From Geosiphon pyriformis uo1 (Eukaryota > Fungi > Glomeromycota): DNA of 64,000 nt. The DNA is taken from assembly GCA_016748015.1 (NCBI GenBank), contig JAAOMT010000694.1:310001-374000 (forward strand), in the 5' to 3' direction. The position numbers and the translations under genes are program-made. Below the pieces are notes generated by a model. The model worked only from the letters and a program-made list of their open reading frames with translations, searched no databases and was not told the DNA's origin. Shown here in pieces: positions 1-64,000 of the stretch. How positions within the stretch are numbered: position 1 is the first letter of the stretch; every line of letters begins with the position of its first letter.

Positions 1-3000
1 TTTTACAATATCAAGCAAGAAACATCTGAAACTGTTATGACTTATTTTGGAAGATTTAACAAACTTCTTAGACAAATTCGACAATTGGAAACCAATGACT
101 ACTATTCCAATGCTCAAATTCTGAATCAGTTTATTGCAGGGTTAAAAAACAAACTGATTAAGAAAGTCCATTTACATGCTCCAGCAGACTTAGCAACTGC
201 CATTAAACATGCAAAGAATTATGAAATAACTATGGAAGAAGTGAACCACACCAAACTTGTTAACTTGGTTATTGGAGAAACCAGCTTAGCAGCTGAAGAA
301 AAGATAGACCAACTTACAAAGAAGGTTGAAAGTTATTTTACAAACCAGCAACAACCACAAAAATATCAACCACCACAACAATGCAACCAAAACAACTTTG
401 AACCATCATCCAACAACCAATCTCAAAATTGTCACTATTGTGGAATTCCAGAATACTGAAAACGAGATTGCAGGAAACTACAAAGAGACCAACAAAACAG
501 GAGTAATCAACGTTACTCTTTACCACAACAATCTTATTACCAACCCCTACCACCAACTTATTATTCACTGAGACCACAAATTCAAAACAGCTATTATTAA
601 CCAGCTCTACAACCAATTCAACAACAATATTAGCAACCTTTACCAATTTAGCAATATTAGACACCACCCACTCAACAATATCAAGTACCAGCAAAAAAAT
701 TGGTTCAACATAACCAATTTACATTCCAAAATCAATTTCAGAATAACAACAACAGAATTAATCCAAATAACCAGTTGGTTCTCCGAAATTCTGGTCAGCA
801 AAGACCCAATCACTATTACACTCAACCCAGTTATCTTATAATACCAGAGAAATCGGATTTTCAACAACCTGCACTTTCTGAAGGTGAAGTTGCAGCACCC
901 AGATCAAACCCTTTCAACAACACTATTCCACTAGCTCAAATTGCCCAAAATGCCAACTTTTCAGATATATTCCCATTCGAATTTGAAGCAAATGAATCAC
1001 CATTATTGCTTAGTAATGCAGCAGCTAATGAACAAAAAGCTATTACTGCCATGTACACTGAAGCTACAGTAGAAAGAAAACCCATTCGACTAATTCTAAA
1101 CAGTGGATCAGCTGGAAGTATTATCACCTACTAGTTAATACAACAGCTTCAAAAAACTGTTGACAGACCAGCCCAAACTGTAATTGTTACAGCAGATAGT
1201 ATGAAAAAAATACCAGTAGGAGAAATTGACAATTTTCTATTCACCATTGATGGAATCACCATTCCAGTCAAAGTTCTAGTCATGGATGCACCCTAATACT
1301 AAGCTCTGGTCGAAAATGATTGGCTTCTTAAGGCCAATGCAAACTTGGACTGGAAAATTCAGGAATTAAAAATCTTATACCAAGGACAATACACCATAGT
1401 ATCTGTTACTTGTGATACTTTTAACAAACAATCAGAAAAAGCCCCAGTATTTGAATTTGAAAAGGAGAAAAAAATGCCACTTACTGAAACCTACATGGCT
1501 CTTGGATCAACATCCAATTGGGCTGAAGAAACAGAACAGGAGATTTTTGAAGAATCAAGAAGATGGAAGAAAGTTAGATATTCTACACCAGAATCATGGA
1601 AACAACCACCCTATATTCCACTCAAATACAAAGATTGCAACAAGAAACTTTCATCAATGGGAGCATGTATTTCTCCAGAAGAGGAATATGAAACTTGTAC
1701 CTGTTACTTTTGCAAAGCATGTCATAGAGAACGATTTGGATCTCCAAAAAGAAGTGGAAAATGGGACAACACATCTTGCCTTACATGTGGAGATATGTTA
1801 CCAGAAGAATGCAACTGGATTGATGTTGCAATGAAAGAAGAAGTATGTGATCAAGCCTGTCAATATGTTTTATCAATTTCGGAAAAAGTCAAAAAAGGAA
1901 CACTATTTGATGCAGCATACAACAGTGCTTTCAATAAACTTTACCACTACTCTTATGATGCTGAAATGATTTTTGACTTAGCAATAACATTGATCAATGG
2001 AGCCACCCAAGAAAATGTCTGCCAAATAAAAAGAGCTGAATATATTGAGTATACCATGGAATTAGCTGGATTTGATTATGAAGATAAAGTAGAAACCTAC
2101 CACCAAATTGCAAGCCACACATATCCGACTCAAGAAGCTCAAATTCAACAATTAGAGCAAATGAACATTCAATTGTATGAAGAATGCATCATGTCTTGTG
2201 ATGACAAATAGTGTTCAGAATGCTATGCTCTTAGCATTCCCCTGTCAGAGGAGAATGATGAAAATGAAATTGAATTTGGAGTATTCGAACTAGTAGAAGA
2301 ACTACCAACCACTCCCATCTATCTCTTTGAAAAGCAACCACTTTTACAACTTAAATATTTTGACAACCATGGCCAAGAAATTAGACCAGAAAAAGCACAT
2401 AAAATTGATGCCGAATATGACCTAAGATACCCAGGAAAAAATACTTTGGTTCTTCAACCAAAGTCTTTGACAAAAATCAATCTCAAAATCACTCTTGAAA
2501 TTCCACCTGGAGCAATGGTTCAAATTGCCTCCAGATCATCATTGGCAAGCAAAAAAATCAATATTAGAGGAGGAGTTATAGATACAGGATACACTGGAGA
2601 CATTACCATCATGTTACAGAATGAAACAGACAAACCATTTAAGATTGAACATGCTGAAAAAATTGCTCAAGCAATTTACCTACCCTTAATCAATATTTCG
2701 GGTCTACAATCAGTTAACAACAGAGAACAATTGGAAAAAAGTGAAAGAAGAACTCAAGGTTTTGGTTCAACTGGATAATTTACAGTTTCAGTAAACATAG
2801 CTCTTAAAATACAAAATAAATCTCACCAGATTCTTCAACTTCCCCAACCAATTACCATTTTACCTTTTGGAGAACATCATGAAATTTACACTTGCTCAAA
2901 ACTCATTACTACCCAACAAATCTTTGAATCCAATGAACAAATCTGTTTGAAGCATAAAATCTCAATTCCAAACGTTTATATTCCCAAAGAAATGAAAAAA

Positions 3001-4623
3001 TTTCGAGTTACATTCTACAACCCCAATAATTACCCTATTGTTTTATTAAACAAATTAGAGATTGAAATCATACACAGCAATATTTTTCAAGATGAAAACC
3101 CTCAAATTGTCTCTAATTTTATCGAAATTGTAAGGCACACTCTACTCCCAAATCCAAATATCATTCCCATCACTAAAAACTACCATATTTTGGAAAAAAA
3201 ACTTTCTCATATCAACATGGGTCTCTTAGAATCTCAACAACAAAGACAATTAAAACAATTGATAACTGAATTTGCAGATATATTTGCAAAAGACAACAAT
3301 GACCTGGGAAAAACAGATATTGTTCAACATCAGATCCATACAAGAGATGCTCCACCAAAACATCAGCAAGCTTACAGAGTACCACCTGCCAGTTACCAAT
3401 TCATCAGAAAAGAAGTCCAGAGAATGCTTAATAACGGATTGATTCAACCATCAAGAAGTTTTTGGGCCTTACCAATAGTCCTTGTCAAAAAGAAAAATGA
3501 AAAAATCAGATTTTGTGTTGACTATTGCCAATTGAACAGTGTGACAATTGGAGATACTTACTCTTTTTTAAGAATTGATGACATGTTAGATGCTTTAGGA
3601 AAAGCCAAGTTCTTCTCAACTTTGGACTTGGAAAGTGAATACTGGCAAGTCGAAATGGACCCAAAAGACCGACCCAAAACAGCATTTACCACCCAAAGAG
3701 GAAACTATGAGTTCAATGTTATGCCTTTTGGACTTTGCAATGTACCAGCAACATTTCAGCAACTCATGGATGTTGTATATGAAGGGCTTTTGTGGCAATC
3801 AGTAGTTGTCTATCTTAATGACACTGATATATACTCACCAAGCTTTGAAGCCCATTTCATTCACCTGTGAGAAGTTTTTCAACGATTACGGAAAGCAGGA
3901 TTAAAGTTAAACATTGAAAAATGTCACTTTGGAAAAACAAGCTTGATTTTTCTTGGACACATAGTTAGTAAAGATGGAGTCAAACCAAACCCAGGAACAA
4001 TCAGTGCTGTCAAAAACTTTCAAACTCCTAGAAATACCACAGAACTATAAGAATTTATAGAATTAGTCTCTTACTATCAAAAATTCATAAAAGGATTCTC
4101 AGAAATTGCCAAACCACTCAATTATCTTACCAACAAAAATGTGCCATACAAATGGACTGAAGAACAACAAAAAGCTTTTGAAACTTTCAAAACAAAATTG
4201 ACAACAGCCCCAGTTCTTGCTTACCCAGACTTCAACAAACAGTTCTAATTAGTTACTGATGCTTCACACATAGTATTTGGTGCCATCTTATCACAATTGG
4301 ATGAAAATGGACAAAAACAAGTCATTGCTTATACTAGTAGAACACTTAAACCAACAGAACTAAAATATGGCTCAACTGAATTAGAAGCTGCCACAGTCAT
4401 CTGGGCTCTTAAACATTTTCAACAATATCTGAAGAATGAAAAAAAATTTGATATCATAACTGACAATATTGGTCTTAAATAGCTCAATAAAAAAAAAACT
4501 GAACAAAGTGCCAAACAGTCTTGATGGAATAACTTCTTAGCAGACTACAAATATATTGTACACCACAAACCAGAAAAAATACACATTAATGTTGACAGCC
4601 TTTCAAGAGTGAGACAATATTAA
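1..4623 (+). pseudogene. Single-frame gag-pol polyprotein of element A, broken by nonsense transitions
   Basis: ORF pieces at 37, 700, 1345, 2446, 2947 and 4297 are all in one frame. Motifs: zinc knuckle CHYCGIPEY*KRDC, protease LILNSGS (D>N), RT MPFGLCN and YLND (YLDD), RNase H TDAS / ELEA / ITDN / VDSLSR, then TAA at 4621-4623. Confidence 0.92.
2350..2778 (+). pseudogene. dUTPase domain within pol of element A
   Basis: Trimeric dUTPase motifs I-V: DAEYDL, SRSSLA, GVIDTGYTGDI, EKIAQAI, RRTQGFGSTG. Confidence 0.93.
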
Positions 4624-4679
4624 TACCAACATCAACACCAACAAACTTAACAGCAAAACAAACAACAAAATCAACAACA

Positions 4680-6063
4680 ATGGATCCAGAAAACTACAAC
4701 ATCAAAAACTATTTGGAGACTCTCACCATGCCAGAAAATTGGTTTCCAAGTGAAAAACATTGATTACAACACCAATTCAAACAATATTTTATACACCACA
4801 ACAAAATCTATTACAAAAATTGTAAAAACCCAAACCAACCACTCAGATTAGTACAGGAAAATGAAAAAGAAACAATTTTATATAACATGCATACAGATCT
4901 ATCTTCAGCACACTTGGGAAGAGATGGAACAATTCAAAGAACTCTTGAACATTATTTTTGGCCTCACATGCAAAAAAACATTTGACTATATGTAGAATTT
5001 TGTAATAGTTGTCAAAAAAGAGAAGGAACTCGCTCCACAGAATCTTTAAATCCAATCAAAGTTGGACAATCGTTTGACAGAGTTGGAATTGATTTAGTCA
5101 GACTATTACCTATCACAACCCAAGGAAATTGCTATATTGCAGTAGCAGTAGATTATCTTACCAAATGGTCTAAAGCTAGAGCCATCCAAAAAGCAGATGC
5201 AAAATTAGTAGCAAATTTCCATTTATGAAGACATTATTTGTAGACATAGATGTCCAATTGAACTCTTATCTAATCAAAGAACACATTTTGTGAACAACTT
5301 GATACAAAAAATTAGTGAATGATTCAATGTCAAAAGATTTCTATCATTGTCTTATTACCCTCAAACAAATGAACTTGTAGAATGGTTCAACAGAACATTG
5401 TGTGAATTGTTGGCCAAAGTCTCAACAGATTTTAAGCAAGAATGAGATATCTTTATTTCATCAGTGTTACTAGCATACAGAACACTAAAACAAGATACTA
5501 TGAAACACATACTATTTGACCTTATTTATAGAAGAACAGCAATATTACCAATTAATTTCACAGTAGAAACATATCCAGTACAACCAATCAATGAAGAAAA
5601 CTTTCAAGAAACACTTCAAAGAAAGGCCTACACTCTTCTCAGTACACTGGAAGGAAAAAAAAGGACAGCAGCAACTCACATTGAATATTTCCAAGCTCAA
5701 CAAAAAGAAAGACATAACAACAAATTACCATTCATTATCAACGAATTTAAAGTTGAAAATAAAGTTCTCTTACACAGAACTAAGGCTGAAAAACAATGGA
5801 GTGGAAAATTTGAAAACAAATGGGATGGACCATTTTATATTCACAAAATTTTAGACAATAGATCATACAAGTTAAGACTTGATGATAAAATATTAGCAAA
5901 AGTTGTACATGAAGACAAATTGAAACACTATCATTCCAGAAACAATTCTGAAACATTAATTCCACAAATTGGTACACATTCTCTTTTAATTAATTCTGAA
6001 AATATTCCCCGAAATTTAGAACCAATAATTATAATAGAACAACAACCAAACTTAAACACTTAA
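4680..6063 (+). pseudogene. Integrase of element A
   Basis: Begins MDPENY at ATG 4680. HHCC (MHTD..SAHLG..CNSCQ), GIDLV, LSNQRTHF, PQTNELVE, KWDGPF (GPY/F). Several stops and a +1 frameshift near 5220. No chromodomain seen. Confidence 0.92.
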
Positions 6064-6208
6064 ATTTTACAATAATTCTTTAATAAAAACACAAAGACAA
6101 AAAATAGTAAATAATTACAAAAAACACCCAAACCCAAAAACAAATAAAAACCCCATATTCAAAAATAATTTTCTTTATTCTCTCTTTTCATAATTAGTTA
6201 ATTTTATC

Positions 6209-6916
6209 ATGATTATTCTCCGAAATATTCAACAAATATCCCAAAAGTTAATGTTAGCCTTAAAAACACTTCCTGACTTATCCATAATGATTAATGAAAG
6301 TCAAATTAATTACATTCAGAAAAAAACCACAGCCCCAGTAGTAAATCATTTACAGAACTATCATCTTTATAGAAAAAAAACAAGAAGTTATTCTAAAAAT
6401 AGGTTACCAAGACTTTTGAAACAAGCACTGGAAGAAAATCTTTTAATTGCCCCTATTGACATTCCACCAAATGCTACAATGCAACAAAAACTTCTACTAC
6501 TTCTCAATAAACAGAACAATAAACACACCCCTATCTATAAATATTTTCACATTGGAAAGACACTTTATGAATAAAAACTGAAACTTGAAACAACAAATCT
6601 CACTCCTGAAGCTATACAAAAACAAATTCATAATGAATTCAAAACAGCAGCTGAACCAATAAACACTTGCTACAAACTTAGAGCAGCTTTTAGACTCTAT
6701 GATTTGTTTAATACTTGTGAAAATGTTCTACAAAATCCAATATTGCAATCAATGAAAGTCCAATACATTGGCAAACTCACAGAACTGAAATTTTAACAAT
6801 TTTCAGACCAAATTACTTCAATTATTTTGGATCACTATCTCAATATCACAGATAGTGCTTGGACTTTGATAGAGCTCAGTCTTGAGGAAGAGATTATGTT
6901 ACCAGTAGAATTTTAG
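6209..6916 (+). pseudogene. Extra ORF3 of element A (~235 codons, unknown function), reading through the PPT into the LTR
   Basis: The 6209-6574 ORF continues in frame past two TAA codons (...AAFRLYDLF...IGKLTELKF*...ELSLEEEIMLPVEF*). Confidence 0.75.
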
Positions 6917-7896
6917 CTATTAATTAGCATGAAATTACCCTTATAATTCCTATAATTAATTAGTATATTAATATCATTTCAAATTATCATTTATTATTTA
7001 ATCAATTATCACATATCACAATTCAATTAAATAATCCAATTAGTATAACAAAAAGTAGGATGATCAAATTACACAATACCCTGAACTTTGTAACATTCAG
7101 AAATTCGCCAAAATTTACAGAAATTTGCCAAAATTTATAAGAAATTCGCCAAAATTTATAAAAATTCACCGAAATTATGAATAATTCACCCAAATTAATC
7201 AATAGTTCAGCGAAATAACTTGTAGTCCATCAAAATATATCTTTAGTTTGCCAAAATTTGAGCAAAGAGAAAAAGTGCAAGTTCATAGACTAGTACTACA
7301 ACAAATTGTATAAAAGAAGAGCTTTTCTCTTCAAGAAAATGTATCTTACTTTAGATTTATCACTTAGAACCATTCTTACACACACAAAAAGAAATAAATA
7401 TCAAATAATTTAAAAAACCAAATTCTTTAATTATTGCACTTAGAAAATCCCCAAAACCCAACTAATGTTTTGAAATTGATTAGTTACCAATTTCAGTAAA
7501 CTGTTAGTGACTCCAGGCCTAGATAAAAAACGTTTCCCTTGATAAAATTCAATTTCTTTTATATTTCTTTTACTTTTCTTTTATTTTCTTATTATAATTA
7601 TTAGGGTAGCCTACAGATGAGAAGAGTTGACTTTCACAGCAAAATAACTACACATTTTTAGTGAGCTTCCAGACGAGCAATTCCTGGAAAAGAGTTGACA
7701 TTTATTACAACATAACTACATAAAATAACTGACAAGAAATTGGCTATTCTACTTATAAGCCCAGCAGTTCAAATTATTTCCTATAATTTGAAAATAAATT
7801 CAGTACTAGAGATTTAACTACTTCTAGAAAACGTGAATTTGCAACCAACAGACATTTACAACATTTAAGAAAAGAGACCAAAAACCTCCAGTAACA
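6897..7896 (+). repeat. 3' LTR of element A (1000 bp)
   Basis: TGTTAC...GTAACA inverted termini, preceded by GAGCTCAGTCTTGAGGAAGAGATTA, with TATAAAA at 7309-7315. Confidence 0.88.
7099..7258 (+). repeat. ~20-bp tandem array (AGAAATTCGCCAAAATTTAY-like) in U3 of LTR A
   Basis: Four clear copies plus degenerate ones upstream of the TATA box. Confidence 0.85.
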
Positions 7897-9999
7897 ATGC
7901 CAATTCACCCAGTTCTTTGGTCATCTTATTACAAAAGACAGAATCTTTCCTAACTTAGCTAAAATTGAAAAAGTTCAAAACATTAGACAACCAATGAATG
8001 TTTTTGAACTACACTTTTTCCTTGGTTTGGCTTTTTACTATTGCAAATTTATCAAGAATTTCTCTAAAATTGTCTTTTCTCTCAATCAGCTACTCAGAAA
8101 AAATGTCAATTATTACTGAGACACTTATTAACAAAAAACTTTTGAAATTTTGAAGAAAAAACTTGTTACTGAACCAATTTTTAAGCAACCTGATCTGGAC
8201 TAATCTTTTATTTTCCACACTGATGCATCTGGTTATAGACTTGGTGCTGTTCTTTCACAGAAAAATGAAAATGGTAGAAAACATGTTATAGCATATGCCA
8301 ATAGATCCCTTATACCAACAAAAAAGAACTATTCAGTTACTAAACAAAAATGTTTAACAGTAGTTTGGACTACTAATTACTGGAATTAATATCTTCTTGA
8401 TGTGAAATTTCTAGTAGTAACAGATCATCAAGCCTTAATTTGGCTGCACAATAAAAAAAAGCTAGAACACAAACAAATAACTTGCTAAATACTTTACTTA
8501 GATGAATTTGACTATAATATTCAACACCACAAAAGAGCAAATCATCAAAATGCTAATGCTCTCTCTAAACTTATCATCTAGTAATAGTACAACCTCTCAA
8601 TCAAACCAACTTAATTATTAGTAATATCTTCATAAACAAACACAATAATAGATTTGGACAACTACTTTGTTTTAATGAAATTTTTAGATAAAAGACAATA
8701 TCCACCAAAATACACTTAACAGCAAAAAAAACATTTGCATAAACAATCAATTTTCTATTTGATCTATCAGAACCAATTATATAAAAGAAACAGAAAAGAT
8801 CTTGACTGCCTCCAGAGAGTCATTAAATTTGAAGAAAAAGAAATTATAATATACAATATACATACTGATCCATTAGCTAGATACTTTGAAAAAACAAAAA
8901 CAATTCAGAAAACTTTAGCTTGCTATTATTGGCCTACTTTGAGAAAAAATATTGCTAAATACATCAAAACCTGTAACATCTGCCAAAGAAAAAACAAACC
9001 CAATCACAAAGAAAATATTCATCCAATTTCTGTTGGTCAACCATTTGACAAAATTGGTATAGATGTTGTTGGATCTTTAACAATACCTTCTAATGGCAAC
9101 AGATATATTATCACAGCTACTAACTATCTTACAAAGTGAGTAGAAGCAAAAGCCATTCCAAATTAAACAGCAGTCTCAATAGCCAATTTCATTTATGAAA
9201 ATATCATCTGCCATCATAGCTGCCCCAAAGAATTTTTATCTGATAAAAAAAAGCTTTTCTCAGTACACTGGTTGAAGAACTTTGTAGAAAAATGAGAATA
9301 TGTCATAAACTTTCTTCCCCTTATCACCTTTAAACAAATGGCTTAGTAGAACGTTTTAATAAAACATTATGCAAAATCTTAGCCAAAACCAATAAAAAAA
9401 CAAACTTATGGAACAAAGTACTGCCTTTAGCTTTGTTTGTTTATAGAACTGTGAATCATAACATAACAAGTTATAAATCTTTTTATCTACTCTATAGATG
9501 CATAGCAACACTACCAATAGAAACTGACATTAAGACAATACTTTTTGAAGAAATTACAATAGAAAATTACAAAGACATTTTGCAAAAAAGACTTGGTATC
9601 ATTCTTAACTCCTTGATAGAAACATGAATAATTGCTTTTAAAAAGATAAAACAGTTTCAAGAAAAGCTTAAAAAAAAAAACCTATACAACACTTTCTTTA
9701 AGTATTAGTAACTTGGTATTAGAATACTGTTTAAACATAAACAATGTCTATGGTGATAAATTCTTTAGCTGATGGAAAGGACTCTTTATAGTCAACAAAG
9801 TTTTGAACAATGGTTTTTATATTTTTTAAGATCAATCTGGAACAATCTTTAATGATTGTCCTGTTTATGGTATATAACTCAAGAAATATCATAAATAACC
9901 TGATTGGTTGTCTGTTGTGGTAATACCAACCCAAATGATCAGCAAAAATCAAGTATAAATAAATGCACTATTTCCAAAACAGAGGTATTTTCAATCAAC

Positions 10000-10656
10000 A
10001 TGAACAATTATTTTCTGGATTAAAACATTCAAAATGCTTTCTATACTCTTCATGAGTATTGGATCAAAAACTATCCAAATGCTATTCTAACTATTGAAAA
10101 GCAGACCATCATAACTGATAACAGTAGAACACATACTGTTATTAGATCCAAGAAAACTACTACCAGAAAAGAAAAAATTGGTAGCAAAATAGATAAGTAT
10201 TTGCTAAAAAGCATAACAGCAGCAATACTTGTACCTTTTATTACAATTGGAAAAACAATTCAAGAAATCTTGCCTATAGACAAAAATTTGTCATATGGAA
10301 GACAATTAGAACTCTATGGTCACCTTGGAAAAATTATAGAGAATATAAAATTCATGAAGAAAACAACTTCAAAGATACAAACAGAAATTTTGGACATTAT
10401 ATGATTAGATGTTTCAAGAGTTTTAACTATTGCTAAAAGAGCCAAAACTCTAATACAAAGATTTGGTTTCTTGGATACAAAACTCATTTTATTTCAAGTA
10501 TTATATACTCTATCCACAAAAGACTTCAACAAACTAGTTAGCTTTGAGTTAGATAAAACTCTTTAAATAAACTATACTATGAATAGCTTGATTTCACCAG
10601 AGCTTAATCTCTTTGGAGAGGATAATGTTACAATTGAAACCTATACTTCTTATTAA
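10000..10656 (+). pseudogene. Extra ORF3 of element B (~218 codons), overlapping the PPT and LTR start
   Basis: ATG 10000 is in frame with ORF 10201-10404 and reads on through 3 stops (MNNYFLD*...LYGHLGKII...IAKRAKTLIQRF...ELNLFGEDNVTIETYTSY*). Confidence 0.72.
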
Positions 10657-11352
10657 TTATCACATGTATTAGTTACTAATGTCATATAATTAACCACTTT
10701 ATTTTTAGAAAGTGATTATTGACCTAATTAATGACTTGACCATTAACCTGATCATTAATCTGATTAATAATCTAATTATTGACTTGATTATTGACTTAGT
10801 TGTTAACTTGATCATTAACCACTTTTGATAGCTATATAAGCAATAAATCTCTTAGCTATAAAAAAGCATGTTAGAAATTAAGAAAATCAAATAAATAAAA
10901 TAACAACTTTCATTTTAATTCTTCTCTTATCACTAATTTCTCTTTCTCTATCTTCAAGTATCTGAACATCTTGGGATAAAAGATTATTTGTTGGTTATTT
11001 TTTACCCTTTTTCTGAAATGTGTAATTGCAGTATTTGAAGATTATTGAATAAATGTGATTAAAAAGTACATTTAATATCTAATATTAAATTTTAAGAGTG
11101 CCAATGTGAGACATAGAATTATACCAGTATGTGATCATTTGTTAACAGTATGGACTATCCTTCTATCTTTAAATTTTCTGGTTATTTTTTGAAAAGTATA
11201 GTAACTAAGATATTTTATGAGACTAATCTCACATATTGAATCCATACTTATTTAATTTGCTCTTTAAAGTTGAATTTTCTTTGATTTTTTTTATTACCCT
11301 ACAATTCTGTTCTCTCTTGCTATATATTAGCTTATTACTCCAACTCGTAACA
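10626..11352 (+). repeat. 3' LTR of element B with a 12-bp tandem array (10713-10822)
   Basis: TGTTACA...CGTAACA, preceded by GAGCTTAATCTCTTTGGAGAGGATAA. About 9 units of TGATYATTRACY; TATATAA at 10833-10839. Confidence 0.87.
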
Positions 11353-11914
11353 ATAACAATAAAAAAAAATTAAAAAAAAATTAAGAAATTAGTATTTTGT
11401 TAATAACCATAATTAAGAGTTATTGGTCCAGTATAGTTAAGTATTGGATTCTATTAACATAAAGTGTTAATAGAATAAAAGTGTTTAATATTTCTTTAAT
11501 CAAATAATGATAACATAAATTTAAGTAATAATTGATATTTTATTGATATGTAATTTAATTCTACTTTAAGTTGTAAAAAATTATTTTTTAAAGAAAGGGT
11601 TATAAAATAATTAATGGGTTATGGGTATTGATTCTGAACTGAATCCTGTTTTTTTTGTTTTTAACATTCTTGCTATATATACATATTTCTTGTTCTACAA
11701 GATCTCACATTTTTTTAAGTAATGTGTTTTAATTTATTAATATTGCTTACATTGCTAAGCAGTGTGCCATAATTTGCTAGTTATATACATATTATTAAGC
11801 AATGTATCATAGTTTTTTAATATTGTGCTCATGTGTTAAGTACTATTTTTCTATTAGTTTATTTTTTTATTTGTTTTTTTAGTTTTTTTTCTTTGTATTT
11901 TTTTATAAGTAACA
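11353..11914 (-). repeat. Antisense truncated LTR, same subtype as the LTR at 15783
   Basis: Reverse complement starts TGTTACTTATAAAAAAATACAAAGAAAAAAA and is collinear with 15783-~16380. Confidence 0.85.
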
Positions 11915-14900
11915 GTGAGAACAAAAAAAAAGTTAGAAATTACAGCAAAAGAAATAAAAAAATTCGAATCAATGAATAGAATAGACATACCAGTTAATAT
12001 AATAGAAAAAAAAACAATTGATAAAGAAAAAATTATCTCCACTTATTAATCAATTTTTATATTACTATATAATCAATATATGGTAGTTATAGAAAGAAAA
12101 ATAAAAGACCAACTTAAAATTTTTGAAGCAGAAACAAACATTTGTAAATTAGAAGAGATAGCTATTACCAATCTTTATATACTAATTAAGAACAATAAAC
12201 ACATTAAGATTTCAATATACAACACAACTAAAGATTTCATAAAAATATCAAATAGAACTACTATCAGATACTTAAGCATTGAAGTGGAAAATCAAGCACC
12301 CACCACCATTTCAGACTTTCTACAGCTTTATGAATATGTGAATATCACATTAAAAACTATATACAGATGAAAAAAGTGTTATTTGTTATAATCAAAACAA
12401 TTAGAGCAAATAAACTTGGAAAATTTAAACTTACTTCAACAAATACAACTTAAAATACTACTTAACAATTTTACTGATATCTTTGCCAGTAAAAATAAAT
12501 TTGACAGAACTGATATTATTTAATATTAAATTAAAACTGGAAATGCAATGTTTATCAAACAAAGAGCATATAAAGTACTACCAACTAGTTATGAAATTAT
12601 CTGACAAAAAATTAACAGAATATTAGATAATAGGTTAATTCAATTATCAATGAGCCCATAGTCATTACCAGTAGTACTTATCTGGAAAAAAAATAGAAAA
12701 ATCTACTTTTATATGGATTATAAAAAACTCAACAGTGTTATTTATAAAGATAATTATTCAACCCTATAGATCCAAGAATTATTTGATGTTTTTAGAGGAA
12801 AAAAATGTTTTCAACATTAAACTTAGATAGTAATTACTGGCAAATAGCCATAAATTCAACTGATAAAAAGAAAACAGCATTCACAACCAAAAAAAAAACT
12901 TTGAATTTAATGTTATATTATTTGGCTTAACCAATGCTTTAGCCATTTTTAACAATTTATGAAAATCATATATACTGAATTACTATGGAAATCAGTAGTA
13001 GTCTACTTGAATAATACCAATGTGTTTTCTAAAACATTTAATAACTATTTCCACCATCTTTAACAAATGTTTGAAAGATTAAAAAAAGCTAAATTAAAAT
13101 TAAATACAACCAAATGCTTTTTTGGCAAAACTAAACTTAAGTTTTTAAGATATGTTGTAAACAAAGACAGCATAAAAACAGATCCAAACAAGATTAAAAT
13201 AGTTAAGAACTTTTCAATACCAACAAATTTTACAAAATTAAGAGCATTCTTAAAATTTGCTGAATATTATTACCACTTTATTCAAAACTTTTTTAAACTG
13301 GCTTAACCACTTTACCAGCTTTAAGCAAAGAATGTTAAATATAAATGAACAAAAACCCAACAAAAAGCTTTTGATATCTTAAAAAGAAAGCTTATTTAAG
13401 CATCAGTACTAATCTATTTAAATCACAGCAAACCATTTATTATTATTACTAATGCATTTAGTCAAGCATTGGAAGCTGTATTGTTACAAAAAAGAACAGA
13501 TGAATAAAAACATCCAGTGGCATATGTCAACAGAAGTTTAAGTTCAGCTGAAAAAAACTATAGAACTTTAACATTAAAACACTTAACTATCTATTGGGCT
13601 GTAATTAAATAGAAAAAACATTTAAGTCAAAAATTTAATGTGTACATGGATTACAAAAAATTGACATTAATCCAAAAACAAAAATTTGGAAACAATCACT
13701 ATGCAAGATAGAAAATAAAACTATTATCATTTAATTATATAGTATATTATAAAAAAAAAATAGAAATGCTGACAGTTTATCATAAATAAAACAAATCTAA
13801 AAACATTTCAACCCAAAAATATAACAAAGATAAATACATAAAAATATTAAAAACTTCAATATTATATTAATATTCAACAGTTTAAGAAGAAATTATTTCA
13901 AAAAAAACAAAACAACATAAAACAACAAGCAAAATATTTTATTACTTACCAAGATATATTATACCAGAAAAACAGAAAATAGAACAATACTATTTAACAT
14001 ATATTTAAATTTAACAGCAGAACATTTTTATAAAGAAGCAACCATGAAAAAAACCAAAAAAAAATACTATTAACTATCTATATATCCAAAAATTATTCAA
14101 TATGTTCAAAGTTGTAATGTTTATTAGAGAAAAAGAGGAACAAAACTCAGTAAACCACTAAGATTAATTAAAGTAGAACAACTATTTAACTGAATTGGAA
14201 TTGACTTAATTAGACCATTAATAATAACAAACAAAGACAATTATTATATAGCAGTAGTCATAAACTATCTTATAAAATAGACAAAAGCAAAAGCAATTCA
14301 AAGAGCAAATGCAAAATCTGTAGCTGAATTTATACACCAAAATTTGATTTGTCAATATAAATGTTTAAAAAAATTATTATCAGACCAGAGAACTCACTTT
14401 GTAAACAAAACATTAACAGAATTAAGTCAAAAATTTGGAATCAAAAGACTATTATTATCATTATATTATCCACAAACAAATAACTTAGTCAAAAAATTCA
14501 ACAAAATATTATGTAAAGCAATAGCCAAGATTAGCCAAAAAAACCAGAACAAATAGAATTTATTTATACTATCAGTATTATTTACTTATTAGATAATAAA
14601 GCAAAATATTATACAAATAACACTATTTAAATTTGTTTATAATAGAAAAGCAATATTACCAATAAAGATAGATATCAACACATATATAATAGAATCAATA
14701 ACAGAAGTTAACTTTTAAAGAACATTGTTGAAAAGAACATATAACTTAATAAAAACATTAAAAAACAAAAGACAAAAAGCAGCTAATAATATACAAAAGT
14801 TATAAGTAAAACAAAAAAAATGATATAATAACCAATTATCAGATAAACCAGTCGAATTTAGGATTGAAAACAAAGTATTCTTATATTATATCAAAGTGAA

Positions 14901-16691
14901 AAAACAGTGAAGTAGAAAATTTAACTTCAAATAGAATAAACTAAAACTATATTAAAATATAGTATTATCATTTACCAATAATATTCTACAACTGAAAGTA
15001 CAACAAATATTAGTCCAATTAGATGAGATTTCATAAGATCTGAAACTAATTATAAGCATTAACATAAACATATCAAATTAATCTACAAAATAATATATAA
15101 AAAGACATGATATACATAACAAAAGCAACAAAAAAAATGAAAATTCCAGACTACATCTACATAATGGCTCAACAATTATTCCAAGCCATAAATTAACAAT
15201 AATTAAACATGAAAATTGTTATCAATTACCAAACAATTTGCTATTAAAACACCAAAAAAAACAAAAACCACTCCATATTAACAATCACAGAACCAAACAA
15301 AACACTAGTTAAATAAAATTATAGAAAAAATAAAAAACACTTTTGGGAAAATACCACTAATAATTTCAATAGAGAAAATAATTAAAGAAAACTAAAAGCT
15401 ATAGATGGAACAACTTCTAGTATTATACTGTTATTATTAGTTGAGACAAAAGCTAAATATCCAGAAATTATATATCAATAAATCCAAAAGAATATTTAAT
15501 CAAGAAATAGTACAACAGATTAAAAATTTTATTGGAAAAAAAACAAATTTTAAACTATATATTAGAACAATTTACTGACTGCACACAATATTTCAAAATT
15601 ATCCAGAAATATTACTATACCAAAAAATAGAAACAATAACTGTTAACTAGTAGAGAAAAATAAACAACTCTCAATGTAAAAAAATAAAAAACAAAATTAA
15701 ACAAACAATATTAAAAAAAAAAGTAATAGACTTAATCCAAAATGAAAATTTTAACAAAGCTCAATATTAAAGAAGAAAATAATATTACTCATAGAAAAAA
15801 TACAAAGAAAAAAAGTAGGAAAAACAAATAAAAAAATAGACCAATAGAAGAATAATACTTAATAAGTAAGCATAATATTAGAAATTATAATACATTGCTT
15901 AGCAATATATACATTGTCAATAAATTATAACATACTGCTCAACAATACATATATTGTCAGAAAATTATGGCATATTGCTTAACAATAAGAGCATTATTAG
16001 AAAAAATAGAATATATTGTTTAAGAAAATATAAGATCTTATATAATAAGAATTATGTATATATAGTAAAAATATTAGAAACAGAAAAAACAAAATCAATA
16101 CTAACAATCAATTAATTATCCAATATCTTTTTTTTTAAAAGATAGTTTTCTATAACTTAAAGCAAAATCAAATTACATATTAATAAAATATTAATTATTA
16201 CCTGAATTTATGTTATTATTGCTTGATTAAAAAATATTAATTATTTCCACTCTATTAACATAAAATATTGATAAAATTCAATACTTAATTATGCTGAATT
16301 AATAGCTTTTAATTATGATTATTAACAGGATATTAATTTTTTATTTTTTTTATTTTTTTTTATTTTTTTTATTTTGTTTTGTTATTTACTAATTAATTAA
16401 AAAAAATTAAGTGCTGAGTTATTAACATCAAGAATAGCTTGGTAAAAAACCCATAAAACAAGAGTAGAAAATTCATAAAATTAAGGATAGTTTACCAAAA
16501 GGGCAAGATTGTTAAAGGAACTGGCCATTATATTAAGAAAAAAATTTATGGAAAAAACTTTTAAGATAAGTACTAAAACAGCAAATGAATCTCTGTCTAT
16601 TATATAAAAAACTCAATTAAAACCTTCAAATATTACCAACATTATTAAGCTATTGAACACTAAGTTACAGATTTGTTATTTGTTTTAACAC
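11915..16691 (+). mobile_element. Heavily decayed Ty3/Gypsy element C (dUTPase tail, RT, RH, IN, ORF3 ~15137-15770, 3' LTR 15783-16691)
   Basis: Collinear with element A: LFGLTNA, VYLNN (YLDD), KCFFGKTKLKFL, LSDQRTHF, YYPQTNNLV. Tract AAGCTCAATATTAAAGAAGAAAATAA precedes TATTACTCATAG; ~40-bp repeats at 15880-16025. Confidence 0.88.
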
Positions 16692-17524
16692 TGTTACTCA
16701 TAGAATATAAAAAGTATATTAGCAGATAAATTAGTCAATCAGAAGTAATTGTAGTAAATATAGAATTTCAGGATTCTCATATAAGAAATTGCAGGATTCC
16801 ATAATTCCAGAATTCTCTTAGAGGAATTACAGAATTCCAAAAATTCCAGAATTTTTGGTGTACAGAATTGAGGAATTGAGAAATCTTAATTATGTATATA
16901 TAGTGATAGCATTAAAAGTAGAAAAAACAGACCTCTCAGTTTAGATTTGATCTAAGCAACCTTTCATTTACAACTATTAATAAATAATTGTTTACTATCT
17001 TAATCCACTTCTCACTATCAATACTTTATGTTAATAGTAATTGATACTTAACCACACTGAACCAATAGCTCTTGATTATGGCTATTGACGAAATATTAAA
17101 ATTCATTGTCTTGGCTTATTTTCTTTTATTTTCTTTTATTTTTGTTATTTCTTTGTTTTACTAATTAATTAAAGATTAAGCACTGAGTTATCAATATTAA
17201 GGATAGTCTGGTAAAAAACCTCAAAGGAAGGGTATAGGAACTAAGAATTTAAGGATAGCTTACCAGAAAGACATCTCTGCTAGATTACCAGTCACCACAC
17301 TGAAAAAAAAATTCGATGGATTTGCAATTCCGGAAGGCTACTGGGAAAATAACAATTGAATCTCTGTTTGTTATACAAAGAACTCTACAACAAAATCTTC
17401 AGATCAACAAGACCTTCAGAAACCAACATCATTATATCAATTAAGCACCAAGTTATAGATTTTTTATTTGCTTTGAGACTTCAAATAATCATCTGTAATA
17501 ACACCCAAATAATTATTTATAACA
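16692..17524 (+). repeat. Younger solo-like LTR (C/D superfamily) with GAATTCCAG-type 9-bp array
   Basis: TGTTACTCATAG...TATAACA, collinear with the LTRs at 15783 and 19328 but visibly richer in G/C; array at ~16762-16885. Confidence 0.82.
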
Positions 17525-17975
17525 CTATGATTAAAAACTATTATTCTAATGTAGTTAAGTATTAAAGTTTATCAACATAAGTTGTTAATAGTAAAGAAGT
17601 AATTAAGATTTTTAATCAAGCAATAATAACATAGATTAATGATAATTAGATATTTTATTGATGTTGATGTGATTTTACTTTAAGTTATAAAAAACTATTT
17701 TTTAAAAAAAAAATATAAGAAAAATAGCTATTGCTAACTATTATTCTGTCTAAATTTGTTTTTTTTGCTTCTAATACTTTTATTATATATATATAATTTG
17801 TGTTATACAAGATTTTTTAAAATCTTTCAATTTTTTTAACAAAAATCTTAGAATTCTAAAATTTTGAAATTTCGCAATTTTTTAAGAAGAATTCTAGAAT
17901 TCTTTTTTTTATTATGTTTATTTCTAATTGGCTATTTTATTTACTTATTATAATTTTTAATTTCTATAAATAACA
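17525..17975 (-). repeat. Antisense truncated LTR, same subtype as the LTR at 19328
   Basis: Reverse complement TGTTATTTATAGAAATTAAAAATTATAATAAGTAAATAAAATAGCCAATTAG matches 19328 onward. Confidence 0.85.
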
Positions 17976-20053
17976 CCAGAACAAATAGAATTTGTTTATA
18001 TTATTAGTATTATTTGCTTATTAAACAATAAAGCAAAATACTATACAAGCAATATTATTTGAACTAGTTTATAATAAAACAATCACAATACTAGTTAAGA
18101 TAAATATCAATACATATCTAATTGAACCAATAACACAAGCCAATTTTTAAGAATTATTGCTAAAAAGAACATATAACTTAATAGAAACTTTAGAAAATAA
18201 AAGATGAAAAGCAGTTAATAACATACAAAAATTACAAACAAAACAAAAAAAATAACATAATAATCAGTTATCAAATAAACCAGTCGAATTTAAGATTGGA
18301 GACAAAGTACTTTTATATTATACCAAAACCAGAAAAACAATAGAGTAGAAAATTTAATTTCAAATAGAATGGTTTATTTTAGATTAAAAAAATTCTGAAA
18401 AATAAACATACAAGTTAAGATGAAACAATAAAATCTTAATCAAAGCAGTACATAGTAATCAACTAAAATCATACTACAATATAGTATTATTATCTACCAA
18501 TAATATTCTACAATTGGGAGTATAACAAATACTAGTTAAACCAAATAAGATTTTATAAAATTTAAAACCAATTATAATTATTAAAACAAACATATTAAAT
18601 TAATTAATCAGAACAATATATAAAAAACCAATACACATAATAAAAGCAATAATAAAAATAGAAATTACTGATAACATTTACTCATTTACACAACAACTTT
18701 TACAACTTATCTAATATTAGAAATCAAGTTTTAAAGTTACTATTAACAAATAAACAATACAATATAAAAACAAAAGAATAACTTAAAGATTTTAAAATAA
18801 AGAACAATACTCTAGATATTATACTTTTAGAAATTTAGTAAACAAAATAATAAAAAAAGTAGAAAAAATATTAAAAACTTTAAGAATATTAATACCAAAT
18901 AAAGAATTTATCTTAGGAAATTAAAACTAATAAACACAACTAATTTCTAAGAATTTCTGTTATTATTAATTAAAACAAAAAATAAACATTCAAATATTAT
19001 ATACAGATAAGACCAAAAAAATATTTGATTCAACTATAATACAATAAATTAAACAAGTTATGGGAAAAAACAATTTATCCACTTATGCAAAAACTATTTA
19101 CCAATTACAAATAAGATTTTAAGACTGATTAGAAATACTACTACACTCAAAAATAAATACAATAACTATCAATTAACTAGAAAACTTAACTAATATTTAA
19201 TTTGCAGAATTGCAAACCAGAATTACAAAAGCAATTCTTGAAAAAAAAGTTTTAAAGCTAATTTAAGAAAAAAATTTAAGAGATTTAGGAGATTTTGATA
19301 GAGCTCAATATTAAAAAGAAAGAATATTATTATTTATAGAAATTAAAAATTATAATAAGTAGATAAAATAGCCAATTAGAAATAAGCATAGTAAAAAAAA
19401 AAATTCCAGAATTTTTTTAAGAAATTGTAAGATTTCAGAATTTAGTATTTTTTTTAAAGAAATTAAAAGATTTTAAAAAATCTTATATAACACAAATTAG
19501 ATATATATAGCGAAAGTATTAAAAGCAAAAAAAACAGACAATTCAGTTTAAAACAACAATACTTCTCTTTTCAAAAAATAATTTTCTATAACTTAAAATA
19601 GAATTATACTTATATTAATAAAATATTTATTATTACTTAAATTCATGTTATCATTACTTAATTAAAAAAATATTAATCTATTTTACACTATTAATACTCC
19701 ATGTTAATAGAAGCTAATATTTAATTATACTAAACCAATAGCTTTTAATCATAGCTATTAATGGAATACTAATTTTTTATTTTCTTTTATTTTGTTTTTT
19801 TTGTTGTTTACTAATTAATTAAAGGAATTAAGTACTGAGTAATTAACATTAAGAATAACCTGATAAAAAACCTAAGAGCAAGAATAAAAAACTTAAAAAT
19901 AGCTTACTAAAAAGACATAACTGTTAAAATAAACTGCCCACTATGCAAAAAAAAAATTCACAAAAAAAACGATCAATTAAATTTCTGTTCATTATACAAA
20001 AAACTTAACCAAAATCTTTAAATTCCAAAATCTTTAAATAATTATTTATAATA
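17976..20053 (+). mobile_element. Decayed Ty3/Gypsy element D (IN C-terminus, ORF3 ~18658-19313, 3' LTR 19328-20053)
   Basis: 17976 onward aligns to 14544 onward of element C. GAGCTCAATATTAAAAAGAAAGAATA precedes the LTR; the LTR end AATTATTTATAATA parallels 17511-17524. Confidence 0.85.
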
Positions 20054-20940
20054 ATAATCTTATTAAAAAATTTTTAGGAAATTGGTCTTGAATTTTAGTT
20101 TCTTTTTAATAATTTTTTTAATAAGTATTATTAATTTTTTAACTATATTTTGTGTACTTTTTTAACATCTTTTATTAAACAATTTTTAATGTTATAATTT
20201 TAATACTTTTTTTAATTAATTAATAAATGCAAAACAAATCAAATCAAATCAAAATAAAATAAAATAAAAAATTAATATTTTATTAATAGTTATTAAAAGT
20301 TATTATTTTAATATTGTTAATAGTATCGAATTAATATTATTGACATTAATAAAAAACTAATTAGGCTTGTAAAAATATAAATAATAATTTTATTTGAATA
20401 AAAATAGTTTTTAAAAATTAGATTATTAACTATAAAATTACTAAATAAAAATAAAATTAAATTGGTTTTTAATTTAATTTGTTTTTTTCTGTTTTTAATA
20501 CTTTTTTTGTATATACATAAATCCTTATAATATAAAATTTTTAAAATTCTCACAATTTTTTAAGTTATTGTTAGAATTTCTGGCATTTCTGAAATTTTGG
20601 TATTTTTACTAATTTTTCAGAAATTTTTGGTATTCTTAAAATTTTTAATATTATATATTCTAATAATTTATATTATATTATTAATTATTTATATTATTTT
20701 TTGTTTTTTGTTTTTTTTCTGTTTTTACTTTACAAGTAATATTATTTTCTTTTTTTTAATATTAAGTTCTAACAAAATTCATTAAGTTTTTTTTTAAATA
20801 AGTTTAAATACTTTTTTTATTATAATATTTAAAATTTTTGTATTTAATTTTTTAAATTGTAAGTTGATTATTTTTTTTGGTTGGTTTGTTGTTAATATTT
20901 CTATAGTTAAATGTAGTAATATTTTTTTTTAATATTATAA
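20054..20940 (-). mobile_element. Minus-strand Gypsy 3' end E (LTR ~20054-20741, PPT, ORF3 remnant)
   Basis: Reverse complement GAATTTTGTTAGAACTTAATATTAAAAAAAAGAAAATAA-TATTACTTG matches the ORF3/PPT/LTR junction of elements C and D. Confidence 0.7.
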
Positions 20941-20944
20941 GTAA

Positions 20945-23900
20945 AATCTAACTGTTATCTAATATATAAAACCAGATTAAATAGCTTAAACTAAATGTAA
21001 TTTATGCTCTTATTATATATGATTAGCTCTTTAAGCCAAATAAGACAATACTATATATTTATATAAACACATATATTACTGCTTAAACCAGAAAAAAAGA
21101 ACAGTTTGTATTTATTAAAACTAATTACAAAAAATTTAATAATACTAAACAATTAAATCATTATATTTAATAAAACAGTTTTTATACTATAAAACAAATT
21201 TAATATCAAACTACTATTCCTGACCAAACTAATTTTTTTTATATTTATTTTATATTTGAATCTTATAAGTTATATTTTTAAATAATGCAATTCTACTAAT
21301 TGTTTAATAAACTTAACAATAGTAAAAACCACTTTTTTTCTTTTTTTAAGGACCACAACAGTTTTTGGATACTAATTTTTTAATACAAACTTTTTACAAA
21401 CTACCATATACAAGTTTATATCTAGTAAATACATAGAAAAAGTTCTTAAACCAGCAAAAAAAAATAGTATAAGCATCTACTAATAATACTTACTATTTAA
21501 AAGTTTTTACTAATATTTTTTTGCAAATACTATCATTTTTAGCATAAATAAAGACATAATCTAATAGCTTTATTTTATTATATAACAAATACAATACACT
21601 CAAATATATTTTGTTATACAATTTTTTTCTAATTATTACTAACAATTATTTATATACAGCTTTTATTAAGTATATATGCAAATTAGCAAACTTTCTGTCA
21701 GTAAATTCAAAAAACATATGTGAATTAGAATGCCAAATTTTTATAGTAAATAACCAATTTATTTTTCTAATTAATATACTTAAAACTACATTATAATTAG
21801 AACTAACTTTTTAATAAACATAATAAATAAATCTATATAAATTACAAACAAAATAACAAATATTGTCAGATATAATTGTAATTTTAGTTATTATAAAACA
21901 TTTACATATTTTAATTAGCAAAAAAAAAAGAATAAACAGTTTTATTTACTATTATGTTAATTATAATATTGCCTAAAACTTTTAAATAATCTTTAATTTT
22001 TAATTATCTAACCAAGAAATTTTTATTTTTTATTAAATTAGCAATATATATTTTTTTATTCAGCATTAATTGCAAAAGTCTAACATAATACACATAATTT
22101 TAGACATATATATATCAAAAGCAGTTTAATTATTTAAATACAACATTACTGTACAAAAAAATAAAATATATTTTAAAAACAAAGCAATAGTCTGTAATTT
22201 AGCTATTATAAAAGACAAAAACTTATATATTTTAACATTAATACTTATATTTATAGCTGGAAAGTATGTTGTAGTTCTATAAGTAATCTTAACAGAATCT
22301 GTATTTTTAAAGACTTATATATGTACATCTTAATAGTACTTAACCAAATTTTATGTAAATATCTTTATATATCAAAAAACTTCTTAAAATTTAAAACATT
22401 TAAGTTATATAATCCACTAAAACTAGTAAAACCAATTTCCAAAAAACTTTTATTACACAAAAATTTTAATGTTAATCCAAATTAGTAAGACATAAAGTTT
22501 TTAAAATTTAATTTTTTCTATTAATAAAATGTTTTTTAATTTATCATATTGTTTTTTTTGTCCAAAAATTTGTTACTAAATACAACTTCAAATCATTTTA
22601 AAGAGCAAACTGAACTATAATACAAAGATTTTTCCAAAATATCTGACATCAAAAATTTACCAAAACTATAAAACACATTGGACAAATTGTTTGTTAAAAA
22701 TAAACTATTGCCCAAAAAAATTCTTACTATCTTAGCCAAAAAATTGTTTACTAAACTAATATGCAATCTGAAAAAAATTGAAAAAAATTGAAAAAACCTA
22801 CACCAAAATTTGTAAATTTAAAGATCTGTGATTAAACAAATATTTAAAAATATTCAAAGCATTAGAAAAATGATTACTAAAACCAATTTTCTTTAAACTA
22901 TATAAAAAAAATAATACAATGCTTTATTAAAAAAGGTTTGCAACAAATTAGCCTTAGATTTGAAACTTTTTTTGATTATTATATCTTATTTATAATATAT
23001 ATTTAATAAAACAAAACTAAATTATAACCAATAATTAGCTATAAATTACAAAACAGCTGACACCAAATAAGAGAACTGCTTATTTGCAATTGTTTTTTTC
23101 AATACTATATTGGCAAAAAACCTGATATTTGAATAAATCTAAGCCATATTGGGCTTAAAAAAACCTTATATTAACAAAAAAATTTCCAAATACTTATGCA
23201 ATTTATTTTTTTAGCAATCAAAATTAACAAGCTATTAATTTTTAACAAGACAGTTTTAATACTCTGGTTAATAAGAATAATTACTATTTTTTTATTGTTA
23301 ATTAATAACAAAAAACTCACTAATAATATCTAAAATATATTGTGTAAAAGTTTGGCTACTTTTAATTCAAATTGTGTTGTCAATAAAAGCATTTGCACCA
23401 AAAAATAATGTCTTTTTTTAACTACTTTTTATTCTGTTAGTCTTAATCACAAATCTAAAATCAATTTAGTATTTACATAAATGCTTATATTTTTTGACTT
23501 CATATAAGAGTAAATCATAAAAAATTCTTTAGAAAAAAAAAAAAATTTCATCTTAATTTAATTTATCATAAATTTTGTAACTATTTGAAAATTCAAAATC
23601 TGTTATTATTCTATTAATCTTGTTTCTATATTTATTGCCAAAAAATTCAATAAATTAACTACATATTTTAATATGCTGCAAGCTAACTTTTAGATAATAC
23701 TACTTAATTAAATTATAAATTTTGTAAGATTAACTATAGTTCTTTGTTTTTTTTTAAAGCATTTTTAACTATTAACTCAATAGCAAAATAAAAAATTAAA
23801 TTGAAGTACTCTTTAACACCAAAAAATTATTATTACAAAAAACACCAAATTTGTTATATACAAAAAAGATCTAATTAAAAAGAATTTTAGATAAAATTTT

Positions 23901-25865
23901 CTCAGTCATTTTAATTAATGCAATAAGTTAAATGTTTATTAAAATACTATCTTATTTATAAAACTTAAAAATTATCAAACTTATATTCTTTTTTAAAGAA
24001 CTAAAATATTGTCAAAAGATAAACAAAAATTTAACAAATCCAAAAAGCACTTTATTACAATTTTAGCACAATGTTTTTTAAATTTTATTTGATATTTTAG
24101 ACAGTTTAACAGCTTTATTATTAGATAGATTATTAATTACCAAAACCAATTTTTTTATGTCAATTTTTTTTATTATATTAGAAAAGACACTATTATCTAT
24201 ATAGTCTAAGAACATATATTAATAAGACCAAAAATTAAATATCTTTAAATATATAAACTGTTTTTTTGTTTATCTTTCTATAACTTTATCAACTTTAAGC
24301 TTTATTTTATTTAGTTTTATAACCAATTTTTTTTTTAACTATCAAGTAATTCAAAACAATCTTACAAAAAAACCACTTTAAAATACTTTTTATTATTTGT
24401 TCTTTGTTAAAACAAAAATTTTCTATATGCTATTTAATTGTTTTTCTGATGAATATATTTTTAGATGTCTTTAATTCATAGTATTTAAATTTTTTATATT
24501 TTTTTTTGACTATTTACAAATGTTTGATAATGTTTATTAATTTTATATTATCTTAAACTATGCTAATAACTTTAAAAGCCTTAGCACTATTAACAACCAA
24601 CCAAGTTTTAACAAGATAACCAATTTTAAAAAGATCTTTTAAGTTTAATTTCTTTATAATCTTAATAATAAGCTGTTTTAATTTAAAAAATCTCAATAAC
24701 TGTTTGTTTTTTAAACAATTATATTTATTATACCAATGTTTAGAAAACATTATATTAGCCAAATAAATTATAATTTTTTTTAACATTTTCCATATTGTAT
24801 TCAAGTTACCAAAATTTTTTACTTTTATAAACACACTCTAAATTTAATTTTTGCAGAAACACTAATATATAAACCCAAAACTATAACCAAAAGTCTATTT
24901 TTAAATAAAAAACAAACTAAAATTAATTGACTTAAAATTTTATTTATCTTTGAAACATATTAAACTAAAAAATTATTTATAATAATAGTTATATCAGCAT
25001 TGAAAAAATTTTTAATTAAACCAAATGTAAAAATCTGTATTTTATTGAATTTTTTTATAATCTATAACTTAATATTAAATCTTAATTTCGTTTCTATAAT
25101 AATAAAAATCATGTTATTTAAATCTATATACCAATAAACAATATTTTTTTGCTTGGCAGAAACATTAACACTTCTAATATTACATATAGCAATTTTCTAA
25201 ACAAGATTAATCATTGGTAAAAAGAGATGCTTAAACTCAAACCAATATTTTTTACTTTGACTAACAGACCCAAAATTATATCTGATAGATTATTTATGCT
25301 TATTTCTAAGCTAATAATATCCTTAGATAATGGAAAAATTTTTATTGCTATAGTTTTATTATTAGTAGTTATATTTAAATTTTTACTTATTATTGTATCT
25401 GCTTCTTAATCTTACAATAAAAAAGTTATTAATAGTTAAAATTCAAAGCATAACTGGAAAATTATTGGCCTGAATGGATTTAATTTTTTTGCCAATTAAC
25501 TAATTTGTTCTGTAAAATTAATAAAACTGTATTTTAAAACTGTAAACTTATTAATAATGTTTAATATAACCAGTAAAAAAGACTTCACTTTTAAAAAAGA
25601 GCCAACTTTAAATAAATTATTTTGCCCAGAAAAAAAAAATAAAAATCAAACATTTGTCTAAATTTTATTATCAAACAAAACTAAATAAGCAATAAAGTCT
25701 GTTTTTTTTATATAAGTTGACTAATTGTGTTTAATTTTAAACAATAATATGTTTTTTACTATAATCATCTAAATTTTTATTAGTTAAACATATATTAAAA
25801 ACATAACCAAATTGTTTGTACAGAACACAACAGACCAAAAAAAAACCAAAGTATTGAAATCTAAT
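20945..25865 (-). mobile_element. Old, extremely AT-shifted LINE related to the LINE at 28.5-35.2 kb (ORF2 plus the 3' part of ORF1)
   Basis: Collinear with 28550-~34000 (e.g. 20980-21065 vs 28567-28650; 23100-23220 vs 30715-30845), with an apparent deletion near 24830. Confidence 0.85.
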
Positions 25866-28200
25866 AGATTAAAAAATACTACTTCTTAATTTCTTAATAA
25901 ATTAATTAAAAATTTGTTTAATGTATAATAGTCTCTTTTAATTGCCTGAATTTGGTAAAAAATTTGATTAAATTGTCTAAGATAAGTAGTTATTATTTTA
26001 TAATTTTTCTGTTTTATTATGCTAAACTAATTTTATAATTTAATAAGCATATTAAAATCACAAAAATATTGTAAAAAAACGAGTTTAAAAGCAGTAAAGT
26101 TAGTTGGTTTCTCTTCAAAACTTTGGTACTATAAGTTTGTAGTTCCTATTAAAAAAAATAGTAGAACTTGAATTGTTTTAGTTTCATCTCAATTATTGGT
26201 ATTAATTACTTTTACAGTTTTTACAATTTTTATGTATGCATTGTTTTCTTTGCTGAAAAATTTTTTTAGTCTAACAATATTTTTGTAAATTATAATTTGA
26301 ATAATAAGAAGTAATTTATTTGTTAACAAAAAAAAATTAACAAAAATGTTATTGATTATTTTATTAAACTTGAAGCTAATTGTTTTTTTTTGTTAGTGTG
26401 GCCAATAGGTTGTAAAATAGTTGTTTCACCTAAAAGAATAATGGTTGATTTGGTTAGGAGTTTTATTAGAGGTTATGCTTAAAAGCAAATATTTCTGATT
26501 GAATTATTAGTTGCTGAAGTAAGACTTTCAAATATGGCTCTGTATTCTTTTAAGAATTTAATTCAAAGATTCTGGTTAAAGTTCTAAAAGTACAGGTTTT
26601 CAGAAGTTTTTAGAGTTTTTGCTTGTAATTTAATGAGTTAATTAAACAAGATTTTGCTTTTAAAGATCTGATAATATGTAAAAGTTATTAGTAAAAGAAA
26701 TTTTGATTTTTTATTAACTGTAAATATGGCTTTTTCTTGTGTAATTTGTGTATTATTATTATTAAAATTTGACTTGAATTCTTTAAAATCAGGTTTTAAT
26801 ATTTGTTTTTTTATTACTTATAAATATTACTTTTGGGTATATACCTCAATTTTTTTATTAATTAGAAAAAAAATTTTGACTATTGCTTATATGGTAATTA
26901 AAGTTAGAATATATTAGTAATTTTTAATGAATTTGCTTTTTAAGTTTTTTTGTATCTGCAGTTTAGTCTAATAAATAGTCAACTTTATTATATATATAGT
27001 GGCAAAAATCACTTTTAGTAATAATAATTTCTAATGGTATTTCTAAGTTTTCTTTGAAATACTAAAATAAGACTCTTTTAAACAGCAAGTGATTTTTTTA
27101 TAGTTCTAATAGTCATTATTTTGGTAAATTTTTTAGGTGCTCTGTCTTTATGGATTTTATAATCTTACAAAAAGCATCAAATGTTATAAGTAAACTTGGT
27201 AAGATATAGTAATAATGTTTGGTACTTTGAGTTTGAGTATAAAGAGCTTAAGATTTTTTCTATGAATATGTGAAACATATTAAGATTATTAGTCTCTAAA
27301 AGTCTGCTATAAATGTAAATTTACTTATGGAGTTCTTTGGTTATAAAACACAGAAAAATGATTTGGTTGTTTATAATTTATATATGTAAGCTATTTTTTT
27401 CAAGTTAGTTAAATACAGTTGCTAAAGTTTAGCAATGTCTTTTTGTCTTTCTGATAAGCTACTAAGATAATGTTAATATTTAATTTTAAAGAAAGCTTTT
27501 TTTTTTATCAGGCTATTATGAAATTTATTCTTAGACAATCAATTTACAATATTGCTGTTTTACAAAAAAATAAATAAAAGAAAAAATAAATAAATAAATA
27601 AAATAAAACAAAAAAAAATTAGTATTATCAATTACTATAATCAAAAGTAATTGGTTTAAGTTATTATGATTTTGAAATATTTTATGCTAAGAGCATTTGG
27701 TTGAAAAAAAAGATAAGAAAAATAATTAATTTAAGTTAAACACAAAAATCTATAAGTTATATATAAATAATTTGGTTTTGAATATTTTTTTTATTTGAGA
27801 TAATATAAGTATAAGATATAAAATATAAATAAAAAAATATTTATTCTTTTTTATCTGTTTGTTTTTCTTTTTTTTTGTTAAAACTACTTATTTTTGTACA
27901 TATTTTTTAGTTTTATAAGATTGTTTTTAATCATTTGTTCTTATTAGCTATTACTTATTATTACTGTTGTTGTTTTATTTTTTTATATTATAACTAGTTA
28001 TTTTATGTTATGGTTAGTTATTTTGTGCTATTTTATGTTATTATGTATTATCTTATATTATTTTAAGTTATTATATATTATTTTGTATTATTTCATATTA
28101 TTATGTTTTTTTTATGTTATTATATTTTAATCACGTTTTTTTAATAGTTTTTGAATTGGTTTTTTCTACTTAAATAATATTGCTAACAAGTTTTAAATAA
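25866..28200 (-). mobile_element. Decayed Gypsy 5' end: gag remnant (~25866-26320), leader and probable 5' LTR (~27250-28200)
   Basis: Reverse translation gives ..YQSFEEKPTNFTAFKL.. and TTYLRQFNQI, homologous to the gag at 1-170. LTR motifs shared with C/D; 10-bp TTATTTTATG array at ~28000-28130. Boundaries uncertain. Confidence 0.7.
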
Positions 28201-28634
28201 GACTTAAATACCAAATTTTTTTTTATTGTTTTTTTATTCTTATTTCTAATTTTTCATATAGTCTAAGCATAATAAATTATTTAATTTTAACTAATTTACT
28301 TTTATAATTAGTTTTGCTTCTAATTTTCTATTAAATTTTTTTTTGGATTTTAATTTTAATTTTTTTTTATAATTTTCAAATTCTGCTTTAAAATTTGGTT
28401 AAAAAAAAGATTTTTGGAATAATAATATATATTTTTTTATAATTAATATATTTTTTCAATTATATTATTTAAATTTCTTAGTATAATTAAAAGTTTTTTT
28501 TTTTTTTTTTTTATATGTTTAACGAGTGAGGTCCAAACGTAACCTAGTGCTATACATCATACAAATGATCTAAACTAGGTGCGAATCATGTGCTTTTTAC
28601 ATGTGACCAGCCACTCGGGCCAGTCAAGACTACA

Positions 28635-31600
28635 CTATACACTTATATGCACAGAAACCAAATCTTTAATACCCAAAAAAAATGGACAAAACTTACAAAA
28701 CCCAAAACCAACTCCAAAAGCCTCAGCCACCCCCAGCAATCTAACCACACCAGCCGAAAACACCATAGGCAAACCAGAAACTAAAACAGGAGCAGAGCCA
28801 TCATGCAGAATCAAACCGTGCTTTTCCATAAATGCCTGGTGTCTGGTGTAAACCAACCAAATATCATCCCAAAATGCAAGACAAAACTTGTGCACAAAGC
28901 CCACAATTTTTTTAGTACCCTTCTTTGAATTTTTAAAAACCAAGACAGACTCATGAAACCAATCATTAAAAACAAAGCCCTTGCACAGAGCAACACCAAC
29001 TCCAACTTCAGAAACACAAGAAGCCAAAGCCTGTAAGACACATGAAGAAGAGCGAGATAGACCAGAAAGAGCCTCCCAAGCTAAAGCATGAGCGCCCAAC
29101 AAATGAACATGGCCAATGGCATCCTGAGGACATAAAAAGACGTGATCTGAAGTCTTAACGTCACCACAGAAAAGACAGACCACACTGGGATATCTCCTAT
29201 CATATAAACACTTGTGCACAGCAACAGAAAGCCGATGATGGAGAGCCTTCATAAAGTAAGTACGACTGCCTGCCATGCGCTTGCTAGTAAAACTGGATGC
29301 CAAGTGAGAATCAGTGTGCCACATCATAGAAGACTTAGACCAATTGATATCAGCATACAAACTATCATCCACAACATGTGAACCCACTCCAACCTCCCAA
29401 TGAGCTTGATGAACTGACTGGAAAACATCACAAACAAAATATCTAGAATTACCAGAAACTGCTGTATCACCAGCACATAGAAAACGTTCACTGACTAAAT
29501 AAGGTAGGCGCCAAGCAAAGAGAGCAGCATTTTTGGCAAGCGTATCAGCATGCTCATTGCCCGAGACACCTGAATGACCTTTCACCTTAACCCAATTCAC
29601 ATCTAAATTTTTTTGACAAATGACGGTAGCAATGTGACAACGCTTAATTCAACAGTGGTTCCTGAAATCCAGACAAACCAGCGAAGACTCTGACTTACAT
29701 GCATCCAAAGCAGCTTGGCTATCCGAGAACAAGTCAATCAAATGAGAAAAAGAAACACACTCAAGGGCCAAAGCTATGGCTTGCAGTTCTGTTAGAGTAG
29801 AAGAAACCAAACCAGACACCCCAACACCCAAACCCAAGTTAATGTCCTCAAAAAAAACGGCAGCACCTGCTCTTACATCAACAGTGCCCAGACCAGAAAA
29901 AGATCCATCCGTATACACAGAAAGGCGGGCAGCATTAACAGTCAGCAAGGTGTCACGAACCACACCAAAATCATGAGAAAGACAAATATTAAACACAGCA
30001 TGACCATCTACCAAAGAAGAACTTGAGGAAAGAGGCACAACACCACCAAAAAAGCGAATGAAAAGATCAAACCAGAAAGGGACTGGGCTGCGAGGGTCTA
30101 GCCTCTTCCAACGCTTGAAGATCTCCCAACTGAAAACATCACCATTACAGTCACGAAGCTGTTCCACGAAAGCAATTCCATAACGCCTAAGCGAAAAGAT
30201 ATACTTGAAAAAACAGAATTCACCAAGAACCAAAGACATAAGAGTACTGCACCGACGACAAAAAGCACAAGCCAGAGGGCCTCCCAAAGACAAATTACAC
30301 CCAGAAAAGATGCAGACCACACCTGCCAAAAAATTATTCGAAAGACTGATACCGACACGAGCTGGAAACAGCAAGAGATGACGAGGACACCAGCTGAGAA
30401 CCTGGAGGTCATAAGACCTATGTGAAAACAAGCAACCCAAGACACCAGTAGAATTCACAAAAGCAATAATGAAGGCCGATTTACTTTCAGTCTGGATCTG
30501 TTCGAAAGTTTTTAAATTGTACAAAGAGAGGTGATGAAGTGCATTGCTGGGGAAATCATGTGGCAATCCAGACTTGGATTTCAAAATCTTGCATACCAAA
30601 GCATCCCATTTACTACAAACATCAACAGAAACAAAACTGAACTGAGTTCTGTAGCTGATGATAGGGAAAAGAACTGCAGAAACCAAATATGTACACTGTT
30701 TGTCTGAAATCGCCTTTCTTAAAATGAAATTCACAAAAAACTGTACATTAGTCTGAGCTTTAGCCAAGCTAGGCTTCGAAAGACTCTCAGAAAACAAAAA
30801 AACACCCAAATAGCGATGAAATTCCCCTTTCTTGGCAATGGAAATAGGCATGCCACTAATAATTAAACAAGGATCTGTTACCTGACAGTTGATAGAAATG
30901 GCCACCGTCTTGTCGTTATTCACAGAAATGTTATTGAACCTGAAAAATTCACTAGCAACATCAAGAATGTGTTGTGTAGCAGCCTGGCTGCTACCAACCC
31001 AAACAGTATTATTGATGAAAGCACCAGCAGCGAGAAATAAAGTCAATTTAGCTCGAGGATCTACTCGGCCTGTTTTGGAAATAAAATGAGAATTCAACCT
31101 GTAGTCACACACACTCTCCTGTCTCTTGACTTCACACAAAAGTGAATTATAAAAAATACGCCAGAGAAGAGGCGAAAAAACTTCTCCCTGATCCAGTCCA
31201 TTGTGGACACAATATCCATCAGTCAAGCCAAAGTCAGTCATCACCCTATTGACACGACCATTGTGAATACTGCCAAAAAATCTAATAAACCTGTCACACA
31301 TCTTGATTCTGACCAGACTCCTCCTAAGATGTTCCTAACCAACCAAATCATAAGCCTTGTATATGTTCTGTAAAACCAGCCAAAGTTCATGGTTCTTCTC
31401 CAAGGCATCCTCAATCACAGAACTGATAGCAAAAATGGGAGACTGCATCATCGTGCCTTTCAAAACCGAAAAATTGTCCCCACGAAGAACATCAAAAGTG
31501 CTGCAGACTGAAGAGATTCTATTTGAAAGGATCTTGGAGAGAATCTTGCGAGCCATCTCAATTAAAGCTATAGGATGGGTGTTCATGAGAACCTCTTCCC

Positions 31601-33323
31601 ATTTATATGGTTTAGGAATCATCGAAACCCAAGCTTCCCTCCAAGGCCCAGAAACTGATTCGCTAATCAAACAGAAATTCAAGAGTACTAAAAGCATATC
31701 CAAAACAGATTTGTCACAATGTTTCCATAATTCATTGGAAATACTAGAAAGACCAGCCGCTTTTCCATCAGGAAGATCCTTAACAACAGCTAACAACTCA
31801 TCAAAACCAATAAAACACATGACATCAGAGAAAGCACCATCGAACACGTAATCCAGAGGCCGATATTGGCAAGCCCAATCCTCAGATAAGTCAGACACCA
31901 TCTCACATTTTCTGGTCCATCCCTCCATAATTTTGTCCACCTTAGACTTAACCAAATCAGGCTCCAAAATCAATTCATCTTCTACAACCAGATGATCCAG
32001 GACCACCTTGCGAAAAGAACACTCCAAAACACTTCTGATAGTGTGACTCTTGTTTAGCTCAAAACTTTCCATCCTCTTACCAATAGCCTGCTTGATTGAG
32101 GATTCCTTAGCATGCTTGGATTCCAATAATTTGAAAGAGCAGTACGATTTCCTCACTTTGGCCAGTACAGAATGAATAAGATCAAAATTAGCACCTGAAA
32201 AAAACAGAGACTTAACCACCGACGCACCAGGAAAGTCGAGTCCATGCCATACCTCCAACAAAGAAGCAAAACTATCACTAGAAGCCAAATGCAAAGTCTT
32301 GACCAACTTAGAAACCAGCAGTTCCAGCTTGTGAAACCTAGAAGAAGTCTCAGTAAACATGCCATCAAAACCTTTGAACCACTTTTTCTTAAATGTACCA
32401 TCTGCCAAAAAAACCATAATCTTGCAAACAATGTTCCACATAACGTCCACATCTGAGAACCTTACTGCCACACCAAAAGCATCCGAGAACATAGAAACAT
32501 TAGCAGCTGAAGCAACCTTGAACTCCAACCACTTAGCTTCATTGGCACTTTTGACATCAAACTTCCAATGATCTTTATTCGCTTGCTTGTGAAGAGAATT
32601 CAAACACGTATCCAAGAGCCCACCCAGACCCAAATCCACTGAAACAGCTTGATGGTCTGTGTCAAAATGCTCACTGACATTCAAAACCTTATGACGCACT
32701 ATCGCATTGACAAGACTTGAGAAGACAAACACATAATCAATTGTTTTCTTAACGCCCCTAGAATTTTCTCAAGTGGGCATTTTTGCAGCTGGGCTGCCAA
32801 CTAAAGAATTGACCAGACCCAAATCAAAGCATCTTTTGAAACTTGCACTTTTATGAAAGCCGTCTTCATTAAAATCACCACCGAGAATGATGAAAAAAGA
32901 TTCGTTGACAGTCTTTGCAATGAAAAAATTGATTTCACCAGCTTAAGAAAACTGAACCACCGAAGAAGCACCAGCATAAAGCCCCAAAATTGACACAGAA
33001 AGTTTACTCTTAAAAAGTAATTTAATGGAAAGGAGCCGACCAGGCACCTTAGAAACCTTGCACACATGACGAGCCAAAGAAACGTTCATGATAACAGCAA
33101 CACCCGCACCCAAGTGACCAGAGTCCAAACCAGAAGTGAACACTCGGACACCGTCGAACTTGTCTGCAATCCACGGACGAACCCTACTCTTTAATTTCGT
33201 TTCAGTAACAATAGAGACTAAATTGTTCATTTTCTTATGCTATCTAATAATGTCTTCTTGCTTAGCAGGATTGTTTATGCCCCTGACATTGCACGTAGCA
33301 ACTTTCTAGACTAAACTGCTCAT
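28635..33323 (-). pseudogene. LINE ORF2 (APE endonuclease-RT-RNase H-CCHC), one frame, 6 internal stops
   Basis: TCNVRGINN, TETKL, LGGDFN, TIDYVF, TDHQAV (APE); KAYD, GLDQGEVFSPLLW, FINN (FVDD), YLGV (RT); YTDGS, ELQAI, FSDSQAA, KVKGHSGVSGNEHAD (RNase HI); CLFC..DHVFLC. Confidence 0.95.
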
Positions 33324-35113
33324 TGAGTAAGAGGTAGAGATACCGAAAGTGCACCTAAACTGTCCATTTTGGCCAAAAGGCCCAGAACCGTTTCCATTAG
33401 ACACTTCATGCTGTCTTCCAGCTTAGACACTGAAGACATATCAAAAGACACCACTCCCGCGACATTTCCACCACTAGTGAACACACTCGAACCCTCACTC
33501 ATTACTACATCTGCCCCTTGATCCTGTGATAAAGAGGTCACCAACGGCTGACATCCAGGGCTAGGCTGGGAAACCATTGGCCCAAGTGCATCCAACCTCT
33601 TAGCCAGCTTACCAACTTGCTCCGCGAGGCTGGCGAGACTGCGCTCAAGAGCAGCAAACCTATCATTGACTTCCATCGTAACTGGTTGGGATGGCTTCAT
33701 CTCTGAAGAGGAGCCATTTGTTACCACAACTTTCTGACCAGAGAGGGGGAGCGAAAAAGACCCGCGAGCAACCTTTGCCCAAGAGAGACCACCAAAAGAG
33801 ACTGGACAGGCAACCAGAGTCGAGCGTTTGGCATAGATGGTTGCCAGCCTGCTTTTATCCGTATCCGAGAAAACCCTATACAGTGAACTACTAGAAGACA
33901 ATTTCCCACCAACTGCACAACCCAATGATGTGTGACCCAATTTCTCACACTTGGCGCATCTAGCAGAAATAAGATAAGACCAGCGGAGATTGGTGTTTCT
34001 GAGTACTGGCGTGGTCCCCACAGCAGCATCCAATGATTCAGCAAAGTTGAAACAAACAACAGCACACTTGGCCCGAGCATACGTAACAGAATGACGATCA
34101 ATGACGCACATTTTCTCACTCACAGATCTAACAAAGTCCCAGATATCATGAGCATTGGTTCTCATCGGCAACGTATAGAGCAGTGCCCTATGTTGGTCCC
34201 TAACATCCCATGCTTCCTTGTCTGAATCAGCCCTAGCCATACGCACAGCATTTTTCCTGATTAAGATGGACCACTTAGCTGCAGCCAAATCAGCTTAATC
34301 CGATTGTTCAAATTCCACCACTGCCTTCTGCCACAGCCCGATTAACTGCATCTTGATCGTCCTAATAACTCCAAACTCGGATAGTGCAGCATGCACAGCC
34401 TCAGCCGATGTTCCAACCGGAATTTCTTTCACGACCACAGCCCGATCTAATTGCCCAGATGCTTTTTTGAGATTGGCGTTTACTAAGATCTTCGCATTCG
34501 CAGCTTTATCAGTAGCTTTCATTAGACTCGATTCGGAAGTGAATGTCGTCCTGATGATTCCTGAGAATTTTGAGGGGGTAGATGCCCCCCCAAAACCATT
34601 GATTCCAGAAAACAACTTCCTCATCACCACAAGTTTTTCCTGAGAAGATTTGCCAGCCACTTTATCCAAGCCAATATCCAATGCGAATGATTTCTTAACT
34701 AAAACATTGACCAAATTTCTCACAGAAGGAGGGAGCTCAAGAGGAGCATCCGAGAGAACACCATCATCACTACCATTTTTTGAGAAGTCAATTTTCTCCA
34801 ATGGCTTGTCCAACGCCTTTTTGGTTTTAATCTTCAAACTTGTGGGCATCTGATCATAATCTCTACCAGCCAGAGCTCCACCTTCACTATAATCAAAGCT
34901 GGTTTCCTCCACCAGACATTCCTCTTCCATATCAATACTTTCAGACTCAGTAGTGTCCCCAGTCTCCGAACTCCATAAACAAATACCAGAAACTTCAGCA
35001 GCAACCCTTCCATTATCAACACCCTCTGTCAACACACCTTCCTTCCTCTTTTTCCTTGATGTAACCGCTTTAAAACCACTCTCAGAACCAGAAACTTTAG
35101 CAGTCTTTTTTAT
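33320..35113 (-). pseudogene. LINE ORF1 (nucleic-acid chaperone)
   Basis: ORFs 34295-35035 and 33320-34288 are in one frame split by one TAA; probable start ATG>ATA at 35113. Contains RKKRK, RRM-like segments, CCHC knuckle CAKCEKLGHTSLGC and a heptad coiled coil. Confidence 0.88.
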
Positions 35114-35279
35114 AACAGCAATAACAGAGCCAACAGTGGCCTCGTAATCGAAAAATGGTTTTGATTTATCGTACTGAATGGTAAAAAACTTCTTTTAAAA
35201 AACTTTTGACTCTTTTTTGGGAATTTTGGACGATAGAGAGAAAGAAGTTTTTAATATTTTTATTTATTTTTTTTTAATG

Positions 35280-36470
35280 TTTTATCAGCAAAACAAATAA
35301 TTATATATTTATTATATTCATATATGCTTAAGTTATAACCAATAAAACAAATTTTTCTATTATATAATATTAACATTTTAAAAATATTATAAATAGTAAT
35401 GCCAATTAGTAAAATATACAACAAAGTCTAATACTAATTTCTAAATACTTATATCTGTTTGTTTTAAACAATTTTAGTTATATTTACAAAGTTTTTTTCT
35501 ATGAGCATCAATCATTTAACTATAACCAAATTAGCAATATTAGCAAATTCAAATTTAATCAAAGTTTTTTACCAAAAACCAATGAATTGTATCTTAATAG
35601 ACATAATCTTACTAAACTTAGAAAATACTGATTCTATAACCAGTTTAAAAAGATATATAAAGATTTTTTTAATAATTATTTTTTAATCTGTATGGCTGTT
35701 TATTTTTTTAATATAATGAAAAAAATTTTTATAGTCATTAATTTATCTTTAAAAGTTTTGTTAAACATTACAGAAAACTTAATATTTAACACAAAAAATT
35801 TGACTAAATTAAAATTCTGTTTTTTTAAAACATGTAATCTAACTAATAGCAACTGTTGAAAGCCAATAAACTTAAAAAATAAAAACATCAAAACATTGTT
35901 ATTATTATTATTCAAATTTTTAAAAAAAAGAATTTTTAGTAGACAATCTATATTGTACATCTTAATATGTATTTTTTTTGGAATAGTTTTGTCTATTTTA
36001 TTGTTAATCTTTAAAGTATTTAAGTTAGCATAATTAGTTTCTTTAGCAATTATATTTTTCATGTTTTTTATATTTAAAATTCTATTAATACTACTGGTTT
36101 TACTAACTGTTTCACTATTTTAAGATTTTTTTTGTTTAATGTTGTTAAATTTTATATCAGTAATGCTAATAAAACTAGTAAACATATTAATTATTTTATT
36201 ATTTATGTTAAATATGTTAAACTTTTTAGGCTTTTTGTAAAAAACACTATAAAAATATATATTCTTAATGTGTTTTTTTTTATGTTTGAATAAGTTTTTA
36301 AACTTTCCAAATTAGAACTAAAACTATCAGCAAAAGAGTTTATTAGTTTTATTATAACAAAAAGTAATATGTTAAAAGAAATAACTAAAAAAAATAAAAA
36401 AAATTATTTTTTTGACAACTTTATGATTTTATTATAATTAAAGAATCAACAAAAAAAAGAGTTTTTTTTA
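35280..36470 (-). mobile_element. Decayed 5' fragment (ORF1 N-terminus) of another related LINE
   Basis: ORF 35700-36062 parallels ORF1 (IIAKETNY ~ LVEETSF; VKFFVLNI ~ KKSFALDI; KDKL..IKIFF ~ QEKL..MRKLF). Confidence 0.7.
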
Positions 36471-36499
36471 AGATTTTAAATTTATTTATGTTATATTTA

Positions 36500-39400
36500 A
36501 TTATTAATTGTTTTTTATTAATACTTATATAATTAATTAATTTGTTTTTTTTAAAAAATTTTAAAGAAATTCTTAAAGTTTATATTTGTATTTATTAAAA
36601 AATTTTATAAATAACAACAAATTTTAATAATAATATATTTATTCTAACTATAAATAATTTTAATTTTATAATCTTAAATTTAACTAATTTATTTAATTAA
36701 ATAATAAAAACAATTAATGTAATTTTAATTAAATATTGTTTTAAACAAATCTTAATTTTTTTATTTTTTAAAGCTCTGATTACATCAAAATTAGTTTTTA
36801 TAAATTAAGTATTTTTTAAAATAAGCTTTTAAATTACTTATAATATTAAAATATAGAAATTAGTTTAATTATAGTTTTATGTTTTATTTAGTTAAATAAT
36901 ATTAAACTTTTTTATTATTTTAATAACATAATCTATATAATCTAGAATTATTTTGTGATATAATTTCTTAATTAATTTAAAACTACTATTATATTTAAAT
37001 TTAATATATTAAAAATCACAAATTTAATTTGATATTTTTATAATAACTGCAAATTATTAAATATAAATAAAATTAAATAATAATAATATTTTTATTTTGT
37101 TTTATTATATTATTACAAATAATTTTATTTGTATTCAATTTTTTAATTTTATTGATTATATATTAGCATATTATTAAGATTTTTTATTTTATTTTATTAA
37201 GAACATAATTAATTTGTTTATGTATTGCTTTATTTTAAATATTAAATAAATATACTTTAAATAAACTAAGATAATAAATTTTATTTGTCTGTTAATTAAA
37301 ATAAAATACATAAATATTTTGTGTTTAATTATAATTATAAACAATAGTATTAATATTATAATAATTATCTTTATTTTTTATCATAAAATATTTGTTTACT
37401 AATTTTTTTGTTGTTTTATTATTTTTGCTGTGATAATTTCTTTTTAATTTAGTTTTAATTAAATGTTTTTATATTTTTTTTTATAAATATCATAATATAA
37501 ATCATTTTAAAAATATTAATTAGTATTATTATTTACAAAATATATTATATTTTAAAAATTTTAATATGTTATTGTTTTTAAAATCTGCAATAAAATTATA
37601 ATAAATTAATTTTTGATTTTTAATTGTTAAAAATATAAGCAATTAAATAATTAGTTTATATTTTTACTAAGATTTAATAATTTATAAATTTTAGTGTAAT
37701 TTTTTAAAAAAAAATTTATAGCCATAACAACAAATTATATCAATAATCATTTTAATTTTTAATTATAAATATGTAGTATAATATTTGTTATTAAGTAATT
37801 TTTAATATAATTAATTTTTAACATATTAATATATGTTTTTTAATAAAATAATATAGTACAATTTTAATAATAATAATTTTGTTTATTAATATGTCTTTTT
37901 TTAAAATATTGACTAGTAATTATTTTTTTGCTATTTATGTTTTTAATTAAGTAATTAAAAATATATTTTATTTAAATTTAAAGAAAACTTAAAATATTTT
38001 ATGTAATTCAGTAAACTTTTCTCTTTAAATTTTTTTTGAATAGTTATAATTACAACTTATTTCCAAAAAATGAATTGCTTTTTTGTATTTAATTAAACAA
38101 TTATAATTATTATTATTTATATGCAGATAATTTTATATATTAATTTTTATTGTTTTGTAATTTTTTTATATTATATTTAACAAATTAAATAAGTTTTATT
38201 ATTATTACACAGTTTTCTGGCAGTAAGAAATTAGATTAGATCTATAATAACTATTGTTTTATTTTTATTGTGCTGTCTATGTTCTTTTGGGGTTTTTTTT
38301 TCATCTTTTTAACATAACAAAAAATTAGTAAACCTAACAAAAAAACAAACAATATATTGATATACCTTAATTATATTATAAAAGCTCTATATTTTTTATA
38401 ATTTTTTGTATTGTTGGATCTATTCATTACTTGTTTTATGTTTACTTTACAAAATATCATTTTTTTTTCGACAGAATTAACATAAAATATTAATATCTTG
38501 TACAATAAAAATTTTATTATATTATTATTTATACTATTAAAATATATATACATATTTTTTAAAAGTTAATAAATGCTCAAATATTCTATTCTGTTCTTGA
38601 TATTTGTTTATGTTGTTATACTAATGTCTAAAATGCTATTGTATTTAATATCTTCAAATATTATTTTAAAACTTATACAAATTTTAAGATAAGATAAAAA
38701 AAAAGTTTACAGTTATTAATACCAATATAACAGATTGTTTATTTAAATATATTATTTATCTTTTGTTATTTAAATAATTGTTTGTTCTCTTTTTGCTGTT
38801 TTTTATTACTAGTTAAACTATTAATTTCATAATTTCTAACTTAAATACTAATAAAAATCACGTTTTTTTTGTGATTACAATTTTATTATCTCAAATTATA
38901 ATATCTAAAATAATGATATTTATTATTTTTTAATTTTGTTTGCAAAAAACTGTTGTATTATAAAAGAAAAATTTAATAAGATCTAGTTTTATAGAAGTAA
39001 ATTCAATATATATAAAATAATTAAACTTGATTTTACTATTGTAAAATATTATACTGTTAACTTGTATAATAAAAATTAAATTAAGTTTTTTTAAAAACTC
39101 TGAACCAATAAATATATTAAAAAAATTTTGTATAGTAATAGTTTGTAAATACATGTTTCAAAATTTGAGTTTTGACTAAATTACTTTGTTAATTATCAAA
39201 AAACATAGGATTTTACTGACAAGTTTACTTTAATTACTTGTGTTTATAATAATGTGATTCTTAATTAAACTAACTAAATGCCTAAAACTTACATAAAAAT
39301 TTCAGATTAATTTATTATATAACTTATAATATTAACTAATATTAATTTGCTTAGATATATAGTAACAAAAAATTCCAGTATTTTATTAATATAATGTAAA

Positions 39401-42400
39401 ATTTTTATATGGCTATTAACTAACTTGGATGCTTGTTATAAAAAACACAAGATTTTTAAATAAATTTATGTTCTAAAAATTACTAATACTTTTGTTATTT
39501 TTTTGATAATCATAATATATTTAGTTTTATGTATATTATTAACTTTTTTGCTATCACAAAATATTTTTTGTAACAAATTTGATAATAATTTTGTTAATAA
39601 TATTTTGTCCAAAAAGATGATTTATATAGTAAATTTGATTTTTTATTATTAAAACTGTAAAAATTGATGGTTTTTATATATAATAATTTAACATATTAAG
39701 TAAATAAAATAATTTATACAATTTTTCTCTTTTAAAGCTAATTTTAATAAATAGATTATGACAATTTACAAGAGAGAAAATCGAAAATTTTAATAAAATG
39801 TCTGTAAAAAACATCATAAAATAATTATTACCTAAATTTGAAACAGTTTATAATATTTTTAACAGATTATAGAAATTATTATTTTTTAATAAGCATTCTG
39901 ATTTTATCAAAAGCCAACAATATTTTTAATAAATATTTATTTAGCTTTTCCAACATAATTACAAGTTTTTTATAGTAAGCTGTTATTTTTTTTAAATGTT
40001 CTTAATTTAAGATCTTTTGATATTATTACTGTTTATGTTTTTTTAAATTGAGCTTGCAAATATTTTATTTGATAACAAACTGAAATTTTCAAAATTGCTA
40101 AGTTTTATCTTATCTTTAATATTGTTCTAAAAACTTTTTTGCAAGTTGAATATATTATTATAAATATAACTAATGAGAATATTAAATATATAATTATATG
40201 TTTTTTTTAATATTTTCTCATAAAATTAAAGTTGTATGTTTACAAACTCTAAATACTTGTAAAACAAAGCCACTAAAAAAATAAGCTTTTAAATATGTTT
40301 TTTTAGTGAGTTTATTAGCAATAACCAAATAATTTAGATAGCTGTTTAATTTAGAACTGTATAAATAAATATAAATAATTTAAATATTTTTTTTAACTGC
40401 TAATTTTTACAATAATTTGAACTTTTTTGTCTTGTTAATTTGTATTAGTAATATGTAAAAAGCATAAAACTGCTGTAGTATTTAATTTATTGTGTACTAT
40501 TTTAAATAATAATAAAAATATTAATATAATTTTTTTAAGATTTTATTAATGTACTTTTAAATATGCTTTTTAAGATATTATAATTTAGATTAAATTTTTG
40601 TGTATTGACACTAATTTACAAACCAGATGCTAAAATTTTTTCTATAAAATCAGCATTAAAATAAAAAACAAATAAATAAGTCCAATTTAACTAGTATTAT
40701 AAATTGTATTTTGAAATTTTATTTAAAAAAAATCTTTATTTTCTATTATTTAACCAGTTTTGCTATTTTTTTTAATATATATTACAATATATTTAAACTA
40801 TTTTTCTTATATTATTTTTTATTAATTCATACTGTTTCTTGTTTTTTTTAAAATAAGTCTATAATTTAACTCAGCTATATTTTAACTTTACCTAATTAAT
40901 AATATCTAAATGTTTCTTTTAAATAGTATTAATAACTTTCAAACTATTTTTTCAACAAATATATATTTATTGTTTGCTTATTTTATTGTGTTTTAAAGTA
41001 TTCTGTATAAATTTTATTGGTAATAACATCAAGATAATTTTTTAAATATTGAAAAATAAATTTCAAAATTTGTTTTTAGTTTATGTTGTTAAGTTTATAA
41101 ATATAAAAAAAAATATATAGTGTATATATTTATATTTTGTTGTATTTTCTTTTATTATGAAGTATATTATATTATAAAATAATTGTATACATTAAATTAA
41201 GTTGTCAAATTATTGTTTTTGTAATTAATATTTGATTATATAGCATAAAAAATACTATTTTTTGTCATTTTAAGTAATATATTTATAATAACTAATAGAT
41301 TTAATTTTACAAACAACAATTTATAAAGTATATATTCACTAAAACTATTAATAAATATTCTTATACTTTAGTTATTTTAATAAAATATTATTAAATATAT
41401 TATTATTTAGACTTAAATGTAAATTTGTAAATAATAAAATTATGCTTTATTTAAATATTTTTGAAAAGTTTAAGTATTATTAATTTTGTAAATATATGAA
41501 ACAATCTTTTTTTTTGCTTTTTTTTTAAAATATTTTTAATAATATTATAATTTTGTAATTTTATAATGATTTAATTTATATTAATTTTATATAAAGTTAA
41601 ATGTAATTGAAATTTAAATCAAATAAAGCTATTAAAATATTACATTTTTTAATTATATTAGTTATTTTAAGTTTATATAATCAAATTTTTACTTTGTTTA
41701 ATTTTGTTGTAATTTGTTTTAAATTATATTTAATCAAATTAACAAATAAATACAATGCTTTAGTTTAAAAAAAATTATTTTAATAAAAGTAAGCAAAATT
41801 TATAAATTATTTAGAACTTATTTTATCTAAAATTAATAAGATTAAAACAAATTACTTAGAATAATAAAAGAAAAAAAAGCAATATTGTTTAATATATATT
41901 CAAATTTAATAACAAAATAATTTTGTTAAAAAACAACTATTGAGAAAACAATTAATTAATAATATATTAAGATATAATTTAATATATAAAAAATTATAAC
42001 TTATATTAAAAAAAATACTAAACAATAAAATTATTAAAACCAAATAAAGTTAAATAACTATTTAATTAAATTAAAATTAACTTAATAGAATTTTTGTTTA
42101 TTATTATCAAAAACAACTAATTTATAATAATTATTTATTTTATTAAATAACAAAAAGCCAAAATTATAAAAAGAGTTAATGTAGAATTAATAACAGAATT
42201 TATTTATTAAGTTTTAATTTGTTAATATAAATATTTAAAAAATTTAATATTAAACCAATATATATATTTTTTAAATAACATATTAATAAAATTAAGCCAA
42301 AAATTTAATTATTGTTAAAGTTTTTGAGTTTTTATAAAAATAAATAATTAAAATAAATTAATATTATTTTGCATTAAATTATTTAAAGCTATTATTACAA

Positions 42401-45400
42401 ATTAAAATAATATGCTAATACATAACAAAAAAACAAATATTATATAGTAATAAAACAATTAACAGAAATAAATTATATTTTGTATAAATTTAATATATAT
42501 GTTTGTTTTATAAATATCTTAATTGCTAATTTTCACAAAAAGTTTTTAAACTAATATAGTTTTATGTTTTAATCAAAATTTTTAAAATTCAATAACAAAT
42601 ATTTTTTGTATTTTTTAGTAATTATTTATTTAACAATATTTTTTAAAAGTTAACAACATATATATTAAGAAAAAAAACTAAGATTTTTTGTTTTACATGT
42701 TTAGAATAAAAGATATAAGAATATTAAGTTATTAATTCTTAGACTATAAATTTATAATTAAATTAATAATTACATTATTAACTTTATTTTAAAATTAGAG
42801 TAGCTTATATATATAACTAAATATAATTGAATAATTAAAAATAATTGAATTATAACATTATAATATACTTATTAAAAACAACATATCTATAAGTTACAGT
42901 TATTTTAAAATTAAAATTAAAAATAATTTGCTCAAGTTTGAATTTAATAATTAGTAAATATAACTGATAAATTTTTTTTAAGCTAATAATTCTAAAAATA
43001 TTTTATTATTTGTTTTTAAATAAAACTTAAAGCAAACAACCTGAATAGATTGCAATATTAAATTTATGTTAAAATTAACAAATTTGCTGTTTTAAATGCA
43101 CAGTTATCAAAAATAATTATCTTAATTCTATTATTAATTACTTATATAATATTATTTATTCGTGTAATACTACTAATGCAAAAATACAAAAAAAATTTCC
43201 AAAAAATTTGAAGCTAGAAACTAGTTTTTAAAGCAATAAAAATATAGTGTTATTTACAGTATATTAAATTTTTACACAAATTTCACAAATATTATCAACA
43301 ATTTTGTTTAACAAAAAACCAAAAAAAACAATATTTTGTCTAAATTAATTTTTTTGTAAAAACTGTTTTATTTCATATAATGTCCAATATTATTAAAATT
43401 ATCTATTGTAATATATGTATTTAAAAAATTTCTTCAATTAAAAATTATTTAAAATTTTAAAATTCATATCAAGTTACATATACCAATTAAAATAACTCTA
43501 ATTTTACTCTAATCGAATGCAAAAAATTGATATTAAGAGCTTTAAAAATGCAAATTTTGGGAAAAAACTTATTTAATTAATGTCAAATTTGAACTAAATA
43601 TTTCGAAAACTAATTACTAATGTTAAAATTACAAATAATTACAAAATTTGGTTTTAAAATTACTATTTTTTGCAATAATTAAACTAAACTTGAAATCAAG
43701 CTTAAATAAAAAAAATCAATATTAAAATCAAAAATATTAATTTTGAATATACAAATAATATTACAATTTTTTTCCAACTTAACAAAACAAAACTAAAGTA
43801 TGCCACTGAAAACAATAAAAATTACTTAGTCACTTTTTTTTGCTCAAAATTACCAATTTTATTTTGGTTTCAAATTAAGAAAATTTTGCCCAAACCAAAC
43901 ACAAAAAAACTTAAAGTTTTGGTTTAATTAATTATCTTAATATAATTATTGAAAATTTTGTTATAAAATTAAGAAATTTTAATTAGATTAGTTTTAAATG
44001 AATTAGTATTAGTTATTAATTTATAGTGTAATAAAAATATTGAAAAAATATTTTTGTTCATTTTATTTTTAAATAAAAGAGATTTGTATTAGTAAATTGT
44101 ATTTTTTTAAAATATTTAAACTTCTTAATTATTATAAAATGTATTTTTTAAGTTTTATTTTTTGCAAAATTTTTAACAAATTTTTAAAATATTTATTGCC
44201 ATATAGTTTGAAATAATACATGATTTAATTATAATATTTAGTTGTATATGTAAATTATTACAAATTAAGTTATTGATAAAATAAAAGACAAAAATAATTA
44301 ATATAAATAATAAGATAAGAAAAATAATTTTATGCTAATTTTCGGTTCAAATAGATAACAGATAAACGAGAAACTACAAATAATGTAAAATTAATTAAAT
44401 ATGTTAACAATTTAATAAATATAATTAATTTGAAAAACTCAGTTGTTAATTTTTCCAAAAAAATTTGAAAATAGAAATAATGTTTATGATTTTTAACAAA
44501 AAATAATACATTGTTATAATTTTAATAATTTTAAAATTTCAGCAGTTATTTATTTAAGAAATTATAAAAGCAAGTTTTTTATTTATTAAGTTAATTTTAA
44601 CAAAATACAAATTAAAAAAAATTAATTGCAGAAACTTGATTTCTATCTTCTTTGAAATTTATTGCCTCAAAAAAGAATTGTATAAAAGATATAAGATGTA
44701 AGGTTTAAGGTTTTAGGTTGGATGTGAAAAAGTAGTTTTCTTCTGGAAAAAATTTTTTAATTAAATTCCCTGCTAAAATGCAAGAAATATTTAAAAAATA
44801 ACAAAACCCAAGTAAGGCCCTTATAAAATGCCTATCTTAATCTATTTGTTTAAAATTTTGTTTTTATAAAAATTTCTTTGTCGAAATTAATGAAGTTTTT
44901 TGATTTTAGGATCCTGTTAATTATTTTTTTAAAAAAAACAATGTAATACTTTACTTTCAATTAAGAGCATGTTATTACTGGAAAGTTATATTGAAAAAAA
45001 AAATTTTGAATGTGGAAATTGCCAATTATTATTTGTTGAAATTTATTTTGCAGCATAAAATTTTTTAGAATATTTTGTACTTTAAGTTTTATTAAAAAAT
45101 TTAATTTTTTACCAAACTCCTTAGATTTGCTAAAAATAATAGTATTATAGTAAATTTTTCTATTCAGTTACTATATATTAATTATATAGGATAATATTTT
45201 ACTTTAAAAATAAATTTTTGACTTGATTATTGACTCAATTGTTTAAACTTTTTTAGAAAAATTTAATTAACATAGTCTAAAATTTCTAAATCTCTTTCTT
45301 ATTATTCCAAATTTTATTTATTAAATATAATTAGCTTTAAAATAAATAAAAACTATTTGTAATTTTCAATCTTTGTTGATTAAATTTGATTTTTTTTATT

Positions 45401-46250
45401 GAATAATTTACAATATTTAATTCAAAAGCTCTTTTTTTTATTATCTCACTTATTTTATTGTTTTTAATCCTTTATATATGTTTTTATCTTTTAGTTTCAA
45501 ATTTAAATTAAATCAAAAATTTATTTTTAATTAACTAATAAATCAAAATTAATATTATTTAAAAATTTGGTCTTTAATATACAATTTTAAAAGTATTTAT
45601 AGAAAATATGTAGATATATTTTAAATCACATTTTTTATTTGTTTATAATTAATCAAAGTATTTATTAATTTTATACAAAAATAATATTTAATTATCAAAT
45701 TTTCATAAAATATATTTAGAAAGATCATTCCAAGCTTGTTTAAATACAATTTAAGTTCTGGATAATTAAATAATAGTGTGAAATATGACAAAAATCATAA
45801 CTATAAAAGATTCTCTGTTAACTTTGGAATCATATAGAATGATATTTTTTGTGTAAAATATTTTCTATTAAATCCTTATTGGAATTGTGTGAAAACATTT
45901 TTTCAGAAAAAAAAATTTTTTTAATATTTTAATTTTTATAATTTGACTTGTTTTTTATGATGTGTTTTAATTATTGCAAATTTATATTGGAATGTAAAAT
46001 TACAATTTATTGTATGTCCAGAATAGATTTTTTATACATAAGTATGATAATAGTTTATTATTTAAATAAGAGCTTCTTTTAATTTTATTAAGTAAATAAA
46101 TGAATAACTAAATAACACAATTAATTCAAAAAATTGATAATCTAGATATTTAATAGATAAGCTAATCAAAAAATTTAGAATAAAAGGAATTAGAAAAAAA
46201 ATATGAAATTTACACTTTAAAAAATGAGGATATTTATATAATATAATAAA
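36500..46250. other. Hyper-AT-rich tract, probably end-stage mutated repeats
   Basis: Nearly no G/C, no credible ORF, no simple satellite periodicity. Confidence 0.55.
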
Positions 46251-47139
46251 GATCTGTTTCCATAAATGATCAAAAAAAGAAAAAGAAAACATCTATTGGA
46301 CTCAAGTAATTTGCCTGAATGTTTGGAGGCACTTTTGGCCATGAAATATGAACACCATGTTTTTTATGCTGTGACCATTTATATTATTCAGTCTAATATA
46401 TTAATTTTCACATAAAAGATATGCATCCTATGGTTTTAAGAGGGATGTGAATTTAATTTCCCATACTGATTGTATTTAGCCATTTTAGGATAATCAAGTC
46501 AAAAAAAATGAGTCATGAAGATCTGCTTAATATTATATTAGTCTGCATAATATTATAAAAAGTTTCAAAAAGTAATGCTTTGTTTTTAATAATTACATAT
46601 TAAAAACTCAGAAGATATCTTCAAATTAATTTTATTAAAAAAGTCTAGTTAACTCCATCCTTGTATTCTTGAATTCTTGTTTTCGTGTTTTCATGTGAAA
46701 AACAAACACGTAATTTTTGATAAACTTAGAAGCAGTAACATATATAAAAAGGTGTTCTCTGCCTTTAAGCAAAATTTTATCCTATATGGGATTACTTTTA
46801 TTTTTATTGGCAATGAATTACCAATGTCTACTAATTCACAAACACAATAGTTATAACCAATATGACTAACAACTCACCACTTATGACTCACAAATTCAAA
46901 AAACACTAAAAAAATCTAAGAGAGATTTATTTTTGTCTCCAGTTGTACTGATAATTGCAGCAGATCTCTAAGATTAAAACCTTTAGGTAAGAGTGTTGAC
47001 ATATCTTTTCTAGCTCTAAGTATTGGGTAAAAAAGGAGAGTATTTTTTAATGGAAGAACTCCAACCTTAACCAAAAAAACTCAACCAAGCATGGAGTTTC
47101 CAACTTCTTTATATCACCAAATGTGGTGTTCTCTAATCA

Positions 47140-47290
47140 TTGTACATGCACCTATTCTGCCGAATGTTTATTTTCACTTATGGTCTATGAAATAAATTGT
47201 TATACTTCTGTGCATGTACCCATTTTGCCAAATGTCTGCTTCCACTTATGATCAATGACAATAATTGTTATTGTTTCCACTTATGGTTAT
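47140..47290. repeat. Degenerate ~70-bp tandem duplication (..GCCRAATGT..CACTTATG..AATTGTTAT)
   Basis: Two copies plus a partial third TTCCACTTATGG. Confidence 0.7.
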
Positions 47291-47301
47291 TGATGTACAT
47301 C

Positions 47302-47399
47302 ATGGATTAAACTGTCCCTATCTACTATTTAGTGAATAGAATGGGCTTGGCAAATTAGCAAAAAAAAAAGACCCTATTGAGATTAACACTAGTTTAATA
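47302..47399 (+). pseudogene. Degenerate ~100-bp fragment of nuclear 25S/28S rRNA gene
   Basis: ATGGATTAA/ACTGTCCCTATCTACTATtTAGtGAA/GAAtGGGCTTGGCA..AAGACCCTaTTGAG..CTAGTTT matches the conserved LSU segment, with two short deletions and mostly C>T/G>A changes. Confidence 0.85.
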
Positions 47400-47425
47400 C
47401 CAACAATTGACGGATAAATACTGCT

Positions 47426-47700
47426 TACCAATAATTCACAAATTCAACATTTGAATAACCACTGGCCATCAAAAATGTGCAAATTCAATCTTTGAATAAC
47501 CACTGCCCACCAAAAATGCGTGATTTCAAATATAACCACCACTCACCAATAATTCACAACTCAACATTTCAATAATTACTGGTTACCAAAAATGTGTAAA
47601 TTCAACATTCAAATATAACCATCACCCAACAGTAATTCACAATTCAACATTCGAATAACCATGCTCACTAGCAATTTGCAATCCAACATTTGAATAACCA
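47426..47700. repeat. ~40-bp minisatellite, 7 units, core ATTCAACATTTGAATAACCA
   Basis: Read directly; two linker types recur (CCAATAATTCACAA / CCAAAAATGYGYAA). Confidence 0.85.
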
Positions 47701-47809
47701 ATGAATATAGAATAGAAATTCATAAACAATTAATCATAAAATAACTGAATTAAATTTTAGGGTTAGGTAATAAGGAATTGATAATTGTTAGTCTGTTATT
47801 TATGCCTTG

Positions 47810-47920
47810 TAAGAATAAAGAGTGGGAGGGGAGTAGTTTAAGATTTCTTACAAGAATGAAAAGTGGGAGGGGGTAGTTGTAGTTTAAGATTTCTTACAAG
47901 AGTGAAGAGTGGAAGAAGGT
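47810..47920. repeat. ~45-bp direct repeat x2.5 (AGTGGGAGGGG..GTAGTTTAAGATTTCTTACAAGA)
   Basis: Read directly. Confidence 0.8.
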
Positions 47921-48792
47921 AGCCACATTTGTCAATTATCTTTTCTATATCCATCTAGTCTATATAGGAATAAAACTTTATCAGTATATAACAAAGTTAT
48001 CAGGGAAGGGTTTTTACAATGGCAAAATTGTTTACCCATTGCCAATTCTGATAACCTCTTCTTATTTACTGTTTATTGTTTAAGCCTATTGAAATTTAAT
48101 TCAGAAATTTGAAATGATCGATATAAAATATTTAAGAAACCGAATGTATAATAAACTATTGTAATTAATATAAGTATTTTTAAATGATAATAGTTCGGTA
48201 ATAAATATAAGAATTGCTAATATTAGCTTAAGTCCAAACAATAATAACTTTATTTTTAAACCACTGATCAAATATCCTTGAGACCTTTTTTACACAAGTT
48301 CGGATTAAAATATTAAAATTAGGTAATATTGAGCATGCTTAATATATTTTTTCACCGTGTAAAACGAAAACCCTCTGCCCTTGCTATCGAAATATATTAA
48401 TTTGGTCAGCACGAATAAAATATTTTATGGTCAGTATTAATTCGGAAATATTTTTATGTCCATAAGTTTTAAATGAGAAAAATGTGGGTGTTTATTTTAA
48501 TTAAAACCATAATTTTAAATTGAAAACAAATTTTATTGGGATTTGATAATTTTATTTTAATTTGGCTCAAATTAAATCCACGCTAAAATAATTTTCAATG
48601 AAGGCAAGGCTAAAATAAAATTTTAATTACTTCAATTTTTTGAACCTTTTCATTTAAAAATAGCGAAGCCTTAAATTTATTAAAAAAAGGCAATAGACAA
48701 TATATCTAAATAAATATTTTCTAGAAAAATTAATTATCGGGATTAAATTTAATTTTAGTGTCCTTATTTTTGATAGTAAAAAAAATGGTCAT

Positions 48793-49980
48793 TTAAGAAT
48801 GATTGACCGTTACCATAGGAGGACATTGTGATATCCTTTGTCCTAAATAAGGACCAATATGTGATGGGAAAGATTCTTCATTCGATGCATTCTCGGTTCC
48901 ACCATTGCATTCCTAAATATATAAAAAATGGTTAATAATTGTTAAAGAATTGTTCAGATCAAAAACAAATTTTCGATTCTATAACAACTAACTTTGCTTT
49001 TTAACTTTATCCCGCTCGTGGTTTTGAGGCCTGGGCATAAATAAATGTCCGATTATTATCGGAAGTAGCACAGCCACAATCTTTTGGCGATATCCAAAGC
49101 TCCTGTCCATGGTGTAAATATTGTGCTTTCTGATAACTCATTGGATACTTGGGTATAAAATTATTATAATATGTCACTCTATATATTTTTAGATTCTTAA
49201 AGGAGCTTAAGAGCGAATTGGTAGTTTCCCGAATCGAGGTTCACCATATGTGTAAACTTCAATTTGAGATAATTCAGGCGCTTTTACTGTCAAGAGTTCG
49301 AAAGCTCCAAGTACAACAAACACTAAAAATTAATGTCAATTAGATGAGTCTTGTCGAGAAATTCGATCAAAATATAAATATTTATGTACCACCACCAAGC
49401 CCATGTCCAACAAAACTCAAATTATGTGCTGGCGGAATTCCTTTTCGTCTATGGCCAATTTGACGCCTTAACTCTGTCCACCCAAGTTGAGATTTAAGGG
49501 AAAAATTTTCATCGATCATCAGATCATTTATACTTTTGTATCGCGTTTGGAGTAGTTTTTCCGAGGTAACTTCAAAATCTAACTCTTTGGCACGAATCTG
49601 GATCAAGAAAATTTGGTTTTTACGTATGCGTGTTATTTTCACTAAGATAGATGATTGAGATTTGAATTTTAAAAAAAAGAAATTTTGGGGAATTAATCAT
49701 AAAGTAAGTAATATAATGTATATAATGTAAGATGCTAATACCATAAATTCAAGATGCTTCACTAGCGAAAAGACTGAATTTTTTCAATTTTTTCATAAAC
49801 AGATTATCCGATCGGGGTAAACCTTTTTTTAGATGATATGTTGCTTATATGACGCTTCGATCGGTTCCAATAGCCATAATAATCATAATCGCTTTCATGA
49901 GATAAATTTTACTTGAGTGTTGAACTACACTTTTCTAATGATTCTACTCGAATTTAACTATATTATTGACTTTAATCTAA
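48793..49980 (-). pseudogene. Class-3 lipase-like pseudogene; exons ~49980-49742, 49641-49390, 49322-48993, 48912-48793
   Basis: FVGHGLGG|V, EVYTYGEPRFG, YRVTYYNNFIP, YLHHGQELWI..DCGC, ECNGG..SHIGPYLG; GT-AG introns at the same positions as the 62-64 kb gene. About three frameshifts in exon 3; start unclear. Confidence 0.85.
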
Positions 49981-52900
49981 AGATAAAAAAATATTTAATT
50001 TTTACTTTTCAATTTTTTTTTATAATTTCGAAGGTTTTGCTCATATGGTTAATAAAAAAATAAATAGTCAAATCTATAACTAGATTTTCAACTGTGATAT
50101 TATAATTAACAAAAACTAAATTGTTTTTACAATTAATTTCTTTTTAATAAAAATAATTAATAGCCTCAAAATCAATCAGCCATTAGCTCTGTTGAATTAA
50201 TTAACTGTCTTTATTTTTAAAATCCAAAATTAATTTTTTTTTTAGAAATTAAATTATTTTGCTTGTAATATTAATAATGCTTGATTTAAATATAATTTAA
50301 CAACAAAACTTTGAAAATTTATTCTTATTACATTGGAGTAGTTTCAAAATAGTCTTTTTACAAAACTTTCAAAAAAAAGTCTGTAAACCTTTTTTTATTA
50401 GGGTAAATATTGCTTGTTTAATTATCTTTTGGAAAATCAGAGTAATACGATAGCAAAAATTTTATTACCCTTGATTTACATAATATAAATCTTAGATTTT
50501 GCAAATTCCGATAGCCCTATGAATAGTTTTTAACTTATATTTCTTGATTAAAAATCTTTTTAGAAATTGAATTGAACTTTTTTTAAGCAAAAATTCTCTT
50601 AATAAGCAGATAATTTTTTAAGCATTTTTTCCAAATAACCTTTTTAATCTTATATAAAGTTCAATATATAAGTTTTTTTTTTACAATAAATTTTATTTAT
50701 GAATAAAACTGATAGTATTGAGACACATAAAGCATTTGAATGTGGTTTTAGCCTGGCATTTTCTGTAAAGTCTCTTACAAATAATGGCACATATTACTCT
50801 AATCAATGTCTCTCAATATATTAATGACAAAATAATCTTAAGTTTTTCTAAAATTATGGAACTGGGTTTGAATATAGTATTAGCAGAGATCAAATCTCTT
50901 TCTTAGAAAGTGGTTCTGTATTAGATATTACTCTGTTGGTTACTAAACCTGAATTTAATAAACCATAGAATTTTAATTAAGAATCCTCTTGGTTCACTCA
51001 GGATTTTTCATGATTTTTTAAACAAATGTTGCTTTTGCCTACCTCTGGTTAGAATTTGGGTAATTTTCTTTATGACTTCTTGCTAAATAATACCATTTAG
51101 GAAGCTTATAAGGTAGGCAAGGATTCGAATATTACTGTCTTTCAAGTTGGTTTACTGAAATTTAAAATATATTCGAAATGAATATATTTTTCAAACTTTT
51201 CTCTCTTCATTTTTGGTGGACCAGTTTTTGCAAAGCTTACTTTATCATAGATAAAGTATTTAATAATTCTACAGTCGATTCAACATTACCTTTACCAAAT
51301 GATATGATTATCCTGTGGTCTAATAAACCTACATTATTCAAATTAAAATGTCAGTAAAAAATGTTTTCATATATCAAAAAAATGAGGTTACTTTGAATTT
51401 ATAATAAAACTTCCAGCATAATTGCCATATTGTTTATTAGAAACAAATGGAAAAACAATATCAGTTACAGTAATAAAAAGTGCTTTTAACATATCTAACA
51501 CACAATATTTTGCTAAAAATGATTGGATAATAGCAGGTAACTCGAATTTTATAATGAAATTTCAAGTACAGTTACCCTATTTCTAATCCAGATGAAAGAA
51601 AAATTGAATAAAATCTATCTGATATATTCTAAATTTGAGTTTTTATTTTATAAAAATATTAGCCTTATACATTGGTTTCTTACGTTTAACCCCGGACTGT
51701 AATTTCTTTTTCAAAAGGGCTTTCAAAAATAGAGACTAAAAAATTTATTGAGCAACTGCATATCAAATTATTCTGACTGAACTTAACACAAATTAGAATG
51801 TCAAATTCCCAGTTAATCATTTTCACTAATCAAAATACTTCAAAATAGTAATTCATTAGAAATTGCTAATAATTTAAATACAATGGTTCAAAATAAAGCT
51901 ATTAATGTACATTAATTTGAGTCTTAATATTGCATTTATTTTAAGAAATAAAAAAGAGTTGAAAAGGGAATCTATCGAAATCATTGATCATAAGATTGAT
52001 AACCGAGATTAGTATAATCAGGCCAAGAAATTTTACGACTCCATAGTTCTTTCAAAAGTGATTTAAGATAATTGGTTCACTCCCATTAGCATTCATTCAC
52101 ATACGAGTTTTTTATATGAAGCTTTCCGGTTTCAACTTAAACATCGATAAGCATGAATTAATCTTCAAGATTTAATTTTAATCAAATCGTATGTCATATA
52201 ATCCTTTTTTTAACAAATAATTTTTTCAGCAAAATTTGGGAAGAATATAAATTTTATCTAATTGAAATTGCTATTATTCCAATAATATTGATATCTCTAT
52301 ATTTTAATAGGAAGTAAAAAAAATCCCAAGATATGTGTTTTTTTGTAGTTAAATTGTATTTTAAATTATAATTTAATTGGATATTTAATAATTTTTTATT
52401 CATTTAAGGTAATAGTTTTGCATTTTTTTCGTTACATTGGTCCTAGTCGATATTGTAATTAATATCATATTCACTACTTCTATCATTTAAATTTTGTTTC
52501 AAGAAAATTATTTTTTAAAATGTAAAAATAAGATTTAGAGAAAATAAAGCAAAAAATATTATGTTATTAATTATTTAATAGGTTTATTTTTTGAACAATC
52601 GGAATTTTAATTCAAGTCAATAAAAAAAAGAAAGTTTTGCAATTTTTAAATATATAAGAAGATAATGATCTAATGTTTAATGGAAATCTGTTTTATTAAA
52701 GAGTTACTGCCTTAAAGCTGAGGTTATGTTTTGTTTGAAAAATTTTATTCTTTTTGATTCTCTCAAAGCTTTTATATTGAATAATTATTAAAGTATTTTT
52801 ATATTATCGCACGTAAAAACCAAAACACAATCTAAAGTTTATAATTTTAATTAGAGGAAACATAAGTATACATTTAAAATTTATATTTCTAATGCTATTA

Positions 52901-55900
52901 AGCTTAAGAACTTTTTATGTTTTTAACTTGTAAAAATCTAAAATTCAAAGATTACTTTTATATAAAAACTTTTAAGTTCTAAAGCTTTTTTGATATTAAA
53001 AAAGATAAAATGATATTTTTTTTAACTTTATTGTAAGGCTTAAAATAGTAAGCTATAGAAAATAACCTTTAAAATAAAATAAAAGCAAATTTATCTTTTT
53101 ATGATTTGAAATGTTTCATAATCCTCAATAAAGAAATTTATTTTTTTATCTATTGTTTTTTGATAAACTACTTATAAAACATATAATTCAAGATCATCGC
53201 CAAAGTGGGTCCAAAATCTAAGCCACTATAAAGTCTATATTCATTAACATACTTGCTAAGTTTACCATTACTAACTTTGTTATCTCAAAGAGAAAAAACA
53301 AAACTTCCTTCTTCATTCAAAAATTTCTTTTGAGAATCTTAAAATTGTGGATTAAAGCTACCAATTAGTTAACCAGTTTCTTTCACTTTGATTATACTAA
53401 CTATTACTTCTTTGTCATCGCATAATCGATAAAAATTAGCTGAAATGAATCTGTCTTAACTTATTCAAAGTAACAATTTAAAAATTATTTCTAAGATGAT
53501 TTATCAAAAAAATTGGTTTGGCAAACCAACAAAAGATTTACTAATTAGAGAAGATATATCTTATAACTAATTTTTCTTTATCATCAGTCTTCTATAAATG
53601 TTAAACTAATAAAAAACATTGACAATTTATAAAAGTTACATTAAATGATGTCCAAGTCAATATAATATTTGAAAAAAGTAAACTTTATTACTGGTCTATT
53701 ATTATACTCAAAACTTGTTAGGAATATCTAATAATAAAAAATCACCAAATAATGAAACAAACAACAAAGCTTATATGTTTCAAGATAGTGCTAGATTTAT
53801 TATTTACAATAATAAAACGAATTTTATTTAATGTTAAATCTATAAAATGATAATAAGTTTAAATTTAACAAAACAAAATCTTTATTAAAAATAATTAGTT
53901 ATTATATGACAATTATATAGAGATCTTTTACATTTGATATTTCATATCGGATAGCTATTAATTACATAATATAAAATATCTTGATCATTGGATATATGAC
54001 AAAGACAAAAATACTTCTTTTGAAGATCGTATTTTTAAAGAAGGTAGATGAGCGAGAGGCAGAATTCTATTTTGGGATAAGAAAAATCAAAAGCATTAAC
54101 GAAGTGGGGTTGCGAAAGTTGCATTGAAAATGTCTAAGATACAGCCAAAATATAAAATATTTTAATTGCGATGATGTATTTTCTTTTAAGAAAACTGTTA
54201 TTTTATTATTCTAATTTCTTGTACTAATACTAGAAAAACGCATTGGGATAGTTTTTGTCCATCTTAAAAGCCCTTTTAGCCATGTAACCAAGTATAGGAA
54301 GGACCCAAGAATGATCCCATATTTACGAAGCAAAAAAATAATCGCGACGTAATATAAAATAATCACGATGCGAAATAAAATGACGCAAACACAACTTTTT
54401 TTTTCACAATATCAGTGATGAGCATGGCTAATTATTAGTACTTTACGGAGCTGCGATTATCAATCAATATTCTCTTTTATTAAAATGTCTACATTGAAAC
54501 AAAACAAAAGTGGAGCTACCAACGATTTGTTGATTCAATTGAACAACAAAAACTATGAAATATCTGAAATACTTTCAAAGTTTCCAACATTAATTGATAA
54601 TTAAATCAACAACAAGCTTTCACCTGTTGATAAAAAAACAGTTTATGGAATTGTGGTTGTAATTGGCAAAAAATTCAAGAAAACAAGTACAACAACATCT
54701 TAAATTAAAATGGGCAAGACTTCAAATATTGGATGAATCAACACATCGTAAAAGAAAATTTGACCATTTTACTTTAAGGCAGAAAATCCAATTTCACCAT
54801 TTTTACATCAGCAATAAATAAAGAGAAATTTTTGTTTGTGGTGGAAGTAAAATCACCAAGACATCGTCATTCAAAGAATTTATTTAATAATAAAATAAAA
54901 CTAAAACATTTAATGAATGATTGTTTAGACAAGATGATTGATGATAGTATAGAAAACCAAAAAATATAGTTACAAAAATTTGAACACTAAATACTTTAAA
55001 TCAACTTTACTTTATATATGTTTGATAATTAAAATTTTACAAATTATTATTTAAAGCATATGTTGATTAAATTAAGCAAAAAACAAGATTTAATTAAAAT
55101 TAGGCTATTAATAGAAAAATGGTAGGGCTAACTCTATTTGTGTTGATCACTACCCGTGTCTTTTAAATACTTTTCGCTTTTTCTTGCAACAGAAAAATAA
55201 TTTTTCGAAAGCAAAATAAGCTAGTCTTATTTCTTACCCAAAATCCACCCCATGCATTAATTTTTGTATGATCTTTTGGAATGCAATGAATTGGTCGTGG
55301 ACCCTTATACCAGCATTATACCCTGTTCCAAAAGAGTTGGAAGGCTGTCTTGTATGGAAATTTGTGTTAAAAAATATAACACTTGAACATTCATATTCCA
55401 ATCATTTTCATATTTAACTTGTTGACTGTATCAAGAGATTTTATTTCAGGAATCAAACCAGTGTGTTGTTCCAAAATGTGGTTGGATGATAGCTTTGGTG
55501 TCATCTTCTTATTTGGTTCAAACAGGTTATGTTGGGTCTTAAATAAACATTTATTGTCTGAATTCTTAGGAAAACATGAATGTTTTAAGTAATTTCTAGT
55601 CTTGTTGTATGAAGCAAAATATTTTTATAATGCTTAAACTCTAATTAAATACTAGTGAATTTCTTAGTTATGTTTGATCTGTTTCCAAAGTTGGAAAGTG
55701 GAAAATTGTCTGGAGACAAAAAAATTGAAGCTTTTTTTGTAGAATCTAATAGAATTAATGAATTGTTCTCTATAAAATTCTTATGAAAGATTTCTTAATA
55801 ATCTATTTGAATTTGTCCAATTAAAAGAAATTATACTAAAACTATTAGCTAATATACACATTCCAACATTTTTTGACATATGGTTTTTTTTCACTATTCT

Positions 55901-56402
55901 CACATTCGATAATGTTTTTAAAGAGCTAAAAGTGATTGAAATTTTTTTGAAATAACTTAAGACAATATAAGAATCAAGTAGTTCTCAGATTCATTAATAT
56001 TTTTATTTCAAGAAAATTGAGTATAGTTTTTGTTTCAATTTCTGAACATGGCAATTTTTTTTGACAGTTATTGGTTACAATAATAAATAATTTGTTATGA
56101 TCTGAATAAATCAAAACTAAAGCTTTAATTAGCTTTTGTTCTAATTCTTTAAAAACTTTCTGTTAATTGCTAGTTTATTTATAATTGGTGTTTTTTGTTT
56201 ATAATTAGTAAATAGCTGAATAATTGCTAATAATATTTAACTAATCTCAAAAATTTTCTTAATTTTATTAAATTCTGGAGTTTTGAAAAGTTTTTTTACT
56301 TTCTCTATTTTGTTTGAATTAGTCTTTGCCAATTATATGTTTTAAGAATTAAAGCTTTGTTTTTCTGAAAAAACATTTATTGATATTGAATTTTAATTCA
56401 GC

Positions 56403-56508
56403 TTATTAAAGTTTTTTAAACATTTACTGTAAATAGTAGAAATATTTATTAAAGTTTTTTAAACATTTGCTGTAAATAGTAGAAATGTTTATTAAAAGTT
56501 TTAAAAAA
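56403..56508. repeat. 43-bp tandem duplication x2.4
   Basis: TTATTAAAGTTTTTTAAACATTTRCTGTAAATAGTAGAAATRT repeated. Confidence 0.8.
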
Positions 56509-59500
56509 TATATTAACATTATTTATTTAAATAACCACTAATTTTTATTAATTAAGCTAAATAGTATTATATTAAATTCAAAATTTTTTAATATTTGAAT
56601 TCATAATTATTTGCCAGTAATTACTAATTAAATTTAATATAAAAAACCACTTTTTCTTATCAAATAAATTAAATAATTCTTGAATTTATAAAGTTAGATA
56701 ATTATTATTATATATAATACTATTAAATTTTTAATAATTTATATAAAAACAAAATTCTCTATTTTTTTTATAGATAATAATTATAAGTTTATTAATAATT
56801 GAATAAATTTATTGTTTAACATTTAATTAATTTTGTGTTAAATAATTTTATGATTGGTTAATAGTATTTAATATTGTTATAATCAAATATAATACACTAA
56901 AAAATAGCAAAAAAGAATAGTATTCTATTTTAATAAAATAATCAAAAAAGTAATTTAATATTAATAAGTGAATTGAATTAGTAGAAATTTAATATATGAA
57001 ATTAGTTTTATAAATATTTCAGTCATTATTTTTTTTCAAAAAATAACAAAAAAATCTGAAAATAAAAAATTAATTTATATTATTAATAAAAGATAACATA
57101 TTAATATAATTCTATGCTTTATATTAACACTTTTAGAATTTGATATTAGATATTAATTGTATTTTTCAGTAAAAATTTATTCAATATTTTTATAAAAACT
57201 AACAATTATATAAATCAAAAAAAATAATAATATTAATACTAATAATAAAATAAAAAATTAATATGATTGATTTAATCTTTGTTTTAAATAAATTTAATTA
57301 ATAATTAGATTAATGATTAAATTAATAACTAAATTAACTAAGTTTCTGTAATTTGACAACAATTACCAAAAAAATTGAGATATAATATATAATACACAAA
57401 TCTTGTAATTTTGGAAATTTGAATTTAATTAAGCTTATTAATATCTTTTTTTAGTCTAAAAATTCAGTTAAAATTGATATAATTTATATTAAAAAACTAT
57501 TTTAAAGATTAAAACATTCAAATAGTTTATTTTTAAAAGTAACTTAAGAATTTTGTCATTATAAGATAGAATAATTTTTGTTTTCACATTTATTTTTTAC
57601 ATATTTAATATATTTCTTGTAATAAATTTAATAAAAATATAGTTATTTTATTTTTAAAGATTTTGAAAAAAATTTAGATCTTAAATCTAGTAAATACATT
57701 ATAACTAATAATTTTTTTCAAGAAAATTCATTAATAGTCCTATTTAAAATAATTATAATTTTAAAATTTAAAGGTTTTTTAATTGCATACCTATCTATAT
57801 TTTTTATTAAAAACAAAAATAATTTTAAATTATAAATTTTTTTTTCCTTGTTTATAATAAATATACTACCAAGTATTAAATATATTAGAATCAACAAAAT
57901 AGAAAGAACTAAAAATTAATAAAGTTATTTAAACTTAAATCTAAATTTTATAACAATAAAATGCCTAAGAATTCTTTATTATAAAAGATAAAACTGTTAA
58001 AATAAGTGTTATTATAGCAATTGCAATTAACTTTTATTTGTGTTTTTTTAAAATTTTGCTAAATAATTAATAATCAAAAAAAATAAATATGAAATTTGAT
58101 AGAATTAAATTTTTAAACTGAAAAGTAAGCTTTTTATTTAAAATAGTTATATTTGAATTTAATTTATAAAGCAACTTATATTAATAGATTAATTAATTTA
58201 ATTAGTATAAATAATTATTAGAAAAAAATTAGTAAAAAAGTCATTAAAGTAATAATCAAATTATTATTGCTATTTATGTGATATTTGAATATTTAATTCT
58301 TATTATTTTAATTAATTTAATGAAATATTTATCATTTTTTATTTTTACTTCTTTAATAGTTATATATATTAAACAAACATTTATTCTAAATTTCTAAAAT
58401 AATAAAATACATATAAAATATTGAAACATATAAATATAGATTTTTAATAAAATTTGTATAACATGAAATATGTACAAATATTTATTAACAAATTTTTATT
58501 TTAGAAGTTAAAAAACAAGTTAAAAATTATGTAGTATATAGTCATTGAGCTTAATAAAATTTATTCTATTAATATAGATTTATTATAAGCTATATTTGAA
58601 TAAACAATAAAAAAAATGACATAAGCAGAAAAAAAAACATGCGGAGTAATTTTATATATTTTTTTAGACATTTTAAGAAAAATAGTTGAAAAAAGTTGTA
58701 AAAACTTTATTTTTTTAATTGAAAATTTAAGAAGTCAGAAAAGTACATAAATTAATTGCAAAAAATGATAAATTAACAACAAATTTTTACAATAATTAAG
58801 AAAAACAACAAAAAATTCAATAGCAGATTTTAATAAGAAATTATAAAAGAGTAACAATTTATTTAAATTTGTTCATTTCATTATAATTAATTGGTCTTAT
58901 TAATTAATTTTTTACTTATTTAAATTCAATATGCTAAACTATTTTATATTTTAGAAAAAATTTTAGGTTGTATAAAAAAATATAAATAAATTTTATTTAA
59001 ATTTAAAATCTTTTTATAATTAAAGAATGAAGATGGTTATTTTAACAATTATCTTAACCGTTATTTTTATTTACTGTATGAAATATATTTATACAGTAAA
59101 TTTAAAACATCCAGTAATTTGTATACATCAACATTTTTAAATTCTTTATAAACAATATATAATCGTTTTAAACACAAATTCAGAATATTTTTTGTTTAAA
59201 ATAACTGCAATTTAAAATAAACTTTTTGAATTTTTTTATTTTTAATTATATGAATCATTTATTAGCCGTCAATGTTATATATATTTTTTGAATTAGTTGT
59301 CAACGGATTATTAATCTAATTATTAACTAAATTGTTGACTTTAATTATTTGTTTTTTATTAACTATATAAACAAAAATTTTTAAAGTTGTTAAAAAGTAT
59401 TTTGTTTAATCAAAAAAAAATTAAATACCGTTTTAATACTATTTTATTGTTAAATTAAAGTCAACTAATATTTTTAGAAAAAATTGTATTCGTTAAAATT

Positions 59501-62377
59501 ATACTGAAAAAGAAAAAACTTTTTGTTGTAATTTATTAAATAAATATCTATTAAAAAATAATCAATACTTGTTATTGAATTTTCAGAGTATTAATTAAAA
59601 CATTAAATTGTAACAGCTGTGTTATTTTTTACTTTTAAATTTTTTTTTGAAATAATTAATAACTGCAATTTTGAAACTGGCTCCATTAATTAAATTGCTT
59701 TCACATATAGTCTATTTTTTTATTAAAATTTTTTTATTCAATTTATATTGCTCTTAATTATTTAATTTCTGTTATCTGTTATTTTTTTATAATAATTAAT
59801 AACAATAGTAAAGGTTTTTTTGCAATCATTTTAAAAAATTAAAAATTATAACATTAAACTGATTATATATATTGAATATTTTATATATTTAATTTGCGTT
59901 TTTGGTATAATTCTTAAGTAATTTATATTTTTTTGATTTTATTATTCGTTATTTATTAATTTATTTATTGAAATTTGTAACTTTATTCTAATTCACAAAT
60001 ACAAAAATTAACCTAAATTTTTAATAAACCTATTAGTAATTTCATAATTTATTTAAGTTGATAATAAAGATCTGAAATTTATCCATTTCAGAAAAAGTAA
60101 TTTTAATATTTTTTTAAAAAACTATTTACATAACACAAAAACATTACAATATTTTAAGATTAGCATCATTTTCATTGAAAATTATTCAGTTTTATTTAAA
60201 AAATATTTACAAAATTTGTTTTCAAAGAGTTCAAAACAAAAAAAACGTATAAATTGATTTATTACTAATTAACAAAAAGATCAATCCCATAATAGCAAAC
60301 GAATAGTTTTTGATAGTTGTTATTGAAAAGTGGTCAAAATTGCAAATGATAATATTCTAATGTTAAAAATTAAAAGTTATTTATATTAATACTAATAAAT
60401 TTTGAAAAAATAAAAGAATTTTTAAAAAATTTAATAAAAATTATATATTTAAAATTTATGATTATATAATTTTATTGATAAACATAATAATAAATTAAAT
60501 ATATATATATGAATTAAATTTTAACTATAAAATTATTATTGAATAAATCAGCAATAATTAATTAATATGTGTAAATAGATCGATGAATTCATGTTCTGGT
60601 TAAACGATGAAATCAGAAAGCATTTTAATAATGACATTAATTGAAACAGATAAAGAATTTGAGGGAAGAATCATTTCTTTTTATGTTTATGTTTAAAACA
60701 TAATTATCAAATATTATATATAATTTTATTTTTCTATCTTTTTAAAAGAAAATTTTGAATGTGAGGGTTACTGACTGTAGAGCGCTTCCTTTTCATTAAA
60801 ATTTATATTAAATCTTAAACAATTATCATAAATAAGGTGTAAACTTTTAAACTAATAAATTTTACCGCTGTAAACTTTAGTATTATAAAAAGGGAGGACC
60901 TTTATTTTTCAAATTATTTTAACTTATGGAATTGCAATTTCACACCATAAGGAATGGAAATGAGTACGGGAAATAGATGTAAAAAAAAGTTCGTTTTAAG
61001 TCTTTACCTGCTTCCAAATTTATAAATATTGTTATCATTGATCAATTTAATAAGAACAAACATAGTGTAATTATATGGCAGTTATTTTGAATTTTCTTTT
61101 CCTTAAATTAATATTAACAAATTGAAATTTTGAATGTATATATATATAGCAATTGTTCTATCATAGCACAAATCCTAATTCTTTATACACTTTTAGTTCA
61201 AATTTGGATTCTAAGATAATGTATCCTTGCAAAGAATTATTTTATGAAGTCGAATAATGAAATTATTGCAATAGATTTTTAAAAACACATTTAATTAAGG
61301 GGATAAAGATTATTTTATTGTCATTAATAATTATTTTTGTGAAAGATGAATTATATAATAAAATTTATAGAAATTTTAAGTAGCCATATATTTTTAGTTT
61401 TTGGCTTTCTGGAATATTTTTTGCATTTATCCATTGGTTTTTTTTACATTTAAATGCTTTAGAAAGAAAAGAAAAGCTCATGAAATTATGAAAATTTATT
61501 CGTTTTTTTTTATTAAAAATTTTCCAATGTCTCTATATACATGTATAATGATAGTTTGTTGGCTCTAAGCCTTCTTAATTAGTTCAAAATTATTGATTAT
61601 AAAGCCTTATAAATCAATATCAGAACAGACTGTTTTCTTCAACAAATAATTTTAACAATTCTATAAAAAATTAAAAGAACCAGAAAATGATAAAATGTTA
61701 AGACTCTTAATAATAAAGTTCATTTGTAAACTTTTATTGACAATGTATTTATTAAGTTGTGCTTGATTTTACTTTATTTAAAAAATTAAAATATATATAA
61801 TAATAATATAAATTTTATTTAATACTTAAATCTTTTTATAATTATATTTATTAATTAAATTTAAAAAATAATCAAACAAATCACATATAAACTGAAATAT
61901 TCAAATAATAATGATTTATGAAAATTTAAATTGATAAAAACTAATTAATATATGGTTACTTATTTATTATCATTTATAATTATTATTATTCAAAGCGATA
62001 ATACAAAATATATATATATAAATATATAAAATAAAAATGTAAATGTTTAATTTTAAAATATAAATATAAATGTATATATTATTGTTCCAAATATACAATA
62101 ATATTCATAAATAGTGGTTAATTAATAAAATTATTTGTAATTAAATGTTACTTAAGTATTTAAAAAGCAATATTAATAAAAATCACTGAGAAAACAATTT
62201 ATTTAATTGTAAAAAAATAAGTATATTGTAAATGATTATATGTTTAATTAAAGAAATATGATTAAAATAAAATAATCAATAAAGATCAATTTCAAAGAAA
62301 TTAATGATAATAAAAAAATAAAAATTTTTATAAAATTAATCTAACTATTTTCATGAGCTGGAATTTTAAAAAGTATT

Positions 62378-63989
62378 TTAAAAATCAAAAATCGAATCTA
62401 AGCTAAGATTATTCGGACTACAATCATTCATTCTTATCCCAAAATATGGTCCTCTATGTATAAAATCATTCGGTACATTATTTATTGACTGGCCAGCATT
62501 GCATTCCTTTGAAAATCAAAAAGGGGGATAAAAATAAGTTAGCTTGATTGACATTTATTAATGAGTAACAATATTAATAAAGTCTAACCTCATTTTCTCC
62601 AGACCTGACCCCATCAGGAAACAAGGATTCAAGAGATACATCATAATATTTCAAACCTTGTGAGTCATAGTCAAACCCCTTACACTCATAAAATGAATAT
62701 TCTCTATTATTTTTCTCTGTTGAACATTCACATGATCCTGGCAAAATCCAATACTCTCTCTCAAAATGTTCCAAATAAATATTTCCAAGCTCACGCGGTA
62801 AAAAATGTGGAACGTGATCGTTAAAATAAGTAATTCGATGAACTTTCAATAGTTTGTTTACCAGTCGGGCAAATACAGCGTTACCAACCCTCGGGGCTCC
62901 AAATGTAATAGTTGAAATTTCAAAGTCAGAAAATTTAATTTCAGGAATAGTACCGAGACCGTCCATCAAAAATGTTTCAATTTTCCATGACAGTCCAGCG
63001 AGTGTTGCATAAGCTAAGAAAAATGTTTTTAATAAATTAACATATTTTTCTTTGAATTTTTATAAAAATTATTTTTTTTAAAACGTACCACCACCAATCC
63101 CGTGTCCAACAAAGCGGATAAACTGAATTGTCGATTTATGTTTTGAATTGAGGAGTAGTCCATCGAGAATTGTAGCAAATAGCGAGGAACGCACAGCTAA
63201 AAAATCGTTTTGCCACTCTTTCTCAACCAGAACCAAGTTATGGGATTTAATTCCTTCTACTCTATATGTTGTCAGTTCATTGCCTCGAGTTTCCCATTGA
63301 AACTTTGTTAGTACTGGTCCTTTAGTCAGGTGAATTAAATAATTTAAAATTTGATTTCTTAATTCATTAGAATTTTTTGGTTGATGAAAATTTTGAATTT
63401 TATAACTTTTATTACCCTTAAAATTTACAATCACTGATCTGCTGGATCTTTCTATATTTACATTAACTTCAAGATAGAATAAAGAAAGTAATTAAAAAAT
63501 TAGCCTTTTTTGAAATTCTCAGATTTAAATAAAAAATTAAAAACCTTTTAAACGGCCACTGGGAACTTTTATAGCAAGATATTGATTTTGCATGCAATAA
63601 ACGTGATTCGAGAAATACGACATCACTTTTAATTCTCGGAAAAAATCAATACTCTGTTTAAGATCAATCAATCGCTTTGATTTTCCATTCACTGAACGAG
63701 TGTTGAGTAATGTCGAGGGATAAAAATTAGGACCAAGACCAGGACCAGGACCAGGACCAGGAATAGGACCAGTACCAGCACCAGCACCAGGAATAAATGC
63801 TTGACTTTTGTTATAATGGAGATTGGTCTGTTCTAAGGTTTTTAAACTAGGCCATGATGAAGTTTGTACATTTAAAGACAGAAGATCAGTATGAACAAAA
63901 ATTGAAAAACTTTTATATAATAATAAATTTAAAAGAAAAAATATTAATAGGATTAATAAGAAATTATTTATATTAAAAATTTGGTACAT
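62378..63989 (-). CDS. Secreted or membrane-anchored class-3 lipase-like protein lacking the catalytic Ser; exons 63989-63545, 63466-63089, 63013-62589, 62506-62378 (458 aa)
   Basis: GT-AG splicing gives 445+378+425+129 = 1377 nt with no stop. Hydrophobic N-terminus, Pro-Gly linker, VIVNFKG, FVGHGIGG|AYATLAG, TITFGAPRVGN, RITYFNDHVPH, EYWI, ECNAG..IHRGPYFG. Confidence 0.92.
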
Positions 63990-64000
63990 GTCGAACTTAT

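Follow-up and report, generated by a model that had tools for sequence, protein, structure and literature searches.

Complex retroviruses carry accessory genes at the 3′ end of the genome, among them foamy virus Tas and Bet, HTLV Tax, and HIV Nef. The extra ORFs of LTR retrotransposons pose an open question, since most have no assigned function; in its accessible sections, a review of the subject describes such ORFs, situated between pol and the 3′ LTR, in Athila, Bagy2, Grande (gene23), Retand, and Boty, proposes for them a regulation like that of retroviral accessory genes, and reports that GENE23 of Grande is nuclear and has its own promoter (PMC7264820). As described there, these plant and fungal ORFs resemble the third ORF (ORF3) of the fungal elements considered here in lying between pol and the 3′ LTR, in occurring in many copies per family, and in having mostly unassigned roles. 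They differ in that those in sense orientation are discussed as env-like and in part have membrane segments, and those found in the nucleus are antisense, whereas ORF3 is sense and soluble and abuts or overlaps the polypurine tract and U3, features that set it apart from them by the descriptions in those sections (PMC7264820). The ORF3s of bdelloid rotifers, as far as the accessible text on them goes, likewise belong to dUTPase-bearing LTR elements, are family-linked, in some cases 210 to 230 aa long, and are said to be separate transcription units, but they encode GDSL esterases, DEDDy exonucleases, coiled-coil, transmembrane, or env proteins (PMC5408684), and no such Pfam match was found here. 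Because non-env extra ORFs have been described in plants, Botrytis (PMC7264820), and rotifers (PMC5408684), the premise of a first-pass annotation of this DNA, that Gypsy elements consist of gag-pol with or without env, was too narrow; ORF3 is of a kind already known, and the term "complex retrotransposon" is an analogy rather than a result.

The window, a 64,000-nt stretch of Geosiphon pyriformis DNA, is AT-rich and holds a nest of decayed LTR retrotransposons (Table 1). In the accessible sections of a survey of transposons in mycorrhizal fungi, LTR sequences make up 41.2% of the G. pyriformis genome, an LTR expansion is recorded in this species, and no such ORF is mentioned (PMC11952901). 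CpG is depleted, at observed/expected ratios of 0.02 to 0.17, and in family alignments Arg alternates with Cys, His, Gln, or Trp, which we read as decay driven by host methylation. Elsewhere in the window are a GC-richer (40 to 47%) stretch at 28635-35194 (-) with an upstream ORF and two further frames, which from their motifs we take to be the RT-like and RNase H-like frames of a non-LTR-like element; frames with GHGIGG and TFGAPRVGN motifs at 62574-63491 (-), presumably resembling a lipase-class-3-type host gene; and more decayed RT and integrase fragments of a C-type element at 56070-56874 (-) and 41863-42306 (+).

Table 1. Positions in the window of the features of elements A to D and of a fifth copy.
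Feature	Position	Strand	Remarks
A gag-protease-dUTPase-RT-RNase H (gag and protease labels presumed)	661..4623	+	decayed, single reading frame; stop at 4621-4623, just past the RNase H end
A integrase	4680..6063	+	decayed, one internal frameshift; own ATG, frame differs from pol; from translation
A ORF3	6209..6916	+	235 codons, 2 internal stops; crosses the purine tract and enters the LTR; 203 homologs (85-89% identity for the best)
A polypurine tract	6884..6892	+	read as ORF3 tail ELSLEEEIML; same tract in L001 and L002
A putative 3′ LTR	6897..7530	+	starts TGTTACC, in agreement with the L002 LTR; end approximate; 20-nt tandem array at 7099-7176
B integrase zinc-binding region	8720..9139	+	in a decayed RNase H-integrase fragment; Integrase_H2C2, E 1.3e-13
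B ORF3	10000..10656	+	218 codons, 3 internal stops; separate protein family, kinship to A/C/D borderline
B putative 3′ LTR	10626..10985	+	sequence after the purine tract; starts TGTTAC, end approximate; 12-nt tandem array at 10713-10820
C ORF3	15137..15770	+	frameshifted, many stops; ends ahead of the purine tract; profile match 15351-15716, 56.5 bits, E 8e-17
C putative 3′ LTR	15783..16380	+	40-nt tandem array at 15882-16004; related copies at 11349-11912 (-), 17527-17819 (-), 19474-19805 (+)
D ORF3	18658..19313	+	single frame, 15 stops; ends ahead of the purine tract; profile match 18658-19242, 79.5 bits, E 7e-24
Fifth C/D-type ORF3 end and LTR	20170..20931	-	strongly decayed; blastn 65% over 859 nt to 15607-16447; profile match 20931-20818, 13.8 bits, E 9e-4

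The host element is of the Ty3/Gypsy type, with RT, RNase H, and integrase in that order and a Ty3-like RT, whose best solved relatives in A are 4ol8 (147 bits) and 7q5b, a Ty3-G Gag-Pol chain (144.5 bits), with a foamy virus PR-RT at 72 bits. The ORFs of A at 661, 1303, 2212, and 2779 share frame 1, and Pfam recognizes dUTPase (E 1e-21) and RVT_1 (E 1.5e-18); the gag and protease assignments are our own, taken from sequence features. The dUTPase lies at 2212-2778, between the protease region and RT, and is preceded by a Cys-rich region of ~300 codons (1303-2211) with no Pfam match. An independent, near-intact element (L001) carries RNase H followed by integrase and, past a 316-nt spacer, an intact, open 230-codon ORF3 that continues into the LTR, and a complete related LTR (L002) runs from TGTTACC to GGTAACA; within the window, a second LTR copy was found for neither A nor B, only 3′ LTR starts past the purine tracts. 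The RNase H frame stops a few codons from an (N)AD(A/S)LS(R) motif in A, B, C, and L001 (window 4621-4682, ~8570-8680, and ~13780-13800; L001 772-800), and integrase then follows as a frame of its own, which has its own ATG in A and L001 and is shifted in A and in the same frame in L001. Separately encoded integrase is unusual in Ty3/Gypsy, and we found nothing on it for fungi in the literature searched. The integrase of A is 46% identical to that of L001 and matches SH3_Tf2-1 at E 6.6e-5, below the curated cut-off; Pfam gave no chromodomain match. The four elements had been taken for four divergent families, but C and D are one lineage: their DNA is 82% identical across 402 nt of integrase and 68% identical across 905 nt including ORF3.

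ORF3 lies on the pol strand between integrase and LTR in all four elements, where the first-pass annotation had placed it, and in L001. That annotation also had the ORFs present in all four, and none is truly open: C is frameshifted, and A, B, and D contain 2, 3, and 15 stops in 235, 218, and 217 codons, respectively, against shuffle means of 17.6, 18.4, and 22.2. For A and for B, none of 2000 shuffles was as low; for D the difference is not significant alone (P 0.062). As described earlier, the frames of A and B enter U3 (LTR starts with TGTTAC at 6897 and 10626), whereas in C and D a TAA precedes the tract. Just 5′ of the tract, the DNA motif AGAGCTYA(R/A)T recurs at 6868-6896, 10596-10625, 15752-15782, and 19296-19323 and at 3090-3116 of L001; it is kept in the DNA although the ORF3 reading frame across it in A, B, and L001 differs from that in C and D, pointing to a cis-acting signal. 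In A and in two metagenomic relatives (P0267 and P0269), the acidic tail ELSLEEEIMLP results from translation of the purine tract and LTR start, and this segment is constrained in cis. A further Geosiphon family known from gene models (F family, P0276) has a 30-residue charged insertion in its linker and ends in FAGAQF before the purine tract, comparable to DRAQY in D.

ORF3 has many relatives. Searches with the A and B proteins gave 203 matches among 412 candidates and 128 among 275, respectively, and all 120 matches listed for each are G. pyriformis hypothetical proteins, the best at 80 to 89% identity; 64 of the 120 listed for A are 221 to 239 aa long, and 20 of the 120 listed for B are 218 aa. 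These homologs are gene models in which false introns could mask stops in some cases, and most full-length ones align without gaps. A 41-protein A profile run against 1.84 billion representatives gave 35 matches, including the two metagenomic proteins and two more Geosiphon families, and a second search led to the F family (50 matches among 2113 candidates). ORF3 has thus been kept in many copies (203, 128, and 50 homologs) rather than captured once, with the DNA around the Geosiphon gene models visible solely through fused integrase domains. A 10-sequence profile built without C or D scored D at 79.5 bits, C at 56.5 bits, and the fifth remnant at 13.8 bits, and the best of the 120 listed B proteins at 7.5 bits. 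In profile-profile comparison, B aligned over its full length in a register that is plausible (N-terminal helix and ITI strand, Y..[IL]G, L..F, tail), with a local score equaled in 2 of 60 column shuffles and a global score equaled in 5 of 100 block shuffles; its integrase is also the most divergent, at 25 to 36%. From these profile scores and shuffles, the claimed homology of all four ORFs stands for A, C, and D, which are homologous by sequence, and is probable for B, where it is borderline. The three motifs said to be shared are largely specific to A: motif 2 occurs in 52 and motif 3 in 61 of 64 full-length A proteins, neither occurs in any of 20 B proteins, and among 6 other relatives motif 2 is absent and motif 3 present once.

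The overlap of the acidic tail with the purine tract and LTR start, the different frame in which C and D read AGAGCTYA, and the death of every copy in the window would also suit an ORF3 frame that is a by-product, held open by cis sequence near the tract or by recent amplification and yielding no useful protein. We consider this very improbable, as the ~200 codons upstream hold their length, frame, and hydrophobic pattern at 16 to 36% identity with dN below dS, an independent near-intact element has ORF3 open, and a confident fold is predicted. Between A and L001, dN is 0.79 and dS 2.29 (saturated), and between C and D the dN/dS values are 0.43/0.76 and 0.44/1.49 for ORF3 and 0.18/0.40 for integrase; the estimates are biased by protein-guided alignment, and their direction is consistent, with dN below dS in all ORF3 pairs compared. 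On these alignments, ORF3 is under purifying selection. It evolves faster than integrase (between-lineage identities of 16 to 36% versus 33 to 56%), and small trees of the two proteins are roughly congruent, B excepted. ORF3 is almost certainly a selected accessory gene, one that a fungal Ty3/Gypsy lineage has conserved and passed on vertically, and its product is a soluble protein of 218 to 244 residues.

The position of ORF3 is also that of env, and position is the one point in favor of an env-like or other membrane protein. Such a protein is scarcely credible here: as the first-pass annotation had it, there is no signal peptide or transmembrane segment by hydropathy (best 19-residue Kyte-Doolittle means of 0.59 to 1.47 in 10 proteins), no env or fusion-protein family appeared at E≤1 in Pfam scans of 30, 30, and 41 ORF3 members, and the structural model is soluble and helical. 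The model, of the metagenomic protein P0269, predicts a small N-terminal helix with a beta-hairpin, then a basic linker of low confidence, and, with confidence, a helical bundle at residues ~70 to 170, and the conserved residues gather on a single helical core with a Gly turn. Thus, the proposed non-env accessory gene of soluble, helical kind holds up, being conserved and selected, with helicity as predicted by the model. The same member scans and the element scan found no Pfam entry for the family, and no description of it was found in the literature searched; ORF3 is apparently an undescribed non-env accessory gene, shown for three of the four elements. Closterovirus coat protein (PF01785) scored 0.92 to 0.93 against ORF3 in Atlas (150 to 156 shared features), with no Pfam match and no match at E≤0.001 in a search of viral structures.

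The suggestion that ORF3 is possibly DNA-binding finds an echo in a ParB-like helix-turn-helix (HTH) resemblance, one that is weak and nonsignificant. The best match to DUF1016_N was E 0.0028 (18 bits against a cut-off of 32.8), and our ORF3 profiles reached ParB/KorB-type HTHs at E 0.09 to 0.35; the profile method lacks power, since it joins DUF3102 to ParB and to YhcG only at E 0.05 to 0.06. ORF3 shares with these HTHs (HTH_ParB PF17762, DUF1016_N PF17761, and DUF3102 PF11300) a helix, a Gly-ended helix, and a helix with R-L-Y/F, and independent comparisons place the matches in one register, all with scores below significance. It differs from them in having no CTPase or nuclease partner domain and in its extra N-terminal helix-hairpin and basic linker. 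A ParB/KorB-like HTH protein that binds the DNA of its own element, most likely the LTR, in a nuclear accessory role is the reading we favor, quite possible if short of probable. ORF3 could instead act by protein contacts, as an integrase cofactor or chromatin tether directing insertion, or by inhibiting a host silencing factor, with no DNA sequence binding of its own. Its place directly behind a separate integrase that in the window copy has an SH3-type region and no chromodomain match in Pfam, its fast evolution, as expected of a protein in conflict with the host, and the evident methylation pressure would fit such a role; the way the conserved residues gather on the Gly-turn core suits a fixed ligand no less than a protein partner, and we regard contacts of this kind as unlikely, if a serious candidate. 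Rather doubtful is an RNA-binding accessory that coats, exports, packages, or protects element RNA as a nucleocapsid helper, a Rev-like export factor, or a suppressor of RNA silencing.

In the favored reading, ORF3 may be produced from its own subgenomic RNA, which we propose because of the stops and the spacer of 56 to 316 nt that separate it from pol; TATA-like stretches ~40 nt 5′ of ORF3 in B, C, and D are unremarkable at 70 to 80% AT. The basic linker would then mediate nuclear entry, and the protein, seated on lineage-specific U3 repeats, would sustain transcription or shield the element from CpG methylation. Tandem arrays in the LTRs are family-specific, with only that of A exceeding shuffles, and could serve as candidate binding sites. 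A regulator role would be plausible. With complex retroviruses ORF3 shares its 3′ position and, in A, B, and L001, a frame that like Nef crosses the purine tract into U3; it differs in giving no Pfam match to their accessory families (VPR at E 0.035 in one member is at chance level) and in accompanying an RT that is Ty3-like rather than foamy virus-like. We speculate further, as an improbable whole, on a fungal Ty3/Gypsy clade with three cistrons (gag-PR-dUTPase-RT-RNase H, a separately started integrase, and ORF3) in which ORF3 is a ParB/KorB-type HTH of prokaryotic ancestry, acting on its own LTR as a transcriptional or anti-methylation regulator.

Hundreds of G. pyriformis "hypothetical protein" models are copies of ORF3, so naming the family would give cleaner annotation of Archaeosporales genomes. 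Since the protein is small and soluble, with intact natural copies and a confidently modeled core, DNA or RNA binding and LTR activation are directly testable. A self-encoded regulator that binds the LTR would mean that a fungal retrotransposon had arrived at a design like that of complex retroviruses, and the three-cistron clade with such an ORF3, if real, would parallel those viruses and help to explain the LTR expansion in Geosiphon.

Follow-up and report, generated by a model that had tools for sequence, protein, structure and literature searches.

C-to-T hypermutation at CpG and non-CpG sites in a LINE family of Geosiphon pyriformis

Retroelements and reading frames in the window

The window, a 64,000-nucleotide stretch of Geosiphon DNA, contained a LINE on the minus strand at 28494..35194. 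Its ORF1 frame, taken from stop to stop (33320..35194), carried one internal stop (TAA 34297) and ended in a TGA that overlapped the ATG of ORF2. ORF2 (28635..33323, minus strand) had 1562 codons, with a reverse transcriptase (RT; PF00078), an RNase H (PF00075) and an N-terminus that looked endonuclease-like by eye; an ORF2 piece was 100% identical to P0121, the window's own gene model. Six internal stops interrupted ORF2 (TAG 33308, TAG 33242, TAA 32945, TGA 32771, TAG 31337 and TGA 29651). The 3' untranslated end and poly(A) tail occupied 28494..28634 on the minus strand, the tail being visible as a T run at 28494-28512 on the plus strand. No frameshift was found in ORF1 or ORF2, and the preliminary description was right in counting seven stops in an otherwise unbroken LINE coding sequence. 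Its assignment of five stops to ancestral Trp codons and two to Gln codons was borne out by other Geosiphon copies. Trp was present at the five ORF2 Trp sites in 9/10, 45/45, 44/45, 60/61 and 45/45 of them, and Gln was present in 50/50 at 32945 and in 3/5 at 34297. Of the 775 single-base changes that could create a stop, only 120 are C>T or G>A, and all seven stops arose by such a change (P = 2e-6 under equal rates; P = 0.0024 with C>T at four times the rate of each transversion). The RT motif of the family is FVDD by consensus (V 91/103, D 79/102, D 83/102), as had been proposed, and reads FINN in the window copy. The change is poor support for non-CpG mutation because two of the three changed Gs are preceded by C (TTC ATC AAT AAT) and may be CpG events.

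The Gypsy A element (1..6060, plus strand) encoded gag-PR-dUTPase-RT-RNase H followed by an integrase, with PR, RNase H and integrase assigned from motifs. Its frame at 1-4623 contained 15 internal stops and no frameshift, and its CpG observed/expected ratio (o/e) was 0.12-0.16. The integrase had a frameshift near 5219, beyond the 4.6-kb frame that the preliminary description had called free of indels. The knuckle reads CHYCGIPEY*KRDC; the ancestral His is expected from the CCHC motif, and an ancestral Gly and Trp are putative. Older nested retroelement relics at 11000..28400 had a GC content of 0.17-0.21, a CpG o/e of 0.06-0.10 and a GpC o/e of 1.35-1.88. The AT-rich tract at 35300..46000, which includes retroelement relics (e.g., 41863-42306), had a GC content of 0.14 and o/e values of 0.17 for CpG, 2.10 for GpC and 0.71 for TpC, and is likely the end state of the C>T process. 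The TpC o/e was 0.70-0.71 in the two large relic tracts and 1.05-1.10 at 52-54.5 kb and in the lipase gene.

Mutation spectrum, context and strand across LINE copies

The family spectrum was derived from gene-model proteins rather than DNA, and the LINE protein matches used were the best 120 of 253, the best 120 of 321 and the best 150 of 2791. The main set comprised 238 other-copy proteins over 1037 ORF2 columns, in which radical single-step amino-acid changes were scored; the second set comprised 127 further independent proteins, 10 of them named, all from Geosiphon. P0121, HSPs with less than 55% identity or fewer than 30 residues, the 5 residues at HSP ends and locally poor stretches were excluded. 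Columns with fewer than 20 copies (fewer than 12 in the 127-protein set) or a consensus below 60% were also excluded, and these cut-offs biased the CpG rates of the 238-protein spectrum downward. In the 238 proteins, radical non-CpG C>T changes occurred at 1900/18585 = 0.102 per site, about 25-fold faster than T>C (161/40674 = 0.0040), and the transversion rates were 0.0021 for C>A, 0.0030 for C>G, 0.0022 for T>A and 0.0013 for T>G. As in RIP, C:G to T:A changes in the repeat far exceeded the others (0.102 vs. 0.001-0.004 per site). The rate for conservative non-CpG C>T changes was 0.099 per site, and the agreement with 0.102 indicated that the LINE copies were neutral after insertion. The spectrum was repeated in the 127-protein set (C>T 0.113 vs. 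T>C 0.0040, others 0.001-0.0045), in which ORF1 gave 18/233 for C>T vs. 1/1705. The C>T/G>A excess was large at non-CpG sites and was not confined to CpG, so the preliminary description was not refuted on this count.

Seven contigs of set X2 and none of set X3 aligned with the LINE. At the DNA level, contigs compared with the LINE differed at 2363 transition places, 420 transversion places and 1 indel place; in 8 pieces covering 2386 bases, 439 letters differed and 2 were gaps. The 25 in-window repeat pairs, mostly old or of different families, gave 1559 transitions, 1154 transversions and 285 gap openings, and the closest pair gave 58:13:1. A search of viral contigs turned up no relatives (0/239 candidates). 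Metagenome contigs yielded 9 distant LINEs of uncertain origin (25-34% identity), too distant to polarise changes; stops were present in 8 of the 9, and their CpG o/e was 0.26-0.93.

CpG was mutated approximately 6-fold more often than other cytosines (CpH) in the LINE family, and its C>T rate was approximately 150-fold above T>C. CpG-Arg cells were mutated in 2587/3600 cases (72%) across the family, and 39/66 CpG-Arg columns were mutated in the window copy; CpG was not spared, contrary to the impression left by the many surviving CpGs of the preliminary description. The LINE had a CpG o/e of 0.42-0.51, and for most older repeats the value was 0.0-0.17. The non-CpG C>T rate depended mildly on the 3' base (CpA 0.139, CpC 0.104, CpT 0.087), and TCA reached 0.177; the order was CpG >> TpCpA > other CpH, with all NpCpH contexts at 0.07-0.18. 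A 5'-T was preferred (0.112 vs. 0.073-0.096, P = 1.5e-9), an effect of approximately 1.5-fold. Unique protection of GpC was considered and dropped, as ApC was equally low (0.073 vs. 0.076). The top rank of CpA among the non-CpG contexts was counted against the explanation preferred below. The classic RIP indices were negative for the LINE (CpA o/e 1.31, TpA o/e 0.53, TpA/ApT 0.64); neither the strong CpA preference nor the TpA excess of RIP was present.

Per-copy tests covered 217 copies, after 21 of the 238 sequences with fewer than 150 columns were left out. No strand bias was detected within copies (chi2 175 on 210 copies), and there was no clustering (adjacent pairs 581 vs. 615 ± 21) or strand coordination of successive changes (same-strand 2158 vs. 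2114 ± 28). The window LINE copy had 47 G>A and 42 C>T changes (runs P = 0.91). The copy-versus-consensus comparison proposed in the preliminary description returned a strong C>T excess that included non-CpG sites, with only a mild CpA preference and no strand coordination at the protein level. The clustered, strand-coordinated mutations left by each RIP round were absent, although many rounds could blur this signal, and the one-strand clustered hypermutation of individual copies associated with AID/APOBEC was likewise absent. Copies with more CpG decay also carried a higher CpH load (rho 0.54, n = 192), which is what a shared cause predicts; C>T changes were independent and strand-symmetric, with the CH load following the CG load, as expected of a methylation-linked process. 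The C>T load was uncoupled from background changes across copies (rho 0.08, on low counts of 275 events), so the process may have acted in episodes.

Lipase genes and composition as controls

Repeat specificity was assessed with gene-family and composition controls rather than a neutral unique-DNA comparison. The Lipase_3 gene (62401..63985, minus strand) had a CpG o/e of 0.78, an intron GC of 43/235 and a fourfold-site GC (GC4) of 45/177. It had been described as intact and single-copy-looking; the frame is open, but the gene belongs to a multi-copy family, with 12 other Geosiphon Lipase_3 proteins matching and DNA paralogs at 85% identity or more. A second lipase-like copy (48850..49900, minus strand; identified from motifs) carried frameshifts and may be either a pseudogene or an assembly error; its CpG o/e was 1.10 and its GC content 33%. 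The 95 single-step changes among lipase paralogs comprised 14 GC>AT transitions, 20 reverse transitions and 61 transversions, whereas the 562 in the LINE comprised 364, 86 and 112, respectively. The two spectra differed (P = 2e-20), and the lipases had no C>T skew. These lipases are older than the LINE copies and under selection, which makes them an imperfect control. Repeats had a CpG o/e of 0-0.5, compared with 0.78-1.28 for the lipase genes and for two flanks poor in genes; CpG loss was restricted to transposon DNA when compared with the lipase loci (0.78 and 1.10), as a methylation-linked process predicts. The unique-looking stretch at 58-62.3 kb had a GC content of only 16% and a GpC o/e of 1.75, a further limit of these controls.

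The measured rates imply an equilibrium GC of approximately 5%, and the actual values were 18% in introns and 25% at GC4 sites. In one forward simulation run, the measured rates reproduced two features of the old relics, their surplus of GpC and their depletion of TpC, whereas a flat CpH rate, also in one run, did not. The simulation over-predicted CpA loss in the old relics (0.72-0.82 vs. an actual 1.07-1.15).

Possible origins of the C>T changes

The C>T changes in Geosiphon transposons probably reflect deamination of methylated cytosines in CG and CH contexts, site by site and on both strands. Silenced transposon chromatin would be methylated by a CG maintenance enzyme of the DNMT1/DNMT5 type together with a DIM-2-type all-context enzyme. 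The 5mC may then deaminate, either spontaneously or with the assistance of the methyltransferase, and the T:G mismatches would become fixed. The C>T load would exceed replication errors; hence, frameshifts would appear in young copies only after stops at Trp/Gln codons and D>N changes at catalytic residues, and old copies would finish at 6-15% GC. The outcome is a RIP-like inactivation, which may have been selected as a defence or may simply accompany silencing. Repeat-directed, broad-context mutagenesis, as first suggested, survives insofar as a non-CpG C>T/G>A excess, apparently confined to transposons, occurs in a non-Dikarya fungus; CpG nevertheless proved to be the main target. Plain 5mC decay usually amounts to 10-20-fold. 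With CpG C>T approximately 150-fold over T>C, a model without any active step would require that the background be very low or that T:G repair be missing.

Methylation-linked deamination, the preferred explanation, has a parallel in Zymoseptoria tritici, where Dim2 causes mitotic C>T mutation in methylated repeats (PMC8016269); more than 95% of changes are C>T, only repeat/5mC regions are affected, transposons are inactivated and no sexual cycle is needed. In Z. tritici, CpA accounts for more than 98% of the changes and CpG escapes, whereas in Geosiphon CpG was approximately 6-fold ahead and CpA, CpC and CpT were all struck. It is possible, though less likely than not, that Geosiphon runs an enzyme-driven, RIP-like defence older than Dikarya, in which transposon cytosines of every context undergo active deamination by a methyltransferase of the RID or DIM-2 type. 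If the enzyme-driven reading is true, standard CpA/TpA RIP indices overlook such a defence; if the process is also premeiotic like RIP, the mutation scars would preserve a dated trace of cryptic sex within Glomeromycotina.

RIP of the Neurospora crassa type depends on RID/Masc1 (and DIM-2) at a premeiotic stage and targets any duplicated DNA above approximately 80% identity, genes included. The Geosiphon pattern resembles RIP in N. crassa and other Pezizomycotina (RID/DIM-2) in its C:G to T:A changes on repeats, indel-free premature stops and AT-rich relics, but lacks the strong CpA bias and strand-coordinated tracts of N. crassa and appears to spare gene paralogs. With CpG as the main target, a mild CpA preference and unclustered, strand-symmetric changes, the N. 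crassa-type label does not fit. A true RID/Masc1-type homology-sensing premeiotic mutator with the preference CpG > CpA > CpH, working at low intensity through a long series of sexual or parasexual cycles, is unlikely. It would account for the nearly pure C>T changes with almost no indels, the leading non-CpG ranks of CpA and TpCpA and the independence of the C>T load from background changes, and many light rounds could erase the strand signals missing from the 217 copies. However, the lipase paralogs, whose DNA identity is at least 85%, retained CpG and were unskewed, although their homology length and age are uncertain. AMF are stated to possess RID (PMC8298701), which would favour such a mutator, whereas a 2026 review confines RID to Ascomycota (PMC13297926). 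In the accessible part of PMC12543289 and its supplement, 7/7 Glomeromycetes were scored no_rip, in a species table without Geosiphon. TpCpG-targeted RIP-like mutation is known in Pucciniomycotina (PMC3318451, available text) and shares with Geosiphon the CpG-centred C>T changes in transposons and the 5'-T preference; partial TpCpG matches are not raised there, whereas all NpCpH contexts were struck in Geosiphon and the 5'-T effect was small.

Still less credible is a genome-wide C>T mutator (e.g., weak uracil or mismatch repair), with genes kept by selection and added CpG methylation in repeats. Non-coding DNA is AT-rich throughout the window, in the introns and at 58-62.3 kb too, and a recent onset would barely mark composition. 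However, introns, fourfold sites and the frameshifted lipase copy were far above the equilibrium GC, and retroelement relics had dropped to 6-14% GC, with the frameshifted lipase keeping its CpG. Moreover, the lipase paralog changes were unskewed, and TpC was low in the two relic tracts but not at 52-54.5 kb or in the lipase gene. An AID/APOBEC-like deaminase editing retroelement cDNA or single-stranded DNA would suit the 5'-T preference, but cDNA editing produces one direction per copy and clusters; the directions were equal and unclustered, CpG dominated and old relics kept accumulating damage, so this explanation is largely refuted and very improbable. Equally remote is a young neutral element that undergoes no more than ordinary CpG decay, its non-CpG changes being artefacts of alignment or subfamily structure: CpG was the strongest target and subfamily differences do contribute conservative T>C and transversion changes, but contexts fixed within codons (H>Y, C>Y, M>I, G>D/E, P>S, S>N, R>K, L>F), with CpG-suspect columns removed, changed at 0.06-0.17 and at most columns vs. 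0.001-0.004 for other radical changes, which refutes it at the protein level.

Deamination of methylated cytosines agrees with the methylation known from related fungi. In Rhizophagus irregularis, 32.5-49.5% of all cytosines are methylated, and AMF are stated to possess DNMT1, DNMT5 and DIM-2 as well as RID (PMC8298701). CG methylation of R. irregularis transposons and a lack of RIP signatures in Glomeromycotina are reported in the available part of bioRxiv 2021.03.30.436303. Phycomyces has 3.4% CG, 0.5% CHG and 0.9% CHH methylation, enriched in transposons, and its CG:CH methylation ratio resembles the CG:CH mutation ratio of Geosiphon (PMC11258239, available text). The transposon-restricted CG loss is thus shared with methylated transposons of Mucoromycota/Glomeromycotina; as far as their available text goes, these two papers (bioRxiv 2021.03.30.436303, PMC11258239) concern methylation rather than mutation spectra, and the Geosiphon excess is unusually large. 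In the literature covered, no prior report of such C>T hypermutation in Geosiphon or Glomeromycotina was found. A 2017 title by Clutterbuck reportedly names CG deficiency and transposon hypermutation in "some lower fungi", which may bear on novelty. The approximately 25-fold non-CpG C>T excess indicates that a mutational brake on transposons, missed by CpA-based indices, exists in Glomeromycotina. The pattern predicts heavy CH methylation of Geosiphon transposons and offers a direct test of passive 5mC decay against active RIP, hence of cryptic sex, in this group. Furthermore, transposon "age" landscapes based on divergence would be inflated, and hundreds of Geosiphon "hypothetical proteins" would be explained as dead LINE fragments.

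Stops and frames in a high-copy LINE family

Cytosine hypermutation of Geosiphon transposons was real and well quantified. The full-length LINE (28494-35200, minus strand) had a poly(A) tail and two ORFs (ORF1, 33320-35194; ORF2, 28635-33323) with RT and RNase H. The family was high-copy: 21,252 contigs of sequencing run X1 mapped onto the element, and G. pyriformis gene models were all of the 120 best-listed homologs for each of two LINE pieces (120 of 253 and 120 of 321). The proteins P0121 and P0240 had 100% identity to window sequence, and the window is hence from G. pyriformis. Several hundred annotated Geosiphon "hypothetical proteins" (P0001-P0379) were decayed copies of this one family, their introns apparently predicted around stops, and Geosiphon gene counts are thereby inflated. 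G. pyriformis is placed in Glomeromycotina, Archaeosporales. LTR elements are given as 41.2% of its genome (PMC11952901). The ATGA overlap of the ORF1 stop with the ORF2 start (33320-33323, minus strand) suggests translation of ORF2 via termination-reinitiation. A distant metagenomic relative on contig L002 (2246-5029; 25% identity) had zero stops across 937 aligned residues and a CpG o/e of 0.77, unlike the Geosiphon copies.

The 7 internal stops and zero frameshifts of the preliminary description were present in the window copy, and its Trp and Gln ancestry was borne out, other copies reading Trp at five of the positions and Gln at the remaining two. The probability of 7/7 stops arising by C>T/G>A would be 2e-6 if rates were equal. 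The window copy is young by the background clock and thus without frameshifts. Other copies carried FVDD at the RT motif, the supposed ancestor of FINN, but two of the changes in FINN may be CpG events, which weakens it as non-CpG evidence. The Gypsy A retroelement (1-6060, plus strand) was free of frameshifts over 4.6 kb (15 internal stops), as claimed, but not beyond, where the integrase was frameshifted. A dUTPase (PF00692) and a Cys-rich insert lay between its protease and RT, in gag's frame (1500-2778, plus strand).

Substitution spectrum and sequence context

The spectrum was read from the gene-model proteins of other LINE copies, not from DNA; residues were counted that the window codon can yield by a single, unique base change, and only in columns where the window matched the family majority. 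By radical changes (238 proteins, 1037 columns), non-CpG C>T was 0.102 per site, T>C 0.0040 and each transversion 0.0013-0.0030. The non-CpG C>T rate was equal for radical and conservative changes in the 238 proteins, so that LINE copies evolve neutrally once inserted. A separate 127 proteins gave 0.113, 0.0040 and 0.0012-0.0045, respectively, and ORF1 gave 18/233 vs 1/1705; the C>T:background ratios are lower bounds because the background includes alignment noise and pre-insertion changes. In agreement, DNA contigs on the LINE showed 1539 C>T/G>A places over 2861 C+G sites (just 278 of these in CpG), 824 reverse-transition places, 420 transversion places and 1 indel place, counted only at ≥5% of depth, which hides private indels. 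Eight listed contig pieces held 439 substitutions vs 2 gap letters.

CpGs, many of them previously regarded as survivors, were the leading target: the C>T hazard per cytosine was near 0.6 vs 0.11 elsewhere, about 6-fold. Mutated cells at CpG-Arg numbered 2587/3600 (66 LINE columns), and 521/1801 cells kept Arg where the window LINE retains CGN. Codon-pinned rates were 0.139 for CpA, 0.104 for CpC and 0.087 for CpT; a 5' T increased the rate about 1.5-fold, the top context being TCA (0.177). Forward simulation with the measured rates raised GpC o/e to 1.6-1.9 and lowered TpC to 0.7, agreeing with the values of 1.88-2.10 and 0.70-0.71 in the old relics that lie at 20-28 kb and 35-46 kb, whereas flat CpH rates failed to reproduce the relic values. 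The measured rates predicted more CpA loss than the relics show.

Probable methylation-linked mutation versus RIP

The best fit, and probably the correct reading, is that TE DNA gains cytosine methylation at CG and CH sites and that the methylated cytosines then deaminate, giving C>T. CpG C>T in LINE copies was about 150-fold above T>C. Since passive 5mC decay usually yields a smaller excess, the model may have to include deamination helped by an enzyme, or a lack of T:G repair. In R. irregularis, 32.5-49.5% of cytosines are reported as methylated, a share so high that, we infer, CH methylation is needed; the same source states that AMF have DNMT1, DNMT5, DIM-2 and RID (PMC8298701). Phycomyces TEs are described as bearing CG and CHH methylation (3.4% and 0.9% genome-wide; PMC11258239), with DIM-2 and DNMT1 present (PMC11258239, PMC7862722). 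Mitotic C>T in Zymoseptoria repeats is attributed to Dim2 but falls at CpA (PMC8016269), whereas Geosiphon LINE mutation was led by CpG. The Geosiphon case would be a variant of already known methylation-linked TE mutagenesis; a literature search found no prior report of such hypermutation for Glomeromycotina.

True RIP is unlikely. The RIP-like hypermutation proposed earlier stood as to effect, with a C>T excess beyond CpG, yet it fails two defining RIP tests. RIP signatures are reported as undetected in Gigaspora margarita and Mucoromycotina (bioRxiv 2021.03.30.436303). One survey records N. crassa-like RIP for few ascomycetes and scores 7/7 Glomeromycetes and 3/3 Endogonomycetes as no_rip, Geosiphon being outside the sampled species (PMC12543289); RID is recorded for Ascomycota only in PMC13297926, and PMC12344493 contributed nothing specific.

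Specificity, dynamics and the lipase genes

A C>T mutator acting genome-wide is rather improbable. The gene at 62401-63985 (minus strand) was not single-copy, as had been thought, but a Lipase_3 of a multi-copy family. Over 202 columns, GC>AT transitions numbered 14 among its paralogs, with 20 in the reverse direction and 61 transversions, and the corresponding counts in the LINE comparison were 364, 86 and 112 (eight random copies per column; P=2e-20), although the lipases are old and under selection and so an imperfect control. The equilibrium GC implied by LINE rates was about 5%; lipase introns had 18% and 4-fold sites 25%. The intact lipase had a CpG o/e of 0.78 and a lipase-like copy with frameshifts 1.10, against 0-0.5 for repeats. 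At DNA level, across 54-64 kb, which mixes genes and relics, transitions numbered 180 and transversions 88, with indels at 23 places. Restriction of the hypermutation to repeats is likely but not proven, and 58-62.3 kb, unique-looking by two difference-free contigs of 2.2 kb, was itself 16% GC with GpC o/e 1.75 (CpG o/e 0.73). This segment (58000-62300) is possibly an ancient relic escaped from methylation.

Within copies, C>T vs G>A shares were binomial (chi2 175, 210 copies of the 217-copy set). Adjacent hits were not enriched in the 217 copies (581 vs 615±21), and strand coordination of successive hits was absent (2158 vs 2114±28). In the window copy, 47 G>A changes were intermingled with 42 C>T. 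Non-CpG load per copy ranged from 0.03 to 0.25 and tracked CpG decay (rho 0.54) but not background changes (rho 0.08, few events). Steady, independent events fit; cDNA editing or single RIP passes do not. APOBEC-like editing of cDNA is very improbable, since hits were interleaved, equal on both strands and unclustered. That the pattern is an artefact is hardly credible.

The second lipase-like gene (48850-49900, minus strand) was CpG-rich and carried GHGLGG and two apparent frameshifts around GEPRFG; it is apparently a pseudogene or assembly error. The nucleophile motif of the intact lipase was GHGIGG (63088-63110, minus strand). In the paralog alignment, 9/11 had GHAIGG, and GHSIGG was retained in P0244 and P0247 alone; judged from these motifs, catalysis may be lost in most of the expanded Geosiphon Lipase_3 family.
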